Part shown: positions 1 through 64,000 of the stretch, piece by piece
Position numbering within the stretch: the stretch's first letter is position 1
Layout: the number at the start of each line of letters is the position of its first letter
Source of the DNA: Bacillota bacterium
GTDB lineage: Bacteria > Bacillota > Sulfobacillia > JABLXB01
Reading direction: 5' to 3'
DNA length: 64,000 nucleotides
Assembly: GCA_013178305.1 (NCBI GenBank)
Contig: JABLXB010000001.1
Location: 140,203 to 204,202 of the forward strand
Program-made: the position numbers and the translations under genes
Notes under the pieces: generated by a model
The model's database searches: none
What the model saw: only the letters and a program-made list of their open reading frames with translations
Told to the model about the DNA's origin: nothing

Positions 1-826
1 ACGTCCACCGTGCGCGAGTGGCGCTCACCCATGATGGTCAGCTTCCCGGCGGCGATGCGCCGCTCCCGCACGTCCCCGGCCGGGGTCCTGATGACCACCG
101 CTGAACGGTTGCCGATGAGCGCACGGGCTATGGGCACCACCGCTTTGGTTTCCTCGGGGCCCAGCCCAAATACGGTAGCAATGCCGTAAGGATTCGCCAG
201 CGTGGTGATTGCCGAACCCGGCGCGGAAACCTCGATGGCCGAGAGCATCCCTAGCGGAACCTTTTCGATAAGCCGCACCTCATCGACCACCGGAAGCGGC
301 TTCGAAAGCCGGTTGGCGATCAGCACACCGTCGTCGCGCTGGGCTATCACACCCTGAACATCTATGCCCCGAGCCAGGGCACGGTTGATCGCCTCAGCCG
401 CCACCGCGAAGTCCCAGCTGGCCGGGACTACCACGAGCACCTTCGTGCCCGGCGCCTGCAGCGAGAGGTCCGCGATCGGCGTGGTGAAGCCCGTGCCCAG
501 GCCCAGTCCCCCAGGAGTAGCGGGGTTGTGGCCGATCATCGTGGATTCGGTGATCACCGTTTCCGTGATGGTCTCCATGGCCACATCCCCGATGACTGGG
601 GTCGCCTCGTTGATGCGGATGAGGTCAAGATCCTTGAGCCCTAACCCCGCTTTGTCCAGGGCCTGACGAAGGGCGCTGAAGATTCCGTGCAGGTTCTGGC
701 GCGTTCCCTTGATCCCGGTGGTAGGGACCAGGCTGCTGGCCAAGAACTTTAAGCCATCAGCGCCGATCTCGGCCAGGGCAACCTCGGTTGTAGCATTTCC
801 TACGTCCACTCCGGCGAGGTGCCGCA
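1..826 (-). CDS. pduG: diol dehydratase reactivase large (alpha) subunit PduG/DdrA, 3'-truncated by the window edge
   Basis: Minus-strand translation from TTG at 826 (GGAGGT RBS 7 nt upstream) gives LRHLAGVDVGNATTEVALAE...VIGDVAMETITETVITESTMIGHNP...IARALIGNRSAVV, matching DhaF/PduG actin-like reactivase. The ORF runs off the left edge. Confidence 0.9.
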
Positions 827-875
827 AGGTATCTACCTCCAACACCCGACTGGACGCCAGGTGTCTCGCGTAGTC

Positions 876-1406
876 TCAAGCGCTGCGCAACCGGCCGCGC
901 CGCTCGTACACCTCGGCGGCCTCCCGCACCAGAGCCGCGTTCATGCTGGCGCCGTACTTCTGTTCGATCTCATCGGCAATGGCCAGGAGCTCCTGCTTGG
1001 TGGAACGATACGGCCGAAGGGCCCGGTAGATCTCGAGGATGCGCTCGTCGGGGATCCGCGTGAGCTCAGCGGCGCGCCGGAGGTTGCGGGCAAACTGGGG
1101 CCGGCCGGCTTTCTCGGCAATCCCTGCCTGCATCTCCAGCGTCTCGGGCGTGATGCGGACGTCCTGGGGAGTGATGTCGCCCTTGAGCACTGCCTCGAGC
1201 GTAATATCGGACAGCGGTTTGCCGTTAGGTGTCTTCACCAGTCCCGGGCGTTTAGTGGCCAGCGGGTAGTCGCGGGCGGGGTCCAGGCTGGGCTTGTTCA
1301 CCGCTCCTGCTGCGAAGGCCGGGGCGGACGCCTGGTTGGCCTGCACCGACTTGAGTACTTCCCGCACGATCTGTTCAATAAGACTCTCTTGCACCACATG
1401 CGTCAC
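876..1406 (-). CDS. pduE: B12-dependent propanediol/glycerol dehydratase small (gamma) subunit
   Basis: 176 aa, the typical small-subunit size and sequence. It directly follows the medium subunit gene and has a GGGGAGGTG RBS. Confidence 0.9.
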   Translation of the reverse strand: MTHVVQESLIEQIVREVLKSVQANQASAPAFAAGAVNKPSLDPARDYPLATKRPGLVKTPNGKPLSDITLEAVLKGDITPQDVRITPETLEMQAGIAEKAGRPQFARNLRRAAELTRIPDERILEIYRALRPYRSTKQELLAIADEIEQKYGASMNAALVREAAEVYERRGRLRSA

Positions 1407-1414
1407 CTCCCCTA

Positions 1415-2062
1415 TTAGAAGCTAACGGCAAGCTCAACCGGTTTCGCGTTGCGGTCTACGTGCTGGGTCTCCTTGATGTGAAGTACCGCCGCCACAGCCT
1501 GGTACTTGGGACGGGCCATCTGATCGTTCTCAGTAGGCACCGGGCTCGGGGAACCGCCCTTCGCGTACCGGGCCGCGTTCCGCCCAATTGCCCGGTAGGT
1601 CTCTGGCTTGAGCAGCGGGCACTGGGGGAACAGTTCGAGGTTGGAGAGCGGGTCGAGGTCCTTTTGGTGGATGACTGTAGTACCGCGGGACTGGATGCCA
1701 ATGCCGATGCCCGACCCGGAGAGCTTGGCGGCCGTGTGCGCAACAAAAGCCACGTCCGAAGTGTGCCGTACCCGGATTGCGCGTGCCCGCAGGCCTTCTT
1801 CCTCGATCCCGGCGATCATCTCGCGCAGGACGACGGCATGGGGAATCCCAAGGATCGTTTTTCTCTGGTGAAGCCCGAAAGCTGGCGCCAGGCCGATCAC
1901 CACCTCGTCACCCTTCGTCCCGCGCTGCGCCGGGCCCAGCTCCTTCTCACCTACCGGCGCGGGGGGGGCATCTGGCAACGAAGTCTTGGCCGGCCGCGCC
2001 TGTCCCATACTGGCCAGAACTTCTTCTACCACCTGGCGAACGAGCTGTTCGTTAATCTGCAT
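1415..2062 (-). CDS. pduD: propanediol/glycerol dehydratase medium (beta) subunit
   Basis: 215 aa, positioned between the large and small subunit genes; sequence typical of PduD/DhaB2. Confidence 0.9.
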
Positions 2063-2091
2063 ACCTTTCCACCCCTTTCTTCAGCCGGTTT

Positions 2092-3759
2092 TCAGCCAAT
2101 TTGATCCGGGCGCATGGCCCACGGGATGTTCTTGATCTCTTCCCAGCGCTCGGGTGAGAGGCGATAACCCGTGCCAGGGCCGGCGTAGTCGTTGGGATCG
2201 TTGATGGCGCTTCTCATAACAAAGTTCTTGTCGATGACCGCGGATGTGTGCAGGTAATCGCCCGACACGCGCTGCTTCAGCATCCCGAGCACGTTGTTCG
2301 CCACATCCTCAAAGCCGTTCTTGGCCAGGGCCTTCACGATGTCGAGGCCCGTGACAGGACCCTTGAAGAGCTCCTGAGCCGCCTTGAGGTCCTCCACCAC
2401 GTTACGCTCGGGCATCTCTTTGCTGCCGTGCGCATAGGTAGCCGCCTCAACCTCTTCGTCGGTAATTGGAGGCAGGCCAAGTTCCCTGAAGATCGCCTGA
2501 AGCGCCCGGGCCGCCTTGTTGCGGATGGCGATGACCTCTTCCTCGGAAACCGGACACAGGCCGCCGTCTACCATGAGGTCGCGCTGCAGTACCAGGTAAT
2601 CGTCATAGTCCTCGGCGTCGAAGTTGGAGCCGGCGAACATGTTATCGTAGTTCGGTACGGCGCTGTAACCCGAGAAGATGAGGTCAGTCCCGGGCAGGAA
2701 CTGCATCATTGTGCGGGCTGTCCGCCGGATATCGGAATGGCTGAAGGTCTGATCGTTGCCGGAGGCGACCTCCAGGTCGAGCATGGTGGTGATGAGGTTT
2801 TCGGCCAGCACCGCTCGGATGCCGCTGGGCACGGCGCCAGGCACGCCGATGCAGCTGATGGACCCGTTCTGCAGCCCCTGCACTCCGGCGCCCTTGGTGA
2901 TGTACACGCACTTGGCTTCGAGATAAAGCATTGATTTGCCCTCAGCGTAACCCATCTGAACCTCGGAGCCGGTCCCTGAGGTAAAGCGCATCTTGAGGCC
3001 ACGCGAAGCGTAAGCGGAGGCCAGGAATGCCTTCGACCAGGGCGTATCGTCGCCGTCGACGAACACATTCTCAGTGCCGTATACGGAGATGGTCTCCGCG
3101 TACGCCGTAAAGCCCTTCATGCCAAGCTGGAGTTCGGTTGCCTCTTCCAGCGCGCACTGGGTAAGGACGCCGCCCCGTCCTGTCTGCGAGCCGACGAGAA
3201 GGGCGAGGGCATTAAAGGGAGCATAGCGTACTACGCCCACCGTCGTCTCGAGCTCGTCGAACCCGCGGAAGGCGGCTTCGGCCCCCTCGGCGGCGATTTG
3301 TACAGGGTTGTCGCGCAGGCTGGTGACGTGGGCCTGGTTGCCGGGCGTCTTGCGGCAACGAACCTTCTGCAGGGCCATCATCATCTCAACCACGTTCATG
3401 TGGCCCAGGACCTCGCAGATCTTTGCCGGGGTCATGGCCGTGGTGAGCCTGACGATCTCGGAACGCGGCACGTTGACATCGACGATCATCCTGGCCAGTC
3501 CCTGAGAGTCCATGCCAACTACTTTTTCGGCCAGTTCCAAATTTATGGCGTGGTCGGCAATGAACTGTTCGATCATATCGAACTCGCTGCGCGGCTTCCC
3601 GTCCATCTCCACCACGCGGCCGTTTTCGATCCTGATGCTGGGTTTAGGATCGTTTGGGCCGTTCATGGCTACAAGACCCACGTCAGCCCACTCCTGCACG
3701 AAACCGTCCTGGTGGACCGGCCGCTCCTTCAAGACCTCGAAGCGCTTGGATCTGTTCAA
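2092..3759 (-). CDS. pduC: propanediol/glycerol dehydratase large (alpha) subunit, adenosylcobalamin-dependent
   Basis: 555 aa with a strong family-level match to PduC/DhaB1, e.g. segments RFTSGTGSEVQMGYAEGKSMLYLEAKC and SDIRRTARTMMQFLPGTDLIFSGY. Confidence 0.95.
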   Translation of the reverse strand: MNRSKRFEVLKERPVHQDGFVQEWADVGLVAMNGPNDPKPSIRIENGRVVEMDGKPRSEFDMIEQFIADHAINLELAEKVVGMDSQGLARMIVDVNVPRSEIVRLTTAMTPAKICEVLGHMNVVEMMMALQKVRCRKTPGNQAHVTSLRDNPVQIAAEGAEAAFRGFDELETTVGVVRYAPFNALALLVGSQTGRGGVLTQCALEEATELQLGMKGFTAYAETISVYGTENVFVDGDDTPWSKAFLASAYASRGLKMRFTSGTGSEVQMGYAEGKSMLYLEAKCVYITKGAGVQGLQNGSISCIGVPGAVPSGIRAVLAENLITTMLDLEVASGNDQTFSHSDIRRTARTMMQFLPGTDLIFSGYSAVPNYDNMFAGSNFDAEDYDDYLVLQRDLMVDGGLCPVSEEEVIAIRNKAARALQAIFRELGLPPITDEEVEAATYAHGSKEMPERNVVEDLKAAQELFKGPVTGLDIVKALAKNGFEDVANNVLGMLKQRVSGDYLHTSAVIDKNFVMRSAINDPNDYAGPGTGYRLSPERWEEIKNIPWAMRPDQIG

Positions 3760-3919
3760 GGATTATCCCTCCTTGCTCGGTAATCTCGCGCCCCCGCAAA
3801 GCGCCCGTTACGGCTGTCCCCCGTGGCATTCCCCCACAGCACAGGCGCGCCCACGCACGGTTTGCCCCGGCTCCTGGAGCGCCGGTCCAAGGCGCCGCGC
3901 GGGGAATACCACGGTAAAT

Positions 3920-4711
3920 TCAGATGTAGGGCTTGCCGGTAACGGAAGCGGGGGCTGCACCCAGGGACCCGAGGAGCTTCAGGCCCACTTCGCGGGCCGC
4001 TATAAGCGCCTGGCGTACAGCGCCCGAGTCGCCGCTGATGAAAAGGATGACCTCGTTGGAGAAGCTGGTGCCCTTGGCTGGACTGGCATAACCAATGGCA
4101 TCCACATTGGCCGCCTTGACTGCCGTATCGGCCATGACAACGCCGATTCCGGCTGGAGCGCCTACAGTGAGGCCGAAGGCCTTGCCGATGGGGGCGCTAA
4201 AGGCCTTATTGCAGGCGAAGCTGGCGCGCGCGGTGTACTGGAACTCCAGGTGGCCGGCGTCGTTGGCGTAAACATCCCCAAAAGTGCGCTCCAGCTCTTT
4301 AAGGGCTACTTCCACCGCCCGCCGGGCATCGCTCACCTCTTCAGCGCCGAAGATGATGAGGCTGCCGTGGCCCGCCCCACCTTTAGTGTCACGCGCCAGC
4401 TGGATGCTGACGATTTCCGTGTTGGTGGCCTTGACCGCCTCGTCGGCCGCCATGATCTGCGGGCCGGCTCCGGTGCGGCCGCTCAAAACGCCGATGGAAC
4501 GGTACCTGGGGTCGATTCCCATGCGCTCGTGCACAGCGGGGTCAACGTTGGCAATGACGAGACCGATGGTCTCCCCCAGCGCAGTGCCGACAAATTCCGT
4601 GATGTTGCACGCGAAAGCCTTGAGTGGGACGGCCGGTTGCGCGGCCGGCGCTGCGGCCTCGGCTTTCTTAAGGACTTCCTGGACGATCTTTTCGACCAGT
4701 TCATCTTTCAT
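3920..4711 (-). CDS. pduB: BMC shell protein with tandem BMC domains (PduB-type)
   Basis: 263 aa with tandem BMC-domain composition, in the canonical position between pduA and pduC. Confidence 0.9.
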   Translation of the reverse strand: MKDELVEKIVQEVLKKAEAAAPAAQPAVPLKAFACNITEFVGTALGETIGLVIANVDPAVHERMGIDPRYRSIGVLSGRTGAGPQIMAADEAVKATNTEIVSIQLARDTKGGAGHGSLIIFGAEEVSDARRAVEVALKELERTFGDVYANDAGHLEFQYTARASFACNKAFSAPIGKAFGLTVGAPAGIGVVMADTAVKAANVDAIGYASPAKGTSFSNEVILFISGDSGAVRQALIAAREVGLKLLGSLGAAPASVTGKPYI

Positions 4712-4760
4712 CAGTCATTCGCACCTCCGTGCTGGATTGAGGATCGGGGGGTGACGAGCC

Positions 4761-5036
4761 TTATCCTTTAGGGAGGATCTTCTCCGTATCGGTGTGGGGC
4801 CGCGGGATCACGTGGACGGAAACAACCTCGCCAACCTTCTGCGCCGCCGCAGCGCCAGCGTCCGTAGCCGCCTTGACAGCACCCACGTCACCGCGTACCA
4901 TCACCGTGACCAACCCGGAACCGATCTTCTCGTACCCGATGAGCGTAACGTTGGCTGCCTTCACCATAGCGTCGGCCGCCTCAATGGCCCCTACCAGGCC
5001 CTTCGTCTCCACCATTCCCAGGGCTTCCAGCGCCAT
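4761..5036 (-). CDS. pduA: BMC-H hexameric shell protein
   Basis: 91 aa beginning [30 protein letters not shown], the classic BMC-domain signature. Confidence 0.9.
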
Positions 5037-5070
5037 CCTGTCTGTACCTCCTTCTCAAAATACTCTGACT

Positions 5071-5565
5071 CTATCCGGAGCCCCCGTCTTTTCCCCTGTG
5101 CTCCTCACCCCCTCCGTGTGCTTTCCCAGGGCCTGCTCTGAACGATTCCAGGTTGGCTGCCAGAGCAGCCAGACCATAACCGGTGAGAGCCGAGACGGTA
5201 AAGTACGGTTCCTCAACCCCGGCCAGCGCCAGCTCCTCGCTCGCCGCCTTAAGGCTTGCGCCCGGTACGTCGGTCTTCGTGATAACGCCCAGCACCGGCC
5301 GGCAGAAGGAGGACGCAAAACCCGGGGGCGGGCGAAAATGCGGGCCGGCCGCGGCAGTTACCCACAGGACCACGTCCGCCTGCTGTGCGGTAACGAGAAG
5401 CGCCCGGTAGAAACGCGGGAGTTCCAGGTACTCGCCAGGCGTGTCCAGGGCAGCGCCCGTGCACTCGATCATCTGGGTCTTAGCGGCTTTGCCGCCACAA
5501 CCCACCAGGGCGCGTATCAGCGTGGTCTTTCCGGCGCCGCGCGGCCCCACAACCAGGTAGCGCAT
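5071..5565 (-). CDS. pduV: EutP/PduV family small GTPase
   Basis: P-loop GPRGAGKTT and an LDTPGEYLE motif, as in Salmonella PduV/EutP; about 160 aa. Confidence 0.75.
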   Translation of the reverse strand: MRYLVVGPRGAGKTTLIRALVGCGGKAAKTQMIECTGAALDTPGEYLELPRFYRALLVTAQQADVVLWVTAAAGPHFRPPPGFASSFCRPVLGVITKTDVPGASLKAASEELALAGVEEPYFTVSALTGYGLAALAANLESFRAGPGKAHGGGEEHRGKDGGSG

Positions 5566-5566
5566 C

Positions 5567-5908
5567 TCACGAGCGGGTCAGCGGCGCAGCCTGGAAGCCG
5601 AGCTCGTGGCTGAGGAAAGTCGTTGCCTCCCGCAGGGCCGTCTCCACCGCGCTCACCGGCCCCGTGACCACCAGGGACCCCGTGAAGCGATCCACAAAGC
5701 CCACCTCGACCGCCGCCATCTTGACCGCACGGTCCGCAGCGACAATCGCCGCTTCGCTCGGCGTTATTGTCATGATGCCGATGGCCTGCCCCGCCGTGAG
5801 ACCCAGCTTCTCCGCCAGATTCGATTGCGGGTGGGCGATCAGATGAGCCAGGGTCACCTGTTTGCCAGGTACGTACTCCTGGACGACGCGCGGCTTCTCT
5901 TCCGGCAC
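5567..5908 (-). CDS. pduU: circularly permuted BMC shell protein (PduU/EutS type)
   Basis: 113 aa containing [20 protein letters not shown] and [16 protein letters not shown], near-identical motifs to PduU. Confidence 0.8.
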
Positions 5909-6092
5909 GCCCTTGCCCCCTCAGATTCGAGCGCTTGTTGCTTCGCCCTATCCGATCCCGTTCCTTGAACGCTTTTTGCCGGAAGGCGATGCCATGTTGT
6001 CCTTTCTTTACAGGTTGGCAGGGGGCCTGAGGGTATGTCTTTCGTGGAAGCAAGAGGGGAAGAAGGTGGCGGGTACGTTCTTGCGCTTTCTC

Positions 6093-7739
6093 TTACTTTT
6101 TTTGCCCGTCGGTGGAGCCCCACAATTCCTCGCGGGCCGCGCGGAACCGCTGTTGCCGGTACTCGCCGGGGCTCATGCCGAAGTGACGGCGGAAGATGCG
6201 GCTGAAATAGTTGGCCTCGGCGTAGCCTACCCTCTCCGCGATGGCGGCCACCGTGTCGTTGGTCCGCGCGAGGAGCTTCTTGCCCTCTTCCAGGCGTAGC
6301 TGTGTCAAGTAGTCCATAAAGTTAACCCCCTCCTTTTCCTTGAAGAGACGGCTGAGGTGGAAAGGGCTAAGGTGAACCTTCTTGGCCACGTCCTCCAGGG
6401 AGACGGATTCGCGGAAGTGTTCGTTTATGTAGCACTTAGCTTGCCCTATAACCTCGTTTCGAACGGCCGCTTGGCTAGCCTGGACCGCCGCAAGGCACCG
6501 TTCCAGCACGGACCAGACCCACTCTTCCACGGCGCGCGCCGTCCGCGCCGCGGCAAGCTCCTCCAACGAGGCACGCTGCAGTGCCGCCAGCACCTCAGGT
6601 CCTGCCCCGCCTTCCATGGCCGCGCGCGTAAGTGCACCCGCGAGCTCTAACGAGTGGGCACGAATAATCTCGGCCTGGCCCGCTGCAGCCGTGCTGAACC
6701 TTTGCCATAGCTCGCGAAATGCAGCACGGGCAGGCTCGGCCTCGGCCAACCGCATGTTCTGCACCAGGCGCATCTCCAGCTGGTAGGGATAGTCTGTGAT
6801 CTCACCGCCGGAGCGCTCCAGATCAGAACTCACAACCACCTCGTCCGAGCCAAAGAAGCTCCCGTACTGAACGGCACGCTGCGCAGCGGCGTAGGAGAGA
6901 GGTACCTCGGCCAAGTCCGCACAGGTCGTTCCCACACCCACCGTGACCGTGCAGGGAGTGGATGACGCCACCTCCGCCCGCAGCTTTTCAGCGAGCTCCC
7001 GTCCCTCCCGATTACCGCCCGACACCTGCGCCAAAACCAGGAACGTGTCGCTCGCCATGGGGGTCACCAGGGCCTGGGCGCCATTCTGCGCAGTGCGGAG
7101 CAAAGCCTCGTAGACGTCTTTCTTGAGTACCTGACGTTCCACTTCGCGCCTGGCCCGGGTAGCAGCCGCAAAGTGGTCGATATCAACCAGGAGCACCTGG
7201 TAAGGGCCGGAGGTCAAACCGAGGAACCTGGCCCGTTCCTCCATCTGGGCCAGGTCCGTACTGCGGTCGCTCACCAGGTCCAGCACCAGGCCAGTAGTGA
7301 TTAAAGGCATCATCGCCTCCAGTTCCCGGCGTAGCCGCTTGTCTTCCTCCTCCCGAGCTGTAGCCTCCGCCAACTCAAGGCACATCTTGTCTACCACACG
7401 CAGGATTTCCTGGGGCCGTGCCGGTTTGAGCAGGTAATCACTGGCCCCCAGCTTCAGGGCTCGTTGTGCGAAGTCGAATTCGTCGTAGGCCGTCAGCACT
7501 ACCACCTTCAACCCCGGCGCAGCCTCCTTTAAGGCCCGGGTAGCCTCGAGCCCGCTCATCCCCGGCATCTGAATGTCCATGAATACAATGTCGGGCTTCA
7601 ATTCCCGGGCCAGATTGAGACCTACGCGCCCCGAGCCAGCCTGGCCTACCACCTTTACCTGGGGCCGCTCACGCTCCAGGATAAAACGGATGGCCTCGCA
7701 CTCCAGAGGTTCGTCGTCTATCAGAAGCATCTTGACCAT
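6093..7739 (-). CDS. two-component response regulator with a CheY receiver, a long linker and an AraC-type HTH output (YesN-like)
   Basis: N-terminal MVKMLLIDDEP...DIVFMDIQMPGMSGLE receiver. C-terminal LEDVAKKVHLSPFHLSRLFK...AAIAERVGYAEANYFSRIFRRHFGMSPGEY AraC HTH. Confidence 0.85.
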   Translation of the reverse strand: MVKMLLIDDEPLECEAIRFILERERPQVKVVGQAGSGRVGLNLARELKPDIVFMDIQMPGMSGLEATRALKEAAPGLKVVVLTAYDEFDFAQRALKLGASDYLLKPARPQEILRVVDKMCLELAEATAREEEDKRLRRELEAMMPLITTGLVLDLVSDRSTDLAQMEERARFLGLTSGPYQVLLVDIDHFAAATRARREVERQVLKKDVYEALLRTAQNGAQALVTPMASDTFLVLAQVSGGNREGRELAEKLRAEVASSTPCTVTVGVGTTCADLAEVPLSYAAAQRAVQYGSFFGSDEVVVSSDLERSGGEITDYPYQLEMRLVQNMRLAEAEPARAAFRELWQRFSTAAAGQAEIIRAHSLELAGALTRAAMEGGAGPEVLAALQRASLEELAAARTARAVEEWVWSVLERCLAAVQASQAAVRNEVIGQAKCYINEHFRESVSLEDVAKKVHLSPFHLSRLFKEKEGVNFMDYLTQLRLEEGKKLLARTNDTVAAIAERVGYAEANYFSRIFRRHFGMSPGEYRQQRFRAAREELWGSTDGQKK

Positions 7740-8990
7740 TCAGATTCCCGCCTTGGCCGGCCGGTAGGGTAGGGTAAGGGTGATCTTGGTACCCTCACCA
7801 AACCGGCTCTGCACGTCCCGGTGATACCCTGCCCCAAAGTAATACTGCAGACGTTGGTGCACGTTGCTCATCCCCAGGCCAGTAAGGTGGCTGCGGCCCG
7901 AACGCTTGGACTCAAGACGAATGACCTCCTCGACCACCGTGGGCGGCATGCCTAACCCATCGTCAGCCACCTCAATGCGCACTCCCTCGCCTTCGCGCAG
8001 AGCCCGGATAACAAGGTGGCCGCCTTCCTCTTTCGGTTCCAAGCCGTGGACGATGGCGTTTTCTACCAGGGGCTGCAATGTAAGAAGCGGGATTTCCGAG
8101 TCCAAGCAGCTCTCGTCAATGTCCAGATCCACCTGAATGCGGTCACGAAAACGCGTCTGCTGAATAAGAAGGTAATGCCGGATGTAGGCGATCTCGTCGC
8201 GGAGCGTAGCCACCTGTCCGACCTTGCGCAGGCTACCGCGGAGAAGCTCAGCCAGGGCAAAGACCACCTCCTGCGTCTTGGCTGCTCCTTCCAAGAGGGC
8301 CAGACGGCTAATTGTGTTCAGCGTGTTGAAAAGGAAGTGCGGGTTGATTTGCGACTGCAATGCCTTGAGTTCAGCATCCTTTAGGGCCTTTTCCAGCTCG
8401 GCACGCGCCTTGACTTCCTCCACCAGACGGATATTCTGTTCGTTGAGCTGCTGCTGCACCATGCTGGCCACGCCCTTTTCAGCTATGTAGTTTGCGATTG
8501 TATACATAAGCTGGGCAGAGGCCATTACCTTGGCAAATAACATGGTGGGGATGCCTTCCATGAGTTGTTTTGACTCGGGGATCTGCGCGATGTTTAGCCC
8601 GGGTTTGGCAATCCGGTCTAAAGTGGCCATGGTCTCTTCCTCGACGAGTACCTGGCCAGCCATAATGGACCCGAGGTACTGCCCGTTCACAACTATGGGG
8701 GCGGCCAGGTCAACGAGCCCCATGTGACAGCGGTAAATGTAGGGACGGCCCTCGCGCACCGCCTCCAGCCCTGCGTGGGCATCGGACTGCTCACAGCCCT
8801 CGCGCCCCTTGGGATACTGGCGAACCCGGGCACAAAACGGGCGGAAGTTACTGTACCGTACTATGGGCTTCCCCTGGAAATCCACAATAATTGACGCAAG
8901 CCCCGTGGCATCGGAAAAGCGGTCCTGAATCTCCTGCAGCACAGAGACATCTACTGCGTCGCGCAGGTAAAAATGGCGCTGTAGAGCCAT
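7740..8990 (-). CDS. sensor histidine kinase with an N-terminal PocR sensory domain and C-terminal His_kinase/HATPase_c (LytS/YesM type)
   Basis: The N-terminus (DFQGKPIVRYSNFRPFCARVRQ...GCEQSDAHAGLEAVREGRPYIYRCHMGLVDLAAPIVVNGQYLGSIMAGQV) resembles the PocR ligand-binding domain. The H-box is NPHFLFNTLNTI. The C-terminal ATPase carries DDGLGM and LTGLGMSNV motifs. Confidence 0.85.
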   Translation of the reverse strand: MALQRHFYLRDAVDVSVLQEIQDRFSDATGLASIIVDFQGKPIVRYSNFRPFCARVRQYPKGREGCEQSDAHAGLEAVREGRPYIYRCHMGLVDLAAPIVVNGQYLGSIMAGQVLVEEETMATLDRIAKPGLNIAQIPESKQLMEGIPTMLFAKVMASAQLMYTIANYIAEKGVASMVQQQLNEQNIRLVEEVKARAELEKALKDAELKALQSQINPHFLFNTLNTISRLALLEGAAKTQEVVFALAELLRGSLRKVGQVATLRDEIAYIRHYLLIQQTRFRDRIQVDLDIDESCLDSEIPLLTLQPLVENAIVHGLEPKEEGGHLVIRALREGEGVRIEVADDGLGMPPTVVEEVIRLESKRSGRSHLTGLGMSNVHQRLQYYFGAGYHRDVQSRFGEGTKITLTLPYRPAKAGI

Positions 8991-9558
8991 CCTTCCCCCT
9001 CCTTTGAGCCGTTCGCTGCCCTTGTCCGTTCCGCGATCGCTCCGAAGGATAGCACCTCTTACACTGCCCCGGCATTGCCGAGGACCCCGCAGGTTTCGCC
9101 GTGAGAGAAAACAGACGTGTTGACTGGTGATAGCGTGCCTCCGTTCGAGACAGCCGCGCGTTCCCTATCTAGCTAGGCCCCTGATGATCCTGCTCTCCGT
9201 ACTGTTTACCCTGGTCTGCAGCCCACTTCCGGGGGAATTGATCTGGATCGGCTATGAACTCGACTGCCTGCAGGCATTGCAGCTTTGCAGGCCACCTTTC
9301 ATGTCGAAAACCCGCCGAAAAATGCCGCTGGCCCATTAGGAGGCGAAAACCGCTACTCCAAGGTAACAGGTTGAATCCATTTGTCGGCCTTCATCCTTTT
9401 GCCCAAGAAGGTTTCCACTCCAGTCTAATAATTCCTTTGGGTACTCGCTTGTAGACGCCGGCGTCAATTCGTTGGCCCGGCAGGTTTATGATTTCACCGC
9501 GAAGAAAAGAACAGGCCGGTATCACTTCCAGACAGGTTACTTGGGGAGGAAAGTGACA

Positions 9559-10077
9559 ATGGAAGAATCTCTCAGCATTATTGCCCAGATGATGGCGGTC
9601 GCGGCCAGGACGGCACCCAAGGCCGCGGGCCAGGATTTCGTGACGATCAAGGTCGTGACGGGCGGCGACGTGCAACAGCTTGCGAACGCGATGGACGAAT
9701 TCGGCAAGGAATCGGGAAAGGCCAACTTCGACAGGGACGCGGCTAACGTGAGATCGTCACCAGCCGTGCTCCTGCTGGGGCTGAAGGACGCCAAGACACT
9801 CGGGCTGAACTGCGGCGCATGTGGGGTTTCGAAGTGCGCCGATCTGAAGAAGGTGGAAGGGCCCGAATTCGCCGGCGGGCTCTGCGCCTGGCGAATCATG
9901 GATCTCGGGATCGCGCTCGGCTCGGCCGCCAAGACCGCCAGCATCTTCAACGCGGACAACCGGATGATGTACCGCGCCGGCGTCGCCGCTCGCAGGATTG
10001 GAATGATAGACGCGGACGTCGTGGTGGGCATCCCGATTTCGGCGACGGGCAAGAGTATCTACTTCGACAGGAAGTAG
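9559..10077 (+). CDS. hypothetical cysteine-containing protein (LNCGACGVSKC motif), possibly a ferredoxin-like DUF
   Basis: ORF in the track; ATG at 9559 is preferred because of a GGGGAGGAAAGTGACA RBS. No confident family assignment. Confidence 0.45.
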   Translation: MEESLSIIAQMMAVAARTAPKAAGQDFVTIKVVTGGDVQQLANAMDEFGKESGKANFDRDAANVRSSPAVLLLGLKDAKTLGLNCGACGVSKCADLKKVEGPEFAGGLCAWRIMDLGIALGSAAKTASIFNADNRMMYRAGVAARRIGMIDADVVVGIPISATGKSIYFDRK

Positions 10078-10248
10078 TGTAAGAGCGGCAATCGTCACGG
10101 ATGACCGCGAGATCGTCAATGCGGCAGACGCGACGGGAGTCCAATTGCATAGGCTGCCGTAATGCCTGAGGGGCAGGGCTCAGTTCCAGCCCTGCCCCAT
10201 CACACCCAGTACGCTCAGAGGAGATCTCCAGAAGTATAAATTCACCTC

Positions 10249-11316
10249 CTATTGGAGCCTCGATATCAGTTCCTCGACCGAGGTCCCCTCCAAGCCCAAG
10301 GTTCGCAGGTTACGCCCCTCGGACCAGAGGTCGGTGCCCAACAGGTGAGAAACGAGGTGGATTACCGAGTCTATGATCGGAGTCGGCACACCCGCGATCC
10401 GGCCCATGGATGAATAGAAGACGAGACCCATGGGCACATCTTCGGTAAGGTACCGGTCGGTAAGGGTCTTGGGCCCTTTCATCTTGCGTCCGGCCTCGAT
10501 ACCTTCGTAACCAAACTGATCGATAAACACGCGCCCAACTTCTTCGGGTAATTCGCAATGGGGTTCGCCAAGGCCGAAAGCTTTCCTGACTTCCACCCGC
10601 TCCTGGTCCAGGGAACGCATGACTCTCCATACGGAGGGCGTCATTGCCTCCCTGTAGAGCCAGAACTCCCCCTGCGAGTATTCGATCCTGCTCGCGCTGA
10701 GCAGCGTCGGCACAGGGTGTATACAGGGATTGGTGTTATTGAGAGCGACGTCAAGTATGTTGTTTGCCGGGCACACTTCCGGATAGAGCCTCGCCAATAC
10801 CCTGCATGCTTTGTTGGTGCGGCTTGCAGGATACGCAGCGAATGGGTTAAAGACCGCGCGGATGTGGATTGCCACCTCATTCTGGTCCACCATCCTGGCT
10901 CCGTACGGGAGAGTGGACGTTTCACCTAAGGTGATGTCTTTCCTTATGCCCATCTCGGCCAATACCTTTCCGAACAGGTAAGAGCCGAAGCCCCCCGGAA
11001 GCAAGAACACGTATTGCCCGTCTTCAAGATATGGCCCGCACAGTCGCGCCATGGACTCCTGCGCGAAAGCGGGAACGATTACGAGGACGACTTCGGCTCC
11101 AGATAAAGCTTCCTGAGGGTTGTGGGTTGCAACGTGCAGCGGGGCCAAACCCTGCCGCCATATGCCGCTCAGCCTGAGTTGTTTCGTTTCCCGGATGGCT
11201 TTGAAAGACTCCTCGAACTGCGGCACCTGGAAGAGCCGCACCTCGTGACCGTCCAGCGCCATATGTGCGGCAGCGGCCACACCGCCGTGCCCTGCGCCGA
11301 GTATCGCTATCTTCAT
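10249..11316 (-). CDS. NAD(P)-dependent octopine/nopaline (opine) dehydrogenase family oxidoreductase, paralog 1
   Basis: N-terminal Rossmann motif MKIAILGAGHGGVAAA, a 355-aa length and a C-terminal domain typical of the Octopine_DH family; about 35% identical by eye to the 12740..13870 paralog. Confidence 0.75.
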   Translation of the reverse strand: MKIAILGAGHGGVAAAAHMALDGHEVRLFQVPQFEESFKAIRETKQLRLSGIWRQGLAPLHVATHNPQEALSGAEVVLVIVPAFAQESMARLCGPYLEDGQYVFLLPGGFGSYLFGKVLAEMGIRKDITLGETSTLPYGARMVDQNEVAIHIRAVFNPFAAYPASRTNKACRVLARLYPEVCPANNILDVALNNTNPCIHPVPTLLSASRIEYSQGEFWLYREAMTPSVWRVMRSLDQERVEVRKAFGLGEPHCELPEEVGRVFIDQFGYEGIEAGRKMKGPKTLTDRYLTEDVPMGLVFYSSMGRIAGVPTPIIDSVIHLVSHLLGTDLWSEGRNLRTLGLEGTSVEELISRLQ

Positions 11317-11345
11317 ACTTCTCCGCCTCCCTGCAGGCAGGATAG

Positions 11346-11390
11346 GCGCTACCCAATTCCATCTAACCAGGGATAGGGATTGGGTAGCGC
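11346..11390. other. perfect 12-bp inverted repeat (GCGCTACCCAAT / ATTGGGTAGCGC) with a 21-nt loop, between the membrane-protein gene and dehydrogenase 1
   Basis: Read directly from the sequence. No downstream U-tract on the transcribed (minus) strand, so it is not a canonical terminator. Confidence 0.5.
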
Positions 11391-11411
11391 GGGTTCATGT
11401 GGCTCACCGGG

Positions 11412-12548
11412 TTACTTGACCTCGAGGGTCTTGGAACGACCGATCTTGACCAACCCGATCGTCAGGACGGGAATCACATGAGCGACAAAGAATCCCCACG
11501 AAATAGACCCGTATCCTTTTGCGATGAGGTTGATCAGCCCGAACCTCGACATTCCGATGCTCAATACCGCCATTACCAGCGCAATGACGGCCCGCAGCGG
11601 GCTCGTCAAGGTCTGGCCCTTCTCACGAAGCGTTGCGGCCACGCGCTCGTTCACGCCGTGGATGAAGCCTATGCCGGTCTCTATCAGCGTCCCGAAGAGC
11701 GTAATCTCATAGGCTGCGAGGATTAGCACCGAGCCGAGCCTGGTCAGCGCGAAGAGAGCAGGTATCTCCGATTTGAGGATCTCCGGATAACCGCCAACCA
11801 CGACCACGTAGAAGAAGAATGCAGGCAGTATGGCTATGAGGGAGCTCAGGATACCGGAGACCACCGCTTCGCTGCGTTTCTCTATGCTGCCCAGGGTGAA
11901 CAGAACGGCAGGGATGCATCCAAGGTTGTAGAGTCCGTACTTAAATCCGGCCAGCGCCCAACCTGGTTTAACCTCACCCGTGCCAAAGGCCTGCGCTATC
12001 GAAGGGCCAAACTTCGACAGTCCCGCTACCAGGAAGACAATGTATACCGCATACAGCGCGAACGACCACCAGGACATATACGTTTCGATCGCTTTGCTTC
12101 CATAGTACGCGAGGAAGACCACCCCGACGAGCATGCCGACGACTCCGGCGAGATAGGGTATGCCGAACGTATCCCTCAGGATGGATCCGGACGCCGCTCC
12201 CACCACTGCGAGAACCAGGAACAGCAGGAGGATGTAGAGAACCTCGTACACGGGCCAAAACGGCCCCAATAGCTCTTTGAAGAACCCACGGTAGTCGTAC
12301 TGCTTGAAGACCCGGGCAAACTCGTACGAGGCCGAAAGGACGATAGCCCACATTGTGGCGGTGACCAGGAACATGCCCAGCAGACCGCCGATAGGACCAT
12401 AGTTGAGGAAGAACTCTACCAGCTCACGGCCTGTGCCATATCCACCGGCTATGACTACGGATTGAAAAACGAATCCGGGAAGCAGGTAGACGCGAAATAA
12501 TCTCGAGTCGAGGAACGCATTGAGACGGAACCCCTTGTTACCGGTCAT
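11412..12548 (-). CDS. polytopic membrane protein, permease-like (YkvI / amino-acid-transporter-like family suspected)
   Basis: 378 aa with about 10-11 hydrophobic segments. Family assignment is tentative. Confidence 0.6.
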   Translation of the reverse strand: MTGNKGFRLNAFLDSRLFRVYLLPGFVFQSVVIAGGYGTGRELVEFFLNYGPIGGLLGMFLVTATMWAIVLSASYEFARVFKQYDYRGFFKELLGPFWPVYEVLYILLLFLVLAVVGAASGSILRDTFGIPYLAGVVGMLVGVVFLAYYGSKAIETYMSWWSFALYAVYIVFLVAGLSKFGPSIAQAFGTGEVKPGWALAGFKYGLYNLGCIPAVLFTLGSIEKRSEAVVSGILSSLIAILPAFFFYVVVVGGYPEILKSEIPALFALTRLGSVLILAAYEITLFGTLIETGIGFIHGVNERVAATLREKGQTLTSPLRAVIALVMAVLSIGMSRFGLINLIAKGYGSISWGFFVAHVIPVLTIGLVKIGRSKTLEVK

Positions 12549-12687
12549 TCACGCACACCTCCTTGGGATTCTGGGGGTTCAGGGTTTTCCACCGGCCGGG
12601 GATCTGCCGAAAGGGTAAGGCAGACCTGATACTCACTCTCGTTCGTCAACCTCGGGCCGCTATCGGCAGATTACCCCGGCCTTCAGT

Positions 12688-12709
12688 TCTCCAGCGTGTC
12701 TCCAGCGTG
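12688..12709. repeat. exact tandem duplication of an 11-bp unit (TCTCCAGCGTG x2) in the intergenic region between dehydrogenase 2 and the permease gene
   Basis: Read directly from the sequence. Confidence 0.6.
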
Positions 12710-12739
12710 GGTCCTGTATCGTCTGGATACCTGAAACAC

Positions 12740-13870
12740 CTACATACCATCGACGTACTCGACGATCTGGCTCGGGGTCATGTCCGCAATACCCAGCTGC
12801 TTCAGTGTCCTACCCATCTGCCAGAAGTTCTGGTTACAGACTGCAGACCCTATGTACACGATGCTGTCGGTGACTGGAGTCGGCACGCCCAGTTTGTCAC
12901 CGAGCTGGGATACCGGCACCAACCCGAAGGGCAAGTCCTCCGTGATGTACCGGTCGTAGATAGTGTGAGGACCTGCGATGGAGGCGATGACTCCAGCCGT
13001 GTCGAATGGGGCCTGGAACGCCACGCCCATTATGCTGGTGGTCGCCCGGAAATCCCGATCCTCGTACTGCAGGACTTCCAGCCCCATGGCCTTGGCTACG
13101 CTCTCGACTTCGATGAAGATGTGACGGATGACCCTCGCTACGGCCTCCGTTATGCCCTCCCTGTACATGTTGAAATCCCCGCGGGAATACTGGATGCGTC
13201 CCGTATTAAGCAGGGACCCCGGTGGGTGAACGATCGGGTTCGGGTTGCAAAAGCCGGCGACAAGCACGTTACGGCACGGCTGGAGGCAGGGGTACGCCAA
13301 CTTCAGGACATCTACAATCTGCGCCGATTTCTTGCCCGGCAAGGAGGCCAGGAGTACAAGCGGGGCGGCGCAAAGGAGGTTCACGACTCCGGCCTCTTCC
13401 AGCCGTGTCCCGTAAGGCAAGGTATTTGCTTCCGCGATGGTAACATTCTTCTTGATACCGCTCTCCTTCAACAAGTGAGCCAGGCGCAGTGAACCGTAGT
13501 CACCAGCCCATACCACCACGGCCTGACCATCCCTGAGGTGAGGGAGGAGCTCCTTGAAGAAGGTATCGTGACCGGTGGCCGGGATAACCACGTTGATCCA
13601 CTCGACGCCTTCAAGAGCCTCCGCCATGTCGGTCGTGACCTTCGCGATCTTTGCCTTGCCGGTCCGTCCCATGCCCTTGAGCTCGATCGTCTTCGATTCG
13701 AGAACAGGCGCGAATTTGGGGCCTTTCGCGAACTCGGGCGTCTCGTACAGATGGACAGTGTAGCCAGCAAGCGTCAAATCCGCCGCCATCGTCTGGGCGC
13801 CGTTACCCCCGCCGAGAACGGCAATCGGTTTGTTTAACACCGCATCACTCCCTTTCCGAATAGTGGACAC
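12740..13870 (-). CDS. NAD(P)-dependent opine dehydrogenase family oxidoreductase, paralog 2
   Basis: Carries KPIAVLGGGNGAQ (Rossmann) and the same C-terminal domain as paralog 1. Start is GTG 13870 (AAGGA RBS) or the in-frame GTG at 13843 (AAGGGAG RBS). Confidence 0.75.
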   Translation of the reverse strand: MSTIRKGSDAVLNKPIAVLGGGNGAQTMAADLTLAGYTVHLYETPEFAKGPKFAPVLESKTIELKGMGRTGKAKIAKVTTDMAEALEGVEWINVVIPATGHDTFFKELLPHLRDGQAVVVWAGDYGSLRLAHLLKESGIKKNVTIAEANTLPYGTRLEEAGVVNLLCAAPLVLLASLPGKKSAQIVDVLKLAYPCLQPCRNVLVAGFCNPNPIVHPPGSLLNTGRIQYSRGDFNMYREGITEAVARVIRHIFIEVESVAKAMGLEVLQYEDRDFRATTSIMGVAFQAPFDTAGVIASIAGPHTIYDRYITEDLPFGLVPVSQLGDKLGVPTPVTDSIVYIGSAVCNQNFWQMGRTLKQLGIADMTPSQIVEYVDGM

Positions 13871-13896
13871 CCGAATCCTTACGTGTCAAACCCGAT

Positions 13897-13912
13897 TGCA
13901 AGGAGAATGCCA
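13897..13912 (-). promoter_or_regulatory. sigma-54 (-24/-12) promoter TGGCAT-TCTCC-TTGCA upstream of dehydrogenase paralog 2
   Basis: The minus strand reads TGGCATTCTCCTTGCA with GG and GC separated by exactly 10 nt. This is about 15-45 nt upstream of the candidate start codons. The adjacent gene encodes a sigma-54 activator. Confidence 0.6.
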
Positions 13913-14108
13913 TAAAAGGAATGCTGTAAGAAGCATGGTATTAACATGGTTGTGCAAGCACAACCGAATGAAAATCGAAGAAGGGGGTGTAACAGGTTGT
14001 TACAATCCCCTTCTTCATTCGCGTTCTTGAGTCGCTCGCGACCCAATGTAACCCCTTGTGACATGTCACGCGAACGTGTTACATAGGGCGTGATTCACCA
14101 GGCGTAAT

Positions 14109-15866
14109 TCAGTCTTCCAGCAGCCTATAGATGGTCTGGCGCGACACTCCCAACAGATTCGCGGCTCTCCTCTTATTGCCCCCTGTCAGTTTCAGCGTCT
14201 CCATGACCGCTTTCCTATTGGTATCCATTTGCTCCTTTTGGCTGATGAATTTACGTCCCGCAGGATGCAGTCCTGACACAAGCAAATCGTCCTCGGTGAT
14301 GTACTTCCCTTTACAGACGCAGAGAGCCCTGGATAGCGTGTTCTCCATCTCCCTGGCATTACCCGGCCAGCTGTGGAGCGACAACACCCTCCTGGCTTTG
14401 GGGTCTATTCCCTCTACCTCCTTGTTGATCGCTTTGCCCAGTTTCTTCAAGAAGGAATCGGCCAGAACCTGGATATCCTCTCTCCTCTCTCTCAGAGGAG
14501 GTATGCTAATATAAAGTACCTTAAGTCTGAAGTACAGGTCGGCCCGGAACTTCCCGTCCCTGACCATCTCTTCAAGGTCCCGGTTGGTTGCCGCGATTAC
14601 CCTGACATTAACGAAGAAGGGTTTACTTCCACCGATTCTGGTAATGCTCGTGGTTTCGAGAACCCTTAAGAGTTTGGCCTGCAAGTGGATCGGCATTTCG
14701 CTTACTTCATCGAGAAACAGGGTCCCACCGTTGGCGAGCTCGAACTTTCCTGGTTTGCCACCTTTTCTGGCGCCGGTGAATGCCCCCTCCTCGTAGCCAA
14801 ACAGCTCACTATCGATCAGTTCGTTGGGGAAGTTGGCACAGTTGACGGCAACAAAGGGCTCCGACTTCCGGGCGCTGTAATTGTGGATGGCCTGGGCAAA
14901 GAGCTCTTTACCGGTTCCACTCTCGCCCTGTATTAATATGTTCGCTGTACTCTGCGAAAAGGTTTTTGCCAGGGATATCCTCTCTTTTATTGCCGGGCTT
15001 TCGCCGATTATGTCGTCAAATCTGAACGTCGCTTCATACCCTGCAATGGTGTTGGCCAATTTCCGGGAACGTTTCATGCTTCTGAATATATCAATGGCGC
15101 CAATGATGTTCCCCGAGTCATCAAAGACGGGGTAACCGGAGTTATACAGATGCATCGCATTGCCTTTGAACTTCAAAAAATACTCATAATCCACGATGCT
15201 CGTTTTCTTATTCAGGATTTTGAGCAAGAAGGAATTCGTGACGAATTCGTCAATGCTTCTGCCTATGAATTCTTCCCGTGGCGTTTTTGTCATCTCGCAG
15301 CACATTTTGTTAACGTAAACGAATCTGCCGTCTTTATCGCACGCGGAGATTCCATCTTCAATATGATCAAGGAAGCGCACAAGGAGCTCATATTTCTTTT
15401 CGGCGTTGTACTTGTTAACCACTGCTGCAATGTCATTGATGTTCTTAGCGGTGTTCACCAGGAATTTTGGGATGTCGTCCTCTTCTTTGTCTGTTGCGAA
15501 GCACAAATAGTAATCTAAACCCTCTTCTTCCCCCGATTTATGATAAAAGTACAAGATGACCTTCCCAGGCTCATTTAAATCCCTGACGAATTTCGCGACT
15601 GTATCGGAATCAATCTTCGGCTTATACGATATGTCGAAGCATTTCCCTACCAATTCCTTCAACTGCGGTTTATCTTTAGCATGTACGGCAAGGATCGTGA
15701 AACTGCGGTCCAGGAGTAGAAGGCAAGAGTCTTTCCCACACATGGTCATGAGGCAGGATAGACCAAAACAGTCTGTCAATACGCGTCTTCCTGTATCAAT
15801 GGCCCTTTCCACAACATCCTTGGCTATCGCTGAGTAGAGAAATCGAATGACAACATCGTTGAGCAT
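14109..15866 (-). CDS. sigma-54-dependent transcriptional activator with N-terminal sensory/PAS region, AAA+ sigma-54 interaction domain and C-terminal Fis-type HTH (RocR-like)
   Basis: Contains GESGTGKELFAQAIH and GAFTGA sigma-54 interaction motifs. The C-terminal HTH reads RRAANLLGVSRQTIYRLL. The gene is about 45% GC against about 65% in its neighbours. Confidence 0.85.
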   Translation of the reverse strand: MLNDVVIRFLYSAIAKDVVERAIDTGRRVLTDCFGLSCLMTMCGKDSCLLLLDRSFTILAVHAKDKPQLKELVGKCFDISYKPKIDSDTVAKFVRDLNEPGKVILYFYHKSGEEEGLDYYLCFATDKEEDDIPKFLVNTAKNINDIAAVVNKYNAEKKYELLVRFLDHIEDGISACDKDGRFVYVNKMCCEMTKTPREEFIGRSIDEFVTNSFLLKILNKKTSIVDYEYFLKFKGNAMHLYNSGYPVFDDSGNIIGAIDIFRSMKRSRKLANTIAGYEATFRFDDIIGESPAIKERISLAKTFSQSTANILIQGESGTGKELFAQAIHNYSARKSEPFVAVNCANFPNELIDSELFGYEEGAFTGARKGGKPGKFELANGGTLFLDEVSEMPIHLQAKLLRVLETTSITRIGGSKPFFVNVRVIAATNRDLEEMVRDGKFRADLYFRLKVLYISIPPLRERREDIQVLADSFLKKLGKAINKEVEGIDPKARRVLSLHSWPGNAREMENTLSRALCVCKGKYITEDDLLVSGLHPAGRKFISQKEQMDTNRKAVMETLKLTGGNKRRAANLLGVSRQTIYRLLED

Positions 15867-16047
15867 AATAACCTCTCCCGGCTGAAGTGGGTGATTTGTG
15901 CTTCACTGGTGAGACCCTGCTATCCTTCTAGCAATCACTATGCTCATGATGAGTATGGGTCACATGGTAAACCGCCCCGTCAATCAAGCGGGGCGGCTGT
16001 GTTCTGAAACTGGCGGTTGTCGGCGCATGCCGGACTGTGGGGGTACT

Positions 16048-17262
16048 CTAGTTCTTCTCGAGGGACTTGACGATCTGCATCGTGTCCCGCGCAATCGCGA
16101 GTTCCTCGTTCGTGGGCACGACGAGCACCTTCACGCGAGAATCCGGCGTAGAGATCTCCTTTTCCCTGGCGGGGCTTTCGTTCAGCGCCTTGTCGACCTT
16201 GATCCCAAGGACGCTCAGCTTGGAGCATACGTGCCAGCGCACCAGCGTCGAATTCTCGCCGATCCCGCCGGTGAACACGAGCACGTCGAGCCCGTCCATC
16301 GCGGCTGCGTAGGCGCCGACGTATTTGCGCAGCCTGTAGCAGAAGATGTCGAACGCCCGTTTCCCGTTCTCGTTCCCCTCGAGCATCGCCAACTCGATGT
16401 CGCGCATGTCGTGGGATATCGCCGAAAGGCCCTTCATGCCGCTCCGCTTGTTGAGGAGGTCGTTCACTTCCTTGACCGACATCTTCAGGTCCACGACCAT
16501 GTGATAAGTCAGTGCGGGGTCGATGTCACCGCACCTGGTCCCCATCACCAGGCCCTCGAGCGGCGTATAGCCCATGCTCGTGTCGACGGACTTGCCGCCG
16601 TCGACGGCGGTGATACTGCACCCATTGCCGAGGTGCGCGGTTATGGTCTTGAGATCCGCCGGTTTCCTGCCGGCGATTGCCGCGGCGCGTTCGGAAACGT
16701 ACTTGTGCGATGTCCCGTGGAAGCCGTAGCGCCTGATCCTGTGCTCCGTGTACATTGAATAAGGTATGGGGTACAGAAAGGCGTGCGGCGGCATGGTGGT
16801 GTGGAACGCCGTGTCGAAAACCCCGCACTGCGGCACACCGGGCAACAGATGCTCGGCCGCCTCGATTCCGAGAAGGTTGGGCGGATTGTGCAACGGCGCA
16901 AGAGGTATGTTCTTCTCGAGGGCTTTCTTGACCGCTGGAGTAATCAGCATTGAACCCGCAAACTCCTCGGCGCCATGGACAACGCGGTGGCCCACGGCGT
17001 GTATCTCGGAAAGGCTCCTGACGGCCCCCACCTCGGGGTCCTGCATAGTGTCGAGGATGATCTTGATGGCGACCGAGTGGTTCTTGACCGGCAGCACGTC
17101 GCGCTTCTTCACGCCCCTCTGAGTCTGGTGTGACAGGATCCCGTCGTCCATACCCACGCGTTCGATCTGCCCCTTGCAGAGAACAGACTCATTCGTCATG
17201 TCCAACAACTGGTACTTGACGCTCGAGCTCCCGCAGTTCAGCACAAGCACGTTCATGTCCAT
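16048..17262 (-). CDS. pduW: acetate/propionate kinase (PduW/AckA)
   Basis: 404 aa beginning MDMNVLVLNCGSSSVKYQL, with VGHRVVHGAEEF and LVFTGGIGENS motifs; directly downstream of pduL. Confidence 0.85.
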   Translation of the reverse strand: MDMNVLVLNCGSSSVKYQLLDMTNESVLCKGQIERVGMDDGILSHQTQRGVKKRDVLPVKNHSVAIKIILDTMQDPEVGAVRSLSEIHAVGHRVVHGAEEFAGSMLITPAVKKALEKNIPLAPLHNPPNLLGIEAAEHLLPGVPQCGVFDTAFHTTMPPHAFLYPIPYSMYTEHRIRRYGFHGTSHKYVSERAAAIAGRKPADLKTITAHLGNGCSITAVDGGKSVDTSMGYTPLEGLVMGTRCGDIDPALTYHMVVDLKMSVKEVNDLLNKRSGMKGLSAISHDMRDIELAMLEGNENGKRAFDIFCYRLRKYVGAYAAAMDGLDVLVFTGGIGENSTLVRWHVCSKLSVLGIKVDKALNESPAREKEISTPDSRVKVLVVPTNEELAIARDTMQIVKSLEKN

Positions 17263-17305
17263 ACCTCCATACTCCGGATGTGTTGTGGGTTTGTCTGGTC
17301 CCGGG

Positions 17306-17944
17306 TCACTTGCATCCCATTACCAGGACGACCGTATCACCCGTGGACAGGAGGGCTGCGTTTGCCTCATCCGTGTCGATGTGACACTCGAGGGCGTACT
17401 TGGGGCTGACGCGAACCAGCACGTCGTCGAAGGTTGTCTTCCGATCACCCTTGTCGACTCGAATACTGACCACGTCCCCATCCTTGCACCCGAACCTTGC
17501 AGCCTCGGCTGGGCTCATGTGGATGTGGCGCATGGCCAGTATGCACCCTTCCTTGAGCCTGATCTCCCCTTTCGGGCCTTTCACAACGAGGCCCGCGGAA
17601 CCGTGAATACTGCCCGATTCCCGCAAGGGCGCCTCCACACCGAGCTTGAAGGCGTCGGACCTCGAGACCTCGATTTGAGTCTTGTCTCTGACCGGGCCCA
17701 TAACCCTGACGCCTTCGAAGGAACCCTTAGGACCGGCAATCGTTACGGTTTCAGCACAGGCATACTGGCCGGGCTGGCCCAGGTCGCGAAACTTCGTTAG
17801 CTCGTGGCCCTCGCCGAAGAGCGTGCAAAGATCGTGCTGGCTGAGGTGAATATGCCTGTTGGATACCCCTACAGGTATTCCCTGAGGGGGCGCCTGGTTG
17901 CTCAAGCGCTCAGCCTCCTTATAGAGTTTGCGCGGCGGTCGCAA
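17306..17944 (-). CDS. pduL: phosphate propanoyltransferase PduL
   Basis: 212 aa containing GIPVGVSNRHIHLSQHDL and a duplicated PduL fold (AMRHIHMSPAEAARFG). Confidence 0.85.
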   Translation of the reverse strand: MRPPRKLYKEAERLSNQAPPQGIPVGVSNRHIHLSQHDLCTLFGEGHELTKFRDLGQPGQYACAETVTIAGPKGSFEGVRVMGPVRDKTQIEVSRSDAFKLGVEAPLRESGSIHGSAGLVVKGPKGEIRLKEGCILAMRHIHMSPAEAARFGCKDGDVVSIRVDKGDRKTTFDDVLVRVSPKYALECHIDTDEANAALLSTGDTVVLVMGCK

Positions 17945-18157
17945 GAGCGTCTGCCGGCGCGTAAATACAGTACTGACTCTCGCCTATTCGCCGTATAAAC
18001 AAACATTTCCTTGCATCGCTGCATGGAAGAGTGATGCGACCACGTCAAGGCCATGGCCGGCGACCGGAGGTAGCCCCCCGATCGACAACTCGCAGGATAG
18101 CACTGGCCTTGCAGCGCGTCAAGCGCGCGCGGCCCCCTCCGCGGCCCGCCCTGGGGA

Positions 18158-18196
18158 ACCACAAACAGAACAGCCCGGCCGATTGAACCGGGCTGT
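18158..18196 (-). terminator. rho-independent terminator after carbamate kinase
   Basis: 9-bp stem ACAGCCCGG/CCGGGCTGT with a 9-nt loop, followed on the minus strand by TCTGTTTGT. Confidence 0.5.
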
Positions 18197-18242
18197 ATTC
18201 CGCGTTGGCCCTGTGCGATTTTACGAGGCCAGCCGATGGATC

Positions 18243-19193
18243 TCAGGCGCCCGTGACTACGCGCGTCCCCGCCTTCCCCTTCAGCGCTTCGACCGCCGTG
18301 TCCAGGGACGAGATGATGGCGATGCTGCCGCCGCCGGCGACGAACCTCCTGCACGCCTCCACCTTCGGTCCCATGCTCCCAGCCTTGAAATGACCCTCTT
18401 GCTGGTAGCGGACCACTTCGTCGAGGGTGACGAGGTCCAGGTTTGCCTGGTCGGGCTTTCGGAAGTTCAGGGCGACCTTGGGCACGTCGGTCAGTATCAG
18501 GAACACGTCCGCCCCTATGTCCGCGGCCAGTCTCTGCCCGCCGAGGTCCTTGTCGATCACGGCCTCCACGCCCACCAGGCGACCACCCTCATCCACGACG
18601 GGGATCCCGCCGCCTCCGTTGGCGATGACCACCGCGCCCGAGTTCACGAGCGACAGGATAACGTCCCTCTCGACTATCCTTATGGGGTCCGGAGACGGCA
18701 CAACCTTCCGCCACCCGCGACCCGCGTCCTCGATCCAGGTCTCGCCCTTCTCCCTCATTGCAGCGCGGGCCCTCTCCTCGGTATAGAAAGGCCCCACGGG
18801 CTTTGTGGGTTTGGCGAACGCGGGGTCGGACCGGCTGACGACCATCTGGGTGACAACCGTCACCACGGGCACGTTGACGCCCTCTCCGCGGAGTATGTTG
18901 GTCATGGACTGCTGGATCATGTAACCGATGAGACCCTGGCTTTCGGCGCCGCACACGTCGAGTGGCATGGCGGGCACCTGCCCGGACCCAGCCTCATTTT
19001 GGATGAGTATGTTGCCGACCTGGGGGCCGTTCCCGTGAGTTATGACCACGCGGCAGCCGTCCTTCATCATGGCCGCTACCTGCTCGCAGGTCTTCCTCAC
19101 GTTCTCGAGCTGCTCTGCGTACGTCCCCTTCTGGCCAGGCTGGAGTATTGCGTTACCACCGAGCGCTACTACGACCGTCTTACCGTGTGACAT
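18243..19193 (-). CDS. arcC: carbamate kinase
   Basis: 316 aa beginning MSHGKTVVVALGGNAI with a VITHGNGPQVG motif, typical carbamate kinase. Confidence 0.85.
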   Translation of the reverse strand: MSHGKTVVVALGGNAILQPGQKGTYAEQLENVRKTCEQVAAMMKDGCRVVITHGNGPQVGNILIQNEAGSGQVPAMPLDVCGAESQGLIGYMIQQSMTNILRGEGVNVPVVTVVTQMVVSRSDPAFAKPTKPVGPFYTEERARAAMREKGETWIEDAGRGWRKVVPSPDPIRIVERDVILSLVNSGAVVIANGGGGIPVVDEGGRLVGVEAVIDKDLGGQRLAADIGADVFLILTDVPKVALNFRKPDQANLDLVTLDEVVRYQQEGHFKAGSMGPKVEACRRFVAGGGSIAIISSLDTAVEALKGKAGTRVVTGA

Positions 19194-19373
19194 GCAGCGA
19201 CCTCCTCAACATCGCATATATATGCATGGGCCGTGACTGGAGATGAAACCCATGCTAATGCGCAGCGTTGGGGAGTTTCGCCATAAGTGGTTTCCATACC
19301 TTCATGCATATCCCACTGAGCGGAATTGCTTCCCGATAATTGCGCCTGCCGTCGCCCACTGCAGGCCGCCCGC

Positions 19374-19541
19374 TCACCTCTGCCTTATGTACCTCGTCGA
19401 GAGAAGGTAACCGGTTATCGCACCGGCCATGCAGCCCAGCACGGTGAGCCCTGGAAAACCGAAGAAGCGGATGGTAAACCTGCCCAGCAACGCCCCCGCA
19501 ATGGAGCCGAGGGTCACGAGAACGGCCCTGTTGGAGATCAT
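19374..19541 (-). CDS. small hydrophobic protein (55 aa), not in the ORF track
   Basis: ATG at 19541 with a GGAGG RBS 8 nt upstream. Translation is MISNRAVLVTLGSIAGALLGRFTIRFFGFPGLTVLGCMAGAITGYLLSTRYIRQR. It begins 20 nt after the copA stop. Confidence 0.3.
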   Translation of the reverse strand: MISNRAVLVTLGSIAGALLGRFTIRFFGFPGLTVLGCMAGAITGYLLSTRYIRQR

Positions 19542-19560
19542 CCCTGGCTTATCCTCCGTT

Positions 19561-21906
19561 TCAGCGGGACGGCCGCCGGAGCGTGCCCGAGGGGTTGTAT
19601 CGCCTGAGGCGCAGGGAGTTGGTCACCACCGACACGGAACTCGCCGCCATGGCCGCACCCGCGATTATCGGGCTCAGCTTGCCCAGCGCGGCCACGGGTA
19701 TTCCGACGGTATTGTATACGAACGCCCAGAAAAGGTTCTGCTTGATCGTCCTCATCGTCGCCCTGGACAGCCGGATGGCGCGGACAACGCCCCTCAGGTC
19801 CCCGCTTATCAGGGTGATCCCGGCAGCCTCCATGGCGACGTCCATCCCCGTCCCGATCGCGATGCCTATATCCGCGGTGGCCAGCGCGGGGGCGTCGTTT
19901 ATGCCGTCCCCCACCATGGCCACGATCTCGCCGCGGCGCTTGAGCTCCTCGACCTTACCCGCCTTGTCCCCGGGGAGCACCTCCGCGATGACCTCATCGA
20001 TCCCGGCCTGTGCCGCTATGGCGCGCGCGGTGCGGCGGTTGTCCCCCGTAAGCATCATCACCTTGACGCCCATCGAACGGAGTTCATCCACCGCGGCGCG
20101 GGCTTCGTCCTTCAGCGTGTCGGCCACGGCCACGACTCCGGCCGGCGCCCCGTCCATCGCGAGGACGATCGCGGTCTTGCCCTGCTCCTCGAGCGCGATC
20201 ACGTGGGGCTCGAGCGGTTCCATGCCTATCCCCGCATCGCGCATGAGCGCGCGATTACCCGCCAGCACCTGCCGCGCGGTGGCGTTTGACGAGACCGTCG
20301 CCCTGACGCCCTGGCCGGGTATGGCCACGAAGTCCACAGGTTCTCGAACCTCGATACCCTGTGAACGGGCGTATTCCACGATGGCTACCCCGAGCGGGTG
20401 CTCGGACCCCCGCTCCGCGGAGGCGGTAAGTTCGAGCAGTGTGGAGCGGTCCAGCGGTTCGAGCGTGACGACGTCCGTGACGGAAGGCTGCCCGCGTGTC
20501 AGAGTGCCGGTCTTGTCCAGCACCACGACCGTCACCTTGTGGGCGCGCTCCAGGTGCTCTCCTCCCCTGATGAGGATACCCATCTCCGCGCCGCGCCCTG
20601 TGCCCACCATTATCGCGGTCGGAGTGGCGAGACCCAGCGCGCACGGGCACGCGATCACGAGCACCGCGGTCATCGACAGCAGAGACCTCGTGACGTCCCC
20701 CGTCACGATGAACCACGCGACAAACGTCACCGCGGCAACGCCCAGGACCGCCGGAACGAAGTACGCCGCCACGGTATCGGCGATGCGCTGGATGGGGGCT
20801 TTCGACCCCTGCGCCTCCTCGACGAGGGCGATGATCCTGGCGAGCGCCGTGTCGCGGCCGACCTTTTGCGCTTCGAACGTAAACGAGCCGTGCTTGTTGA
20901 TAGTACCCCCGATTACCTCGCTCCCCGGTGACTTCTCGACGGGTATGCTCTCGCCGGTGAGCATGCTCTCGTCAACCGCGGAATGGCCGCTCACCACTAC
21001 CCCGTCGACAGGTATCCTCTCTCCCGGCCTCACAAGGACGTGGTCGCCCGGGCGCACCTCCTCGACCGGGACCTGCACCTCCTGGCCGCCCCTGATCACC
21101 GTCGCGCGGCGTGGCTGCAGGCCCATGAGCTTCTTTATCGCCTCCGAGGTGCGGCCCTTGGCGATCGCCTCCAGAAGCTTGCCCAGCACGACCAGCGTGA
21201 GTATCGTTGCGGACGCCTCGTAGTACATGTGGCCTTCGATGAAGAACGTGGTGGCCACGCTGTAGAAGTAGGCGGCCGACGTGCCCACTGCCACGAGCAC
21301 GTCCATGTTGGCGGCCCCGTGAATCAGGCTGAGCCATCCCCGCCTGTAGAACTGCCAGCCCACGATGCCCTGCACGAGGGTACCGAAGGCGAACTGCAGC
21401 CTGGCGTCCTCCAGGAAACGGAATACGTGGACGCCCAACAGGTGGCCGAACATCGGAAGAATCAAGGGGACCGTGAGAGCGGCCGAAAAAGCGAATGTCG
21501 CAGTCTGGATTCTGATCTCTCGCTCGCGCTCGGCCCGCTCGGCGTCGGCGGGGCTCCTCGACGGCTCTCCTGTCTCCCCGCGCGCCGCGGCGCCGGCCTC
21601 TCCCGAGGGCCGGTCCGCGTCCTGCGCCCTGTAGCCGAGCTTGCGCACCGACTCGAGCAGTGGCTCCAGCGGCGTGCCTGGCAAGACGTCTACCGAAGCC
21701 CGCTCTGTAGCGAGGTTGACCACCGCCCCGATCACGCCGGGCTGCCTGTTGAGCTCCTTTTCGATCCTCGCTGCGCAGGAAGCGCAGGACATCCCGCCTA
21801 GCAGGATGTTCAGCCGTTCCGTGCGCACCTTCGCCACGCCGGCCTCGCCGTCACGGACCACTTCGTCTCCGCCGGTTGTTGCGTGTGTGCGTTCCATACG
21901 GAACAC
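19561..21906 (-). CDS. copA: copper-translocating P1B-type ATPase
   Basis: N-terminal heavy-metal-associated motif [12 protein letters not shown], the CPC transmembrane motif, DKTGTLT phosphorylation site and a GDGINDAP hinge. Confidence 0.9.
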
Positions 21907-21971
21907 CCCCGAATGTTTGCGACCGGCCCGCTACGCGACTGCATCTGCGATTGCGCCAGGCCCCTGTTAGT

Positions 21972-21988
21972 ATACCCCCCATAGGTAT
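21972..21988. promoter_or_regulatory. CsoR-operator-like GC-rich inverted repeat ATACCCCCCATAGGTAT upstream of copA
   Basis: ATACC-N7-GGTAT pseudo-palindrome about 65-80 nt upstream of the copA start. It resembles known CsoR operators (e.g. B. subtilis copZA ATACCCTACGGGGGTAT). Confidence 0.35.
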
Positions 21989-22117
21989 TTCGCTTACATC
22001 TTACTCCACCGGAGCTCCGGAGTCAAATCCATCAGACAGCCCACCGCACCGCTTGTCGAACGGAAATGGTTGCGGACGCCGATGTGCGATGTATACTTAG
22101 ATGTAGGAGGTGGGCTC

Positions 22118-22387
22118 TTGGAGCGGATGGTGAGGAAACAACTATACATCACCTCGGAACACGAGTCGAAGCTGAAGTCAAAGTCGAGCGAGACCGGGGT
22201 GAGTGAGGGAGAAATCGTCAGGGAGGCACTGTCGAGATACCTGGACTCCTCCATTCCCCGGAAGCAAGGGCTCTCCAACTGGGAAGACGAGATGGCCTTC
22301 ATCAAGTCACTTCAAGCGAAGGGCCCAGTTCCCGGAGGCCGCACCTGGAAGAGGGAGGAACTCTATGACAGGCCCCGCACTGATTGA
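22118..22387 (+). CDS. vapB: ribbon-helix-helix (CopG-like) antitoxin of a VapBC pair
   Basis: The segment LYITSEHESKLKSKSSETGVSEGEIVREALSRYL fits an RHH fold. TTG 22118 lies after a GGAGGTG RBS. The ORF overlaps the PIN gene start by 23 nt. Confidence 0.55.
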   Translation: MERMVRKQLYITSEHESKLKSKSSETGVSEGEIVREALSRYLDSSIPRKQGLSNWEDEMAFIKSLQAKGPVPGGRTWKREELYDRPRTD

Positions 22388-22790
22388 CTCAAACATCCTG
22401 GTATACGCGTACGACCGATCGGAGATGGAGAGGAGCCTCGTGGCGAGTGACGTGATTAACAACCTCGCCCGGACCGGCTTGTTGATACTCAGTTCGCAGG
22501 TTCTTGCCGAGTTCTTCGTGGCGGCCACACGGCGTATTCGTCACCCGCTCACGGCGTCCGAGGCTACCCGGTCTGTCCTGCGCTACGCGGCCGACTTCCC
22601 CGTCGTAGCCATCACCGGGCCAATTGTGCGCGAGGCCCTTAGAGGAGTGGCGTCTTATGGTCTTAGCTACTGGGACGCTCAGGTGTGGGCCACGGCCCGG
22701 CTCAACCAGATTGAAACCATTGTTACGGAAGATGTGCCGTCGCAGGACGAGATCGAGGGGGTCAGGTATGAGAATCCATTCGAGCATTGA
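22365..22790 (+). CDS. vapC: PIN-domain toxin
   Basis: MTGPALIDSNILVYAYD ... TEDVPSQDE carries the characteristic PIN acidic residues. ATG 22365 has a GAGGGAGG RBS. Confidence 0.65.
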   Translation: MTGPALIDSNILVYAYDRSEMERSLVASDVINNLARTGLLILSSQVLAEFFVAATRRIRHPLTASEATRSVLRYAADFPVVAITGPIVREALRGVASYGLSYWDAQVWATARLNQIETIVTEDVPSQDEIEGVRYENPFEH

Positions 22791-22893
22791 CGACGGCCGG
22801 CGACCTCAGTGGCACGAAAAGAAGAGGGCGGCTCGGCTATCCCGCCCCCTCCTGGACCATGAGCCCCGCTTCAGTTTCCGGTGGACGAACCCC

Positions 22894-23718
22894 CTAGGTT
22901 GTACCTGATCCACTTGGCGCCTGAGCCGGAGGTTCCTCCTGGTCCTGCGCGGGGTCATCAGGGTACTCCTCGAGCGGCTGGTCCCCCACTACCACAGTAC
23001 CCGAGTCATTGTCGAAATCGACTTCGCAGCCGAGCGCCTGAGCGATGAACCTGAGGGGGATGACCGTCCTGCCGTTGATCGACTTCGGGGGGACGTCCAG
23101 CTCGACCGGCTGCTCATTCACCAGCGCGGTCCTCGTTTCGAGCTGCAACCTGACTACCGTGTCACCCTTGGAGATGACTACCGTGCGGGTCTCGGCCTGC
23201 CACTCGACCGTCGCGCCCAGCGCTTCGACGAGGGCACGGACGGGGACCAGCGTCCTGCCGTCCTTGATGACGGGCGGCACGTCGAACGAGGGCTTCTTCC
23301 CGTTGACGAACACTTTGAGCGACCGGTCACCTTTCTGCGTGTAGACCCTGTACATGTTCGTATACAGGTTACGGTTCCGCGGATCGATCTCGATCGCCTT
23401 TTGCAGCGCCTCGAGGGTTTGGGCGGTATCCCCGGCGTCCTCGTGCATCCGGGCAAGTTCTTTCAGCGCGTGAACGCTGTCCGGGTGCTCGGAGAGGTAC
23501 TTCTTTAGCCCCTCCAGGGCTGCGGCGCGGTTCACGGCCGCTTTGATCATCTCCTTCACCTGAGCACGATCCCTTGCCTTTTCCCGGTCCCTCTCCTGCG
23601 TCCTGTCCTGCTCCGCATCGGAGGAGTTGGTCTGCGGGGCCGCAGCTGCAGCCGACCCCGCAACCAACACGGTGACGAGTATCACCGCCAGCACCGCAAA
23701 GCCAGTCGTCCTCTTCAT
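22894..23718 (-). CDS. secreted protein with signal peptide, TPR-like helical region and a C-terminal copper-amine-oxidase N-terminal-like (stalk) domain; paralog A
   Basis: Start at MKRTTGFAVLAVILV (GAGGAGG RBS). The C-terminus SLKVFVNGKKPSFDVPPVIKDGRTLVPVRALVEALGATVEWQ is about 80% identical to the 24622..25681 product. Confidence 0.7.
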   Translation of the reverse strand: MKRTTGFAVLAVILVTVLVAGSAAAAAPQTNSSDAEQDRTQERDREKARDRAQVKEMIKAAVNRAAALEGLKKYLSEHPDSVHALKELARMHEDAGDTAQTLEALQKAIEIDPRNRNLYTNMYRVYTQKGDRSLKVFVNGKKPSFDVPPVIKDGRTLVPVRALVEALGATVEWQAETRTVVISKGDTVVRLQLETRTALVNEQPVELDVPPKSINGRTVIPLRFIAQALGCEVDFDNDSGTVVVGDQPLEEYPDDPAQDQEEPPAQAPSGSGTT

Positions 23719-23761
23719 AGTCCCATACCTCCTCGTTCTTGATCCCGGCGGTCTCACTCAT

Positions 23762-23794
23762 CTCATACGCGGAACCGATGATATTTTGGGGGGT
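23762..23794 (-). promoter_or_regulatory. SigI-type promoter (-35 ACCCCCC, 18-nt spacer, -10 CGTATGA) for paralog A
   Basis: The minus strand reads TACCCCCCAAAATATCATCGGTTCCGCGTATGAG, matching the SigI consensus of a poly-C -35 with a CGWA -10. Confidence 0.5.
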
Positions 23795-23827
23795 ACCCAC
23801 CGAAGCGCGCGGGCCCCATCGTATTGA
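23795..23827 (+). promoter_or_regulatory. SigI-type promoter (-35 ACCCACC, 18-nt spacer, -10 CGTATTGA) for sigI, back-to-back with the previous element
   Basis: ACCCACC GAAGCGCGCGGGCCCCAT CGTATTGA lies immediately upstream of the sigI RBS (GTGAGGGG). The leader would be very short. Confidence 0.35.
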
Positions 23828-23837
23828 TAGGTGAGGG

Positions 23838-24512
23838 GTGGGTGTGGAAGCTGGCCTGGGCACCGACATCTCGAGAATAAAGGAAGACAGGCGCCTGCGG
23901 GACTCCTTCCTGGAATCCCACCGGGAGTTCGTAAGGAGATACGCGTCGTTTGTGTCGCATCGCCCGTTAAATTGGGAGAACGATGACGAACTCAGCGTGG
24001 GCCTGATCGCCCTGAACGACGCGATAGACTCGTACGACCCGCGCGCCGGAGTGGGTTTCCTGAGCTACGCGAAGGTGCTCATACGTCGGCGCCTGATCGA
24101 CCAGTTCAGGAAATCGGCCGCGCTGGACGTCGAAGGGCCGCTGGAAGACGACATGCGGGTTGCCGCCCGGACCGCCCCGGATGATGAGGAAAGACTCGAG
24201 CGGGCGTACGAGATGTCGTGTTTCGAGCAGCGCATGGCGGAGTTCGGGATAACCCTGAACGATCTTGTAAGAAACTCTCCCAGTCACCGGCCGACCCGAC
24301 AGACGCTGATGCAGGTAGCGCTGGCGGCCTACAGGTGTCCGGAAATCGTGCAGCGACTGCGCACAACAGGGCAACTTCCACTGAAGGAGATCCAGATGAT
24401 AACGGGTTGCAGCCGGAAGGTGCTCGAAACCTGGCGCAAGTATCTAATCTCTCTCATCGTCATCCTCACCGAAGACGAGCTCGAAGGCACACGGGAGTTC
24501 ATATTTGGGTAG
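23838..24512 (+). CDS. sigI: RNA polymerase sigma factor SigI
   Basis: LIALNDAIDSYDPRAGVGFLSYAKVLIRRRLIDQFRK aligns with B. subtilis SigI region 2, and the length is right. Start is GTG 23838 or GTG 23844. Confidence 0.8.
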   Translation: MGVEAGLGTDISRIKEDRRLRDSFLESHREFVRRYASFVSHRPLNWENDDELSVGLIALNDAIDSYDPRAGVGFLSYAKVLIRRRLIDQFRKSAALDVEGPLEDDMRVAARTAPDDEERLERAYEMSCFEQRMAEFGITLNDLVRNSPSHRPTRQTLMQVALAAYRCPEIVQRLRTTGQLPLKEIQMITGCSRKVLETWRKYLISLIVILTEDELEGTREFIFG

Positions 24513-24621
24513 CCGTCGCAGGCGCAGGTGGGTCGTTCTGAAACCGCCAAAGCCCGGGCGTGCATGAAGAGGGCGGCGTCTTCACAGCCGCCGCCCTCTT
24601 CATGTTGCCCCCAATTCTGCG

Positions 24622-25681
24622 CTACTGCCCTTCGCCAACCATGACCATCCCTGACGCCCCGTCATAACTGATTTGATACTTCAGCGCCTCTCCAACGAAC
24701 CTCAGCGGGACTACAGTCCGGCCGTTCAACGACTCGGCTGGTACGTCCAGTTCCAGAGTCTTCCCGTTCACAAGGGCCGTCCTGGACTCCAGTTGCAGCC
24801 GGATCACCGTGTCACCTTTCGATATGATTACCTCGCGGGTCTGCGCCTGCCACTCCACGGTCGCCCCCAGCGCCTCGCTGACTGCCCTCACCGGGACAAG
24901 CGTCCTACCATCCTTGATGACGGGCGGCTGGTCGAAAGCCGGCCTCTTCCCGTTCACGAACACTTTCAGGGATTTCTCGCCCATCTTCGCATACAACCTT
25001 TGCATGTTCCTGTACAGGTTGTGGTTCTTAGGTTCAAAGGCAACCGCCTTCTCCAGAGCCTCTACTGCCTCGTCATCGTCCCCGTTTTCCTCATGGAGTG
25101 TGGCCAGGGCCTTCAGCGCCTCTTCGCTGTCCGCGTGCTCCTTGAGGTACGCCCGCAGCTGTTCCATCGCAGCCAGTCGATTGGCTACTGCGGTTTTAAG
25201 CATTCCCTCCACTTGCGCCTGCTCTTGTTCCTCTTCCTTTCCCTCCTTCAGATCCTCCAGCAGTTCCTTGGCTTCCTCCAGGCCGGGGTTCTCCTTTGCA
25301 TACTTCTCGGCATCTGCAATGGCCTCATCCAGATTGCCCGCCTTCGCCAGGGCCTCGATCGCCCTCAACCGTTCGCGGACGTTCTCCTGGAGCGTGGCCC
25401 ATTCCTTCTCGCGCTCACGCGCCTTTTCCGCTGCTTCCTCAGCTTCCTCGTCGACCTCACCGTCGTCCTCATCATGGGCGGCACCGTCGTCCTCATCATG
25501 GGCGGCATCGTCGTCCTCATCATGGGCGGCATCGTCGTCCTCATCATGGGCGGCATCGTCGTCCTCATCATGGGCGGCCTGAGGTTTGCCCAGCGCCTCC
25601 GCCGAGCATAACCCGTACGATCCAGCCATCGACGCCAGCAAGAGCACGCCTACGAGCACAAGTACAATCGCCTTCTTCATT
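24622..25681 (-). CDS. secreted protein with signal peptide, acidic His-containing tandem repeats, TPR-like region and a C-terminal copper-amine-oxidase N-terminal-like domain; paralog B
   Basis: Start at MKKAIVLVLVGVLLLASMAGSYG (perfect AAGGAGG RBS). Contains (AAHDEDDD)x5 and a C-terminus paralogous to 22894..23718. Confidence 0.7.
25461..25578. repeat. 24-bp tandem repeat, about 4.9 copies (CGTCGTCCTCATCATGGGCGGCAY), inside the paralog B gene
   Basis: Read directly. It encodes AAHDEDDD repeats on the minus strand. Confidence 0.85.
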
Positions 25682-25785
25682 TTCGTTGCCTCCTTGTGAA
25701 GACTGACTACGCCTTCCTGCCAGAAACCGAGATGCTTGAGCCATTCCGCCAGCCGGCTGAAATCGCTCACCGGTCTTTTGATAAA

Positions 25786-25818
25786 TAAATACGGATTGTA
25801 GGCGTTGAATTGGGGGGT
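25786..25818 (-). promoter_or_regulatory. SigI-type promoter (-35 ACCCCCC, 18-nt spacer, -10 CGTATTTA) for paralog B
   Basis: The minus strand reads ACCCCCCAATTCAACGCCTACAATCCGTATTTA, about 100 nt upstream of the start codon. Confidence 0.5.
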
Positions 25819-25851
25819 ACCCACCAATACGTTGCGGTCCCTTCGTATTAG
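25819..25851 (+). promoter_or_regulatory. SigI-type promoter (-35 ACCCACC, 18-nt spacer, -10 CGTATTAG) for rsgI
   Basis: ACCCACC AATACGTTGCGGTCCCTT CGTATTAG, followed by a GTGAGGGGG RBS and GTG 25868. Confidence 0.35.
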
Positions 25852-25867
25852 GAAGTGAGGGGGCAGC

Positions 25868-27175
25868 GTGTCTACGAGGCGCTGGACTGAAGAGGTGGCA
25901 GCGGTGCGCTACGACGACATTGGACCGGGTAAAGGGCTGGTCATCAAGGTTCAGGGTAGCGAGTATTACGTTGTGTCCAGGGATTGCCGCTACTTGCGAC
26001 TCAGAGTCCGTGGCGTCGCACCGCGTCCCGGTGACATCGTCTGGCTACCTGCGACTTATCCGTCCCTGGTTCGCATCGCCATCGCAGCCTCCGTCCTACT
26101 GGTGATTGCTCTGGGAACTGCGGCGGTTGCGCTTCAGCGACAACCTGTTGCCTATATCGCTCTCGACATTAACCCAAGCGTCGAGCTAGGGCTCAACCGC
26201 TGGGAGAGGGTTGTGACCACCCGGGCGTTTAACCACGAGGGTTCGCTGCTTCTCAACCAGGTCTCGCTCAATGGGACGGGCATGATCAGCCGTCCGGCAG
26301 GGGAAGCGCTTGCCTCCATCGTTGAAGCCGCTATTGAGCACGGGTTCCTGTCACGTGAAGAAGACAACGTTATTCAAGTCGCGCTGCTGGCCCGGGAACG
26401 CCATTCACAGGCAATGGAGGAAAGTCTGCGAGAGCAGGTAGCGACAGTCTTGGAAAAGCGCGACGTGTCAGCGTATCTCAAGGTAAGAAGGGCCAGCCTT
26501 GAAACGCGAGATGCGGCCCGGAAGGAGAATCTCACGGTGAACGCCCACCTGTTGAAGAAGGAGGTCCAGGCTCAAGGTCTGGGCTCCACCGTGGCGGACT
26601 GGAGCAGACCACCTAAGGAGATTATTCGGAAAGTGGGAACCGGGAGGCTCTTTGATGCTAACGAATTCATAGGACATCACAGGAGCCGTGAGGAGACCAC
26701 AGGTGGTGCAGGGACTCCTCCGGTGTCTCCCGCGAACAGCGTCGGGGAGCCGGGCGCCACCACGGAGCCGATTCACGGTCGCGATCGCGCCGGGAAGAAC
26801 GACCCGACGGTCCCGCGACGTTCGCCCAAGAGGCCCAGCGGCAGCAGCGGCACGGTCAGGACCGGGGTGAAGCCCGGCTCTCAACCTGAGGCGGGCGACG
26901 CCAATCGTAGCCCCGCCGCTGGCAATACCGATTCGGGGACAGGGACACCCGTAGCGCCATCAACGCCAGCGCCGACTCCGCACGCGCCAGAGCAGCTGCC
27001 TCCGGGGCAACCTCCAGCGGGACAGTCTCCGGCAGGGCCACAACAGGAAGACGGCAAAAGCACGAACCCGGAGGCCCCGTCCTGGGAATACGACGAGAAC
27101 GAGGAAGAAGAACCGCACGAGGATGAGGATAAGGATGACAGCCCGTCACGAAGAGGGAAACCGGGCGGCAATTGA
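25868..27175 (+). CDS. rsgI: anti-sigma-I factor RsgI (N-terminal RsgI_N domain, single TM, extracytoplasmic domain, then a long Pro/Gly/Ser/Thr-rich tail)
   Basis: N-terminus YDDIGPGKGLVIKVQGSEYYVVSRDCRYLRLRVRGVAPRPGDIVWL matches RsgI_N. The TM helix is LVRIAIAASVLLVIALGTAAVAL. The region after the TM helix begins YIALDINPSVELGLN. Confidence 0.75.
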   Translation: MSTRRWTEEVAAVRYDDIGPGKGLVIKVQGSEYYVVSRDCRYLRLRVRGVAPRPGDIVWLPATYPSLVRIAIAASVLLVIALGTAAVALQRQPVAYIALDINPSVELGLNRWERVVTTRAFNHEGSLLLNQVSLNGTGMISRPAGEALASIVEAAIEHGFLSREEDNVIQVALLARERHSQAMEESLREQVATVLEKRDVSAYLKVRRASLETRDAARKENLTVNAHLLKKEVQAQGLGSTVADWSRPPKEIIRKVGTGRLFDANEFIGHHRSREETTGGAGTPPVSPANSVGEPGATTEPIHGRDRAGKNDPTVPRRSPKRPSGSSGTVRTGVKPGSQPEAGDANRSPAAGNTDSGTGTPVAPSTPAPTPHAPEQLPPGQPPAGQSPAGPQQEDGKSTNPEAPSWEYDENEEEEPHEDEDKDDSPSRRGKPGGN

Positions 27176-27225
27176 GCAGCGCCCGGTTCCTATCTTACGC
27201 GACCCCTGCACGACGCACTGTGCGC

Positions 27226-27777
27226 CTACGCCATCGTGCGTGCCTCCCGGCCGGCGAATTCATATCCGGCGTCAAGCGCCTTCCTGTTCATCTCCAGCGC
27301 GCGCTCATTCGGCGAGTTCTCCTCGAGCGCCTTATAGAGCGCCCCCCTGTCGACCACGGACGTGAGCGCCGCCGCGACACCAACCATGACGACGTTGGCG
27401 ACCCGCGGGTCGCCGAGCGACGCTGCGATGTCATTGACCGGCACGCGAACGACCTTGATGTCCTCGCGGTCGACGGCCTTGCCCACCAGGGACGAGTTGA
27501 CCAGCAGGTAGCCGCCTGGAACGACTGCCCCCACGAACTTATCCAGCGACGGGGCGTTCATCACGACCGCCAGGTTGGGCCGGTTCACGATCGGCGAGCC
27601 TATCCCGGACGTCGACACCACGACCGAGCAATTGGCCGTGCCGCCCCGCATCTCGGGTCCGTAGGATGGGAGCCAGGTGGATTCCTTGCCCTCGAGCATG
27701 CCCGCGTAGGCCATGATCTTGCCCATGAACATCACGCCCTGCCCGCCGAATCCCGCGAAAACGAATTTCTCAAGCAC
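27226..27777 (-). CDS. korC: 2-oxoacid:ferredoxin oxidoreductase gamma subunit
   Basis: 183 aa beginning MLEKFVFAGFGGQGVMFMGKIMAY, the typical POR/KOR gamma N-terminus. Confidence 0.85.
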   Translation of the reverse strand: MLEKFVFAGFGGQGVMFMGKIMAYAGMLEGKESTWLPSYGPEMRGGTANCSVVVSTSGIGSPIVNRPNLAVVMNAPSLDKFVGAVVPGGYLLVNSSLVGKAVDREDIKVVRVPVNDIAASLGDPRVANVVMVGVAAALTSVVDRGALYKALEENSPNERALEMNRKALDAGYEFAGREARTMA

Positions 27778-28534
27778 TGGCGACCGCCTCCTCCGGCGTC
27801 TTCAGTTCGCCCATGGTGTAAAGAGGAAGCATGTTATCCTGCAGCCACTTGACGGCGTCCAGCGGACCCATGCCCCAGTTCGTCGGGCACGGCGACAGTA
27901 CGCTCACAAACGCGAAGCCCTGCCTCTTCATCTGCACCTCGAACGCCTTCTTGATCGCCTTCTTGGCCTGGATGATGTTCTTCGGGGTGTCCACGGAAAC
28001 CGACGCGACGTACGCCGCACCCTTGAGCGTCGCCAGGACCTGAGGCATGTCGATGGGGAACCCCGCGCTCGACACGTCGCGGCCGTACGGGGACGTGGTC
28101 GTTTTCTGGCCGGGCAATGTGGTTGGAGCCATCTGTCCGCCGGTCATCCCGTAAATGGCGTTGTTGACGAAGATGACGGTGATCTTCTCGCCGCGCGCGG
28201 CCGCATGCATGACCTCAGCGATGCCGATCGCGGCCAGGTCCCCGTCACCCTGGTAGGTGAACACGACGCGGTCCGGCAACGCCCGCTTGACTCCGGTCGC
28301 CACCGCGCATGCGCGGCCGTGCGCCGCGCTCTGCATGTCGCAGTTCATGTAGCTGCTTATCAGCACCGCGCAGCCCACCGGGGCCACGCCGATGGTGTCG
28401 CCCAGCACACCAAGTTCCTCGAGGCTTTCCGCAACGAGGCGGTGGATCACGCCGTGCCCGCAGCCCGGGCAGTAGTGGAACGGGACGCCGGTAAGCCCCT
28501 TTGTCCGAGAGAATACCTGCTTCTCAGACATCAC
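27770..28534 (-). CDS. korB: 2-oxoacid:ferredoxin oxidoreductase beta subunit (TPP-binding)
   Basis: Contains HYCPGCGHG and GDGDLAAIG motifs. Confidence 0.85.
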   Translation of the reverse strand: MMSEKQVFSRTKGLTGVPFHYCPGCGHGVIHRLVAESLEELGVLGDTIGVAPVGCAVLISSYMNCDMQSAAHGRACAVATGVKRALPDRVVFTYQGDGDLAAIGIAEVMHAAARGEKITVIFVNNAIYGMTGGQMAPTTLPGQKTTTSPYGRDVSSAGFPIDMPQVLATLKGAAYVASVSVDTPKNIIQAKKAIKKAFEVQMKRQGFAFVSVLSPCPTNWGMGPLDAVKWLQDNMLPLYTMGELKTPEEAVASA

Positions 28535-29628
28535 GCCGTCACCCCCTGCGCCTTCTTCGCCGGTATCTCGTCGAGCAGCGCAACTACCCTCTCAGCCACG
28601 TCCTCGGGGGACGGGGTGAACCCGCCTACCCGCCCGAAGAAGCGTACCGGTAGTCGCCCGTTGACCGCGAGCCTGACGTCCTCGACCATTTGCCCCATGC
28701 TGAGTTCCACCGCGAGGACCCCCCTCACGCTCGTGGGCAGTGATTGGAATGCCTTGCCGGGGAACGGCCACAACGTGATGGGCCTCAGCAGCCCCACCTT
28801 GAGCCCTGCGGCTCTCAGCTGCATTACCGCTTCGCGGCATATCCTGGCCGACGTGCCGAACGCCACCACCAGGGCCTCCGCGTCTTCAATCTGGAAGGTA
28901 TCCCAGCGCTGCTCTTCGGCCGTTATCTTCTCGTACTTCGCCTGCTCTCGCAGGCATATCGGCTCGAGCAGCTCTGGAGTAAGGCCCCAGCACTGCACGA
29001 TGTTCCGCTTCGCACCCGGACCACGCCTGCCGGTCCCGGTTGTCGCCCAGGGCTTTTCTGTCCTCACAGGTGAGGGCTCCTTGAAAACCACTCGCTCCAT
29101 CGTCTGGCCGATGATCCCGTCGCCCAGCAGTATTACGGGGAGCCGCCACCTGTCGGCGAGGTCAAACGCCTCCATCATGAGGTCGGCCGCCTCCTGAACC
29201 GATGCGGGGCCGAGCACTATGGGATGGTAATCCCCGTGGCCGCCGCCCTTCGTCGCCTGGAAGTAATCACCCTGGCTGGGGCCGAGTCCCCCGAGACCCG
29301 GGCCGGCGCGCTGGATGTTGACGACGACGCAGGGGAGTTCAGCCCCCGTGATATACGACAGCCCTTCCTGCTTGAGGCTTATCCCGGGGCCCGACGACGC
29401 GGTCATCACGCGGGCTCCGGACCCTGCCGCGCCGTAGACCATGTTGATGGCCGCGACTTCGCTCTCAGCCTGCAGGAACGTCCCCCCGACCTCAGGCATG
29501 CGCCGCGCGAGGTACTCGGCCAGCTCGCTCGACGGCGTAATGGGATACCCGAAGAACAGCCTGCACCCGGCCCTGATGGCAGCCTCGGCTATGGCCTCGT
29601 TGCCCTTCATGAAATACTGGTTTTCCAC
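28531..29628 (-). CDS. korA: 2-oxoacid:ferredoxin oxidoreductase alpha subunit
   Basis: 365 aa beginning MENQYFMKGNEAIAEAAIRAGCRLFFGYPITPSSE. Confidence 0.85.
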   Translation of the reverse strand: MENQYFMKGNEAIAEAAIRAGCRLFFGYPITPSSELAEYLARRMPEVGGTFLQAESEVAAINMVYGAAGSGARVMTASSGPGISLKQEGLSYITGAELPCVVVNIQRAGPGLGGLGPSQGDYFQATKGGGHGDYHPIVLGPASVQEAADLMMEAFDLADRWRLPVILLGDGIIGQTMERVVFKEPSPVRTEKPWATTGTGRRGPGAKRNIVQCWGLTPELLEPICLREQAKYEKITAEEQRWDTFQIEDAEALVVAFGTSARICREAVMQLRAAGLKVGLLRPITLWPFPGKAFQSLPTSVRGVLAVELSMGQMVEDVRLAVNGRLPVRFFGRVGGFTPSPEDVAERVVALLDEIPAKKAQGVTA

Positions 29629-29655
29629 AGCCTATCCTCCTTAACGCCGGCGGCG

Positions 29656-29883
29656 CTAGCGCCAGACCGATATCGCGACGTCGGGGCATACGAGCGCGCA
29701 CATGGCGCAACCCGTGCACTTATCCGGTTCCGCTACGGCCGCAGGGTAGTATCCCTTGCCGTTCGCGGCACGCGACTTGCCCAGGCACTTCCTGGGGCAA
29801 GCGACAACGCACAACTCGCATCCCTTACACGTCTCTACTGCAATCTCAACCCTGGCCAAGAAAGCTCCTCCTTCCTGCTCCAC
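29656..29883 (-). CDS. korD: 4Fe-4S ferredoxin (delta subunit of the oxidoreductase)
   Basis: 75 aa with two CxxCxxCxxxCP clusters ([12 protein letters not shown] and [12 protein letters not shown]). Confidence 0.8.
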
Positions 29884-29894
29884 CCCCCGCGGGG

Positions 29895-30860
29895 CTACTG
29901 TTTACTTCCGGACGAGAGGATGACGGCCAGCGCGAGCGACGCGGCCTTGTTCTCGGGCGTGTCCGCCCTCGAGTTCATCACGACCGGCTTCCGCGCCCCC
30001 ACGACGATGCCCGCCATGATCGCGCGGCCGAAATAAAGCATGCTCTTGCCGAGTATGTTCCCTGATTCAAGGTCCGGCGCGACCAGCACGTCCGCGCGCC
30101 CCGCCACCTCACCGGTGACGCCTTTCTGCGCGGCGGCCTCCGCGCTCACCGCAACGTCGAGGGCCAGCGGCCCATCCACGAAGGCCCCCTTGATCTGCCC
30201 CCTGTCCGCCATTTTGGCGATAGCCGCCGCATCCGTGGTCGCCTGCATCTCGGGGTTGACGACCTCGACCGCCGCGAGAATGGCAGCCCTGGGCTTCTGA
30301 TAGCCCAGACCCCTCGCCATGTCAATGGCGTTCTGCACGATCTCCACCTTCGTCTTGAGGTCGGGCGAAACGTTGATGCCCGCGTCGGTCACGAACACCA
30401 TCCGGTCGAACTCCGGCACGTCCATGGCTGCCACGTGGCTCAAGATCCGCCCCGTCCGAAGGCCTGTCTCGGGGTGAAGCACGGCTTTCATGAAGTCGGC
30501 GGTCTTGACCTGGCCCTTCATGAGGATGTGCGCCTTCCCGCTCGACACCAGCGAGGTCGCCATCTGGGCCGCCGCCGCGGGCGTCGGGGCATCCACGACC
30601 TCCATGCCGCGCAGGCTCAACCCGCCCTCGACAGCGAGATTTTCGATCTTCGCGACCTGCCCGAACAGTGTGGCTTCAACGCCGAACTCCTCGCGGCACA
30701 CCCTCACGGCGAGGATGGTGTCGTCATCCTCGGCACCGGCGACAGCGAGCCGCAGCGGCTCTCTGCTGAGGATCTCCCGGGCCTGCCTGGCGTACGACTC
30801 GAATCTCCTGAGGTTCAAACCCACGGACGTCCCCTCCCCATCAGCCTGACATACACTCAT
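29895..30860 (-). CDS. ptb: phosphate butyryl/acetyl-transferase (PTA_PTB family)
   Basis: About 310 aa with a typical Ptb C-terminus ([12 protein letters not shown]). A later in-frame GTG at about 30821 carries a GGGGAGGGG RBS and may be the true start. Confidence 0.75.
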
Positions 30861-31058
30861 GGCCGCGTCCAGAAGCTCCGGCTATCGCGTTCAGTGGGGC
30901 TGCACAAGACCGCCGGTTGGGTGGCGCTCTCAAACGCAGCCGCGCGTGGCGCAGTCTAGATCCAACACAGAATTCAGCAACCATTGGGGAAGATCCTTCA
31001 GGCAAAGGGGTGACTTGCCGTCAAATGTGGTTGGCCGACCCGCGAGTTCGGTCTGCTG

Positions 31059-31967
31059 TTACTCCCCGTGCGGGACCTGCCCACCGGCGATGGCTTTCAG
31101 CAGAGCGTCCTTTGCCTCACCCACAGTGAGGGGTACGCCGATATCCACCCCGGCGGCCTGCAGCCGGCTGAACAGGTCCACCAGCACCGGCAGTTGAAGG
31201 TTGGCCTCGGTCAGGACGTCCGGCCTCGAGAATATCTCGCGGGGCGTGCCGCGGGCCGCTATCCTGCCGCCGGCGATAACGTAGATGGTGTCCGCGAGCA
31301 GTGGGACACTGTCCACGTCGTGAGTAGTCATGATCACTGTAGTCCCCAGCCTGGAGTTGAACGAGTGCAACAGCGCCAGGATATCCCGGCGTGAGCGGGA
31401 GTCGAGCCCATCGAAGGGCTCGTCCAGTACGAGAATGTCCGGCTTCAGCACCATGGCCCCCGCGAGAGCGACCTTTTTCTTCTCACCGCCGCTGAGGTAG
31501 TGGGGGACCTTCTTGCTCAGGTGTCCGATGCCCACCGCATCGGTGATGGAGTCCACCATACCTCTTACCTCGGACACAGGAACTCCCTGGTTGCGCGGGC
31601 CGAACGCGACGTCGTCCCAGACCGTCGGCCCGATTATCTGCTCGTCGACGTCCTGGAGCACCACCCCGATGCGGCTCCGGATCCTGGCGAAATCCCGCGC
31701 GGGGTTGACGCCCAGCACCGTCACCTCACCCTCGACCGGCTTCAGCAGGCCGGTGATATGCATGAGGAGCGTGGTCTTACCCGACCCGTTGGGACCGAGC
31801 ACAACCACGCGTTCACTCTTGCGCACGACGAAGTCCAGCCCGCACAGCCGGACCTCGGTCCGGTCGGGGTAGACGTGAGTCAGGCACCGTATCGACACTA
31901 TTTCGTCCATCGCACATCCCGTTCCCGCCTGAATGGCTCCATACCTACCAGGCCCCCGCCCACTCAC
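31059..31967 (-). CDS. cbiO: ECF/cobalt ABC transporter ATP-binding protein
   Basis: Walker A GPNGSGKTT, signature LSGGEKKKVALA and Walker B ILVLDEP. The GTG start overlaps the cbiQ stop (GTGA); an alternative ATG at 31910 is possible. Confidence 0.8.
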   Translation of the reverse strand: MSGRGPGRYGAIQAGTGCAMDEIVSIRCLTHVYPDRTEVRLCGLDFVVRKSERVVVLGPNGSGKTTLLMHITGLLKPVEGEVTVLGVNPARDFARIRSRIGVVLQDVDEQIIGPTVWDDVAFGPRNQGVPVSEVRGMVDSITDAVGIGHLSKKVPHYLSGGEKKKVALAGAMVLKPDILVLDEPFDGLDSRSRRDILALLHSFNSRLGTTVIMTTHDVDSVPLLADTIYVIAGGRIAARGTPREIFSRPDVLTEANLQLPVLVDLFSRLQAAGVDIGVPLTVGEAKDALLKAIAGGQVPHGE

Positions 31968-32641
31968 AGCGTCCTTGCCAGGCAGAGCAGCGCGAGTCCC
32001 ACAATCACGGGCAACGCGTCGTACCGCGTGAGGCCGGCGACGTCACCGCGCCGCCTGTCACTCGAACTCCTGATGCCCGTGGCGTAGCCGCGCAGCACGA
32101 GTACCCTGTACGTCCTCTCGCTCAGGTCTATCGAGCGGATGAGCGCCGTGCCCAGCGCCGCCCCTATCGCCGACGGGCTGCGGGCCCCCTTCAACCTGAG
32201 CACCCTGCCCACGGCAGCCAGGCGGCCTGCCAGCAGGAAGAACGACCTGTACGTCATGTAGACTGAATCCGCCAGGATCCCCGGCAGGACGCGCTCAAGC
32301 ACGGAGTGCAGGCTCACGAACGTGGTCGTCCCCAGGAGGACGATCAACGCCGCGGCTGCGGAAACAGACCGGAGGACTCCCAGCACGGGGTCGCCGGTGG
32401 AGAACACCCATCCGAAGAAAGCCGGGTAGAGCAGCAGGTGGCCCATCCGCCCCGCCGGTATCCCCGCGGCCGCAGCGAGGCCCGCTACCGCGGCGAATAC
32501 AGCGGTAGCAGATCTCACGCCGGTCGAGAGGATAGCCGCCGCGACGCAAAGCGCCGCCATGGCGATCTTCGAGGTCGTCGACGCCCTGTGGATCACCGAA
32601 TTGCCGCTCGATGACAGGTAGTCCAGGTACGCTATGTCCAT
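31964..32641 (-). CDS. cbiQ: ECF transporter transmembrane (T) component
   Basis: 225-aa hydrophobic protein between cbiM and cbiO. Confidence 0.65.
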   Translation of the reverse strand: MDIAYLDYLSSSGNSVIHRASTTSKIAMAALCVAAAILSTGVRSATAVFAAVAGLAAAAGIPAGRMGHLLLYPAFFGWVFSTGDPVLGVLRSVSAAAALIVLLGTTTFVSLHSVLERVLPGILADSVYMTYRSFFLLAGRLAAVGRVLRLKGARSPSAIGAALGTALIRSIDLSERTYRVLVLRGYATGIRSSSDRRRGDVAGLTRYDALPVIVGLALLCLARTL

Positions 32642-32683
32642 CAGGTCATCTCACCGCCGGTTCCCTCCGGCAGTCTCCGGGAC

Positions 32684-33415
32684 TCAGCCCGCTCCGCGGT
32701 CGATCAGGTCGGGCCTCACCTTAACGAGGAACGCCAGGGTCACGGCCACGACGACCGACTCGAGAGCCGCGCCCGCCAGCCCGACTGGCAGGATGAGCGT
32801 CGCCCCCTCGCGCACCCTGTTCAGAAATCCCTCTTCCCCGTGCTCTTCGCCTTCGTGACCCGCGGCAGCGGTCTCGTGGGCGGCGTCGTGGACCTCTTCC
32901 CCTTCTTCGTGCCGGTGAGCGAGCTCGTGCGGGTCGAGTCCCGCCGCCGAGACGACACCCAACACAAGGCTTACCGATATCGCGACCGCCACCACGGTGG
33001 CGACCACAGCGGAGGGCGTCACGCCCAATCTCCGTCGGAGCAGGGAGAACACCGCCCAGCCAACGGCCGCTTCCGCGCCGAGGACGAGCGAGTTGATTCC
33101 GATGACCGTGACCCCGCCGTGGCCAATCAGGGCGAGCAGCAGGTTGACCACGAATGCGCACACCAGGGCGAGCGCGGGGCCCAGGATCACGCCCGCCAGC
33201 ACCCCGAGGTTGAGGTGTACTGGGAGCGGCCCGAGCGGCATGGACATCGCCACGAGCATGAACGCCCCCATGATCCCGATGATCGCGACCTTCTTGCGTA
33301 CGTCTTGCTTCCTCAACGACCACAGCGAAACCGACAGCGCCGCGGCCAGCAGCAGGAAGCCGCCGAACGCCATCCACATGGGAATGGAACCGTCGGGGAA
33401 ATGAAGGTGGCTCAC
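32684..33415 (-). CDS. cbiM: cobalt/nickel ECF substrate-capture component CbiM with a C-terminal His/Glu-rich segment and an extra CbiN-like TM segment
   Basis: From GTG 33415 the product starts MSHLHFPDGSIPMWMAF, a CbiM-type N-terminus. The His/Glu-rich segment is HELAHRHEEGEEVHDAAHETAAAGHEGEEHGEEG, followed by a terminal hydrophobic helix. Confidence 0.65.
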   Translation of the reverse strand: MSHLHFPDGSIPMWMAFGGFLLLAAALSVSLWSLRKQDVRKKVAIIGIMGAFMLVAMSMPLGPLPVHLNLGVLAGVILGPALALVCAFVVNLLLALIGHGGVTVIGINSLVLGAEAAVGWAVFSLLRRRLGVTPSAVVATVVAVAISVSLVLGVVSAAGLDPHELAHRHEEGEEVHDAAHETAAAGHEGEEHGEEGFLNRVREGATLILPVGLAGAALESVVVAVTLAFLVKVRPDLIDRGAG

Positions 33416-33852
33416 TTCCCGTCCTCCTCCACGAGTTCCTCGTTTCCGCAGCCTGCACAATACCCGAATGCCTCAAAACGGTGGCTCACCAGTCTGAACC
33501 GCACGGATGCCAGGGCCTGCTCGTCGAGGTGCACCGGGCATCCCGCGATCTCCTCCACCCGGCCGCAGCCGAGGCAGATCAGGTGATGGTGGTGCGACGC
33601 GTTGGCCTCGAACCTCGTCGGCTCCCCGCAGACCTCCACCTTGCCGATGAGCCCTTCCCCGGCCATCAGGCCGAGGTTCCGGTAAACGGTGGCCAGGTTT
33701 GTACCCTCGCACCTCTTGCGGACGCGCTGGTACACCTGCTCCGCGGTAAGGTGCTTCGAGGTCCCCACCAGCACCTCGAGGATCGCCCTCCGCTGCCGCG
33801 TCAGCTTGTAGCCCATGTCCGCGAGTTCGCGGGTCCTTTCAGTCCCACCCAT
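33412..33852 (-). CDS. Fur-family metalloregulator (Fur/Zur/Nur-like)
   Basis: YKLTRQRRAILEVL ... HHHHLICLGCG ... CAGCG aligns with the Fur family. Its stop overlaps the cbiM GTG (GTGA). Confidence 0.75.
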   Translation of the reverse strand: MGGTERTRELADMGYKLTRQRRAILEVLVGTSKHLTAEQVYQRVRKRCEGTNLATVYRNLGLMAGEGLIGKVEVCGEPTRFEANASHHHHLICLGCGRVEEIAGCPVHLDEQALASVRFRLVSHRFEAFGYCAGCGNEELVEEDGK

Positions 33853-33874
33853 GATATCACCGCCGCGGGCTTAT

Positions 33875-33900
33875 TTGCAGATACGAATCGTTTGCATTTA
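33875..33900. promoter_or_regulatory. AT-rich TTGCA-repeat element with a central ACGAATCGT palindrome next to a TATAAT-like -10, upstream of the fur-family gene
   Basis: Plus-strand TTTGCAGATACGAATCGTTTGCATTT. The minus strand reads CTATAATATAAATGCAAACGATTCGTATCTGCAAA about 25-50 nt upstream of the fur start. Confidence 0.3.
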
Positions 33901-34013
33901 TATTATAGAACCCCTGGTGGGAAAATGCTAACGATCTTGCCGGCCGTCAGCCTGGCGCGAGCGCGGTCCCGGGGCGCACGAATCGATCGCCCTCCGTGTC
34001 ACTGTCCCCTGTA

Positions 34014-34961
34014 TCAGTACCCCAGGTCTCGCTGTATGGCCCGCATCGCCTCCGCGGACCGGCGGAGGCCCTCCACCTCCCCCGCGGAAAGGGGTAGTTC
34101 GAGCGCGGTGGCGACGCCCGTCCTGTTCACGATGGACGGCAGGCTCAGGCATACTCCGGAGATCCCGTGCTGGCCGGTCAGCATCGTGGACACGGTCAGG
34201 ACCGAGTGCTCGTCCCTGAGCACGCTTTCGATGATCCTCCTCAGGGCGAAGGCGATCGCCCAGTACGTGGCGCCTTTCATATCAATAATGTGGTAAGCCG
34301 ATTCCCTGACGTTTCTGGCGATGTTCTCGCGGTCGACGTTGTCGCAACCCCTCGGGCAGGCGGGGCAGAACTCATCCAGGCGGGCGCCGGCTATGTTCGT
34401 GAGGCTCCACGCGGGGACCTCGGTGTCACCGTGCTCGCCGATTACGTAGGCGTGCACGTTGCGCGGGTCGACCCCGCAGTGGCCGCTCAGGAGGTAGCGG
34501 AACCGGGAAGAGTCCAGTACGGTGCCCGAACCCATTACGCGTGAGGGATCGCGCGTGGTGGTCAGGGCGGCAACGTGGGTCAACACGTCCACCGGGTTCG
34601 TCACCACGATCACCACCGCCTCGGGGGGCGCATGCCTGTCGATCTCCGACATGACCTCGCGCAGCACCGCGGCATTATCGCGCGACAGGTCCACGCGGGT
34701 CTCCCCTGGTTTCTGGTTCCGGCCGGCGGTGACGACTATGACGTCAGAACCCGAACAGCCCGAAATATCAGCCGAGTACACCCTTACCGGGCGGACGAAT
34801 GACGCCCCATGCGCGAGGTCGAGAGCCTGACCCTCCGCCCTGTCGGCGTTCTTGTCTATAAGGCAGATTTCCGACAGCAGCCCGCTCTCCATAAGCGCGA
34901 ATGCAGTGGCTGAACCTACCAGCCCAACGCCCACGATCGACACCTTCGCAGCCCCGTTCAT
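34014..34961 (-). CDS. ldh: L-lactate dehydrogenase
   Basis: 315 aa starting KVSIVGVGLVGSATAFAL, with a GEHGDTEVPAWS catalytic loop. Confidence 0.85.
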   Translation of the reverse strand: MNGAAKVSIVGVGLVGSATAFALMESGLLSEICLIDKNADRAEGQALDLAHGASFVRPVRVYSADISGCSGSDVIVVTAGRNQKPGETRVDLSRDNAAVLREVMSEIDRHAPPEAVVIVVTNPVDVLTHVAALTTTRDPSRVMGSGTVLDSSRFRYLLSGHCGVDPRNVHAYVIGEHGDTEVPAWSLTNIAGARLDEFCPACPRGCDNVDRENIARNVRESAYHIIDMKGATYWAIAFALRRIIESVLRDEHSVLTVSTMLTGQHGISGVCLSLPSIVNRTGVATALELPLSAGEVEGLRRSAEAMRAIQRDLGY

Positions 34962-35125
34962 TCAGACCCCCCAATCCATCGCACTCTCAACCAGATCATT
35001 CCCATTCTGAGCAGCGCCGATGCCGCGGCCGGATGCTGCCTTATGGTAACACTTGACGCCGACGCGCCATAGAATGTTGATGACGCACACGCTGCGCGCT
35101 GCTCGAATAGGAGGTGGGGGAGGCA

Positions 35126-35422
35126 GTGAGCATTAAGGAGCTATCCCTTGAACCCAGGGACGTTTCCCTTATCAAGGCACTCAGGCCGTTCAGCGGCCCG
35201 TTCGGACAGAAGCTGATCGATACGATCCTCGACATGAGCGCAATGCAGAGCGAGGGGAAAGACGTTCAGGTCCTGAGCCCCGTCTGGTTCTCCATCAAGC
35301 TCCAGGAAGTCGCCCAAAACGCGTTTTCCCTGTTCCTCATACTCATTTTGTTGCTCCTATCCACAGGCGGCTGGCCGGCTGACCCGCCGGCCGACGGGAC
35401 ACCCAAATCCAGGTTCTTCTGA
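35126..35422 (+). CDS. hypothetical small protein with a C-terminal hydrophobic segment
   Basis: ORF with GTG 35126 after a GGAGGTGGGGGAGG RBS. No recognisable family. Confidence 0.3.
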   Translation: MSIKELSLEPRDVSLIKALRPFSGPFGQKLIDTILDMSAMQSEGKDVQVLSPVWFSIKLQEVAQNAFSLFLILILLLLSTGGWPADPPADGTPKSRFF

Positions 35423-35454
35423 CGGCTATCGCGGGGAAAGGGGCTGGGCAATAG

Positions 35455-36666
35455 ATGGGCTTCACCGAAGGTAGTCTTCCCGAGGGGAAGATCTCCGCGG
35501 AGATCATGTCGGTACTTCCGCGGGTATGTGAGCGCCTGCCCGTTATAATCGAGCTTTCGTCCGATGCGGTCGCCCTTGACGCCATACCCGCCAAGCTGGA
35601 GGGTTTCGAGTTCAAGTGCGACCTCGCGATAATCAATGCGATCGCCGGTACCATATCGCCAGACCAGATACAATCGCTGGCGGCGAAGCCTTCAGTGTAC
35701 AAGGTGTATCCCGACAAGATGGTCCAGGCATGCCTCAACGTGGCCACGCCCGCGCTACGGGCCCACCTGATCCAGCAGCGCGGGACCACCGGCAAGAGCG
35801 TCACCGCGGCCGTCGTCGATACGGGGGTTCACCCCCATCCCGACCTCACGCGCCCCGAGAACAGGCTGGTGGCGTTCGCCGATTTCGTCGGCAAGAAAGG
35901 GTCCCCCTACGATGACAACGGTCACGGGACTCACGTCGCCGGCGAGATCGCGGGCAACGGCTACTCGTCGAACGGCAGATACAAGGGGATCGCTCCCGAG
36001 GCCAGGATAGCCGGAGTCAAGGTGCTCGACCAGAACGGAAAGGGACAGACGTCCACTGTGATCCAGGGTCTGGATTGGTGCCTCAAGAACAGGAGCAGGC
36101 ACAACATCAGGGTCGTGAACCTCTCCATGGGGTCGCCCGCCGGCTCACCTCCCCACGAGGACCCCCTGTGCAAGGCGGTCGAGAGGCTGTGGGACGCGGG
36201 GATAGTGGTACTCGTCGCGGCCGGCAACGACGGGCCGGCGGACAAGACCATCCTGAGCCCCGGAAACGACCCCAAGGTGATAACGATCGGGGCTATGGAC
36301 GACAAGAGGACGGTCGAGCGGAAGGACGACGCGATCGCCGATTTCTCCGCCAGGGGTCCAACGGCGGAGGGGCTGGCCAAACCCGACATTCTCGCCCCCG
36401 GTGTGGGGATCACCTCGCTCAAGGTGCCAAAGGGATCGCCGGGATTCAGGCTCCGCGGTTCCAGCAGGACTTACCAGGCGCTATCGGGGACCTCGATGGC
36501 CACATCCCTGGCGGCGGGCGTCGCAGTGTTGATGCTGGACCACGAACCCGGCCTCACACCGGACGAAGTGAAACAGCGGATGATGTCGTCTGCCGAAAAC
36601 CGTGGTTACGATGCGAACGTCCAGGGGCGCGGTTACATCGACGCCAACAAGGCGGTAAGACCCTAG
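35455..36666 (+). CDS. subtilisin-like serine peptidase (S8), no obvious signal peptide
   Basis: Catalytic triad motifs VVDTGV (Asp), HGTHVAGEIAG (His) and GTSMATSLAAG (Ser). Confidence 0.8.
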   Translation: MGFTEGSLPEGKISAEIMSVLPRVCERLPVIIELSSDAVALDAIPAKLEGFEFKCDLAIINAIAGTISPDQIQSLAAKPSVYKVYPDKMVQACLNVATPALRAHLIQQRGTTGKSVTAAVVDTGVHPHPDLTRPENRLVAFADFVGKKGSPYDDNGHGTHVAGEIAGNGYSSNGRYKGIAPEARIAGVKVLDQNGKGQTSTVIQGLDWCLKNRSRHNIRVVNLSMGSPAGSPPHEDPLCKAVERLWDAGIVVLVAAGNDGPADKTILSPGNDPKVITIGAMDDKRTVERKDDAIADFSARGPTAEGLAKPDILAPGVGITSLKVPKGSPGFRLRGSSRTYQALSGTSMATSLAAGVAVLMLDHEPGLTPDEVKQRMMSSAENRGYDANVQGRGYIDANKAVRP

Positions 36667-36709
36667 GTTAGGGCCGGACGATGACCGCGCAAGAATAGCA
36701 AGGAGGGGA

Positions 36710-37117
36710 TTGCGTGTGTCTTCACCGTTGTTCAGGATATCCATGCCGACCGGACTGACTCAGAAGAGCGCAGCGCCAGACCCTTGGGCGGGGTACCAGT
36801 TCTGGGTTTGGCCCTACGGCTGGAGGAAGACCCAGGCCAACGTGACCGTTGCCACCCCTCGGCACAGGATCGACCCACCGGCGCCCGCGACTTCCGCCCC
36901 GGCGCCTCATGCTCCTCCTGCGCCCACACCACCCCCTTCAGCCCCGGCGACCCCAACCTCGCCGGAGCGACCGGTCGAGAACGGGGCAGGGCATTTGTTT
37001 GAGCCGCCAATTCCTCCCCCGATGGGGGCGGGCGAAACCCCCGCGCAGGAAGTGCGCGCCAATCACGGTTCTCTCGTGTGGAAGATCCCGTCCAGGGGCA
37101 AGGGGGGTCACGATTGA
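36710..37117 (+). CDS. hypothetical proline-rich protein (uncertain)
   Basis: ORF in the track; it overlaps the next ORF in another frame. Low-complexity PAP repeats. Confidence 0.2.
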   Translation: MRVSSPLFRISMPTGLTQKSAAPDPWAGYQFWVWPYGWRKTQANVTVATPRHRIDPPAPATSAPAPHAPPAPTPPPSAPATPTSPERPVENGAGHLFEPPIPPPMGAGETPAQEVRANHGSLVWKIPSRGKGGHD

Positions 37118-37554
37118 AAACGCGACCGGGAGTTCAACAACAGGGTTCTCCCGCCGGGGCGTGGCCGGACCCGTACATGACCAGGGCAAACAAGATGCTG
37201 GTATACAGCAACCCTCACAACCAGCGGGTGGCCCCGGCGTGGCACAACAACAACGTGGTGCATTTCCTCGACCTGGGGGAAGTGGCCGTCGATCCAGGTG
37301 GAGCTGCCCTCAATCCGCTGTACTTCGTGATTACCGGTTTCGACCACGCGGGGACGCCCGTCCTGGTGCAAGGCCAGTACTGCATAGTCAGCCGCCTCCC
37401 CGGGGAGCCGGGCTACTCGCAGTTCTGCCGGGTGTGCTTCCTCGAGGCGCCCGCCATCTACATGCCCAACACCGTCAGGTCCGAGGAAGACGCAAAGGCG
37501 AGCGGCTACCCGATCCTCGAGACGGACATGGTCCTGTGCGCGCCGGTACTCTAG
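37078..37554 (+). CDS. hypothetical protein (uncertain start, possibly MTRANKMLVY at 37177)
   Basis: ORF in the track with no family assignment. Confidence 0.3.
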   Translation: MEDPVQGQGGSRLKTRPGVQQQGSPAGAWPDPYMTRANKMLVYSNPHNQRVAPAWHNNNVVHFLDLGEVAVDPGGAALNPLYFVITGFDHAGTPVLVQGQYCIVSRLPGEPGYSQFCRVCFLEAPAIYMPNTVRSEEDAKASGYPILETDMVLCAPVL

Positions 37555-37600
37555 TTCCCCGTAGCTCCGGCCCATCAGGCGGGCCGGCGGAGGTGGTCCG

Positions 37601-38446
37601 GTGGTTTTCGCGACGAGGTACCTCAGGTTGATGGACCCGCCCATGGTCGGGCCCGACGTCAGCCTCACCCAGGGGAGACTGAAAGCCCTCGGCATATACG
37701 AGGGAGAGATTAACGGGGTATTCGACGAGGCCACGGCCGAGGCCGTAAGGCGTTTCCAGCAACGGAACGGCCTGCGCGTTGACGGGATCGTGGGGCCGGA
37801 CACGTACAACGCCCTCCAGCTCGGGGAGGCCATCGATGTGTGGCAGTCACCGCGCACCGGACCGCGCATCTCGATAGACCTGGTGCGGCGCCGGCTTTTC
37901 CTTTATCGCGCAGGGGTGCTGCTGGAGACGTTCCCCGTCGCCATCGGGAAGCCGTCCACTCCGACTCCGCCTGGCAACTGGGTGATCGTTGATAAACAGG
38001 AGAACCCCGGAGGGGCGTTCGGCGCAAGGTGGATGCGGCTGAGCACGCGGTGGGGTGGGTACGGGATCCATGGCACGGACACCCCCGAGTCGATAGGCAG
38101 GGCGGTCAGCCACGGCTGCGTGCGCATGCTGAACGAGAACGTCATTACCGTGTACAATCAGGCGCCCCTCGGGACCAACGTCAAGATACAGGGCGAGGCC
38201 ATGACCGGCCGCATCCTCAGGATCGGCGTGGAGCCGGCCGACGACGTCCGCCTGGTCCAGGAGAGGCTCAAAGCCCTCGGATACTATCGCGGGGACGTGG
38301 ACGGATTCTACGGCCCGCTCACGGCGGGGGCCGTGATGGCGTTCCAGCGCGACCGCGGGCTCGACCCCGACGGCATAGTCGGGCCGGCCACGTACGAGGA
38401 ACTCGAGCTCGCCTGGGACCAGGCGACCGGCGACAGGAGGCCGTAA
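37601..38446 (+). CDS. L,D-transpeptidase (YkuD domain) flanked by two peptidoglycan-binding (PG_binding_1) domains
   Basis: Catalytic SHGCVRM motif and two GIVGPxTYxxLxL repeats. Confidence 0.75.
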   Translation: MVFATRYLRLMDPPMVGPDVSLTQGRLKALGIYEGEINGVFDEATAEAVRRFQQRNGLRVDGIVGPDTYNALQLGEAIDVWQSPRTGPRISIDLVRRRLFLYRAGVLLETFPVAIGKPSTPTPPGNWVIVDKQENPGGAFGARWMRLSTRWGGYGIHGTDTPESIGRAVSHGCVRMLNENVITVYNQAPLGTNVKIQGEAMTGRILRIGVEPADDVRLVQERLKALGYYRGDVDGFYGPLTAGAVMAFQRDRGLDPDGIVGPATYEELELAWDQATGDRRP

Positions 38447-38585
38447 GCCAACGGCCCGCGGCGGTCTCTCCGGACTGGCGTGTGGCGGCTATCTGCGGCC
38501 TGCAGCAGCGGCTTCCCGGCGGCACACCAACGGCGTGTGCCGCCCTGATTTTGCCCGGCATAAGATCTACGGGAGGTAGAGGGGG

Positions 38586-38897
38586 ATGGGTGATGGCTTC
38601 GCGGATATGATGCAGCAGTTCCAGGAGATACGGGCCGAGATGGAGAGGGTCAGGGAGGCGTTACGCGCCAAGACCATAGACGCCTCTTCGGGGCCCGTCA
38701 AGGTCACTATCAACGGGCACCAGGAGATTGTATCGGTATCGCTGACTCCCGAGTTCGCTCAGGACCCCCGCAGGCTGGAGGAATCCATCAAAGCGGCGGT
38801 AAACGACGCCATAATGAAGTCCCAGAACATGGTGGCCCGCGAAGTCGGCAGATTCATGGGGCCGGGATCAGTATTCGGGTGGACGGGGGGTATGTAG
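38586..38897 (+). CDS. ybaB: YbaB/EbfC family nucleoid-associated protein
   Basis: MMQQFQEIRAEMERVREAL ... GPVKVTINGHQEIVSVSL matches the YbaB fold. Confidence 0.7.
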   Translation: MGDGFADMMQQFQEIRAEMERVREALRAKTIDASSGPVKVTINGHQEIVSVSLTPEFAQDPRRLEESIKAAVNDAIMKSQNMVAREVGRFMGPGSVFGWTGGM

Positions 38898-38898
38898 A

Positions 38899-39363
38899 GT
38901 GGCTGACGGGGACGGCACCCTCATCGGGAGTCTCTCGAAGTTGATGGAAACGCCCGCGGGGCAGGGTATGGATTCGACTTCGTTCCTGTGCATGCTGGGC
39001 CTTCTAAACGTGCAGACGATCATGACGGTCGTCCAGAAGGCCACCGAAGAGCAGACGGTGGTTTCGGAGGCTGTCAAGAAGTCGGGGCCTGACGCCCAGT
39101 CGCTGGCGCAGGCGCTATCGGGGCTGCTCGCCGGCCAGGCGGGGCAGGGAGGTCAGGGGGGCCAGAAGATAAACCCCGCAACCCTCCTCAGCCTGGTAAA
39201 CGTGCTGGCAAGCCAGATGGAGAAGGGCGGGGCCCCTAAACAGGAGCAGAAGGCGGAAGAACCGGCGCTCCCAGCCAGATTGGAGCACAGGGGTGAAGTC
39301 CGCAGGGGGCAGGGGGACCCGGGGGCCGACCAGAGGGATGCGAAGGCGGCAAGCCAGAAATAG
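38899..39363 (+). CDS. hypothetical Gln/Gly-rich protein
   Basis: ORF in the track with a GTG start directly after the ybaB stop. Confidence 0.35.
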   Translation: MADGDGTLIGSLSKLMETPAGQGMDSTSFLCMLGLLNVQTIMTVVQKATEEQTVVSEAVKKSGPDAQSLAQALSGLLAGQAGQGGQGGQKINPATLLSLVNVLASQMEKGGAPKQEQKAEEPALPARLEHRGEVRRGQGDPGADQRDAKAASQK

Positions 39364-39470
39364 CAGGCGGCGCCCCGGGGCGCGTCCGGCAGATGATGTG
39401 GCTGATGCTTCTCCCGTCCTTCGCCCGCGCCCCGCGACCGTGCATGTAGACAGGCTGGAGGGAACGGCAC

Positions 39471-40406
39471 ATGCCGTCTAAGATTCGCCTGGGCCGGCCG
39501 AGGGTCGGCCTGGCCCTGGGTGGGGGTGGCATGCGCGGGGCCGCGCATATAGGGGTCCTCAAGGTGCTTGAAGAGGAAAACGTGCGGATCGACTACATCG
39601 CGGGGACGAGCGTCGGGAGCATCGTCGCCGCGCTGTACGCCTGCGGGTACCGCGCCGCCGACCTGGTGGACCTGACCGTTTCCCTCAAGTCAGAGGATAT
39701 CTTCGACTATACGTTCAGCTTCAGAAGAATTCTCGCCATGGCCGTGAAGGTGCTGTTCGACTACATGGCGGTCCCAACCGACTGGATGCCGAACCCGCCA
39801 ATGGGCCTGATAAAGGGCAGGCATCTCGAGAATTGGGTGCATCAGATGACCGGCGGGAAGACGTTCCGCGACACGGAGATCCCGCTGGCGATTATCGCCG
39901 TCGACATCGACACTGGCCGCCAGGTGGTGTTCGCATCCAATTCCGCCACGAAGGCGCTGGGCAGGTGCTACCCGTCCGCGCTGATGGCCGAGGACGAACC
40001 GCTCTCGCTGGCGGTGCGGGCAAGCAGTGCGATCCCGATCATCTTCCTGCCCCGGAAATACGCCGGGATGAACCTGGTCGACGGGGCGCTCCTGAACAAC
40101 GTGCCCGCCGACGCCCTCAAGGCCTGGGGGGCAGACGTCGTCATCGCCGTAGACCTGGAGTTCGCCAACCAGCGGGGCGCGCTCATCGACAACGCCGTCG
40201 AGGTGGTTATCCAGGCGATCGACATGATGGGCCAGGAGATCACCGACCTCAAGCTGGCCAAATACGCCGACGTCGTGGTGAGGCCGGACGTTTACGACGT
40301 CGGCCTCACCGACTTCCACCGGATCCCCGAACTCATACAACGTGGCGAACAGGCCACGCGCGAGGTCCTGCCCCAGATACGCCGGTTCATCCCCCCGTAC
40401 GCTTAG
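39471..40406 (+). CDS. patatin-like phospholipase
   Basis: GGGGMRGAAHIG oxyanion motif, GTSVGS nucleophile elbow and a DGA catalytic-dyad region. Confidence 0.8.
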   Translation: MPSKIRLGRPRVGLALGGGGMRGAAHIGVLKVLEEENVRIDYIAGTSVGSIVAALYACGYRAADLVDLTVSLKSEDIFDYTFSFRRILAMAVKVLFDYMAVPTDWMPNPPMGLIKGRHLENWVHQMTGGKTFRDTEIPLAIIAVDIDTGRQVVFASNSATKALGRCYPSALMAEDEPLSLAVRASSAIPIIFLPRKYAGMNLVDGALLNNVPADALKAWGADVVIAVDLEFANQRGALIDNAVEVVIQAIDMMGQEITDLKLAKYADVVVRPDVYDVGLTDFHRIPELIQRGEQATREVLPQIRRFIPPYA

Positions 40407-40563
40407 CCGCCACCCGGGGTGTCCCACCCGGCCGCCCGGCCCCCGCCGCCTCCGGAAGGAAAAGCGCCCAAGCGATAGAAAAGCGGTAGAAAAGCCAATA
40501 CGCCTCCTTCTCACGGAGGATAATAGAGCGTGTCCGGTCACAGGACGTCTTACGGGGGCGCTT

Positions 40564-41730
40564 ATGGAGGGAACTCGGGCGGAAATATACCTGGATAATG
40601 CCGCAACCACGCGTGCGAGCGCCGAAGTCGCCGCGGAGGTTTCGCGCTGCCTTCTGGAGGCATACGGAAACCCCTCTTCCCTGCACCCGAAAGGAATCGA
40701 GGCTGAAGAGGTGGTGGACAGGGCCGCCCGCGCCGTGGCTTCGGCGCTCGGCGGGGGCAAGAGCAACATCGTATTCACGTCCGGAGGCACCGAGGCGAAC
40801 AACCTCGCCATCTTCGGCGCGGTCTCCTGGCGCCGGCGGCCGGGAGCCAGGATAATCAGCAGTCGAATCGAGCACCCCTCGGTGTTCAACACGGTCAAGG
40901 AACTCGAGTCGCTGGGTTTTGAAGTCGTGTTCGCCGGTGTCGACCGCGACGGTGTTATAGACCTCGACGAGTTCCGGGGGCTACTTACGCCCGCCACGGT
41001 CCTGGTAAGCGTGATGCACGTCAACAACGAGACCGGCGCGGTGCAGCCACTGGACGCGATAGCGGCGGCGGTGCGCGCCTGTGACGGTAAACCCCTGCTG
41101 CACGTGGATGCCGTGCAGTCGCTCGGCCACGTCCCGTTCCGGCCCCAGGATTCAGGAGTCGACCTGGCCAGCGTCAGCGCGCATAAGGTGCACGGCCCCA
41201 AAGGGGTGGGCGCGCTCTGGATACGGGACGGCGTCCGGCTCCGGCCCATCATCTACGGGGGCGGACAGCAGCATTCCATCCGGAGCGGGACGGAGAACGT
41301 GCCGGGCATATCGGGGTTCGGGGTCGCTTGCTCGCAGATCGCCGCCGACCCGGGCTTCGCCGAGAGGGAGCTCGGGCCAATCCGCGAGACCCTGGCCAGG
41401 CGGATTGAATCCGAGATACCGGATGCCGCGCTGCTGAGCCCGCGCCACGGTGCGGCCCCACACATCCTGAACGTGGCGTTCCGCGGCGTCAAGGGCGAGG
41501 TCCTCGTGAGGATGCTGGGCTCCCGGGGCGTCCACGTCTCCACCGGCGCCGCGTGTTCCTCGCGCAAGGGCGAAACCAGCAGGGTGCTCGAGGCGATGGG
41601 AGTGCCCCGCGACCTCGCTGTGGGGTCGATAAGGCTGAGTCTCGGCAGGTACAACTCGCTCGCGGAGGTCGACACGGTCACCGGCCACTTGAAGGAGGTT
41701 GTGGCGGGACTCAGGGGGTTCCACAGGTAG
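40564..41730 (+). CDS. nifS: cysteine desulfurase (NifS/NifZ class)
   Basis: IYLDNAATT N-terminus and an SAHKVHGPKG PLP-lysine motif, upstream of thiI. Confidence 0.85.
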   Translation: MEGTRAEIYLDNAATTRASAEVAAEVSRCLLEAYGNPSSLHPKGIEAEEVVDRAARAVASALGGGKSNIVFTSGGTEANNLAIFGAVSWRRRPGARIISSRIEHPSVFNTVKELESLGFEVVFAGVDRDGVIDLDEFRGLLTPATVLVSVMHVNNETGAVQPLDAIAAAVRACDGKPLLHVDAVQSLGHVPFRPQDSGVDLASVSAHKVHGPKGVGALWIRDGVRLRPIIYGGGQQHSIRSGTENVPGISGFGVACSQIAADPGFAERELGPIRETLARRIESEIPDAALLSPRHGAAPHILNVAFRGVKGEVLVRMLGSRGVHVSTGAACSSRKGETSRVLEAMGVPRDLAVGSIRLSLGRYNSLAEVDTVTGHLKEVVAGLRGFHR

Positions 41731-41731
41731 A

Positions 41732-42898
41732 ATGGAGAACGGAGTTATACTGCTGCGGTACGGCGAGATCGGCCTCAAGGGCCGGAACAGGTCCTTTTTC
41801 GAAGACACCCTCGTGAGAAACGTGTCCTCCTCGCTAGGGGACATCCCATCCCGGGTCACGAACGAATACGGCCGTGTAATCGCCCGCGTCCCCTGCGGAG
41901 AATCCCGCGCAGCCGTCGAACGCTTGAAGCGCGTGTTCGGCGTCGTGTCGTTGAGCCCCGCGGTGAGGGTACCCCTCAGCATAGAAGCGATCGAGGAGGC
42001 GGCGTACGACGCCCTCTCCGCCGCGGCGCGCCCGCCGTTCACGTTTAGAGTGAGTGCCAGCCGCGCCAACAAACGCTTCCCTCTCACCTCACCCGAGATA
42101 AACCGCGCGGTCGGGGCCTACATCCTGGACCGGTTCGACGGTGGGGCCTCGGTGGATCTACGAGACCCGACGGCCACCGCGTGGGTCGAAGTGCGCAGCG
42201 ACGGGGCTTACGTATACTCGGAGGTGATACCCGGGCCCGGCGGCTTGCCGCTCGGTTCCAGCGGGAAGGGCCTGCTTCTCCTGTCGGGTGGCATCGACAG
42301 CCCCGTAGCAGGGTGGTACATGATGAAACGCGGCCTGCTCCTCGAGGCCCTGCATTTCTACAGCTTCCCATTCACTAGCGAGAAGTCGAAGCGTAAGGTC
42401 ATGGACCTCTGCGAAACGCTGTCGACGTGGGGCTCGCCCGTGGTGCTCCACGTATGCCCGTTCGGCGAAGTCCAGCAAGAGATCGGCCGGACGTGTCCCG
42501 ACGAGATGATCACCATAGTGATGCGCCGGATGATGCTGCGCATAGCGGAAAGGGTAGCCTTGAAGCAGGGCTGCCAGGCGCTGATTACGGGGGAGAGCGT
42601 CGGCCAGGTGGCCAGCCAGACCCTCGAGAGCATGGCCACCATCGGAAACGTCACGCGCATGACGATCCTCAGGCCGCTCTGTGGCCTGGACAAGACCGAG
42701 ATCATAGCCAGGGCGCGGGAGATCGGGACATTCGGCACATCGATCCAGCCATACGAGGACTGCTGCGCGCTGTTCGTTCCGAAGAACCCCCGGACGAAAC
42801 CCGGGCTCGAACAGGCCGAGTCCGCCGAGGGAGGGCTGGACGTTGAAGGACTTGTCAAGCAGGCCGTTGAACGGATAGAGACCATTACGCCGCAGTGA
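41732..42898 (+). CDS. thiI: tRNA 4-thiouridine synthase ThiI
   Basis: N-terminal THUMP region (LLRYGEIGLKGRNRSFFE) and PP-loop SGGIDSPVA. Confidence 0.85.
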   Translation: MENGVILLRYGEIGLKGRNRSFFEDTLVRNVSSSLGDIPSRVTNEYGRVIARVPCGESRAAVERLKRVFGVVSLSPAVRVPLSIEAIEEAAYDALSAAARPPFTFRVSASRANKRFPLTSPEINRAVGAYILDRFDGGASVDLRDPTATAWVEVRSDGAYVYSEVIPGPGGLPLGSSGKGLLLLSGGIDSPVAGWYMMKRGLLLEALHFYSFPFTSEKSKRKVMDLCETLSTWGSPVVLHVCPFGEVQQEIGRTCPDEMITIVMRRMMLRIAERVALKQGCQALITGESVGQVASQTLESMATIGNVTRMTILRPLCGLDKTEIIARAREIGTFGTSIQPYEDCCALFVPKNPRTKPGLEQAESAEGGLDVEGLVKQAVERIETITPQ

Positions 42899-42920
42899 TT
42901 ACTGAAGTGAGGTGTTTCGA

Positions 42921-43322
42921 GTGCCGGTGGAAACGGTACACATCCAGTGGAAGGGAGAGCATGCGCTCGAGTCCAGGTTGCCCTCCGGAAAGGTAATCAC
43001 CATCGATTCGGCCGGTCCGAAACCCCTGGAGATGGTCATCGCCAGCCTCGGTGGTTGCGCGGGTCTCACCGCGCTCGCGTTCGCCCAGAAGATGAGGTTA
43101 AACCTGACGAGGCTCGAGATCGAGGTGTCGGGGGACCTGGCCGACGGCAAAGTGCCGGCGATCAAGGGCGGGCGCCTGAAATACCGCCTCTGGGGGCCGG
43201 ACCTCCAGAAGGAGCAGGTCGAGAGACTCGTGGAGCTTTGCGAGAAATACTGCCCGGTCTACCAGACGCTGAAGCATGCGGGTCCCATAGAACACTCGTA
43301 CGAGATAAACCCGGCCTCCTGA
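42921..43322 (+). CDS. OsmC/Ohr family protein
   Basis: LEMVIASLGGCAGLT ... CEKYCPVYQTL, the two conserved Cys regions of OsmC. Confidence 0.7.
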   Translation: MPVETVHIQWKGEHALESRLPSGKVITIDSAGPKPLEMVIASLGGCAGLTALAFAQKMRLNLTRLEIEVSGDLADGKVPAIKGGRLKYRLWGPDLQKEQVERLVELCEKYCPVYQTLKHAGPIEHSYEINPAS

Positions 43323-43774
43323 ACGGGCCGGACATGGAGGCGCCCCGCAGTCACATGGCGGGCGGGCATTGGGGCGGGCGCTCCGGTGCACACTACCGTA
43401 CGGGTTCGAACTGGGGGTGTGTGCCGTGGCGTCTGAAGACTCGAAGGAGAGAATCAAGGCGGCCGAGGACCTTCACAAGCAGGCCGCTCGCAAGAGGATT
43501 AACCCATTCAAAACGCCTCCGAACGATCTCACCACCAAGGAAATGACCCCTCCGGAGGCGAAAGGGCAGGCCGCTCCAGACCTTCCCGTGTTCGGGCCGG
43601 AGGTTGAGGTAGAGCCGAAGCATTGATGAGTGAAAGGAAGCCCGGAGGGGCTTCCTTTCCTGGTGTCGGGCATTTTTGCTCGTGACTCCCGCCCGCGAAG
43701 CGGAATTACCCCGTCCGCCGCCGGACAACATAACCTTGACCATTCCACTTGACCATTCCAAAGGAGGTAGTCTC

Positions 43775-44221
43775 ATGTCGTTGTTCAGGTACGACCCCGG
43801 GCGGGAACTTGCGAGGCTACGGGACGAGATCGGCCGGTTCATCGAACCCTTCAGGACTACGGCGCGCGAAGCAGGTCCCTGGCAACCGTCGGTGGACCTG
43901 TTCGAGAGCGGTGACAGCATCGTGGTGCGGGCCGATCTACCAGGCATCGATCCAAAGGACGTGGACGTGAGGGTCACCGACAACGCGGTGTCCATCAGGG
44001 GTGACATACAGCGAGAGCAGCGTACGGACGAGGAGGGCTTCTACTACAGCGAGCGACAGTACGGCACCTTCTTCAGGTCAATCCCGCTGCCGAGACAGGT
44101 GAGGCCCGAGCAGTCGCGGGCGACCTATAGGAACGGGATTCTCGAGATCACGATGCCCAAAGAGAGCGACGGCAGGGGAAAAGGCCACAGATTGGAGATC
44201 GACGCCGGGCCATCGCACTAG
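43775..44221 (+). CDS. Hsp20/alpha-crystallin small heat-shock protein
   Basis: AAGGAGGT RBS. PSVDLFESGDSIVVRADLPGIDPKDVDVRV ... NGILEITMPK is a typical ACD. Confidence 0.85.
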   Translation: MSLFRYDPGRELARLRDEIGRFIEPFRTTAREAGPWQPSVDLFESGDSIVVRADLPGIDPKDVDVRVTDNAVSIRGDIQREQRTDEEGFYYSERQYGTFFRSIPLPRQVRPEQSRATYRNGILEITMPKESDGRGKGHRLEIDAGPSH

Positions 44222-44265
44222 GTGACCCTGGAGACGCACCAGGACAGCGAGGGGGAGGTGATATT

Positions 44266-44763
44266 ATGGCCCGGTTGACCGGAAACCCCGTGAGGGCGGT
44301 GGCAGTAGCGGTAGCGCTCTGCCTTGCGCTGGCGGCCGGGGGCTGTTCGGTTTCCCTCGGCGGTGGCCAGAAGCAGCAGTCGGAGGCGCAGGGCGGGGGC
44401 CAACAAGGTGGACAACAGGGGGCTCAGAGCGACCCCAAGATACAGGCCGCGATAAGGCAGGAGCTCCAGGCCGGCGAAGGCCGGAGGATCCTCGAGGAGG
44501 CAGTACGCGACACGAGGACTTCCATCACCATGGACGACCTGCTCAAATCGCCCAAAGGGCAGAAAATGATCCAGGATGAGCTGAAGAAGATAGTCTCGGC
44601 CCCGGAGATGCAGAAGACCCTGCAACAGCAGGTTTCGCAGTCCCTGCAGTCCCCCCAGGTTCAGGAGGCGATGCAGCGCGCCGTCAGAGATGCGCTGGTG
44701 AAATTGATACAGGGTGGCGCGGGTGCAGCAGGTGGCGCCAAAGGCGGCCAGCAAGGCAGTTGA
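44266..44763 (+). CDS. lipoprotein of unknown function (Gln/Gly-rich)
   Basis: Signal peptide with lipobox LAAGGC. Confidence 0.5.
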   Translation: MARLTGNPVRAVAVAVALCLALAAGGCSVSLGGGQKQQSEAQGGGQQGGQQGAQSDPKIQAAIRQELQAGEGRRILEEAVRDTRTSITMDDLLKSPKGQKMIQDELKKIVSAPEMQKTLQQQVSQSLQSPQVQEAMQRAVRDALVKLIQGGAGAAGGAKGGQQGS

Positions 44764-45069
44764 GGGGACCAGGACGGCCAGGGCGGTGGCGGCTCGAGCT
44801 GACGGGGGGCGCAAGCCCGGCGGAGGGCGCAGGGCGGAGACGCCCTGCGGTAAACTCGAAGCCGGTGGCATCCCGGAGTCAACTCTGCGTCATCTCGGTG
44901 GATTTATGTAACCATTCGGCGGTCAGTTACGTAATATGTAACCGTCGAAGTGGCGCGAGCCGCATGAACACCGAGTCTACCCTTGAGGTGCCAGGCCTCC
45001 CCATCCCCTCCGGGCCGGTGCCTCCCAGGCGGGGACCCTTGTAGGGCCCCGCCTTAATTCGCTCCGTGC

Positions 45070-45708
45070 TCAGGATAACCTTTCTGGCGGCTGTAGCAGC
45101 GCCTCAAGTTGGCCGAGGGCTCCGGTCAGGCGTCCTGTGAACTCCTCCAGTGACGTTACCCTGTCGACTCCCGGCATCTTGAGCCAGTCGTCCACCACCG
45201 CGCGGACGGCCGACAGCCGGCCGGCGGCTCCGGCCAGCTTTTCCTCATATGCGCGGACCCTTTCGGTGAGTTCACGCTGCCTGGTCCGGAGGACAGCCAG
45301 TTCACCGGATGCGGTCTTCCCGGTCAGGGCCATCTCCGCGAGGGTCGCGAGGCCGCTGAGGAACCCACTCAGCTCGAGCGAGTCCAGACTCGTAGCCGAC
45401 TTGAGGAACAAAGTGAGCGCCCTGAAGGCCGTATCGCCGTCACGCTCCGAGGTCACGGGCGCCGGCTCCTCCGTCGCCACCGGCGAGGCGTCCTCCCCAC
45501 CGGACCCTTTGTTCTGCTTCAACCTGTAGTACTTCCACCGCGCCGTCAGCCAGCTGATGCCGTTGTCGTCGGCGAACCCCTTCAGGGCCTCACTGACATT
45601 GGCTCCCGCCGCGAGGCGGCCTTGCACGTACTGCCACAGTTCGGCCTCTTTGCCGGCCTTCCAGCGGATACGTTTGGACGGCGCGCCCTCTGTCGCAAGC
45701 ATACTCAT
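45070..45708 (-). CDS. hypothetical protein with an N-terminal Myb/SANT-like motif (RsfA-like?) and C-terminal coiled coil
   Basis: The N-terminal W..W Myb-like pattern reads RIRWKAGKEAELWQYV ... ISWLTARWKYYRL. ATG 45708 has a GAGGTG RBS. Family call is tentative. Confidence 0.4.
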   Translation of the reverse strand: MSMLATEGAPSKRIRWKAGKEAELWQYVQGRLAAGANVSEALKGFADDNGISWLTARWKYYRLKQNKGSGGEDASPVATEEPAPVTSERDGDTAFRALTLFLKSATSLDSLELSGFLSGLATLAEMALTGKTASGELAVLRTRQRELTERVRAYEEKLAGAAGRLSAVRAVVDDWLKMPGVDRVTSLEEFTGRLTGALGQLEALLQPPERLS

Positions 45709-46123
45709 ACAGCACACCTCTCAGATTTTTGTATGATATGTAAGAATACCCACATGACAACCCGAATATGCCAACACTGGTCAATGTCTGGATCTTGGGG
45801 AACTAAACTCATCTACGGGTAGTCTCTACTGAAGTAAATCTACTGGCTGAATCGGCCATTCGTGACCGAGGTGGTTACTCGATGGAGGACAAGGTGGATC
45901 TCCCCCTCAGAAAGGCTGTGCGTGATGATTTCCGAATACCCGGGAGTCCCGGTAAAAGGCCTCGAGAACGTGGCAATTGTGTACGAATGGGTGGAGTGGG
46001 ATAGCTCGCTGAGAGTGTATTTGGAGGAAGAAGATAGCACCCAGTCGTTGCCTCTCCCGCGGGGGCCGTCTGGCTTCATTTGGTGACGAGCGGCGCCGAC
46101 TACGAAGTCATTGTGGGCAAAGA

Positions 46124-46158
46124 GTAATGGGGAGCCCGATTAGAGGGCTCTCCATTAC
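46124..46158 (+). other. 14-bp stem hairpin (GTAATGGGGAGCCC / GGGCTCTCCATTAC, 7-nt loop) followed by a weak T-run
   Basis: Read directly; possibly a terminator-like element in a low-GC intergenic stretch. Confidence 0.35.
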
Positions 46159-46379
46159 TCCATTTGCTTATGTCGTCAGAGTCTCAGGGTGGGCAGGCGC
46201 TCATCAACACGAGCAGCCGCCAGCGGGTCCCTTCGGAGCTGAAATAACGTCTCTTCACAGGAAGGGAACCGGCATGACTACTGCCAATCAATCGTCCTGA
46301 CGAGTCCGGGTCAAGGGGATCAGGCTAGGCAAACGTGAGTTCCTGCCGGTGTGGGGCGCCAGATCCCGCTGGCTCCGGT

Positions 46380-46616
46380 TCATCGCCTGCTTCGCATGAC
46401 GAGGAAAGCAAGGGTGTACACGACGGCGACGATTGCGTACGCGGGGATGACTATTACGGCAATGGTGAAGAATACGGGTTCTTCAACGTGTAGCAGGCCG
46501 CTAATGAGGTTATGCAGGACGACCGACCCGACCCATGCCACGCCGAGCGCGAGCACCCTGACTACATCCAGCCGGAGCCATCTGTTAAGGTTCCTGGAAC
46601 GGTCCACACGACCCAC
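46380..46616 (-). CDS. possible small membrane protein downstream of the BNR-repeat gene
   Basis: ORF with two hydrophobic stretches; no other support. Confidence 0.25.
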   Translation of the reverse strand: MGRVDRSRNLNRWLRLDVVRVLALGVAWVGSVVLHNLISGLLHVEEPVFFTIAVIVIPAYAIVAVVYTLAFLVMRSRR

Positions 46617-46641
46617 CCCCTGTACTGGCTGGGTTCGCCGG

Positions 46642-49600
46642 CTACTCGAGGTTCACTCTTGCCACCCAGGTTTGCACTCCAGTGCCCGGCTTCTGCGTTG
46701 CAAGCAGTATCCTGTCGCCCGAGAGAAACGCGCACGAGACTACCGCGGGATTGCCTATCTCACCGGCGATCGCACGCCAGGTTTTCCCCCAGTCGGTGCT
46801 GAGATGAATCCGGAAAAACCGCCCGTCCGGCAGGTGGTAGCCACCGAGTAACCAGCCTGCCCTTTCGCGGGAGACCGCGATAATTCTGAACCTCCGGTCT
46901 TCGATGTTCGCCGGAAAGCGCGTCTCGGAGACGGCGCGTCCCTCATATGACAGGGATAACCTGCCCAGGTAGATGCGGTCTGGACCGATGCCGCCCACCC
47001 GACAATCAGAAGTCTCCGGAAGACTCGACGTGAACCGGGTGAACGTCCGGCCGCCGTCACCCGACCGGTAGAACGCCGTAGTCGCGGCGGAATAGGCCAG
47101 GAATTCAGCCGCGCCGCCCGGGCCGGCGAGCAGCTGGATACTCATGAGAGATGGGCCCGGCAATCCTCTGCATGCCGCCCAGGTCCGGCCACCGTCGTTG
47201 CTGAAATATGCGCCAGATCTGCCCCCGGACCCGCTCATGATCCATCCCACCAGGACCAGGTTGTCGGGGTTGGACCCGCTGGCCGCCAGTTCCAGGCCCT
47301 TCAAGCCCCCGACCGAGTAGAGCACGTTCCCAAATTTGCCCGGCACCTCACCCGTTTCCTCCCACGTATCGCCCCCGTCAATCGTCCGCACTATGACAGC
47401 CAGCGATTCCCGCTCGGAGTGCTCCACAGAGATGCCGTATGCAACTCCCGCCTTTTCTCCGGCCAAAGGCGCGACTGCCCTGAGCTCGCAGAGGCCCCTC
47501 CCGGGTTCAACAATCCGTGAGGCCTCCCAGTTGAGCCCGTCGCTGCTGGCCATAATCCGGCCCATATCTTGCTTCATAAACGCGTGCGCGCCACTGGCAT
47601 ACACCCACGACCACGCGTACCTGCCCGGGACGGGTTGCCCCCTCGTCCACGTGAGCGGCAATGCGGGGCGTTCCGGCTCTCGCCCGCCCGGCCATTCCCC
47701 GGTGGCTGCGCCCGGATCCAACGGAAGTTCTTTCACCCAGATAATTCCCGCCCCGTTGGTGAGGACGAACACCCCGGTGCCCGGTGCAACAGACAGCCCC
47801 ACCACCTCTATTCCGGGGTTGAGGCCCGGGACTTCAAACCACGTGCCTCCGCGGTCGCGGGAATACCAAACGAGCCCACTGCGGTTACCCCTTAACAGGA
47901 CGAGTCCCTCCCGCCCGGGGTGAGCGACGATTTCGCACAGGTCTTCGTACCAGGGGACGCCCTTGGACCAGGGATAACCGGGATCCGACGGCTTCCACGT
48001 TTCCCCCGCGTCACTGGTAACCGATACGCCCCCGTCCGTGACTGCGTACGCATATCTCGCGTCGAATGGGTCCGCCGCAATTCTCCTTATGTAATGCCCG
48101 GACAACCCGCGGATGCTTGAAGCCCACGCAGCATCATCCGTGGTCTTGACCCACACGCCATCGGCGGTCCCCGCCCACACCGACCCGGAAGGACCGATTG
48201 CCACGTCCGTGACGCCGGTCCCCAAGAGCCCTGCGGGCGTGAACGTCTTGCCCCCGTCGCGGCTGACGTGGACGCCGCCGGCCGTCGATGGTCCCGCCAG
48301 AGCGACCCACAGCGTCCCGGGGCGGTGCGGGTCGAAGACCACGGCCGAGACACCCCCGTCGGGGAATGCCTCCAGCCGCGACCAGTGCATGCCCGCGTCC
48401 GAGCTGTGGTACAGGTCGCCGGCCCGTACCCAGGGGGTCAGGCACCCCCGGACAACAATTGCGAATACGGAGTCCGCATTTCCGGGGTCCTGGACGAGCC
48501 GCGCCACTTCCCATTCGGCGTCATCCGGGAATCCGGTTGGCGTCAGCCGTCCCCAGCGTCCATCGTCGCCGCGCCTCCAGAACTCCCTCGTAGGGGAGCA
48601 TGCGTAGCGGGGCATGCCACCGGGTGCGGCTGCGGTAGCGTATATCGTGGTGCACGCCAGGCCGTCGTCCAGCGAAACCCACGTGGCGCCTGAATCCGGA
48701 GATTTCCAGAGGTGATCGCCGCAGGCCAGGTAGATGTCTTGTCCATCGGAGCACACCGCGTGGGGAATCCCTGACGGTACGACCACCCGCCGCCATGAAG
48801 CGCCTCCATCGTCGCTGACGGCCGCCTCGCCGCCCTGTTCGGCGAGAACGAGAACTGAGCCGGCTGCCAAGACTGGAGCAACGTAGGGGTTCGGCGCAAT
48901 CCCGGGGTCGAGTTTGGCCCATGTCAGACCCCCGTCCCTGGTGGACCAGATGCCCTGAAGGCCGGCGGAGTACACAACACTGCCGTCCGGTGAGGCGGCG
49001 AAAGCGAGTACGCCCTCGACAGGCCCATAATTCCAGGTCCGGCCACCGTCGGTCGAGACCTTGACCCTGCCGGCGCCGCTTTCAACTCCAGAACACCCCG
49101 AGCCGAGCAGCAGGGCTCCCGTCCGCGGGTGGACTACGATGTCGCCCATCAGATAGCTCGCGACACTCGAACCCGTCCTCGCCCACGTCAGGCCACCGTC
49201 GGTGCTCCGGTAGAGCGTGACGGTGCTGCCGCCGATCATGCTACCCTCTGCATACGCCGCATAGGCCGTCTTGCCCGTGGGGTCGAACGTCATCGTAAAC
49301 AGGTCGGGAAGGCCCTTGACCCCCGTCCACGTTCGACCGCCGTCCGCGCTTCGATCGAGTCCATAGCCATTTGAGTAGAATACCACCTGTGGATTACTCG
49401 GGTTGACCGCCAGCATCTGTGGAAACCCGCCCTCCAGCCCAAGGTGCTCCCACGTCATACCTCTATCCGAGCTGACATACAGGCCGTTGTGAATAGTGGC
49501 GATGTAGACCCGCTCGCCCCCCGGTGTGGCGGCGATGCGCATCACCGTAGCCCCGAACGGACCCAGGTTCTCCCGGCCAAGCCTGGCGGCCATCTCGGGC

Positions 49601-50061
49601 GATAGGACCTTCACCAGGCCGACGCGCGCGTCGTACACGACCTCCGCGCCGCAGAGCCTGTATACCTCGGCGGGAACCATGACATCGTCGTTCCGCCAGG
49701 AGCATGGGTCCTTCAGCGTCAACGAGTTCCCGGACACCGTCACCGTCGAAGAGCCGGCCCGCACCACAACCCGGTTCAGGTCTCGTGTGGCCTCGGCCAT
49801 CCTGGTTTTCGGGTCAAGTTCGACCCGCCAGCCCATGGCCTCGAACACGGCTCTGGCTGGCAACATGATACTCAGCCAAGAACGCTCCGCCAGAGCCCCG
49901 GGCGCAAGCGGTTTCCCGTCCACCAGGACATGATGGAGTTCCAAGGCGGGTGCGGCCCACGCGGGCGCAGGCGACAAGCCGGCTATGCCAACAAGCAATG
50001 CCAGTACAAGCGCCAGCGCAATCCGGTTCTCGCGTCGCCGTGTTCTCAACACCTGACCCAC
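46642..50061 (-). CDS. large secreted protein (1139 aa): signal peptide, copper-amine-oxidase N-terminal-like domain, then about 16 BNR/Asp-box (S-x-D-x-G-x-T-W) beta-propeller repeats
   Basis: Repeats include SSDRGMTWEHL, SADGGRTWTGV, STDGGLTWART, STDGGRTWNYG, TRDGGLTWAKL, SDDGGASWRRV, SPDSGATWVSL and TIDGGDTWEET. GTG start with a GAAGGAG RBS, 4 nt after the upstream stop. Confidence 0.8.
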   Translation of the reverse strand: MGQVLRTRRRENRIALALVLALLVGIAGLSPAPAWAAPALELHHVLVDGKPLAPGALAERSWLSIMLPARAVFEAMGWRVELDPKTRMAEATRDLNRVVVRAGSSTVTVSGNSLTLKDPCSWRNDDVMVPAEVYRLCGAEVVYDARVGLVKVLSPEMAARLGRENLGPFGATVMRIAATPGGERVYIATIHNGLYVSSDRGMTWEHLGLEGGFPQMLAVNPSNPQVVFYSNGYGLDRSADGGRTWTGVKGLPDLFTMTFDPTGKTAYAAYAEGSMIGGSTVTLYRSTDGGLTWARTGSSVASYLMGDIVVHPRTGALLLGSGCSGVESGAGRVKVSTDGGRTWNYGPVEGVLAFAASPDGSVVYSAGLQGIWSTRDGGLTWAKLDPGIAPNPYVAPVLAAGSVLVLAEQGGEAAVSDDGGASWRRVVVPSGIPHAVCSDGQDIYLACGDHLWKSPDSGATWVSLDDGLACTTIYATAAAPGGMPRYACSPTREFWRRGDDGRWGRLTPTGFPDDAEWEVARLVQDPGNADSVFAIVVRGCLTPWVRAGDLYHSSDAGMHWSRLEAFPDGGVSAVVFDPHRPGTLWVALAGPSTAGGVHVSRDGGKTFTPAGLLGTGVTDVAIGPSGSVWAGTADGVWVKTTDDAAWASSIRGLSGHYIRRIAADPFDARYAYAVTDGGVSVTSDAGETWKPSDPGYPWSKGVPWYEDLCEIVAHPGREGLVLLRGNRSGLVWYSRDRGGTWFEVPGLNPGIEVVGLSVAPGTGVFVLTNGAGIIWVKELPLDPGAATGEWPGGREPERPALPLTWTRGQPVPGRYAWSWVYASGAHAFMKQDMGRIMASSDGLNWEASRIVEPGRGLCELRAVAPLAGEKAGVAYGISVEHSERESLAVIVRTIDGGDTWEETGEVPGKFGNVLYSVGGLKGLELAASGSNPDNLVLVGWIMSGSGGRSGAYFSNDGGRTWAACRGLPGPSLMSIQLLAGPGGAAEFLAYSAATTAFYRSGDGGRTFTRFTSSLPETSDCRVGGIGPDRIYLGRLSLSYEGRAVSETRFPANIEDRRFRIIAVSRERAGWLLGGYHLPDGRFFRIHLSTDWGKTWRAIAGEIGNPAVVSCAFLSGDRILLATQKPGTGVQTWVARVNLE

Positions 50062-50065
50062 TCCT

Positions 50066-50665
50066 TCACCGGCGAACGATGGGTAAAACGCGCCCGGTAT
50101 ACTTTATGTACTCCAGGTATTCGTCCCCGAAATGCTGGACCAGCATCTCTTCCTCCCTAGGCACCCGGTGGAAGTAAGCGGGCAGGTAAGTAACCAAACC
50201 GGCGAGGCCCGCGATCCAGTTTTGGAGGAGCAGCGGTTGTGCGAGGGCCCACAGCCAGTGTGCGGCGTAGATCGGGTGACGGATGTATCGATATACGCCG
50301 GTCGTCACCAGCTTCTGGCCCTCTATCAACTGTACCTTCGAGGACCAGTTCCTTCCGAGATCCGCGTGAGCCCGCCATAGTAGCCACAAACCCAGCGCAA
50401 ACACGGTCATACCGGCCAATCCCAGCGCCGTAACCGCAACCGGAGGCAAGCGCCAGTCGGCGAAGTCCAGCCACCGTGTGGCTATCTGAAGCACCGGTAA
50501 CAGCTGCATACCCACAAAGGTCAGAGGCATGACAACCCATTCGAAGGCTGTCGTCCGGTTCTCCCTCACCCTGTTCCGGATGTTTCGCTTCACGTGCGGC
50601 ATCCGGATCACGTAGGCCAGGATGATGTCAACCACGAACACCACCCGGAAAAAACTCGCCCCCAC
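50066..50665 (-). CDS. isoprenylcysteine carboxyl methyltransferase (ICMT/PEMT) family membrane methyltransferase
   Basis: GVYRYIRHPIYAAHWLW ... is the hallmark ICMT C-terminal motif; multi-TM. Confidence 0.75.
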   Translation of the reverse strand: MGASFFRVVFVVDIILAYVIRMPHVKRNIRNRVRENRTTAFEWVVMPLTFVGMQLLPVLQIATRWLDFADWRLPPVAVTALGLAGMTVFALGLWLLWRAHADLGRNWSSKVQLIEGQKLVTTGVYRYIRHPIYAAHWLWALAQPLLLQNWIAGLAGLVTYLPAYFHRVPREEEMLVQHFGDEYLEYIKYTGRVLPIVRR

Positions 50666-50926
50666 TCACAAATTCCACCTTTCCCTACGCCGGATCGCAT
50701 AACCCGGGGGCTTCGGGTGCGCCGTCACCGTATGACGCCCTGGCGCGAGACGTGCCCTCCCTGGGTTATCATTGCCAGCACCTTGATTTTACCACGGTGG
50801 AGCAGGCATAATCAGGCCACCCCGCAGGCCCTCATGGATGCCATTCGGGATGCGGGCTATACACCCGAGACAGCGTGAGCGAGATGTCATGAGCAAGCGC
50901 CCCGGGCCAGCCGGGGCGCTTCGGCA

Positions 50927-51610
50927 TCACCACACGCCGGGCAACAGCCTGTAGCGAACTCGCGCAGCGTAATCCTTGTAGCCGTCCAGTTCACGCTGCA
51001 ACGTGGCGTCCTCCAGGGCTGTCCTGAGAACCGTCAGCAATACCGTCGCTCCGGCCGGAACGAACGCCCATGCCGAGCCGAGGAGCAGAGGCGCGCCGAG
51101 TGTGAACATGACCATCCCCACGTAGCCGGGATGTCTCAAGTACCGGTACGGCCCCGCCGTGGCGACCTGGTGGCCGCGTTCTTTCTGAATGCGGACGACG
51201 CCCGCGAAGAACTTGTTGGAGACCATGGCCCAGCTGAAGACGCCATAGCCGGCTACGATCAGGCCTGCCCCTGCAAGGCGCGCTGAGAGGCTGGTTTCCG
51301 GTGTCCACCCAAACCTTTCGTCCAAACCGGCCACGACCCAAATCGCCATGGGTCCAATAAGGCTGACGAGCAGGGCAAGTACGCGGTCCCAACCCTTCGT
51401 CCCTTCCTTTGCTTCCGCGCGCTCAGCGATCAGCTCGGGGTGCCTCGGAAGGAGTACGAGCGAGTTCACCACGACGGTCAGGGCGTAGAGTGCGACGTGG
51501 GCCCACCCCCAGGTCCACGCGAGACGTCCGGCGGCCGCCATGAGGATTGCGGCCTGCATGACCGCGATCACGGCAATTTGCAGAAACCTCTTGAGTATCA
51601 GCCGGCTCAT
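50927..51610 (-). CDS. ICMT/PEMT family membrane methyltransferase, second paralog
   Basis: GPYRYLRHPGYVGMVMF motif; multi-TM. Confidence 0.75.
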   Translation of the reverse strand: MSRLILKRFLQIAVIAVMQAAILMAAAGRLAWTWGWAHVALYALTVVVNSLVLLPRHPELIAERAEAKEGTKGWDRVLALLVSLIGPMAIWVVAGLDERFGWTPETSLSARLAGAGLIVAGYGVFSWAMVSNKFFAGVVRIQKERGHQVATAGPYRYLRHPGYVGMVMFTLGAPLLLGSAWAFVPAGATVLLTVLRTALEDATLQRELDGYKDYAARVRYRLLPGVW

Positions 51611-51676
51611 GCGGATCCCTCCCCGGGTCGTTTCAGCGATCCGCCAGGTCTACTGACGGACCCCCAACCGGTGGTA

Positions 51677-51704
51677 GTATATACCAGCGGGACCGGTTTC
51701 TCAA
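51677..51704 (-). promoter_or_regulatory. sigma-A-like promoter TTGAGA-17-TATACT for the ICMT-ICMT-BNR operon
   Basis: The minus strand reads TTGAGAAACCGGTCCCGCTGGTATATACT, about 60-90 nt upstream of the ICMT2 start. Confidence 0.45.
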
Positions 51705-51716
51705 CCATGAACACTG

Positions 51717-54026
51717 TCAGGGGAGTTCACTTTCGATGATCTGGGAGAGGATCAGCACCTCGTCGTCCGGTACCTTGAGTTCGAAGCTGCTCTCGACGTG
51801 AGCCAGCGCGCACCGGACCTGCTGCGCCAGCAAGCCCTGCAAGTCGTCGGACCCGATGTGCCTCGATGTTGCCGCACCCTCGATGGAGCCCGAGGATTTA
51901 CGCGTTACGAGCCTCTCGAGCATGCAGGCCGTATGGACCATCAGGCGGACCCTCACTGCCTTGCTGAAACTCCTCCCGAGCCCGCTTTCCAGGGTTCGCA
52001 CAAACGTCTCGGCCTCCGAGAGCGCCTTGTGGGGGTTCAGGAAAACCATGCTGTCCAGTAGCGTGTCCATAGTCAGGCTGCCAGCCATTGAGAACTCGTA
52101 CGTGTCCATGCGGGCCGGGTCGAGTCCAAGCAAGTCCACGAGCTCTTTCAGCCCGTCTCCCATGACGAGGTCTTCAACCGGGATGAACGGTACTCCGGGA
52201 AGCCTCGGGTCCACGCTCCCGATAGCCGCGACCACGCCGCAGGGATTCAGGTATCCGGAATCCAGGAGTCTGTCTATACCGCGCTCACCACAACACACTA
52301 CCGACACACTATCGCCGAAAATGCTTCTCAGCGTGTCGCGGATCCTCGCCGCGGCGCCCTCCCCCGAGTAGCAGGTGGCGAGGATTACGGGCTTGCCGGC
52401 GGCCTGTCGCGACGCCTGGTACCCGGCGTATTCCCCCATTGCCGAGATGAGAAACCGCGTGAGGTAAACCATCTCCCTCGCCGGCATCTCAACCCCAAGG
52501 TCTTCCTCGAGCCCCCGAAGTACTGTCTCGGCGGCCGTACGCTGGGCCGGCGTGGCTGCGGCGGGGAATTCCTCAGCAGGGCCGGCAGAATCCAACCGGC
52601 CGATCGCAGCCGCGAGGTGAAGCGCGAGCCGGAGGTGGTGCGCCGAGTCGAACGTGACGCCGAGCAACCCCGAGGCGGACTCGAGTGCCCGGGTCGTCGC
52701 TCGCCTGATGTGGCCCGGGACCAGGTATTCCACGAGCCCAGCCGCGCCCGAACGGGCTTTCCGCTGCAGGGTGGAGCGGCCATCGGTCTCGAGATGCTCG
52801 ATGACGGATGAAAACGCCTCGTCCATCCTTGCGCCGCTATCCATCATCTGAGACAATTCGTTGAGGATGTTCCGCTGCGAGACGCCCTGCGGGAGGCCGG
52901 GCCTTACGGTTAGCGGCTCCGAGCCGTCGCCCGCGTCCCTGGCCGCACCGACGCAGACTACTCTCCTGCCCGCGCCCGACTTCAGCAGCGCTTTCGCGAC
53001 AGCGAGCTGGATCACGCTGCGCAGATGCCCCAGGTTGCCGTCGCCGCGGAAATCCACCCACCTGTCGAAGGTCACCTGATCGACCGAGACCGGCCTACCG
53101 AGGTGGTCGGCCTCCCTGGCCAGGAGGTGCCTGACGACCAGGACCCTTTCCCCCACCGACCAGTCACCGAACGCGGGCATGTTTATCAGCACGGGGACTC
53201 GCCTCAGGAACGTCTGGAGTAGGGCTGAGTCCGGAACCTCGGTGGTGCACGATATGATGGTCACGCCGGCGCGGCGCTCCTGCCGCGACTCCCCTACTCT
53301 ACGGTAGATCCCCGAGTCCATGAGCAGGAACAGCATTTCCTGGGCGGATGGCGGCAGGCGGTGAACCTCGTCTAGCAGGAGAATCCCGCCGTCGGCCCTC
53401 TCGATGAGTCCGGCGCGGTCGCTGTCCGCCCCGGTGAAAGCCCCCTTGACGTGGCCGAAAAGGTGGCTCGCGAGCAATTCCTCGTTCCTCGCGTATTCCG
53501 CGCAGTTGAACACGACGAGCGGGGCGCTGGGCGGCAGCGAACCGGATTGAACCGCGAAATCGTGCATAGCGTGGGCGAGCATCGTCTTGCCGGACCCCGT
53601 CGGCCCGGTGATAAGCGTGTGCAGCCCCCCTGGGTAGATCATCGCGGCCTTGGCCTTCTCGACGACTACCTGCAGCGTTCCGTCATATCCGATTATCTTC
53701 CGGAACGCCTCTGGCTGGTCGCTGTGGACACCGGGCCCGGACGTGCCCAGCTGCCGGGCGTGTCCGCCCGGGCTCGCCTGTTCACCCCGCGCCGCCGCGC
53801 CGGCAGCCTGATCCTTACCGGCTGCGGCCAGGTCAAACCTGACCGGTCGCCCCGCGGACTTTACGAGACTCCCTTCAGCACACAGCCGGTTGAGTTCGCG
53901 GCTCGCGTTTTCCCTCGAGATCCCGCAGCGTGCCGCCACCTCGACGGCGGTTACCCCGGAGAACCCCGGCCCCCCGCCTGCGCGCAATTCCGCTATCACG
54001 TTCGTTACCCTTTGCCTGCGCCTCAC
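51717..54026 (-). CDS. levR: LevR-type sigma-54-dependent PTS operon activator (HTH, AAA+ sigma-54 domain, PRD and EII-like regulation domains)
   Basis: GPTGSGKTMLAHAMH Walker A and GAFTGA sigma-54 contact motif; 769 aa with PRD-like repeats. Divergent from the mannose-family PTS operon. Confidence 0.85.
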   Translation of the reverse strand: MRRRQRVTNVIAELRAGGGPGFSGVTAVEVAARCGISRENASRELNRLCAEGSLVKSAGRPVRFDLAAAGKDQAAGAAARGEQASPGGHARQLGTSGPGVHSDQPEAFRKIIGYDGTLQVVVEKAKAAMIYPGGLHTLITGPTGSGKTMLAHAMHDFAVQSGSLPPSAPLVVFNCAEYARNEELLASHLFGHVKGAFTGADSDRAGLIERADGGILLLDEVHRLPPSAQEMLFLLMDSGIYRRVGESRQERRAGVTIISCTTEVPDSALLQTFLRRVPVLINMPAFGDWSVGERVLVVRHLLAREADHLGRPVSVDQVTFDRWVDFRGDGNLGHLRSVIQLAVAKALLKSGAGRRVVCVGAARDAGDGSEPLTVRPGLPQGVSQRNILNELSQMMDSGARMDEAFSSVIEHLETDGRSTLQRKARSGAAGLVEYLVPGHIRRATTRALESASGLLGVTFDSAHHLRLALHLAAAIGRLDSAGPAEEFPAAATPAQRTAAETVLRGLEEDLGVEMPAREMVYLTRFLISAMGEYAGYQASRQAAGKPVILATCYSGEGAAARIRDTLRSIFGDSVSVVCCGERGIDRLLDSGYLNPCGVVAAIGSVDPRLPGVPFIPVEDLVMGDGLKELVDLLGLDPARMDTYEFSMAGSLTMDTLLDSMVFLNPHKALSEAETFVRTLESGLGRSFSKAVRVRLMVHTACMLERLVTRKSSGSIEGAATSRHIGSDDLQGLLAQQVRCALAHVESSFELKVPDDEVLILSQIIESELP

Positions 54027-54092
54027 TCACACATCACCGCACACTCCCGCCGGACTGCGGACATCGCCCGGGGTCCTCGGATGACACACTAT

Positions 54093-54110
54093 CCGGCATG
54101 TCTCTTGCAA
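54093..54110 (+). promoter_or_regulatory. candidate sigma-54 promoter CGGCAT-GTCTC-TTGCA for the PTS operon (alternative: CGGCAC-TGTGC-CGGCA at 54257..54274)
   Basis: GG-N10-GC geometry with a consensus TTGCA -12 element. The second candidate has a better -24 and lies nearer the start. Confidence 0.35.
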
Positions 54111-54320
54111 CTGATACTCGTCAATACGTCGCACCGGCACGAGGAAGCCGCAGGCCTTCGAGTCTGCGTCGAGTTTACGCCGAGTTCACAGCGGGTTCAC
54201 GTCGTCCTTTGCGTTACTCTCAGCATAGCATTGTGCGCGGATGACACACAAGCATCCGGCACTGTGCCGGCACAGGCCGGGGCGCATGGCGAACCTTTGA
54301 CTCAGGGGTGAGGTCTTACG

Positions 54321-54728
54321 GTCAGCGTCGTCGTCGTCAGCCATGGACCGCTAGCGGGAGCGCTCGTCAAGAGCCTCCGCATGATCGCCGGACAGGTCCC
54401 GGTCCATGCGATCGAACTCGAACCTGGTGAGAATGGAGACAAGATACTCGGGGAGCTCGAGAGGATATCCTCAAACAGCCCGGACGGAACCCTCGTCCTG
54501 GTCGACGTCTTCGGTGGGACCCCGTTCAACGCGTCAATGCAGCTGATGCGCGGCCCGTCGGTCGAATGCGTTTCGGGAGTCAACCTCCCGATGCTGCTCG
54601 AAGTGGCAATGGCCCTTCAAGGCGGGACGGCGGACAGCCTCGATGCCCTGGCGCGGATGGCCGCGGAGTCGGGTAAGAACGGCATCAAGAACGCCCGTGA
54701 GAGTCTATCCCCGGCTGGGGGGAGGTGA
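54321..54728 (+). CDS. PTS mannose-family EIIA component; no canonical start codon upstream of the phospho-His
   Basis: In-frame translation gives (stop)GLTVSVVVVSHGPLAGALVKSLRMIAGQVPVHAIEL...VDVFGGTPFNAS, aligning with IIA-Man (IVIGTHG...). The first ATG/GTG/TTG in frame is ATG 54381, after the SHG His. A GGGGTGAGG RBS sits 7 nt before GTC 54321. Confidence 0.55.
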   Translation, partial: VSVVVVSHGPLAGALVKSLRMIAGQVPVHAIELEPGENGDKILGELERISSNSPDGTLVLVDVFGGTPFNASMQLMRGPSVECVSGVNLPMLLEVAMALQGGTADSLDALARMAAESGKNGIKNARESLSPAGGR

Positions 54729-54735
54729 AATCCGT

Positions 54736-55221
54736 TTGTTTTCTCTGGTACGTATCGACGACAGGCTTATACACGGGCAGGTCGTGACAATGTGGGTACG
54801 GCAGGTCAACGCCAACGAGATATGGGTCGTTGACGACACCGTGGCGGCCGACAGTTTCACCCAAAGCGTTCTGCAGATGGTGTGCCCCAAGGAGGTCGCG
54901 CTTTCGGTACTGTCCCTGGCAGGGGCGGCGGAGCAGCTGGCGGCGGCACAGGCCGCGTCAACACGAAGGCTCCTCGTACTGGTGAAGCGCCCCTCAGTGG
55001 TGCTGAAGCTGATGGACGCAGGGCTCAGATTGACGGAGGTCAATATCGGCGGAATGGGCGCAGGCCCTGGGCGCAAGGGCTTCTACAGGTCGGTTTCGGT
55101 CAGCCCGGAAGACGTGGCCGATCTGAGAGCGCTGACCGGGAGAGGGGTCCGTGTGTACATCCAGGGAATACCCACAGATCCGGTCTTCGATGTAGGTAGA
55201 GCGCTGGCCAACTGGCAGTAG
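54736..55221 (+). CDS. PTS mannose-family EIIB component
   Basis: From TTG 54736 (GGAGGTG RBS) the product starts MFSLVRIDDRLIHGQVVTMW, the classic IIB-Man N-terminus. Confidence 0.8.
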   Translation: MFSLVRIDDRLIHGQVVTMWVRQVNANEIWVVDDTVAADSFTQSVLQMVCPKEVALSVLSLAGAAEQLAAAQAASTRRLLVLVKRPSVVLKLMDAGLRLTEVNIGGMGAGPGRKGFYRSVSVSPEDVADLRALTGRGVRVYIQGIPTDPVFDVGRALANWQ

Positions 55222-55248
55222 CAGTCACAGACAAGGAGGTAAGTGAGG

Positions 55249-55992
55249 ATGTTTTTCCAAGCCGCCCTCGTAGCAATAATCACCTGGGTGGTCGCCACGT
55301 ACCTGCCCATGAGCGTGCGCTGGGCACTGTACTTCGGCGGCCCACTGATGGCAGGACTCATCGACGGTTTGATCTTCGGTAACGTCCCGCTCGGACTGCA
55401 AATCGGCGCCACGATCCAGATGGCTTACGTTGGTCTCGTGGCCGCGGGTGGAACGCTCCCCTCCGACCTGGCCCTCGCCGGTTACCTGGGAGTGGCGCTC
55501 GGGATCATCGCCAACGCCACCCCCGAGGTTGCGATGACACTGGCAGTCCCCCTCGGGCTGCTCGGGTTGCTCGCGTTTAACACCCGCATGACCCTGAACG
55601 CGTTCTGGGTGCACAAGGCCGACGAGTACGCCGAGAAGGGCGATACGCGCGGTATCATCCTGATGAACGTCGTGTGCTCGCAGATCTTTCCGTTCCTCGT
55701 GTATGTTCCGACCACCTTCCTCGCGATCTACTATGGTAGCGGCTGGGTAAACACGGCGCTCACGCAGCTCCCCAAGTGGCTCATCGATGCGCTCAAGGTC
55801 ACCGGCGGGCTGCTCCCCGCGCTCGGTCTCGGCATGCTCCTGAAGTTCCTGGCCAAGCCGGGCCTGATACCTTACCTGTTCCTGGGCTGGGTCATGGCCA
55901 CCTACCTCAAGATGGACGTAATGGCCGTGGCCATTGTCGGCGCGTGCATCGGTGCCTTAAGACTATACCGCGAACGCGAGAAGGCAGCGTAA
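55249..55992 (+). CDS. PTS mannose-family EIIC component
   Basis: AAGGAGGT RBS; about 248-aa polytopic membrane protein following EIIB. Confidence 0.8.
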   Translation: MFFQAALVAIITWVVATYLPMSVRWALYFGGPLMAGLIDGLIFGNVPLGLQIGATIQMAYVGLVAAGGTLPSDLALAGYLGVALGIIANATPEVAMTLAVPLGLLGLLAFNTRMTLNAFWVHKADEYAEKGDTRGIILMNVVCSQIFPFLVYVPTTFLAIYYGSGWVNTALTQLPKWLIDALKVTGGLLPALGLGMLLKFLAKPGLIPYLFLGWVMATYLKMDVMAVAIVGACIGALRLYREREKAA

Positions 55993-56007
55993 AGGGGGGT
56001 AATGAGG

Positions 56008-56823
56008 ATGACCGAAAGAAAGACGCTGGACAAAGTCACACTACGGAAGTCGTTCCTGTGCTGGCTATTCTTCCTGCAGACAAACTACAACTTCGAGCGC
56101 CTGCAGTCGCTCGGCATATGCCATTCCATGATTCCGGTGCTCACCAGGCTCTACCAGAAGAAAGAGGACCTGGTCGCCGCCCTGAAGCGTCACCTCACGT
56201 TCTTCAACACCGAACCCACGTGGGGCTCCATGATACCCGGCCTCTGCGCCGCCCTTGAAGAGGAGAGGGCTAACGACCAGCCGATATCGGACGAGATGAT
56301 CAACTCCCTCAAGACCGCGCTCATGGGGCCGCTGGCAGGCATCGGTGACACCATTACCCAGGGCCTGATGAAGACCGTCTTCCTCGCGATCGGCATCGAC
56401 CTCGCCATCAAGGGCAACGCGATGGGCCCCGTGATCTTCTTCCTTCTCATGAGCGGGTATGCCATCGGCGTGAGCTGGTTCATGTTCTACACCGGCTACA
56501 GGCTCGGCAAGAACGCGATACAGCAGATGCTCCAGAGCAACATCCTAGATCGGGTGACGTCGGCGCTGTCAGTGCTCGGGCTCATGGTGACCGGAGCGCT
56601 TGCCGCGGGCCGCGTAAGCCTCCAGACCCCGGTCAAGTTCACCATCGGGAAGACGGCGGTCGCGCTGCAGCCGATCCTGAACCAGATCATGCCCGGCCTG
56701 CTCGGGTTGGCGTTTCTCCTCATCGTGTGGCAGTGGCTGAGGAAGGGCGTCTCTCCGGTCAGGGTGATCGGCTACATCTTCGCGATCGGGTTCGCGTGCA
56801 GCCTGCTCAAGATACTGGCGTAG
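56008..56823 (+). CDS. PTS mannose-family EIID component
   Basis: SFLCWLFFLQTNYNFERLQSLGICHSMIPVL is a typical IID N-terminus. Confidence 0.85.
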   Translation: MTERKTLDKVTLRKSFLCWLFFLQTNYNFERLQSLGICHSMIPVLTRLYQKKEDLVAALKRHLTFFNTEPTWGSMIPGLCAALEEERANDQPISDEMINSLKTALMGPLAGIGDTITQGLMKTVFLAIGIDLAIKGNAMGPVIFFLLMSGYAIGVSWFMFYTGYRLGKNAIQQMLQSNILDRVTSALSVLGLMVTGALAAGRVSLQTPVKFTIGKTAVALQPILNQIMPGLLGLAFLLIVWQWLRKGVSPVRVIGYIFAIGFACSLLKILA

Positions 56824-56826
56824 GGA

Positions 56827-57630
56827 GTGAAGCGATTGGATTTCGGGAAAGTGTTCGGCACTGAGAAGCCCATCATAGGGCTGGTCCACCTCCCACCGCT
56901 GCCGGGGGCGCCAAAGTTCGAGGCTGGAACCAGGATGAAGGACCTGGTGAAGACGGCGGTCAAGGACGCGAAGGCTCTCAAGGAAGCCGGCTTTGACGCG
57001 ATGATCTTCGCCAACGAGGGTGACTACCCGTACTCCAACCCGGTCGGGCTCGAGACTGTGGCTGCGTACGCGCGTATAGCCACCGAAGTGATAGACAAGG
57101 TCAAGATGCCGTACGGCGTCGGCTGCCTGATCGACCCCAAGGCGACGTTCGCCCTCGCGAGAGCGCTCGACGCCCAGTTCGTCAGGACGTACATGTCCGG
57201 TGTGTTCGCCAGCCTGTTCGGACTCGAGGTGTTCAACCCAGGCGACATCGCGCGCTACATCAAGAGCATAGATGCGGGTTCGATCCCAATGTTCTTGAAC
57301 CTCACGCCGCACGCCGGCACATCACTCGACAAGCGCGAGTTCCTATCGCTGATAGACGGGGCCCTGTTCATGCTCGGGCCCGAGGTCGTGCTGATGCCAG
57401 GCCCGCGCGCGGGGCTCCCGCCGGACCTCGCGCTGCTCAAGGAGGCCAAGAAGAGATATCCCAAGGTGAAGATCATGGTCTCCAGCGGCGTAACTCCGGC
57501 CAACGTCAAAGAGGCGCTGGAGTACGGAGACGGCATACTCGTCGGGACCAACGTCAAAGTCGACGGCTACATCTTCAACCCGATCGACCCGGCGAGGTGC
57601 GAGGCGTTAATGAAAGCCGCGGGGCGGTAA
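56827..57630 (+). CDS. sgcQ: BtpA/SgcQ family TIM-barrel protein
   Basis: IIGLVHLPPLPGAP N-terminus and GADAMIFANEGD, typical of BtpA/SgcQ. Last gene of the PTS operon. Confidence 0.7.
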   Translation: MKRLDFGKVFGTEKPIIGLVHLPPLPGAPKFEAGTRMKDLVKTAVKDAKALKEAGFDAMIFANEGDYPYSNPVGLETVAAYARIATEVIDKVKMPYGVGCLIDPKATFALARALDAQFVRTYMSGVFASLFGLEVFNPGDIARYIKSIDAGSIPMFLNLTPHAGTSLDKREFLSLIDGALFMLGPEVVLMPGPRAGLPPDLALLKEAKKRYPKVKIMVSSGVTPANVKEALEYGDGILVGTNVKVDGYIFNPIDPARCEALMKAAGR

Positions 57631-57660
57631 CCTGCTCGGTAAGCTATGCTGAGTGTAATC

Positions 57661-57688
57661 GAAGCACCACGGTAGACCGTGGTGCTTC
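57661..57688 (+). terminator. hairpin after the PTS operon (12-bp perfect stem GAAGCACCACGG / CCGTGGTGCTTC, 4-nt loop)
   Basis: Read directly. The following tract (GTCACTTATGG) is only moderately U-rich. Confidence 0.4.
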
Positions 57689-57800
57689 GTCACTTATGGA
57701 AGCCGTAAGTATTGTCGTCTGTGCTCACAGGTGCGAGGGTAGAGATGGTGGGTGATTGCTAGGACTTCCAATTATGGTAGAATTGAATAGGGTGAGCGTT

Positions 57801-59090
57801 ATGAAAACTGACAAAACCCTACCTATTAGGAAATCATATGAATTCTTTCTGGAAAGACACAAGACGGGTATTCCTTTTACGCTTGAAGAGATTCAGTGTG
57901 CTACCGGGTGGCGTCGTAACACCGTCAGAACCTATGTGACAAAGAAATGGGACGGCTTTCTTACGAGGAACGGTGGGCAGTATGTCGTGGCACAGCCCTT
58001 GCCCTACACGGAAGAGGAGTACGTCCGCCTGATGTCTCAGAAGCAGGCCTTAAGCAGAGACCCGCGTAAACCGGACTTTCCCTTGGAAACCGAACGCTTA
58101 GTAGCAAAAGCAAGAGAAGCCGCGGTGCTAGCCCTCGATATCTATAATCGCCCGGGAACGCTGTTCCGAACGCAGGGTTTCATCGTAATGATGGTTATCG
58201 CTTGGACCGCTCTGTTTCATGCTGTTTTTGAGAAACGAGGCATATCGTACATATACGAGAAAGATGGCTCCCCGGTAGTTGTAGATGGCGACCCCAAGGC
58301 ATGGGGCATTGGGGATTGTATGGATCGCTATTTCGGCTCGTCGAATTCGCCCATAAGGCGCAACCTCGATTTCATCATCGGACTCCGGAACAAGATCGAA
58401 CACAGGTATGTTCCAGCAATCGATCCACACGTAGGAGGCGAGTGTCAGGCGCTTTTGATGAACTTCGATGACCTGCTTACGAGCGAATTTGGCGACTACT
58501 ACGCCCTGCGAGAAACCATGTCTGTGCCTCTCCAAACCTCGACTATCCGCCCGCAAGGACAGATGGAAGCCATGAAGCGGTTTCAAGGTAAGCAATATGA
58601 TGAGATCAAGGACTACATTGACGGTTTCAGAGCGGAACTGCCGACCGAAGTCTATCAGGATCCTCGATTCAGTTTTCGAGTCTACCTGGTGCCGCGAATT
58701 GGCAATCACGAGAGTTCGTCGGACCTAGCGATCGAGTTCCTGAAGTACGATCCCTCTAACCCGGAATTCCTTGACGTTACCAGGAAAATCGCACTCATAC
58801 GGGATCGCAGAGTGGAGGTTCTGAACCGAGGAAAATTCCGGCCGTCAACTGTCGCTCAGATAGTCGCGAAGAAGATCGGCCGCCCGTTCAGCATACATAA
58901 CCACACGCAAGCTTGGAAGCTCTTCGGCGTAAGGAAACCGGGCGAAGATCCGGCAGGGTGCAAAACGGAGTACTGTCAGTTTGACGAGCCTCACAGCGAC
59001 TATATCTACACGCAAAAGTGGATAGATTTCCTGGTCCTCAAACTGTCCGACGAGCAGGAATACAATCGGGTCGTCTCCTTCAAGTGGTGA
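57801..59090 (+). CDS. hypothetical protein in an AT-rich island; the central region contains an Abi/HEPN-like R-x4-H motif (GLRNKIEHRY)
   Basis: ATG 57801 with an AGGGTGAG RBS. About 50% GC against about 65% in flanks. Motif RNKIEHR, followed by conserved acidic/aromatic residues. Confidence 0.6.
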   Translation: MKTDKTLPIRKSYEFFLERHKTGIPFTLEEIQCATGWRRNTVRTYVTKKWDGFLTRNGGQYVVAQPLPYTEEEYVRLMSQKQALSRDPRKPDFPLETERLVAKAREAAVLALDIYNRPGTLFRTQGFIVMMVIAWTALFHAVFEKRGISYIYEKDGSPVVVDGDPKAWGIGDCMDRYFGSSNSPIRRNLDFIIGLRNKIEHRYVPAIDPHVGGECQALLMNFDDLLTSEFGDYYALRETMSVPLQTSTIRPQGQMEAMKRFQGKQYDEIKDYIDGFRAELPTEVYQDPRFSFRVYLVPRIGNHESSSDLAIEFLKYDPSNPEFLDVTRKIALIRDRRVEVLNRGKFRPSTVAQIVAKKIGRPFSIHNHTQAWKLFGVRKPGEDPAGCKTEYCQFDEPHSDYIYTQKWIDFLVLKLSDEQEYNRVVSFKW

Positions 59091-59156
59091 AGCGGACGCA
59101 CACACCCGTGAGCCGAGCGGTAACGGGGTAGTAGCGTGGGAGGGGCCGGCAAACAA

Positions 59157-59459
59157 ATGGACGATATCTCGGTTCGACGATGGCTTAGAGAAAACGGCTA
59201 CGAAGATGTTGCAGAAATGATAGACGCTGTCATCGCTGAATGGCAGGCTGCTGGAAACAAGACCAGACGCAACTGGTGGTTGGTCTTGGCTGGCGGCAGG
59301 AACGGAAAACCACGGAGAATAATGGGGCGGGTATTCCCGGTACTAAAGGTTGCCCAAGTCAGACAGGGCATCCCGGTCACATCCAACGCCATCTCACGGA
59401 CAGTTGACGAGAAAGCCCCCAGGATTAAGCCGACTAACCGCTGGCCGAAACCGAAGTAG
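59157..59459 (+). CDS. hypothetical small basic protein in the same AT-rich island
   Basis: ORF in the track (59136 frame) with Arg/Lys/Trp-rich composition. It lies in the same low-GC stretch. Confidence 0.35.
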   Translation: MDDISVRRWLRENGYEDVAEMIDAVIAEWQAAGNKTRRNWWLVLAGGRNGKPRRIMGRVFPVLKVAQVRQGIPVTSNAISRTVDEKAPRIKPTNRWPKPK

Positions 59460-59510
59460 ACCATTGTCAGGAGTCCGGACTCTTCTAGGTCTTCCTAGTC
59501 ATACAACTTT

Positions 59511-60527
59511 CTACGGCTTCACCATTAGGCATCCGACGAACCCCTTGATGCTGTTGTTGATGAACGACACTTCCCGCGCCTTGACGCCCCCCGCAAACCG
59601 GTGAAACATCTCGAGGTGCCTGTCTTCGTTCAGCAGGTTCCTGAACACGGCGGAGATGGTCTCGTCAGGCGAAGCGCCGGCGGTACGCTGCTCGTCCAGC
59701 GTCCGTGCGGCCACCGACTTCCACAGCCCAAGCTGCTTCCTGTGGAGGTCCATCAGAAACCCGGGCCTCCTCGAATACCCGAAGTGACCGTAGCACATGA
59801 CCGAAGCCTCATGGTTCCGCAGCTCCTCCACCGACCGCACGCTCACGTCGTAGAAAAACCTCGGGGGGGTCGCCGGCCTGATGTACGGGAGGAAGTCCTC
59901 GCCGTCCTCCTCAGGCGGGCCGCCCCCTTCCCACGTGTATAGCCCGAGCGCCTCCCCCGCGAACATTACCTTCTCGTCCCCGAGGTCGTAGATGAACGAG
60001 AAGTGATGGGGCGCGTGGCCCGGCGTTTCAATCACCCGGAGGCCTTCCACGGAGGAGCCGTCAGGCCGGAGGTTACCCGCCGGGACCGGAGCTATCGGGC
60101 CGTACGCACTCGCCAGTTCCCGCAGCGTTTGAATGCTCGCCTGCATGAGCCGGGATGGCTCGATCAGGTGCGGGTGGCCCTTGGGGTGGGCGATGACCAT
60201 CGCCTCCGGGTGGTACGCCAGGAAATCGCCGAGACCGCCCATGTGGTCGATGTGCGCGTGGGTCAGCAAGACGTAGTCGACCCGGTTCACGCCCAGAGCC
60301 TTCAGACCGGAAACGAGGTCCGGCACCGTCGCGGCAGGGCCGACGTCAACAACGGTGTTCTTACCCCTCGCGGCGTCGACGATGACCCACGGGGTTATGA
60401 AATGGTCAAGCCCAGGTACTACCGGCGGCATATCGAGCCTGTAGAGGGCTCCTCCCCGTGTCTCCAAAACCTCGACTGCGGACGGCAGGCCTGCCGTGGT
60501 CCGGAATTGACTGTTCACGAAATCCAC
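59511..60527 (-). CDS. MBL-fold metallo-hydrolase
   Basis: VLLTHAHIDHMGG is the HxHxDH zinc motif; 338 aa. Confidence 0.8.
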   Translation of the reverse strand: MDFVNSQFRTTAGLPSAVEVLETRGGALYRLDMPPVVPGLDHFITPWVIVDAARGKNTVVDVGPAATVPDLVSGLKALGVNRVDYVLLTHAHIDHMGGLGDFLAYHPEAMVIAHPKGHPHLIEPSRLMQASIQTLRELASAYGPIAPVPAGNLRPDGSSVEGLRVIETPGHAPHHFSFIYDLGDEKVMFAGEALGLYTWEGGGPPEEDGEDFLPYIRPATPPRFFYDVSVRSVEELRNHEASVMCYGHFGYSRRPGFLMDLHRKQLGLWKSVAARTLDEQRTAGASPDETISAVFRNLLNEDRHLEMFHRFAGGVKAREVSFINNSIKGFVGCLMVKP

Positions 60528-60648
60528 CTCTCATCGATCTAGGCCCTACATCCCTATTCGACGGCAATTCCCCGCCCCTCCTGTGACCGGCAGACGGGGT
60601 CACCGTCGTTCCGTTCTCGTCCGTGTAGGAAAAAAGCCCTGAACTCCT

Positions 60649-60943
60649 TCATCCTCGTGAAGCGCCGGTTCTGGATAATGGTTCTGTCGCCTTCCAGCGC
60701 GCACCGGCCGCGCACGCCTCAAGGCACAGCCAGCATTTCTCCGGGCAGAGGTCCTCCTCGCACAATGGGTCCGGCTCGAGCGGCAGGCCGGTGATGATCG
60801 AGACGAGATCGACGCGGTTCCCGTACTTGGGGGTTATGCCAAGGGAGTTCTTGCCCGGCACGCCAAGCCCGGCCACTGCCGCGGCGTGGCGATGTTTCCC
60901 TGGGGGTGGGCAACCTGGACTGCGGCCATGCTACACCCTCCAC
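60649..60943 (-). pseudogene. remnant of an epoxyqueuosine-reductase (QueG) / reductive-dehalogenase-like Fe-S gene, fragmented over two frames
   Basis: The fragment GKNSLGITPKYGNRVDLVSIITGLPLEPDPLCEEDLCPEKCWLCLEACAAG resembles the QueG/RdhA C-terminal GKNSL...CxxCxxCxxxCP region. Only about 100 codons survive and there is no room for a full-length gene. Confidence 0.3.
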
Positions 60944-61090
60944 GGCATCCAGTCAATGAGGGTGTTCTTTGCCTGTGATGTTCTTTGCCATGCTCGCCTT
61001 CCGTCCCTCAATTGATGCGCTCCAGAACTCGCTCTTCACGGACATGTTTCTCAGGGGGAACAATGTCGAAAAGGGACGCTACGCAGGAAG

Positions 61091-61807
61091 TTATGGGCCC
61101 TGATCTGACAGCAGCTTCCGTGCGGTTCTCACGCTCCTGTCCCACAACTCGCCAAAACGGCGCTGCCACTCCCGTGAGACCGAGGAGATGGCAATCCCCC
61201 GTGCATGCAACTCCGCCACCTTGTCGCTATCCGGGATGCACATCAGTACCGGAAGCCCTTTGGCCTGGCAGTAGTCCAGTGGTTCGCGAGTCCCCAGGTC
61301 GTACCGGTTAACCACAACACCGTACGGCATGCCGAGCGGCCTGAGCATCTCCAGAGCGTTGGTCAGGTCATTCAAACCGGATGGCGTTGCCTCAATCACC
61401 AGAATGCAGAATTGACACCCCTTGACCGATTCAACGGCGGGCTCCGATACCCCGCCAGGGCAATCGAGGACTGTGGCGTCGCCCGTCCACGATGATTCCT
61501 TGATCTGCCTTATCAACAGCGACGGCGCCGCTTGGCCCGGAGTCAGCCTGCCCTGCACAATCGCTATGCCGGATCGAACCCCCCGGCATATCTCACCTAT
61601 TCTTCTCGGGGTACAGTCCGGCGCTGGCACTACAACATCACGCATAACCTCCCAGGCCGGGTTCATGAGTAAATGGACGGCCGGGTTCTCCACATTGCAG
61701 TCAACGAGGCAGATCGGCAGTCCGCGCATGCCCAGCGCCACGGCTATGTTTACAGCAACAGTCGTTTTCCCAGCCCGATCCCGACCGCCCGCAACGCAGA
61801 CCCTCAC
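61091..61807 (-). CDS. MinD/ParA/CooC-superfamily P-loop ATPase
   Basis: Walker A VAGGRDRAGKTTVAVNIAVAL; 238 aa. Confidence 0.6.
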   Translation of the reverse strand: MRVCVAGGRDRAGKTTVAVNIAVALGMRGLPICLVDCNVENPAVHLLMNPAWEVMRDVVVPAPDCTPRRIGEICRGVRSGIAIVQGRLTPGQAAPSLLIRQIKESSWTGDATVLDCPGGVSEPAVESVKGCQFCILVIEATPSGLNDLTNALEMLRPLGMPYGVVVNRYDLGTREPLDYCQAKGLPVLMCIPDSDKVAELHARGIAISSVSREWQRRFGELWDRSVRTARKLLSDQGP

Positions 61808-61926
61808 GGCCCCTCACCTCGCAAACCGGGGCGGGCCGCCATGTGCCCGGCAGCCTGCCCGCGTTTTACCCCGTCTTTCTTCCAGATGGAGCCGCACCTG
61901 CCGCACGGTATCGCGCATGCCGTTCG

Positions 61927-62451
61927 CTACACCGACCTGCGCCGGACCCAGACCCTCAGGGCGGGAGCCCAGAGAGAGTGAACGGCGGCGCCCAACCCCC
62001 TCCTCATGCTTACATCCTCGTCTTCGATGACCTGAACATCCATGAAACCTGCGGACAGGTCCGGGCCCAGACCGGTAACCTCGACCAGCATCCGGGGAAG
62101 GGCGCCATTTATCCTGGAGACGATGGATTCAAGCGCCGCCGTGCGGCATGCGACGCTGACTATCAACACCACGGGGAACGACGCGGACCCACAATCGTTC
62201 CCTTCCAGACCCAGGACGTAAGCTTCGCTGATGTTCCCATCCAGTGCCGCCACGGAATCCGCCAGATTATGCGCGCACGAGTAGGCGAAGTATCCCAGGG
62301 CCCACTCGTCATGAGCCGCCAGCCTGGAAAGAAGCGCATCCACGCCGGCGCAACCCGCCTTCTCGACCGCAAACTGCAGGCCTTGCCTGACCGCTGCCTC
62401 TACGATGCCTTCCACGTTGATCGAAACCACATTCTCCAATGGAATTGCCAT
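61927..62451 (-). CDS. hypothetical Cys-containing protein
   Basis: ORF in the track downstream of the MinD-like gene; no confident family. Confidence 0.4.
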   Translation of the reverse strand: MAIPLENVVSINVEGIVEAAVRQGLQFAVEKAGCAGVDALLSRLAAHDEWALGYFAYSCAHNLADSVAALDGNISEAYVLGLEGNDCGSASFPVVLIVSVACRTAALESIVSRINGALPRMLVEVTGLGPDLSAGFMDVQVIEDEDVSMRRGLGAAVHSLWAPALRVWVRRRSV

Positions 62452-62476
62452 CGATCTCCAACCTCCTCATCAACAC

Positions 62477-63748
62477 TCAAGCAGCCAGGGAGAAGCGGGC
62501 AAGGGCCGCTTCGGCCACTCTCTTTATCCCGAGCATGTAGGCCGCTATTCGCAAGGAACATCCCATTTCGCTCGAGACGGCCCAAACCTCACCGCAGGCC
62601 TTTCCCATCAGGTCCTCGAGCCTCGCCATTACGTCACCGAGCGACCATTGCAGGCACTGAAGGTTCTGGACCCATTCGAAATAAGACACCATCACCCCGC
62701 CGGCATTAGCCAGAATGTCAGGGACAACGACTACGCCCTTGCCATTCAGGATTTCGTCGGCACCAAAGGTAGTGGGGCCATTTGCTCCCTCGACAATGAT
62801 CCTGGCTCTCACGTCGCCGGCGTTGGATTCCGTTAATTGGGCCTCAACCGCCGCAGGGATGAGTACGTCGACGTCCAGGGTAAGGATCTCATCCCCTGTG
62901 ATCTGGCGGACGCCCGCTGATTCATACCCCTCCAGTAACCCGGATGTCGTACTCGACACGTAGCCCAAAAGATCCGGGATATCGAAACCTCCCTTGAGAT
63001 AAATGGCCTCCGAGACATCGCTCACTGCAACGATCCTGCAACCGGCATCGTGAAGGAACTTCGCCGCCCACGACCCAACCTTGCCGAAGCCCTGGATTGC
63101 CACCGTACACCCTGCGGGGTTCTTCCCTGCCCTGCGGAGCGCGTGCAGTGCGACAGACGCGACGCCGCGCCCGGTTGCCTCTCTTCGCCCATGTGAACCG
63201 CCCAGCACCAACGGCTTGCCCGTAACGCTCGCCCGTGACCAGACGGCTCCGCCCTGAGCCAGTTCATCGACGATCCAGGACATGACTCTCTCATCCGTAT
63301 TCACGTCTGGAGCAGGAATATCCACCTGAGGCCCGATGAGTGGACCCATCATTCTCGCATAGTTCCTGGTCAATTGCTCCAGTTCAGGTTTCGACATACT
63401 CCTGGGGTCACAGGAAATGCCACCTTTGGCTCCTCCATAGGGTAGGCCGACTACGGAGCATTTCCATGTCATTAGCGCGGCAAGAGCCCTTACCTCGTCC
63501 AGGTCCACACTGACGTGATACCTGATCCCCCCCTTGTAGGGGCCCCGAACGCTGGAGTGCTGCACGCGATAACCCTGGAATGTCCTCAGAGTCCCATCGT
63601 CCATGACAACGGGGACTGTGACTGCGACCTCCCTCTCCGGGGAGGCGAGGAGGGTACGGAGACCCGGATCGAGCCCCAATTTTGTGACGGCGCTCTCATA
63701 AGCCAGGTTGACGCTTTCCATAAGGGCATTACCAGCCAGACCGATCAC
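62477..63748 (-). CDS. gdhA: Glu/Leu/Phe/Val dehydrogenase family (glutamate dehydrogenase-like)
   Basis: Catalytic-lysine region LPYGGAKGG and Rossmann motif GFGKVGSWAA; 423 aa. Confidence 0.85.
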   Translation of the reverse strand: MIGLAGNALMESVNLAYESAVTKLGLDPGLRTLLASPEREVAVTVPVVMDDGTLRTFQGYRVQHSSVRGPYKGGIRYHVSVDLDEVRALAALMTWKCSVVGLPYGGAKGGISCDPRSMSKPELEQLTRNYARMMGPLIGPQVDIPAPDVNTDERVMSWIVDELAQGGAVWSRASVTGKPLVLGGSHGRREATGRGVASVALHALRRAGKNPAGCTVAIQGFGKVGSWAAKFLHDAGCRIVAVSDVSEAIYLKGGFDIPDLLGYVSSTTSGLLEGYESAGVRQITGDEILTLDVDVLIPAAVEAQLTESNAGDVRARIIVEGANGPTTFGADEILNGKGVVVVPDILANAGGVMVSYFEWVQNLQCLQWSLGDVMARLEDLMGKACGEVWAVSSEMGCSLRIAAYMLGIKRVAEAALARFSLAA

Positions 63749-64000
63749 CCCCGACCTGTGACGTCAATGAAACCGGTTCCGGTCCAATAATAACGGCAGG
63801 ACCGTGAAAACCGCATAAAAAGGCCACGGGTCGACGTAAAAAAGGCGTGAAAAACCGGGAAATGAGGAAAGGAATCTGGTGGTGGACAGGCTCAGGCGGT
63901 GCTGGGCGCGGCAAAGGAGTACCCGATGCCAGGGCTCGATAGAATGATCCTGGGGTTTGAAGGATCAACCTCGATTTTCAGCCGGAGGTGGCGAATGTAC

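Follow-up and report, generated by a model that had tools for sequence, protein, structure and literature searches.

A sigma-54-type gene cluster with two divergent opine-dehydrogenase-family enzymes and a predicted secondary carrier in an uncultured Bacillota bacterium

N-(1-carboxyethyl)-norvaline dehydrogenase of Arthrobacter sp. 1C (ArODH or CENDH, PDB 1bg6) is a soluble bacterial NAD-linked enzyme whose source strain grows on opine-type compounds, and this strain is reported to have been isolated on such a compound (Asano et al., 1989). The opine systems of Agrobacterium (synthases Ocs/Nos; catabolic regions occ/noc) employ FAD-dependent opine oxidases, ABC import, and control of the LysR or LacI type. 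Sigma-54 activators of PAS/AAA+/Fis build typically switch on catabolic operons in Firmicutes, both for amino acids and for other compounds, with RocR, PrdR, AcoR, and BkdR as examples. Relatives of ArODH from hot-spring metagenomes, enzymes of uncultured, partly thermophilic bacteria (mODH-43 to -582), have been described (Telek et al., 2024, PMC10787698); in these enzymes Arg111 and Gly198 go along with a preference for acidic amino acids, positions 111 and 198 of ArODH being determinants of amino-acid preference, while physiological role and gene context are unreported in that study. In Pyrococcus horikoshii, D-allo-Ile induces both PH0137, a member of the YkvI family, and one amino-acid-converting enzyme, a racemase; PH0137 has been proposed to import an unusual amino acid (PMC13628549).

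The sequence analysed here, referred to as the window, is a stretch of 64 kb (64,000 nt) from a Bacillota bacterium (GCA_013178305.1, JABLXB010000001.1:140203-204202), an uncultured Firmicute with a genome of strict-anaerobe type. A first-pass annotation had proposed a cluster of four genes in this DNA, all of which are present on the minus strand at the positions proposed, in the order activator, first dehydrogenase (DHA), membrane protein, second dehydrogenase (DHB). The features of the locus are as follows:

14109-15866, minus strand: sigma-54 enhancer-binding activator, 585 aa (Pfam and NCBIfam profiles)
14047-14063: distal palindrome TGTCACA-AGG-GGTTACA, putative UAS (motif scan, conservation in L097/L098)
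13988-14004: proximal perfect palindrome TGTAACA-ACC-TGTTACA, putative UAS (exact match, conservation in L097/L098)
13897-13912, minus strand: predicted sigma-54 (-24/-12) promoter TGGCAT-TCTCC-TTGCA (single exact match in the window)
12740-13840, minus strand: DHA, opine-dehydrogenase family, 366 aa (Octopine_DH, 125 bits)
12549-12739, minus strand: spacer between DHA and the carrier gene, 191 nt, with a long hairpin (RNA fold)
11412-12548, minus strand: secondary carrier with predicted LeuT/APC fold, 378 aa (AlphaFold2 model and Foldseek)
10249-11316, minus strand: DHB, opine-dehydrogenase family, 355 aa (Octopine_DH, 134 bits)
10170-10198, minus strand: GC-rich hairpin, likely the operon end (read from the sequence)

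At 0.48, the GC content of the activator gene is below that of the structural genes for DHA, the carrier, and DHB (0.56-0.59) and of the flanks (about 0.60-0.64). The genes for acetate kinase and phosphotransacylase nearby are part of a flanking propanediol-utilisation (pdu) locus and do not count as members of the cluster. DHA most likely starts at GTG 13840, which agrees with the public annotation, with homologues of 363-366 aa, and with a ribosome-binding site (GGAAAGGGAG) 7 nt upstream; a longer ORF reaches GTG 13870.

Judged by their sequences, DHA and DHB are true opine-dehydrogenase-family proteins. Both match practically the entire 150-position Octopine_DH profile (Pfam PF02317), with 134 bits for DHB and 125 bits for DHA (ORF 12740-13870) at a cut-off of 30. 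The Arthrobacter enzyme 1bg6 is the top solved-structure match for each and aligns end to end with DHB (residues 3-348, E 5e-56) and DHA (residues 13-369, E 9e-39). The Rossmann GxGxxG/A motif, in the part aligned to 1bg6 residues 7-110, reads ILGAGHGG in DHB and VLGGGNGA in DHA. Both proteins share the two-domain build of ArODH, its Asn198, and all four catalytic residues His202, Arg292, Tyr293, and Asp297 (ArODH numbering). Within the DHA clade, His202, Tyr293, and Asp297 occur in 118 of 118 members and Arg292 in 117; the 23 closest DHB homologues have invariant His, Arg, and Asp, with Tyr293 replaced by Phe in three. Weak N-terminal Rossmann matches to NAD_Gly3P_dh_N and ApbA (23-31 bits) could point to a mis-annotated glycerol-3-phosphate dehydrogenase or ketopantoate reductase that happens to lie behind a chance promoter. 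However, the corresponding NCBIfam models score 22-33 bits against cut-offs of 141-489 and match residues 1-112 only, the C-terminal domain is Octopine_DH in both proteins (at least 125 bits), and the promoter is conserved in relatives and has analogues in other lineages (see below). There is next to no chance that this reading is right: profile scores and full-length 1bg6 alignments already refute it, and the GpsA/PanE-like housekeeping identity that had been raised beforehand is not what is found.

DHA and DHB are 35% identical over about 357 residues. In a neighbour-joining tree they fall into two separate deep clades apart from ArODH, and the distance between these clades matches that to the characterised Arthrobacter and hot-spring enzymes. 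The paralogs of the first-pass annotation are not the product of a recent duplication. Identity to ArODH, which belongs to a different subclade, is only 35% for DHB and 29% for DHA; mODH-44, with the same values, is at a similar distance and groups with ArODH, apart from both. The DHB ortholog group is small, with about 23 clusters at no less than 49% identity.

The specificity loop reads NPGATGG in ArODH, LPGGF-G in DHB and its clade, and WAGDY-G in DHA and its clade, so that the loops of DHA and DHB differ from each other and are both one residue shorter than that of ArODH. Among the 118 DHA-clade members, 105 have Asp as the loop residue and 13 have Asn; 22 of the 23 closest DHB homologues have Gly, at the position of Ala111 in ArODH and of Arg in the hot-spring enzymes. 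Unlike the mODHs, DHA has a loop Asp and DHB a loop Gly, with Asn198 in both. The terminal residue of beta-2 is Glu in 113 of 118 DHA-clade sequences, which suggests a preference for NAD(H).

Alternatively, the enzymes may act not on a classical opine but on another secondary amine or imine imported by the carrier, such as a cyclic imino acid, an N-alkyl amino acid, or a glycation product like carboxymethyl- or carboxyethyl-lysine. Both clades are uncharacterised, at only 29-35% identity to any enzyme of known substrate; the loop differs in sequence and length; the best model for the activator is the regulator of proline reductase, PrdR; and related clades adjoin folate C1 enzymes or B12-mutase-like genes. 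On the other hand, Arg292, Tyr293, and the His/Asp dyad are almost fully kept (117 or 118 of 118 in the DHA clade, and Tyr293 as Phe in 3 of 23 in DHB), and Arg292, going by OcDH structures, presumably binds the carboxylate of the 2-oxo acid. Moreover, carboxymethyl- and carboxyethyl-lysine would still represent opine-type chemistry, and to this extent the proposal overlaps with the opine reading favoured below. We regard a different class of substrate as rather doubtful.

The dehydrogenases of staphylopine (CntM), pseudopaline, and yersinopine share with DHA and DHB the Octopine_DH family label and the chemistry of reductive condensation. Biosynthesis of a staphylopine- or pseudopaline-like metallophore could be considered on this basis, as metal-related genes also occur in the window, namely one for a P-type metal ATPase (19561-21906) and, at 31059-33460, a set of the CbiMQ cobalt-transporter type together with an ABC ATPase. 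However, these metal genes form separate units several kb distant; the cluster has neither a metal-regulator site nor a metallophore importer or exporter; and pairwise similarity to CntM-type enzymes is not detectable, the best BLASTP hit with S. aureus CntM being insignificant (E 0.085). A scan of genes at 1-36.7 kb and of nine further large ORFs at 37.6-63.7 kb, which left aside small ORFs and about 15 ORFs of at least 90 aa, revealed nothing like CntL or a nicotianamine synthase, and within this range the absence of such a partner, claimed earlier, holds. Lacking a CntL partner in the cluster or scanned neighbours, the metallophore reading is effectively refuted and appears extremely improbable; the suggested link to CntM finds no support.

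The carrier of 378 aa has no sequence match in Pfam, NCBIfam, or the PDB. Its AlphaFold2 model (pLDDT 88.1, pTM 0.87) contains 10-11 membrane helices, and Foldseek against the PDB retrieves AdiC, AgcS, MhsT, BasC, LAT1, and ApcT as best matches with probability 1.00 and query-normalised TM values of 0.60-0.70 among the top matches. According to this model, the protein has the LeuT/APC fold of amino-acid transporters, in keeping with its earlier description as a transporter-like membrane protein with 11 helices. We found 2635 homologues. The label "YkvI" (COG3949) comes only from JGI names ("uncharacterized membrane protein YkvI") of several homologues with 55-73% identity. PH0137, also a carrier with about 10 helices, bears the same family name; its partner is a PLP racemase, its regulator is an FFRP repressor, and transport by PH0137 itself is only proposed (PMC13628549).

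A PAS/AAA+/Fis activator gene directly upstream of the cluster had been predicted, and both domains and position bear this out. In the protein, the first 155 aa or so make up a sensor region, which is followed by a PAS domain, an AAA+ sigma-54 interaction domain, and a Fis-type HTH (Sigma54_activat 236 bits, PAS_9 53 bits, HTH_8 33 bits, plus an AAA lid), and its translation contains the GAFTGA loop as GYEEGAFTGARKGG. It resembles PrdR and RocR in this build and in its location directly upstream of the operon it would control. Its best NCBIfam model is PrdR (NF041552), the D-proline reductase regulator. This identity was rejected, however, as the score (406 bits against a cut-off of 795) is about half of what the model demands and covers only residues 153-583; the N-terminal 150 residues are unmatched, and a Pfam search with the N-terminal 160 aa retrieves no family up to E 10. 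A second sigma-54 activator in the window, of the LevR type (51717-54026), is accompanied by a -24/-12-like site at 54094-54109, which suggests that this genome uses sigma-54; an rpoN gene is not seen within the 64 kb.

Across the whole window, TGGCAY-N5-TTGCW is matched exactly only once, by TGGCATTCTCCTTGCA at 13897-13912, 57 nt upstream of the DHA start codon, with 0.10 matches expected by chance and at least one found in 9 of 100 shuffles. A palindrome TGTAACA-N3-TGTTACA is located about 85 bp 5' of this promoter (13988-14004), and a second copy with two mismatches about 145 bp 5' of it (14047-14063). Only three sites with at most three mismatches exist in the window, a number reached by none of 100 shuffles. 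We consider these two palindromes putative binding sites (UAS) of the activator. The proximal one is enclosed by a GGGG...CCCC stem that, together with the T-run behind it (13971-14012), possibly serves as terminator of the activator gene as well. L097 has the same gene order and the same activator, present as a fragment with 79% identity. Promoter and both palindromes are conserved in L097/L098, a relative whose DNA is about 80% identical: TGGCATCATCCTTGCG occupies the position of the promoter, the distal site is represented by the perfect palindrome TGTAACAATCTGTTACA, and the proximal palindrome is unchanged within a diverged spacer. The near-consensus sigma-54 promoter predicted earlier in front of the first gene is backed by its uniqueness, its position, and its conservation together with both palindromes, and further by independent -24/-12 promoters before orthologous genes in three other lineages.

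The 191-nt spacer between DHA and the carrier gene folds with -72 kcal/mol (z = -2.2), has no match in Rfam and no second copy within the window. Its counterpart in L097/L098 measures 76 nt and is without the hairpin, and about 115 nt represent a lineage-specific insertion; the hairpin is probably not essential. Another hairpin, GGGGCAGGGCT-ggaactg-AGCCCTGCCCC (10170-10198), lies 51 nt past the DHB stop. It was not called by the terminator scan because no T-run follows, and it is likely the operon end, common to a convergent DUF2148 gene.

In Dethiobacter, Desulfovibrio, and Moorellales, all three of the more distant loci combine an activator, a -24/-12 promoter, and a DHB ortholog. The YkvI-like carrier is found in the first two, and an SSF carrier instead in Moorellales; DHA is present in Dethiobacter, too. 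The activators of these operons are non-orthologous, having a different, Cys-rich N-terminal sensor. In two distant Bacillota lineages, the same carrier is accompanied by both DHA and DHB. Other homologues adjoin a LivK-type binding protein; GntR with an SBP_bac_5 ABC binding protein and an amidohydrolase; GntR with a TRAP transporter and a class IV aminotransferase; or, in two cases, aminotransferases. A homologue from Synergistota is found next to GntR, TRAP, serine dehydratase, and OCD, and one on a Cytobacillus plasmid next to CdaR and an SSF carrier. Many orthologs of DHA stand alone, and those of DHB in Desulfovibrionaceae lie 3' of mfd in a housekeeping context; therefore these enzymes are not always tied to a transporter.

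Since homologues stand beside import-only transporters, aminotransferases, and GntR/CdaR regulators, inducible uptake and NAD(P)+-dependent cleavage are favoured, and "taken up and cleaved", one of the options that had been suggested, is the best-supported reading from gene neighbourhoods. We hypothesize, at about an even chance, that the cluster is a substrate-inducible catabolic operon for import and cleavage of an opine-type N-carboxyalkyl amino acid via NAD(P)+; co-transcription, import, oxidative direction, and substrate class are here inferred. The N-terminal and PAS region of the activator would sense a small molecule, and the activator would bind the two TGTAACA-N3-TGTTACA sites and use ATP to open the promoter at 13897-13912. 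A single transcript would cover DHA, carrier, and DHB, assuming co-transcription across the 191-nt spacer. A compound resembling an amino acid would enter through the carrier; the most likely one is a secondary amine of the opine type, namely an N-(1-carboxyalkyl)-amino acid. With NAD(P)+ as oxidant, each dehydrogenase would convert its C-N bond into an imine, whose hydrolysis would yield an amino acid in free form plus a 2-oxo acid (probably pyruvate), both entering fermentation. As their amino-acid pockets differ, DHA and DHB probably serve different targets, either two opines or two moieties. Such an operon would resemble the Agrobacterium systems in its dedicated regulator, transporter, and C-N-cleaving enzyme for an N-carboxyalkyl amino acid, and Ocs belongs to the same Pfam family (about 25% identity). 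It would differ in NAD(P)-linked cleavage, import by a secondary carrier, sigma-54 control, and a genome of strict-anaerobe type.

Several points count against a catabolic role. Opine dehydrogenases are reversible with an equilibrium on the reductive side, their best-known roles (invertebrate anaerobiosis, Ocs/Nos, CntM) are reductive, secondary carriers are able to export as well, and we know of no opine source in this habitat. Alternatively, DHA and DHB may make opines during fermentation, condensing pyruvate with amino acids by means of NAD(P)H; the opines would act as redox sink or as compatible solute, and the carrier would export them or supply the amino acid. This is precisely what invertebrate opine dehydrogenases do, and the host, to judge by the pdu microcompartment, acetate kinase, and lactate/malate dehydrogenase encoded nearby, seems to live by anaerobic fermentation. 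Assays of the hot-spring enzymes were all done in the reductive direction (PMC10787698). Against this, control by its own ligand-sensing sigma-54 activator is typical of a substrate-induced catabolic operon, homologues are tied to import-only ABC/TRAP systems and aminotransferases, and redox balance is already met by lactate and acetate routes. A reductive role, including the part assigned to the carrier, appears unlikely.

The cluster adds a new example, genuine but fairly ordinary, to a known enzyme family. A wider idea, to which we attach only a very small probability, is that the two dehydrogenases act in succession on a compound with two secondary-amine links, for which nicotianamine, metallophores of the staphylopine or pseudopaline type, or another "double opine" may be candidates; if true, no anaerobic route for the catabolism of opine-type metallophores would have preceded it. 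In a more modest version, within that same small probability, the cluster may be a sign that subsurface Bacillota, Desulfobacterota, and Chloroflexota ferment opine-like secondary amines anaerobically, in a process both widespread and unrecognised.

The cluster is a head-to-tail array of four minus-strand genes at window positions 10249-15866. Gene calls and Pfam confirm the gene content, strand and coordinates given in the first-pass annotation, which had described a sigma-54-controlled cluster of two opine-dehydrogenase-family paralogs and a permease-like protein. The two enzymes are referred to here as DHA and DHB, and the membrane protein encoded between them as the carrier:

14109-15866, minus: activator, 585 aa (Pfam PAS, Sigma54_activat at 236 bits, AAA lid, Fis-type HTH_8)
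12740-13870, minus: ORF of DHA, 366 aa from the likely start GTG 13840 (Octopine_DH, 125 bits)
11412-12548, minus: carrier, 378 aa (no Pfam, NCBIfam or PDB-sequence match)
10249-11316, minus: DHB, 355 aa (Octopine_DH, 134 bits)

The Pfam cut-off for Octopine_DH is 30 bits. Identical copies of the DHA, carrier and DHB proteins are on record for an uncultured 'Firmicutes bacterium' (locus tags HPY55_00780, HPY55_00785). The 191-nt spacer between DHA and the carrier gene (12549-12739) contains an insertion of about 115 nt that folds as a long hairpin (-72 kcal/mol). It was rejected as a regulatory element, since the closest relative lacks it (76-nt spacer) and the window has no further copy. A search for riboswitches and known RNAs returned just one sub-threshold match, RAGATH-23, with a score of 22 bits against a threshold of 92.6.

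Both dehydrogenases align over the whole length of PDB 1bg6, the N-(1-D-carboxyethyl)-L-norvaline dehydrogenase of Arthrobacter sp. 1C (ArODH, whose residue numbering is used here), with E-values of 5e-56 for DHB and 9e-39 for DHA; the second-best PDB match of both is scallop octopine dehydrogenase (OcDH). In an alignment of 233 homologues and reference enzymes, His202, Arg292, Tyr293 and Asp297 are present in DHA and DHB and near-invariant across both clades. Membership of the opine dehydrogenase family is borne out by the full-length alignment, the Octopine_DH scores and these catalytic residues. Only the Rossmann part is hit by the NCBIfam models of glycerol-3-phosphate dehydrogenase and ketopantoate reductase, and the scores of 22-33 bits stay below the curated cut-offs (141-489); assignment to housekeeping reductases, which would have spoken against the original proposal, is therefore effectively excluded. 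The same holds for a role in metallophore synthesis: the staphylopine dehydrogenase CntM displays no meaningful similarity to DHA or DHB (best E 0.085), and no nicotianamine-synthase-like gene is found among the neighbouring genes scanned. The lack of such a partner had been recognized at first pass, and the interpretation offered there is largely right, except for its allusion to CntM-type enzymes. Judged from sequence comparison, these family-level statements very probably hold. Here, NAD(P)-opine dehydrogenases are encoded in a transporter operon of anaerobes that is predicted to be under sigma-54 control.

The promoter TGGCATTCTCCTTGCA at 13897-13912, located 57 nt upstream of the DHA start, matches TGGCAY-N5-TTGCW exactly, as does no other site in the window (0.10 expected in 64 kb). 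Upstream of it lie a perfect palindrome, TGTAACAACCTGTTACA at 13988-14004 (about 85 bp from the promoter), and a second palindrome, TGTCACAAGGGGTTACA at 14047-14063 (about 145 bp). Three sites in the window come as near to the palindrome consensus, and 0 of 100 shuffles attain this number. In a close relative (L097/L098, about 80% DNA identity), with the same gene order and proteins 79-89% identical, both palindromes are kept (the distal one perfect) and the promoter reads TGGCATCATCCTTGCG, while the remaining spacer has diverged. This is the pattern expected of activator sites serving a sigma-54 promoter, and the palindromes are candidates for such sites.

The N-terminal 160 aa of the activator match nothing in Pfam at E 10, and a single-sequence structure model of this sensor region is unusable (pLDDT 33.6). 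The activator gene has a GC content of 0.48 (GC3 0.61), compared with 0.56-0.59 in the three structural genes and 0.60-0.64 in the flanks, which suggests that the regulator was gained separately. A second sigma-54 activator, of the LevR type (Sigma54_activat and PRD; 51717-54026, minus), is divergent from a mannose/sorbose-family PTS operon (54643-57630, plus), with a -24/-12-like site, CGGCATGTCTCTTGCA at 54094-54109 (+), between them. This suggests that the genome uses sigma-54. The window also encodes a sigma-70 region-2 factor, possibly of ECF type, together with an RsgI-like anti-sigma factor (23838-27175). Copper-amine-oxidase N-terminal (stalk-like) domains occur in three of its proteins (22894-23757, 24622-25827 and 46642-50061), the last of which additionally has BNR/sortilin repeats.

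Relatives of DHB were collected by a scan of one genome per species, and the window proteins were mapped onto the 80 loci returned, with genes in fetched loci called by a custom longest-ORF script. Module-like arrangements are found in four metagenome-assembled genomes (MAGs):

L022, Dethiobacter MAG: activator, DHB (49%), carrier (51%), DHA (64%)
L023, Desulfovibrio MAG: activator, DHB, carrier
L024, Moorellales MAG: activator, DHB, SSF-family carrier
L020, uncultured Clostridia MAG: divergent carrier, DHB; class V aminotransferase close by

A -24/-12 promoter lies between activator and DHB in the first three (TGGCATAATTTTTGCA in L022, TGGTATAATTTTTGCA in L023, an exact match in L024). The sigma-54 promoter proposed at first pass, unique in the window and conserved in the close relative, thereby has analogues elsewhere. 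The activators of L022, L023 and L024 are mutually orthologous and share a Cys-rich N-terminus, possibly of GAF type; the sensor region of the window activator lacks it, and orthology with the window activator was rejected for this region. Promoters recur and sensors differ; placing a DHB-type enzyme and a carrier under sigma-54 control is thus a recurrent design. A metagenome scan for further copies of the module returned close DHB relatives on short contigs only, and our literature search found no paper connecting opine dehydrogenases with sigma-54 or YkvI.

The cluster separates two parts of a propanediol-utilisation-type locus (window 3-8990 and 16048-17944, both minus):

3-845, minus: dehydratase reactivase
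876-1406, minus: B12 diol/glycerol dehydratase, small subunit
1415-2062, minus: same dehydratase, medium subunit
2092-3759, minus: same dehydratase, large subunit
3920-4711, minus: BMC shell protein
6093-7739, minus: AraC-type response regulator
7740-8990, minus: PocR-sensor histidine kinase
16048-17262, minus: acetate/propionate kinase, far side of the cluster
17306-17944, minus: PduL-type phosphotransacylase, far side of the cluster

This split, together with the lower GC content of the cluster, suggests that the cluster was inserted. Another foreign insertion is possibly represented by a DUF3644 protein (57756-59090) and the next small ORF (to 59459), with GC3 of 0.60 versus 0.83-0.88 in their neighbours. 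A link of the cluster to acetate kinase, phosphotransacylase or carbamate kinase (e.g. octopine to arginine and pyruvate) was rejected, because the acetate/propionate kinase, like the PduL-type transacylase, is part of the B12 diol dehydratase/BMC/PocR locus. Neither arginine deiminase nor ornithine transcarbamylase was seen among the neighbouring genes looked at.

With 50 homologues as input, AlphaFold2 gave a confident model of the carrier (pLDDT 88.1, pTM 0.87). Foldseek against the PDB returns exclusively LeuT/APC-fold carriers; the top matches are the amino-acid transporters AdiC, AgcS, MhsT, BasC, LAT1 and ApcT (query-normalised TM 0.60-0.70). Several homologues (55-73% identity) are named 'uncharacterized membrane protein YkvI' by JGI. 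The sole experimental hint for this family is Pyrococcus PH0137, which D-allo-isoleucine induces together with an amino-acid racemase and which has been proposed to import this compound (PMC13628549). Genomic contexts of close carrier homologues vary, including aminotransferases, proteases and, in L003, again an Octopine_DH gene.

DHA and DHB are 35% identical to each other. Both ArODH and the hot-spring metagenomic enzyme mODH-44 are 35% identical to DHB and 29% to DHA, Agrobacterium Ocs about 25% and scallop OcDH 22% to either; these values are approximate, the reference sequences having been transcribed from a machine-read supplement and hand-corrected. In a neighbour-joining tree without bootstraps or other support values, DHA-type and DHB-type enzymes form two separate clades, with ArODH and mODH-44 in a third. 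DHA and DHB represent two old lineages rather than products of a recent duplication. Together their clades comprise hundreds of protein clusters from Bacillota, Chloroflexota, Desulfobacterota and other phyla; the plasmid collection holds no relative closer than 38% identity.

Mutagenesis has shown that ArODH positions 111 and 198 determine amino-acid preference, Ala and Asn favouring hydrophobic and Arg and Gly acidic amino acids (Telek et al., PMC10787698). Asn198 is retained in both clades, and the specificity loop is shorter by one residue. The loop reads W-A-G-D-Y-G in the DHA clade (Asp in 105 of 118, Asn in 13) and L-P-G-G-F-G in DHB orthologs (Gly in 22 of 23), and the pockets are therefore clearly different. 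Predicting the charge of the DHA substrate from the loop Asp was rejected as only a weak analogy to the hot-spring Arg111 rule, because the arginine-using Ocs and OcDH have no acidic residue there. The loop residues of both clades are unlike those of any enzyme characterised so far. A non-classical secondary amine as substrate, one of two main rivals to the import and cleavage of an opine, with which it overlaps, seems rather unlikely to us. A Glu ending beta-2 is typical of NAD(H) enzymes. It is found in 113 of 118 DHA-clade members; the 23 closest DHB homologues have Gln (14) or Glu (9), leaving the predicted cofactor preference of DHB ambiguous.

Two further groups of relatives were observed. 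A distant opine-dehydrogenase-like clade (L052-L095, 35-39% identity; e.g. L052 11167-12798, L053 5171-6604, L059 2383-3408) has a B12-binding-domain protein of about 545 aa as its neighbour in 23 of the 80 genome loci; the loci belong to Atribacterota, Bacillota and Anaerolineae. PF13941 MutL (mutase-reactivase-like) accompanies this clade in 6 loci, 4 of which belong to the 23; for an ATP-grasp enzyme the numbers are 12 and 11. The association is conserved and apparently unstudied. A clade about 43% identical to DHB, from Syntrophorhabdus, Syntrophaceae and other Thermodesulfobacteriota, adjoins formate-tetrahydrofolate ligase (L025, L026, L029, L031, L034-L036, L068), with FolD also adjacent in L026, L031, L034, L036 and L068, which hints at a tie to glycine or C1 metabolism.

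Concerning the direction of the chemistry, the neighbours of DHB orthologs of about 70% identity are a LivK-type binding protein in L017 and, in L018, a GntR regulator, an amidohydrolase and an SBP_bac_5 ABC binding protein; in L019 a class I/II aminotransferase precedes the DHB ortholog. A DHA homologue (L016) is flanked by GntR and by a TRAP transporter with a class IV aminotransferase, and a Cytobacillus firmus plasmid combines a CdaR-type regulator, an SSF carrier and a dehydrogenase. Synergistota loci (L072, L076, L077, L091) group GntR, TRAP, a dehydrogenase homologue, L-serine dehydratase and ornithine cyclodeaminase (OCD)/mu-crystallin, an arrangement that recalls opine catabolic regions. 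Binding-protein-dependent ABC and TRAP systems serve import only. The neighbourhoods of the homologues point to uptake and breakdown. The other main rival, a reductive, redox-sink role of the dehydrogenases, is improbable in our estimation. Many DHA orthologs are solitary genes, which counts against strict coupling. Desulfovibrionaceae orthologs of DHB likewise argue against strict coupling to a transporter: in L021 the mfd gene, last of a housekeeping string (glmU-like, prs, L25, pth, mfd), is immediately followed by the ortholog (about 52%) and then by 2-oxoacid:ferredoxin oxidoreductase, with neither transporter nor activator at the locus. Two related metagenome contigs (L102, L103) carry a large same-strand gene (at least 890 aa) just upstream of DHB.

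Based on this dataset, we hypothesize that the activator would detect a ligand and trigger the sigma-54 promoter of an inducible operon, that the carrier would bring in an opine-like N-carboxyalkyl amino acid, and that DHA and DHB, whose pockets differ, would use NAD(P)+ to oxidise the C-N bond, yielding an amino acid and a 2-oxo acid, both for fermentation. We give import and oxidative cleavage by the operon about an even chance of being correct.

The function of NAD(P)-linked opine dehydrogenases is understood for three settings, namely crown-gall synthases, invertebrate anaerobiosis and metallophore synthesis. To our knowledge, very little is known of what they do in free-living bacteria, and essentially nothing for anaerobes. 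The locus offers a physiological frame for two uncharacterised clades, combining two enzymes whose pockets differ with a sensor-activator and a carrier of their own, and gives a clue to the function of the unstudied YkvI-type carriers. Enzymes of both clades are candidate biocatalysts for reductive amination. Opine-like secondary amines have been argued to be an under-annotated metabolite class (PMC13192845). The substrate, if found, would indicate turnover of such compounds in anoxic habitats.

Follow-up and report, generated by a model that had tools for sequence, protein, structure and literature searches.

The window analysed here, a 64-kb stretch of a metagenome-assembled genome from an uncultured member of the Bacillota, contains genes for a SigI-family sigma factor and an anti-sigma-I factor. 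In general, sigI and rsgI are joined as one operon. At this locus they are 1.36 kb apart, with a gene on the opposite strand, parB, between them and its paralog, parA, diverging from sigI. All four genes, parA(-), sigI(+), parB(-) and rsgI(+), were confirmed in the order and on the strands described in an earlier note on this DNA. For parB, which the note had placed at 24622-25681, the end at 24622 is correct, while the start is at 25680, one base off. The features are as follows:

22820-22853, minus strand: terminator-like hairpin 3' of parA, GC-rich stem of 12 bp with UUUU after it (22816-22819)
22894-23718, minus strand: parA, secreted TPR and Cu_amine_oxidN1 (stalk) protein, 274 aa, NCBI HPY55_00830
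23844-24512, plus strand: sigI, SigI-family sigma factor, 222 aa, alternative GTG start at 23838
24563-24604, no strand assigned: hairpin in the sigI/parB convergent gap, perfect GC-rich stem of ~17 bp, without U tract
24622-25680, minus strand: parB, secreted TPR and stalk protein, 352 aa
25461-25578, minus strand: tandem repeat in the mature N-terminus of ParB, 24 nt x 4.9, (AAHDEDDD)n
25868-27175, plus strand: rsgI, anti-sigma-I factor, 435 aa, NCBI HPY55_00845, GTG start

SigI matched the Sigma70_r2 and NCBIfam SigI models (best E 8e-55; best NCBIfam score 185.9 bits, the SigI NCBIfam scores being below their curated cutoffs), and an independent assembly also has sigI called at 222 aa. Residues 10-219 align to SigI6 of C. 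thermocellum (PDB 8i24, E 2.8e-25). In this alignment, the minor-groove His-Arg and RRxxD..R residues of SigI6, whose roles at the -10 element have been described (PMC10575876), are kept, and the RRLID residues are retained. RsgI matched RsgI_M with 84.5 bits and RsgI_N with 18 bits, the latter below its cutoff. It consists of a cytoplasmic N-domain, a TM segment at ~66-90, a SEAL/RsgI_M domain (94-231) containing the Asn102-Pro103 autocleavage motif, and a tail (241-435) which is rich in Pro, Gly, Ser and Glu and disordered according to hydropathy and composition. Both DINPS and the TM segment with IAA are retained, and the DI-NPSVE stretch is in register with the SEAL domain of B. subtilis RsgI (PDB 8t9n, E 6.5e-6).

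ParA and ParB both possess N-terminal hydrophobic signal-like segments and match PF07833 (E 1.3e-40 and 5.2e-38, respectively) as well as TPRs, in line with the secreted copper-amine-oxidase-N and TPR proteins of the earlier note. Its description of the stalk domains as near-identical was overstated, as these are 72% identical (81/112), and the proteins 64% identical over 191 aa; the DNA is 72% identical over 468 nt. In the AF2 model of ParA (pLDDT 89), a helix (33-60) is followed by TPR helices (64-129) and the stalk domain (135-245). In Foldseek, this model matched the D1 domain of E. coli amine oxidase and consensus TPRs, and the PF07833 domain matched the D1 domain only. ParB, like its orthologues in related genomes, also contains a long helical extension and, N-terminally, an acidic repeat. 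The acidic His-containing repeat noticed earlier was confirmed (24 nt x 4.9 copies, 98% matches, TRF score 229).

The hairpin in the convergent gap between sigI and parB is probably a bidirectional terminator. The fold of 24505-24630 has an energy of -70.4 kcal/mol (z = -5.7), and none of 200 shuffles was as stable; the hairpin was not flagged in a scan for T-run terminators. It has a 12-nt arm, GAAGAGGGCGGC, in common with the hairpin downstream of parA, which may tentatively be assigned as a terminator; here the local hairpin is clear and the z-score of the whole region is not significant.

Both divergent intergenic regions have a gap-free footprint in common, TACG-N19-GGGGGT/ACCCAC-N19-CGTA-N7-GTGAGGGG, in which the slash marks the point where two -35 hexamers abut, with a CGTA -10 element at 19 nt on either side. 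Since the Bacillales SigI consensus, ACCCCC--AA 15(N) CGAA----T (CGWA in clostridia; PMC4711584), fits, we infer two back-to-back SigI-type promoters in each region, one predicted to read towards parA or parB and the other towards sigI or rsgI. The earlier note had missed this bidirectional nature. With the transcription start sites (TSS) set by the C-14 G-13 W-12 A-11 numbering (PMC10575876), the predicted elements are:

23755-23794, minus strand: predicted parA promoter, -35 ACCCCC at 23789-23794, AA, 15-nt spacer, -10 CGTA at 23766-23769, TSS ~23755
23795-23834, plus strand: predicted sigI autoregulatory promoter, -35 ACCCAC at 23795-23800, -10 CGTA at 23820-23823
~23834, plus strand: sigI TSS predicted from sequence, inside the conserved GTGAGGGG
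25779-25818, minus strand: predicted parB promoter, -35 ACCCCC at 25813-25818, -10 CGTA at 25790-25793, TSS ~25779, 99-nt leader
25819-25858, plus strand: predicted rsgI promoter, a duplicate of that of sigI, -35 ACCCAC at 25819-25824, -10 CGTA at 25844-25847
~25858, plus strand: predicted rsgI TSS in GTGAGGGGG, with the GTG start 10 nt further on

The parA promoter is an exact consensus match (ACCCCC-CA-AA-N15-CGTA) and is invariant in a five-way alignment with relatives. This alignment is gap-free, and only TACG, GGG.GGTACCCACC.A, CGTA and GTGAG.GG are invariant in it. Upstream of both sigI and rsgI lies a common 53-nt block (75% identity, E 1e-5), which holds the SigI-type -35 and -10 elements at exact consensus spacing. 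Furthermore, ACCCMC-N19-CGTA occurs exactly four times in the window, always in these two regions, where 0.2 sites are expected and none of 100 shuffles reached four, a statistic biased by the pattern having been built from those very sites. ACCCAC/ACCCCC...CGWA was also found 5' of sigI in six more distant loci (L006, L008, L009, L011, L014 and L021). For the parB leader, folding gave no significant structure and Rfam no match. Two observations count against the promoter reading: the rightward -35 element is ACCCAC instead of ACCCCC with a poor A-tract (CGAA, CAAT), and the predicted sigI and rsgI leaders measure only ~10 nt. The A-tract is stressed in structural work on clostridial SigI factors.

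In the related locus L003 (JBLNBR010000040) and in L004/L010, a single ParB-like gene diverges from an unsplit sigI-rsgI pair with overlapping genes (by 14 nt in L003); unsplit, overlapping pairs are also present in L021 and L027. In L002 (JANLGA010000111), a stalk gene again diverges from sigI, and rsgI is not visible because the contig ends inside sigI. The flanks are orthologous, with CopA on the left common to L002 and PTB on the right (70% identical) common to L003. ParB is nearest to the L003 and L002 proteins, and the tree places (ParB,(ParA,P0004)) as the sister group of (L003,L002). A split arrangement could not be shown in a second genome, the only closer relative (L015) being a 1.5-kb contig. 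The orthologous loci with the same flanks are unsplit and also have the bidirectional motif, and so the split is, on sequence comparison, a derived state that arose via duplication of the stalk gene and its promoter. The earlier proposal of a duplication or insertion bringing its own SigI promoter is thus supported by the unsplit orthologues, the paralog tree and the 53-nt block. The arrangement is an evolutionary variation on a known system and does not constitute a new kind. Before the split, a secreted-protein gene already diverged from sigI, which had escaped the earlier reader.

A SigI-type motif lies 5' of all eight stalk genes adjoining sigI or rsgI, in three clades and two arrangements (chance per region 0.001-0.12), and 5' of two of seven non-adjacent stalk homologues. 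Since all eight carry it, the adjoining stalk genes are probably members of the SigI regulon, which lends computational support to the earlier suggestion that parA and parB are direct targets. Against this counts that Clostridia have a great many stalk-domain proteins and that several close homologues are not located near sigI. In L012, PF07833 is fused to a glucosaminidase-like domain directly 3' of sigI-rsgI; elsewhere it is fused to LysM and Hydrolase_2, or to YkuD. The C. thermocellum cell-surface protein OlpC carries PF07833 (PMC3413522), and the B. subtilis SigI regulon consists of cell-wall genes (PMC9732909). From these domain contexts, ParA and ParB are probably cell-surface or cell-wall-associated proteins. 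In the literature searched, no link between the stalk domain and SigI/RsgI was found.

The gene arrangement is not an assembly artefact, as two independent Logan contigs reproduce it, one with parA, sigI and the 3' part of parB, and the other with the 5' part of parB, rsgI and POR. Both end within the 24-nt repeat of ParB, where their ends overlap, and its copy number is therefore uncertain. The metagenomic source of the window and the breaking of short-read contigs within parB are what would be expected of a misassembly produced by the two paralogous genes; with both junctions on independent contigs and paralog DNA too divergent for mis-joining at 72% identity, this is extremely improbable. 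It is also very unlikely that the split has uncoupled the pair functionally, so that rsgI or sigI is turning into an orphan or a pseudogene and the upstream block is a decaying remnant of the duplication. C. thermocellum has an "orphan" RsgI9 that lacks a neighbouring sigI (PMC12203970), and SigI and RsgI_N both score under the curated cutoffs. However, both reading frames are intact, RsgI with DINPS and its TM segment with IAA, SigI with the His-Arg and RRLID residues. In addition, the paralog coding DNA has drifted to 72% identity and the remaining intergenic DNA is no longer recognisable, yet the -35, -10 and start blocks still match exactly and in register, which indicates purifying selection instead of decay.

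The palindrome GGGGGGTACCCACC might alternatively be the operator of a dimeric regulator, the four genes being read by the housekeeping or another sigma factor. Its near-perfect 12-14-bp core, kept in five regions, is typical of dimeric repressor sites, and the rightward half, ACCCAC, departs from ACCCCC. Nevertheless, we consider this quite unlikely: beyond the palindrome, CGTA never varies and sits at exactly N19 to either side, as in the published SigI geometry (PMC4711584), the distant loci have non-palindromic ACCCCC/ACCCAC...CGWA 5' of sigI and stalk genes, and no sigma-70-like -35/-10 pair was detected in either intergenic region. A further possibility, related to the ligand role raised in the earlier note, is that ParA and ParB are more than output and act on RsgI outside the cytoplasm, as its partners or ligands. 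They might, for instance, be anchored in the wall and modulate signalling by binding the RsgI ectodomain or its disordered tail, in which case the interleaved order would have been selected to keep a three-component sensor co-expressed. Stalk-domain proteins repeatedly occur beside sigI-rsgI (three clades, three arrangements), TPR modules are protein-binding scaffolds, and every RsgI adjoining a stalk gene has a low-complexity tail without a folded sensor domain. Such a role, which is compatible with regulon membership, is nonetheless unlikely, since close homologues (P0006-P0008, P0010 and P0019) are located away from any sigI and the disordered tail of B. subtilis RsgI senses alone, even when scrambled (PMC9732909).

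The likely explanation is an envelope-stress SigI/RsgI module of the B. subtilis type, remodelled by duplication of a stalk gene and a bidirectional promoter, with four predicted SigI promoters. From an ancestral layout CopA ← stalk-protein gene ← / → sigI-rsgI / ← PTB, the secreted TPR-stalk gene and the bidirectional promoter region would have been duplicated, probably together with a sigI copy that was later lost, giving parA ← P → sigI and parB ← P' → rsgI. Removal of RsgI by regulated intramembrane proteolysis would free SigI to take RNA polymerase to the four promoters, whereby sigI expression would provide positive and rsgI expression negative feedback, with parA and parB as the output. 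Because the duplicated gene brought a copy of the sigI promoter, the four genes are probably still induced together. Autoregulation would survive the loss of the operon, since rsgI obtained this copy including the transcription-start and Shine-Dalgarno block, while the sigI-rsgI translational coupling present in relatives is lost.

In B. subtilis, SigI-RsgI forms a cell-wall homeostasis pathway with an autoregulated sigI-rsgI operon and the regulon lytE, mreBH and bcrC. The present system resembles it in the two-domain SigI, the predicted autoregulation, the promoter architecture (ACCCCC--AA-N15-CGWA) and the build of RsgI, in which a cytoplasmic N-domain is followed by a single TM segment and a SEAL/RsgI_M domain whose Asn-Pro motif is in register, and a low-complexity tail of Pro, Gly, Ser and charged residues takes the place of a folded sensor. 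In contrast, sigI and rsgI are here predicted to be transcribed separately, an antisense gene and a strong hairpin lying in the gap, the -10 element reads CGTA instead of CGAA, the promoters form back-to-back divergent pairs, the sequences are distant (E 6.5e-6 for the SEAL domain against 8t9n), and the adjacent predicted target is a secreted TPR-stalk protein. PF07833 is not known from B. subtilis 168.

The SigI1-8/RsgI1-9 systems of C. thermocellum include the nearest solved SigI structures (SigI6, 8i24, E 2.8e-25) and share the CGWA -10 element, with CGTA as in SigI3-type promoters, and the Asn-Pro autoproteolysis site. In contrast to these polysaccharide-sensing systems, the present RsgI lacks a folded sensing domain such as a CBM or GH, the spacing is Bacillales-like (19 nt from ACCCCC to CGWA) instead of AAA-N13-14-CGWA, and there is one SigI/RsgI pair, at least within the window, instead of a paralogue family. 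RsgI9 (PMC12203970) is a precedent for rsgI without adjacent sigI, although here both partners are present, one inserted gene apart. ParA and ParB resemble other secreted Firmicutes PF07833 proteins such as OlpC, and the confident model can be superposed on D1, the stalk domain of E. coli amine oxidase; they differ in the two-repeat TPR module, the acidic His-containing repeat of ParB and the lack of a cohesin or enzyme domain. The unsplit relatives (L003, L002 and L004/L010) have SigI proteins 47-60% identical to the present one and, as here, a ParB-like TPR-stalk gene diverging from sigI; in L002 and L003, the bidirectional motif is identical in kind and the CopA/PTB flanks are common. These relatives possess one stalk gene without the second promoter copy, the AAHDEDDD repeat or the VapBC located here between CopA and the stalk gene, and in L003 and L004/L010 sigI and rsgI overlap in one operon.

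The locus consists of four intact genes whose orientations alternate. Their order and directions are those stated in the earlier note, except that the gene calls place the start of parB at 25680, one base from the 25681 given there.

22894–23718, minus strand: parA (HPY55_00830), secreted TPR-stalk protein, identified by Pfam and hydropathy
23844–24512, plus strand: sigI, with an alternative GTG start at 23838, identified by Sigma70_r2 and NCBIfam SigI models
24622–25680, minus strand: parB, secreted TPR-stalk protein, identified by Pfam and hydropathy
25868–27175, plus strand: rsgI (HPY55_00845), identified by its RsgI_M/SEAL domain

The sigI stop and the rsgI start are separated by 1,355 nt, which hold the antisense gene of 352 codons and a strong hairpin. 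While an RsgI-family gene is expected to be adjacent to sigI and co-transcribed with it, rsgI does not occupy such a position here. The GC hairpin of ~17 bp (24563–24604) is situated between the convergent sigI and parB genes, and the fold of 24505–24630 gave a z of −5.7, with equally good folds in 0/200 shuffles. This hairpin makes read-through from sigI into rsgI unlikely. Two independent Logan contigs (SRR6186653) reproduce parA-sigI-parB(3′) and parB(5′)-rsgI-POR, respectively, and since both junctions are thereby recovered, the arrangement is real. The acidic His-containing repeat described earlier for ParB is present as a 24-nt unit (AAHDEDDD) in 4.9 copies with 98% identity (25461–25578), a copy number that is uncertain in the MAG assembly because both short-read contigs (the starts of L001 and L031) stop within the repeat. 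The copy number could also vary within the population. A chimaeric rsgI 5′ end retaining sigI codons was rejected, as inspection of the first 13 rsgI codons revealed no similarity to sigI.

ParA and ParB both start with a hydrophobic signal-like segment and carry the stalk domain PF07833 Cu_amine_oxidN1 (138.1 and 129.7 bits, E 1e-40 and 5e-38, respectively; cutoff 24.2). TPR_19 and TPR_14 scored above their cutoffs in ParA, and TPR_14 did so in ParB; at least two tandem TPR helix pairs are present, and matches to consensus-TPR PDB entries cover residues 67–132. The AF2 model of ParA (pLDDT 89 overall and >94 across the stalk domain) comprises a long helix, two TPR repeats (helices 64–77, 82–94, 98–111 and 116–129) and the stalk domain, which superposes on the D1 domain of E. 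coli amine oxidase (1oac/1spu) with an rmsd of 1.2 Å over 72 columns in Foldseek. Apart from the E. coli amine oxidase D1 domain and designed TPRs, this model had no Foldseek neighbours, and these two offer no functional lead. The two genes are clear paralogues (72% DNA identity over 468 nt), but the C-terminal domain is less similar than the "near-identical" of the earlier note: the proteins share 72% (81/112) in the stalk domain and 64% over 191 aa. The long N-terminal helical extension is ancestral and retained in ParB, which is closer to the proteins of two related contigs, L002 (JANLGA010000111) and L003 (JBLNBR010000040.1). ParA, the faster-evolving copy, is shortened.

SigI contains an N-terminal sigma-2-like domain (PF04542 Sigma70_r2, 36.3 bits; cutoff 24) and the SigI-specific C-terminal domain, not sigma-4, which matches the isolated C-domain of SigI1 (6ivu) at 4.5e-7. 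The alignment with C. thermocellum SigI6 (PDB 8i24, chain F; E 2.8e-25) spans the protein end to end, through residue 219. The RRRLID..R block, whose equivalent in SigI6 contacts C-14/G-13 of the −10 element, is conserved, and the minor-groove His and Arg of the C-terminal domain are kept (PKHRDSR in SigI6, PSHRPTR here). The top ten NCBIfam matches are all SigI models (best E 8e-55), and all ten scores fall under the curated cutoffs (best score 185.9 bits for NF006175, cutoff 244; 153.6 for TIGR02895, cutoff 185). On these profile scores, the protein is classed as a divergent SigI-family member and not as the equivalog of any named subfamily.

In RsgI, the model for the cytoplasmic anti-sigma domain RsgI_N (PF12791) gave a weak N-terminal match (residues 22–60) of 18 bits, below the cutoff of 25 (E 0.0026), and this region aligns to the RsgI proteins of relatives by tblastn. 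It is followed by one hydrophobic transmembrane segment (residues ~66–90) and a SEAL/RsgI_M domain (PF23750, 84.5 bits; cutoff 25.3; residues 94–231), with PDB matches to 8t9n, 8her, 8u9o and 8hdj. The sequence YIALDI-N102-P103-SVE is in register with the autocleavage site DI(GGG)NPSVE of B. subtilis RsgI (8t9n). The Tyr (−6), Asp (−2) and Ser (+2) residues described for the autocleavage motif of RsgI2 (PMC10328401) are all kept around the predicted Asn-Pro cleavage site. Residues 241–435 are rich in Pro (16%), Gly (13%), Glu (9%) and Ser (9%), hydrophobic or aromatic residues make up 10%, and no Pfam domain was matched in this region. This composition and the lack of a domain match suggest that the tail is of the disordered B. 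subtilis type and not a carbohydrate-binding sensor, the disorder being predicted from composition only; the RsgI of B. subtilis has a disordered tail and is of the wall-sensing type (PMC9732909). A homologue search with full-length RsgI was dominated by the low-complexity tail and returned only the protein itself and one fragment, contributing nothing on synteny.

Related loci were gathered by a SigI-anchored scan. On L003 (SigI 60% identical), a single ParB-like gene diverges from sigI, and rsgI lies directly downstream, overlapping sigI by 14 nt. In L004/L010 (SigI 47% identical), a single ParB-like gene likewise diverges from sigI, with rsgI immediately 3′. A ParB-like gene also diverges from sigI on L002 (SigI 60%), where the contig ends inside sigI and rsgI is outside the view. 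The visible sigI-rsgI pairs are unsplit and overlapping, unlike that of the window, the only locus in which the split was seen. The L002 and L003 loci are judged orthologous to the window locus because CopA stands beside the stalk gene in L002 and PTB (70% identical) is convergent after rsgI in L003. The L003 contig (104.5 kb) belongs to an "Ignavibacteriales bacterium" MAG; given its Bacillota-type stalk-sigI-rsgI-PTB locus, with SigI 60% and PTB 70% identical to those of the window, it is probably mis-binned or mislabelled.

A neighbour-joining tree of the conserved region placed (ParB,(ParA,P0004)) as sister to (L003,L002), P0004 being a ParA orthologue (80% identical) encoded on contig L015. 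This topology indicates a duplication after the divergence from L002/L003 and before that from the P0004 organism. L015 shows the same VapC-parA-sigI order as the window, and this 1.5-kb contig ends inside sigI, too short to reveal parB. A search for a ParB orthologue that might show the split in a second genome yielded none, the closest protein being that of the unsplit L003 (58%). The simplest history would be that [stalk gene-promoter-sigI] was duplicated in tandem and the second sigI was then lost; equivalently, a copy of [stalk gene-promoter] may have been inserted at the sigI/rsgI junction.

Comparison of the intergenic regions points to the same kind of event. The upstream regions of sigI and rsgI share a 53-nt block, TTGGGGGGTACCCACC...TCGTATT...GTGAGGGG, at 75% identity; the remaining intergenic DNA is unalignable. 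Together with the unsplit orthologous loci, this block supports the earlier proposal that a duplication or insertion carrying its own SigI promoter would have separated the sigma/anti-sigma pair. For Bacillales, the published SigI consensus reads ACCCCC--AA 15(N) CGAA----T, and CGWA is the form found in SigI promoters of clostridia (PMC4711584). Both intergenic regions carry two motifs each, one per strand, with exactly the spacing of the Bacillales consensus.

Predicted SigI-type promoters of the locus
23794–23766, minus strand: parA promoter, ACCCCC CA AA N15 CGTA
23795–23823, plus strand: sigI promoter, ACCCAC CG AA N15 CGTA ....T
25818–25790, minus strand: parB promoter, ACCCCC CA AT N15 CGTA ....T
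25819–25847, plus strand: rsgI promoter, ACCCAC CA AT N15 CGTA

The promoter 5′ of sigI (ACCCAC-CG-AA-N15-CGTA-TTGA-T, 23795–23828) is a predicted autoregulatory one. ACCCMC-N19-CGTA matched four times in 64 kb, in every case at these promoters, compared with an expectation of 0.2 and at least four matches in 0/100 shuffles, a statistic that is biased because the pattern was defined after the sites were seen. The −35 hexamers abut (GGGGGT|ACCCAC) at 23789–23800 and 25813–25824, forming a palindromic core. The same back-to-back motif is found in L002, L003 and L015; in a gap-free 5-way alignment, the only invariant positions are TACG, GGG.GGTACCCACC.A, CGTA and GTGAG.GG.

According to the structural numbering of the SigI −10 element (C-14 G-13 W-12 A-11; PMC10575876), transcription would start at about 23755, 23834, 25779 and 25858. 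The starts of sigI and rsgI deduced in this way occupy the same A within the conserved GTGAGGGG, with the GTG start codon 10 nt on, suggesting that the duplicated block includes the −35, the −10 and the transcription start as well as the Shine-Dalgarno sequence. Every predicted −10 in the window clade is CGTA, not CGAA. The base at W-12 helps to determine specificity in C. thermocellum, where SigI3 needs CGTA and SigI6 needs CGAA; the four promoters thus seem to be matched to a single SigI specificity class. Neither a sigma-70-like promoter nor a T-run terminator was detected by scanning the relevant intergenic regions. Across the whole window, Rfam and tRNA scans gave zero matches, so the 99-nt parB leader does not correspond to a known riboswitch or leader, and its fold was not significant. 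A one-mismatch scan for further regulon members yielded 20 matches compared with 12 expected, none of them convincing beyond the four sites.

Stalk-domain genes adjoin sigI-rsgI in three clades and in three arrangements:

Divergent, upstream of sigI: window parA, L002, L003, L004/L010, L015
Co-directional, downstream: L021 (from homologue P0013), L027 (from homologue P0029)
Between sigI and rsgI: window parB

A SigI-type motif is located 75–150 nt upstream of all sigI/rsgI-adjacent TPR-stalk genes (8/8; chance per region 0.001–0.12 in mononucleotide shuffles), but of only 2/7 non-adjacent homologues. It also precedes sigI in L006, L008, L009, L011, L014 and L021. The suggestion that the secreted proteins are direct SigI targets thus gains good comparative support, short of proof. 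The two non-adjacent cases are ACCCACTTAAAAC...CGAA at ~−152 in L025 and ACCCTCCCAAAAAC...CGAA at ~−95 in L029, one of which is from Ferviditalea candida; these stalk genes may be unlinked members of a SigI regulon.

Regarding the role of ParA and ParB, PF07833 is found fused to LysM and Hydrolase_2, to an L,D-transpeptidase and, on contig L012 (see below), to a probable glucosaminidase; the C. thermocellum cell-surface protein OlpC contains this domain too (PMC3413522). The SigI regulon of B. subtilis consists of cell-wall genes (PMC9732909), and the tails of all RsgI proteins found beside stalk genes are of low complexity, resembling in this the wall-sensing B. subtilis type. This evidence is indirect; on its basis, ParA and ParB are most likely envelope-associated outputs of an envelope-stress SigI. 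We consider it rather improbable that the TPR-stalk proteins are a hitherto unrecognised third component of disordered-tail SigI/RsgI modules in clostridia-like Bacillota, that is, wall- or surface-anchored partners or ligands that interact with the ectodomain or tail of RsgI and determine the mechanotransduction threshold. If this were true, the back-to-back promoter would serve specifically to induce sensor, sigma factor and partner together in stoichiometric amounts, and the split locus would be a natural experiment that has uncoupled the dosage of sigma from that of anti-sigma and tied each to its own partner paralogue. Our literature search found no paper connecting PF07833 proteins with SigI/RsgI.

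A further stalk-domain protein was found on L012, a low-GC metagenome contig (2210–6165), where sigI-rsgI is followed by a gene for a 704-aa secreted protein that has the stalk domain at its N-terminus and whose C-terminal region, by eye, looks like an N-acetylglucosaminidase. This locus ties PF07833, peptidoglycan hydrolysis and SigI together in another lineage. Its RsgI is short (301 aa), and a regex search found no DxNPS motif. A SigI-type promoter 5′ of the stalk-glucosaminidase gene was rejected, as the weak ACCGTC...CGAA seen by eye did not match the pattern.

The flanks of the locus differ between lineages as well. A VapBC-like pair (22118–22790, plus strand) lies between CopA and parA:

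22118–22387, plus strand: ribbon-helix-helix antitoxin, overlapping the toxin gene
22365–22790, plus strand: PIN-domain toxin (VapC), 81% identical to its L015 counterpart

Since CopA directly abuts the stalk gene in the orthologous L002, this module is regarded as a second lineage-specific insertion, common to the window and L015. On the right, a four-gene 2-oxoacid:ferredoxin oxidoreductase cluster (gamma, beta, alpha, delta; 27226–29883, minus strand) separates rsgI from PTB, whereas PTB directly follows rsgI in L003, indicating that this flank is rearranged too. The closest TPR-stalk homologues away from sigI (P0006–P0008; L016, L018, L020 and L024 loci) neighbour genes for a PAS-sigma54 activator, acetate/butyrate kinase and 2-oxoacid:ferredoxin oxidoreductase. 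The same families flank the window locus (27226–30860 and left of 19200), where genes for a sigma54 activator, acetate kinase, POR and PTB can be seen on the Logan contig L001. The stalk gene may therefore belong to a conserved neighbourhood in which sigI-rsgI is variably present.

SigI/RsgI serves as a model of how signals cross the Gram-positive envelope by mechanotransduction primed by autoproteolysis, and the PF07833 stalk is among the commonest uncharacterised extracellular domains in Firmicutes. To our knowledge, the targets of non-cellulolytic clostridial SigI systems are unknown; the secreted TPR-stalk protein is a conserved candidate regulon member for them, and a tie to an envelope-stress sigma factor would be the first functional handle on PF07833. 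The locus is also a clear case of predicted regulatory wiring outlasting genome rearrangement and offers a candidate compact bidirectional SigI promoter with abutting −35 elements. Its practical importance is modest.

As members of the SigI, RsgI, TPR and PF07833 families, the components are ordinary. In every characterised SigI/RsgI case known to us, both genes form one autoregulated operon, whereas here they are separate physically and, by prediction, transcriptionally. The "orphan" RsgI9 of C. thermocellum is known, but has no partner nearby (PMC12203970), while the window holds both genes. Also setting the locus apart from characterised systems are the predicted divergent SigI promoter, whose −35 elements abut back to back, and the recurrent association with TPR-stalk proteins; neither was found in the literature searched. 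Because the promoter was apparently duplicated along with the inserted gene, the predicted autoregulation that characterised systems achieve in a single operon would be preserved here despite the separation of sigI and rsgI.

Follow-up and report, generated by a model that had tools for sequence, protein, structure and literature searches.

The gene encoding a SigI-family sigma factor (sigI; 23844..24512, plus strand, 222 amino acids, GTG start) is located within the 64-kb stretch of DNA that was analysed, here denoted the window. An identical 222-aa product is on record. The GTG at 23838 was considered as the sigI start and set aside, as it has no recorded product and the recorded one begins at GTG 23844. 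Upstream of sigI and divergent from it is a minus-strand gene (22894..23718, here denoted paralog A) encoding a secreted protein with a signal peptide, matches to TPR families and a Cu_amine_oxidN1 domain (PF07833, E 1e-40). Its ATG lies at 23718, preceded by the Shine-Dalgarno (SD) sequence GAGGAGG at 23734-23728, and the gene is also called, with 274 aa, on an independent contig. Beyond paralog A we noticed a VapB/PIN toxin-antitoxin pair (22118-22790, plus strand) and a gene for an HMA-type P-type ATPase (19561-21906, minus strand). Downstream of sigI and convergent with it is a second secreted-protein gene (24622..25680, minus strand, denoted paralog B) encoding a signal peptide, acidic/His repeats, TPR and Cu_amine_oxidN1. 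Paralog B holds a 24-nt tandem repeat, and the two paralogs share 64% protein identity over 191 aa. The gene for the anti-sigma-I factor, rsgI (25868..27175, plus strand), lies 1.35 kb downstream of sigI with paralog B in between, and is followed after 27175 by convergent, minus-strand genes for a 2-oxoacid:ferredoxin oxidoreductase.

The sigI product aligns over its full length with SigI6 (8I24) and SigI1 (8I23) of C. thermocellum (E 3e-25 and 3e-21, respectively). Its N-domain matches Pfam Sigma70_r2 above the cut-off (E 5e-9) and aligns with the N-domains of both proteins. In SigI6 the CGWA motif is read by R97, R98, D101 and R104, and the minor groove of the A-tract is entered by H171/R172 (PMC10575876). 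Equivalents of the four CGWA-reading residues (RR..D..R) are retained in the window protein as IRRRLIDQFRK, and H171/R172 are retained within SPSHRPTR, while S, T and K stand in place of K170, S174 and R215, respectively. The C-terminal part has the features of a SigIC domain, without sigma-4 homology and with the A-tract-binding His; the alignment with the isolated SigI1 C-domain 6IVU covers residues 118-209 (E 4.5e-7), and that with SigI6 runs to residue 242. The ten best matches in an NCBIfam search were all SigI models and all scored below their curated cut-offs, the best scores being those of NF006175 (185.9 vs 244 bits) and TIGR02895 (153.6 vs 185). With these scores the protein reads as a divergent member of the SigI family, not as a member of a different family, and a cognate RsgI gene is present at the locus.

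The rsgI product consists, in order, of RsgI_N (Pfam E 0.0026, below cut-off), a transmembrane (TM) segment, a SEAL-type RsgI_M domain (E 1e-23) and a long, disordered-looking tail rich in Pro, Gly and Ser; no carbohydrate-binding module was found in it. The called start is GTG 25868. The N-termini of RsgI orthologues fit GTG 25904 better, which has its own SD, AGAGGTG; a look-up of the product begun at GTG 25904 returned nothing, and gene callers take GTG 25868. Between the convergent sigI and paralog B genes lies a GC-rich hairpin (24556..24610, both strands) with a perfect 17-bp stem (24562-24578 / 24589-24605). Folding of the two strands gave -60.8 and -59.4 kcal/mol (z -5.8 and -4.9), making the hairpin a candidate two-way terminator; a simple terminator scan missed it because it has no U-tract. 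Given the hairpin and the convergent paralog B, transcription from sigI is not expected to read through into rsgI, which thus needs a promoter of its own.

The original prediction had read the region between paralog A and sigI as two back-to-back SigI-type promoters, ACCCCCC-N18-CGTATGA on the minus strand and ACCCACC-N18-CGTATTGA on the plus strand. We found the letters of both as described, at 23794-23763 and 23795-23827, and denote the interval 23763-23827, which acts on both strands in this prediction, module 1. On the minus strand, facing paralog A, the -35 element ACCCCCC (23794-23788) is followed by CA-AA, an extended -35 or A-tract that fits the Bacillales ACCCCC--AA, and after N18 by the -10 element CGTATGA (23769-23763), the CGTA of which occupies 23769-23766. 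On the plus strand, facing sigI, the -35 element ACCCACC (23795-23801) is followed by G-AA and after N18 by the -10 element CGTATTGA (23820-23827), with its CGTA at 23820-23823. The two -35 elements form a near-palindromic core, TTGGGGGGTACCCACC (23786-23801). They had been thought to overlap around a GGTACC centre; the centre is present, since two ACCC-initial elements stand back to back, and the hexamers do not overlap: they touch at T23794/A23795 (GGGGGGT|ACCCACC) with zero gap. The -35 centres are 6 bp apart, on roughly opposite faces of the helix, and the -40 to -45 region of each promoter is the -35 element of its partner. The two CGTA boxes lie 50 bp apart. The module had been given as 45 bp; its length, both CGTA boxes included, is 58 bp, and the predicted start sites are some 79-80 bp apart.

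Between paralog B and rsgI, at 25810-25825, we found the 16-mer core once more, letter for letter. This second copy, module 2 (25790-25847, both strands), shares the identical 16-bp core and both CGTA boxes. Its predicted paralog B promoter (25790..25818, minus strand) consists of ACCCCCC (25818-25812), N18 and CGTA (25793-25790), and its predicted rsgI promoter (25819..25847, plus strand) of ACCCACC (25819-25825), N18 and CGTA (25844-25847). The plus-strand promoter predicted here is the only recognisable route to rsgI expression.

For Bacillales the SigI promoter consensus is ACCCCC--AA 15(N) CGAA----T, and the clostridial -10 box is CGWA (PMC4711584, Munoz-Gutierrez et al.). All four module sites read ACCC(C/A)C-NN-A(A/T)-N15-CGTA, in agreement with the consensus in sequence and in exact spacing, which bears out the SigI-type architecture originally proposed for module 1, a poly-C -35 with a CGWA -10. 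Each site thus has a C-rich -35 with an A-tract at the consensus spacing and CGTA as its -10 box, the latter also invariant in orthologous loci. The A-tract is short, with 1-2 A (A-A or A-T) as against the clostridial AAA(A). The minus-strand -35 fits the consensus perfectly, whereas the plus-strand -35, ACCCAC, is off the consensus ACCCCC. The pattern ACCCNCC-N17-19-CGTA has 5 matches in the window (0.51 expected), a number attained in 0 of 100 shuffles; four of them form the two back-to-back pairs, and the fifth, at 60075, falls within ORFs and looks accidental. The Bacillales consensus written as a pattern, ACCNNC-NN-AW-N15-CGWA, has 4 matches in 64 kb (0.26 expected), all of them module sites. 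We found no extra paralogs or SigI-type sites elsewhere in the window. A scan of 22500-27500, which includes both intergenic regions, detected no sigma-70-like promoter. An Rfam search of 22800-27300 gave just two sub-threshold matches, both within coding sequence, so that a known RNA element does not explain the interval.

To place the transcription start sites we used the numbering derived from cryo-EM, C-14 G-13 W-12 A-11 (PMC10575876). With the CGWA box at -14 to -11, the start is expected 11 nt past the A of CGTA, and not 6-9 nt downstream of CGTA as had been assumed. By this rule the paralog A transcript would start at G 23755 (minus strand), with a 37-nt leader carrying the SD GAGGAGG, and the paralog B transcript at 25779 (minus strand), with a 99-nt leader. 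The sigI transcript would start at A 23834 (plus strand), inside GGTGAGGGG, with the 10-nt leader AGGGGUGGGU before GUG 23844, and the rsgI transcript at A 25858 (plus strand), with a leader of ~10 nt. Both plus-strand starts are the A of a conserved GTGAGGGG, and both 10-nt leaders open with AGGGG. The earlier caveat that the plus-strand start falls inside the ribosome-binding site, leaving an unusually short leader, was accurate: A23834 lies within the SD. Leaders of C. thermocellum sigI genes are 16-61 nt long overall and 16-22 nt for several genes (PMC4711584), a range that neither of the leaders predicted for sigI and rsgI reaches. A predicted start on the first SD bases, with leaders of 10-15 nt, was also seen in the relatives L002, L005, L015, L016, L017, L023, L025 and L027; among the more distant sigI genes this holds for nearly all. 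Since this geometry recurs at distant sigI genes, the short leader is no argument against function, and we predict that it is a trait of this sigI family and not a defect. Folding of the predicted sigI and rsgI 5' ends gave no structure beyond that of shuffled controls.

Relatives of the locus were retrieved by protein similarity, not by motif. In L004, whose sigma factor is 59% identical to that of the window, and in L005 and L006 (57%), sigI has a divergent TPR/Cu_amine_oxidN1 gene as its neighbour, with the module in the intergenic region between the two. In L002 (79% identical) the contig ends at ACCCACC and the plus-strand half is retained. An ungapped alignment, anchored on the core, was made of modules 1 and 2 of the window and those of L004 and L005. 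In this alignment the motif positions (TACG, GGGGGGTACCCACC, CGTA) are invariant at 22 of 22, as against 3 of 36 spacer positions, with the proviso that module 2 was located by the motif search itself and is a biased sample for the core. The TACG of the minus-strand -10 element is invariant in these four sequences and the plus-strand CGTA in these and L002, while pairwise spacer identity among the four is 31-53%. As paralogs A and B are just 64% identical, neutral DNA between the module copies is expected to have diverged, and the combination of invariant motifs with diverged spacers is the apparent trace of two promoters, not of a recent copy.

At more distant sigI genes (31-47% identical) the SigI-type promoter is unidirectional. 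Upstream of sigI we found ACCCCC-N19-CGTA in L016 and L019, ACCCTT-N19-CGTA in L017, ACCCAC-N19-CGTA in L024, ACCTCC-N19-CGAA in L025 (Zhaonella formicivorans CP085524.1) and ACCCCC-N20-CGTA in L027. In L025 the downstream DUF2680 gene has ACCCCCC-N19-CGAA. The L024 site stands alone, indicating that ACCCAC can serve as a -35 with no palindrome around it. A looser back-to-back pair was seen in L015, with 16 bp of A/T between the halves. In L007 and L014 (47% identical) the promoter facing the TPR/Cu_amine_oxidN1 gene is kept and the sigI side is degenerate (CACCTA ... CGCA), so that bidirectionality is not universal. When GTDB representative genomes were scanned with GGGGGGTACCCACC-N18-CGTA, a true module was found in the L004 MAG only; the MAG of the window was not among the matches. 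The other matches were isolated, in Arenicellales, Ignavibacteriales, Chitinophagaceae and the Bacillota contig L011, and the last was rejected as a module since it sits within a long ORF.

In every relative with enough sequence, rsgI lies directly after sigI or overlaps it. In the window a segment with paralog B and a module copy sits between them: an old duplication of paralog plus module was inserted between sigI and rsgI. Two independent Logan contigs (run SRR6186653) cover both segment junctions and break only within the 24-nt repeat of paralog B, which makes an assembly error unlikely. The similarity between modules 1 and 2 ends at the GTG start codon. As the similarity extends to this GTG and the orthologue start corresponds to 25904, the stretch 25855-25870 may derive from a copy of the ribosome-binding site and start codon of sigI that was joined in frame to rsgI.

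We propose, with a probability of roughly three in four, that two outward-facing SigI-type promoters make up the flagged interval and turn it into a compact region of divergent control. The back-to-back reading put forward originally is thereby supported, as judged from the DNA: the locus encodes a SigI homologue, the sites fit the consensus, the motifs are conserved and no sigma-70-like promoter is present. The minus-strand promoter of module 1 would serve paralog A and the plus-strand promoter sigI, the latter giving positive autoregulation through a leader of ~10 nt that starts at the SD. By analogy with the SigI/RsgI systems of B. subtilis and C. thermocellum (PMC4711584, PMC10575876, PMC9732909, PMC10556640), membrane-bound RsgI would keep SigI inactive until an envelope signal leads to proteolysis of RsgI and sets SigI free. 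The SigI holoenzyme would then fire all four promoters, so that SigI, RsgI and the two surface proteins rise jointly, and the near-identical plus-strand promoters would hold sigma and anti-sigma factor co-regulated despite the lost operon. Because the -35 hexamers abut, the upstream contacts of two polymerases would overlap and simultaneous firing is not assured; polymerases at one module may act independently, may assist one another (e.g. by way of negative supercoils that arise between diverging units) or may be mutually exclusive.

The most serious rival, owing to the short leader and the ACCCAC mismatch, is that the region works in one direction only: the minus-strand sites would drive the secreted-protein genes, the plus-strand sites would be weak or silent, and sigI and rsgI would be transcribed from another, unrecognised promoter. 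The off-consensus -35, a predicted start inside the SD with ~10 nt of leader, and the good preservation of just the minus-strand promoter in L007 and L014 all speak for this. We nevertheless consider it unlikely, since five sequences share an unchanged plus-strand CGTA and ACCCACC despite the diverged spacer, ACCCAC-N19-CGTA stands alone upstream of the L024 sigI, and the start-at-SD geometry at sigI recurs in L015, L016, L017, L023, L025 and L027. Moreover, no sigma-70-like promoter was detected in the scanned region, rsgI is cut off by the convergent gene and the hairpin and requires a promoter of its own, and autoregulation is the rule for sigI genes (PMC4711584). Less likely still is that the near-palindrome TTGGGGGGTACCCACCRA is bound by a dimeric regulator, possibly besides the promoters, and owes its symmetry to that protein. 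The core is indeed a 14-16 bp imperfect inverted repeat around GGTACC that is invariant in four lineages, its zero-spacing abutment holds throughout the high-GC clade, and SigIC resembles palindrome-binding winged-helix repressors (PMC10575876). Yet no such protein is required: GGTACC arises automatically from back-to-back ACCC-initial elements, and the asymmetry of GGGGGG vs CCCACC is itself invariant. An operator would have no need of a CGTA at exactly N18, yet conservation extends to this box on either side; in other genomes each half occurs alone and one-way before sigI or neighbouring target genes, and the locus has no conserved regulator gene besides sigI and rsgI.

A repeat without regulatory role, whether left over passively from the duplication or matched by chance, is the least probable of the explanations and appears effectively excluded. 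High-GC DNA is rich in C-strings, and the extra match at 60075 looks accidental, but matches in the window are 10-15 times above those in shuffled sequence. Duplicated DNA that has fallen to 31-53% identity keeps 22 of 22 motif positions identical, and it does so also in orthologous loci that were retrieved by protein.

A more far-reaching form of the two-promoter reading is doubtful in our view: that the zero-gap -35 unit is itself functional and sets a ratio, that the secreted protein is a partner of the RsgI tail, and that the duplication hard-wired each gene. Both modules keep the zero-gap abutment, as do lineages with a sigma factor of just 57-59% identity. With SigI holoenzymes bound to the two opposite faces of the 12-bp core, each would help or exclude the other, fixing the ratio of sigma or anti-sigma output to that of the secreted TPR/Cu_amine_oxidN1 protein. 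This protein might also act as an extracellular partner of the RsgI tail and thus close a feedback loop, and through the duplication the sigma/anti-sigma pair would have been split, with each gene tied to a partner copy of its own.

The predicted divergent control region resembles the sigI-rsgI promoter of B. subtilis and other Bacillales in its C-rich -35, the AA two bases on, the 15-nt spacer, the CGWA and the identical spacing (consensus of Tseng & Shaw, as far as summarised in PMC4711584), and in lying directly upstream of sigI. The order RsgI_N, TM segment, juxtamembrane RsgI_M and disordered-looking tail is likewise that of B. subtilis RsgI (PMC9732909). Unlike the Bacillales promoter, that of the window stands head-to-head with a second promoter, the -35 elements abutting; its -10 is CGTA and not CGAA, the sigI-side -35 is ACCCAC, and sigI and rsgI form two transcription units, a module copy preceding each. 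SigI of B. subtilis acts on lytE, mreBH and bcrC, whereas the candidate co-regulated gene of the window encodes a secreted TPR/Cu_amine_oxidN1 protein.

Promoters of C. thermocellum SigI1-SigI8 are built of a region of specificity, an A-tract and CGWA (PMC4711584, PMC6056542; structures 8I23/8I24, PMC10575876). The window protein shares with these sigma factors the RR..D..R helix for CGWA and the His-Arg pair for the A-tract, and its locus shares the CCC triad, a SigI3 preference, and short sigI leaders (16-22 nt in C. thermocellum). The spacing differs, being 13-14 nt after AAA in C. thermocellum and Bacillales-type in the window, as does the anti-sigma factor: C. thermocellum RsgIs bear carbohydrate-binding sensors, whereas the sensor of the window RsgI would be a low-complexity tail. 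These C. thermocellum SigI papers (PMC4711584, PMC6056542, PMC10575876) do not mention a bidirectional SigI promoter. Bidirectional promoters with symmetric -10 elements have overlapping -10s, starts 7-25 bp apart (mode 18 bp) and mutually exclusive polymerases (Warman et al., bioRxiv 10.1101/2020.01.31.928960; PMC12825309). The window module has in common with them divergent transcription, predicted here, from pseudo-symmetric DNA. Unlike in that type, the -35s meet, the -10 boxes (23766-23769 and 23820-23823) are 50 bp apart and the predicted starts about 79 bp, so that we did not assign the module to it; its layout points to the classical back-to-back class, with an alternative sigma factor.

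The promoter type and sigI autoregulation are already known. Our literature search returned no report of a bidirectional or divergent SigI promoter, nor a description of an abutting -35 pair, of such a pair conserved with a TPR/Cu_amine_oxidN1 target in uncultured high-GC Bacillota, or of a sigI-rsgI pair split by duplication with a module copy for each gene. The case is computational, from an uncultured MAG, and does not overturn the current understanding of SigI. If correct, it would carry the SigI promoter code ACCCCC--AA-N15-CGWA over to an uncultured Bacillota lineage of high GC, and would provide a minimal two-way SigI-dependent control element of ~80 bp, a testbed for holoenzymes that share abutting -35 sites. 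It also suggests one route by which a sigma/anti-sigma operon may be split by duplication with co-regulation kept, because each half retains the same promoter copy.

The module further points to TPR/Cu_amine_oxidN1 surface proteins as a probable conserved SigI target in this lineage. PF07833 is found in clostridial cell-surface proteins such as OlpC, the only context in which it came up in the literature search; no report connecting SigI with copper-amine-oxidase-like proteins was returned. Other secreted proteins adjoin the locus elsewhere: in L018 and L025 additional SigI-type promoters precede small secreted-protein genes next to sigI-rsgI.

Examination of sigI loci retrieved from relatives by protein similarity revealed additional predicted SigI-type promoters, with the sequence ACCCCCC-N19-CGAA. 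In Zhaonella formicivorans (L025, CP085524.1; positions 4645-4673 of the locus) the promoter precedes a DUF2680 gene downstream of rsgI, and in a second relative (L018, 1652-1680) it precedes a gene for a small Gly-rich secreted protein upstream of sigI. These extra promoters suggest that small secreted proteins are common among the SigI targets encoded next to sigI-rsgI.

Inspection of the start of rsgI (25855-25906), encoding the anti-sigma-I factor, showed two candidate start codons in the same frame. GTG 25868, the start chosen by gene callers, has a duplicated sigI SD sequence upstream of it and may have been left behind by the duplication that placed a paralog and its promoter module between sigI and rsgI. 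GTG 25904 has an SD of its own, AGAGGTG, and agrees with the N-termini of the orthologues.

Between the convergent genes sigI and paralog B we noticed a GC stem-loop (24556-24610) with a perfect stem of 17 bp, its stability far exceeding that of shuffled controls on both strands. The stem-loop is a candidate two-way terminator; no U-tract follows it and a simple terminator scan made no call there.

Paralog B carries a tandem repeat (25461-25578, minus strand) of 4.9 copies of a 24-nt unit, at 98% identity. The repeat encodes (AAHDEDDD)n, an acidic, His-containing stretch located directly after the signal peptide and absent from paralog A. Independent Logan contigs break exactly at this repeat.

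A gene encoding an HMA (heavy-metal) P-type ATPase is a conserved neighbour of the sigI locus, present in the window (19561-21906, minus strand), in the relative's locus L004 (1-1705) and in Z. formicivorans (530-2695), where an ArsR-type regulator accompanies it. Between the ATPase gene and paralog A lies a VapB/PIN toxin-antitoxin pair (22118-22790, plus strand), and a similar pair directly follows rsgI in another relative (L007, 7842-8442). G+C content falls to 0.49 at 14001-16000, compared with ~0.62 in the rest of the window; this stretch, which covers an ORF at 14109-15866 (minus strand), may be acquired DNA.
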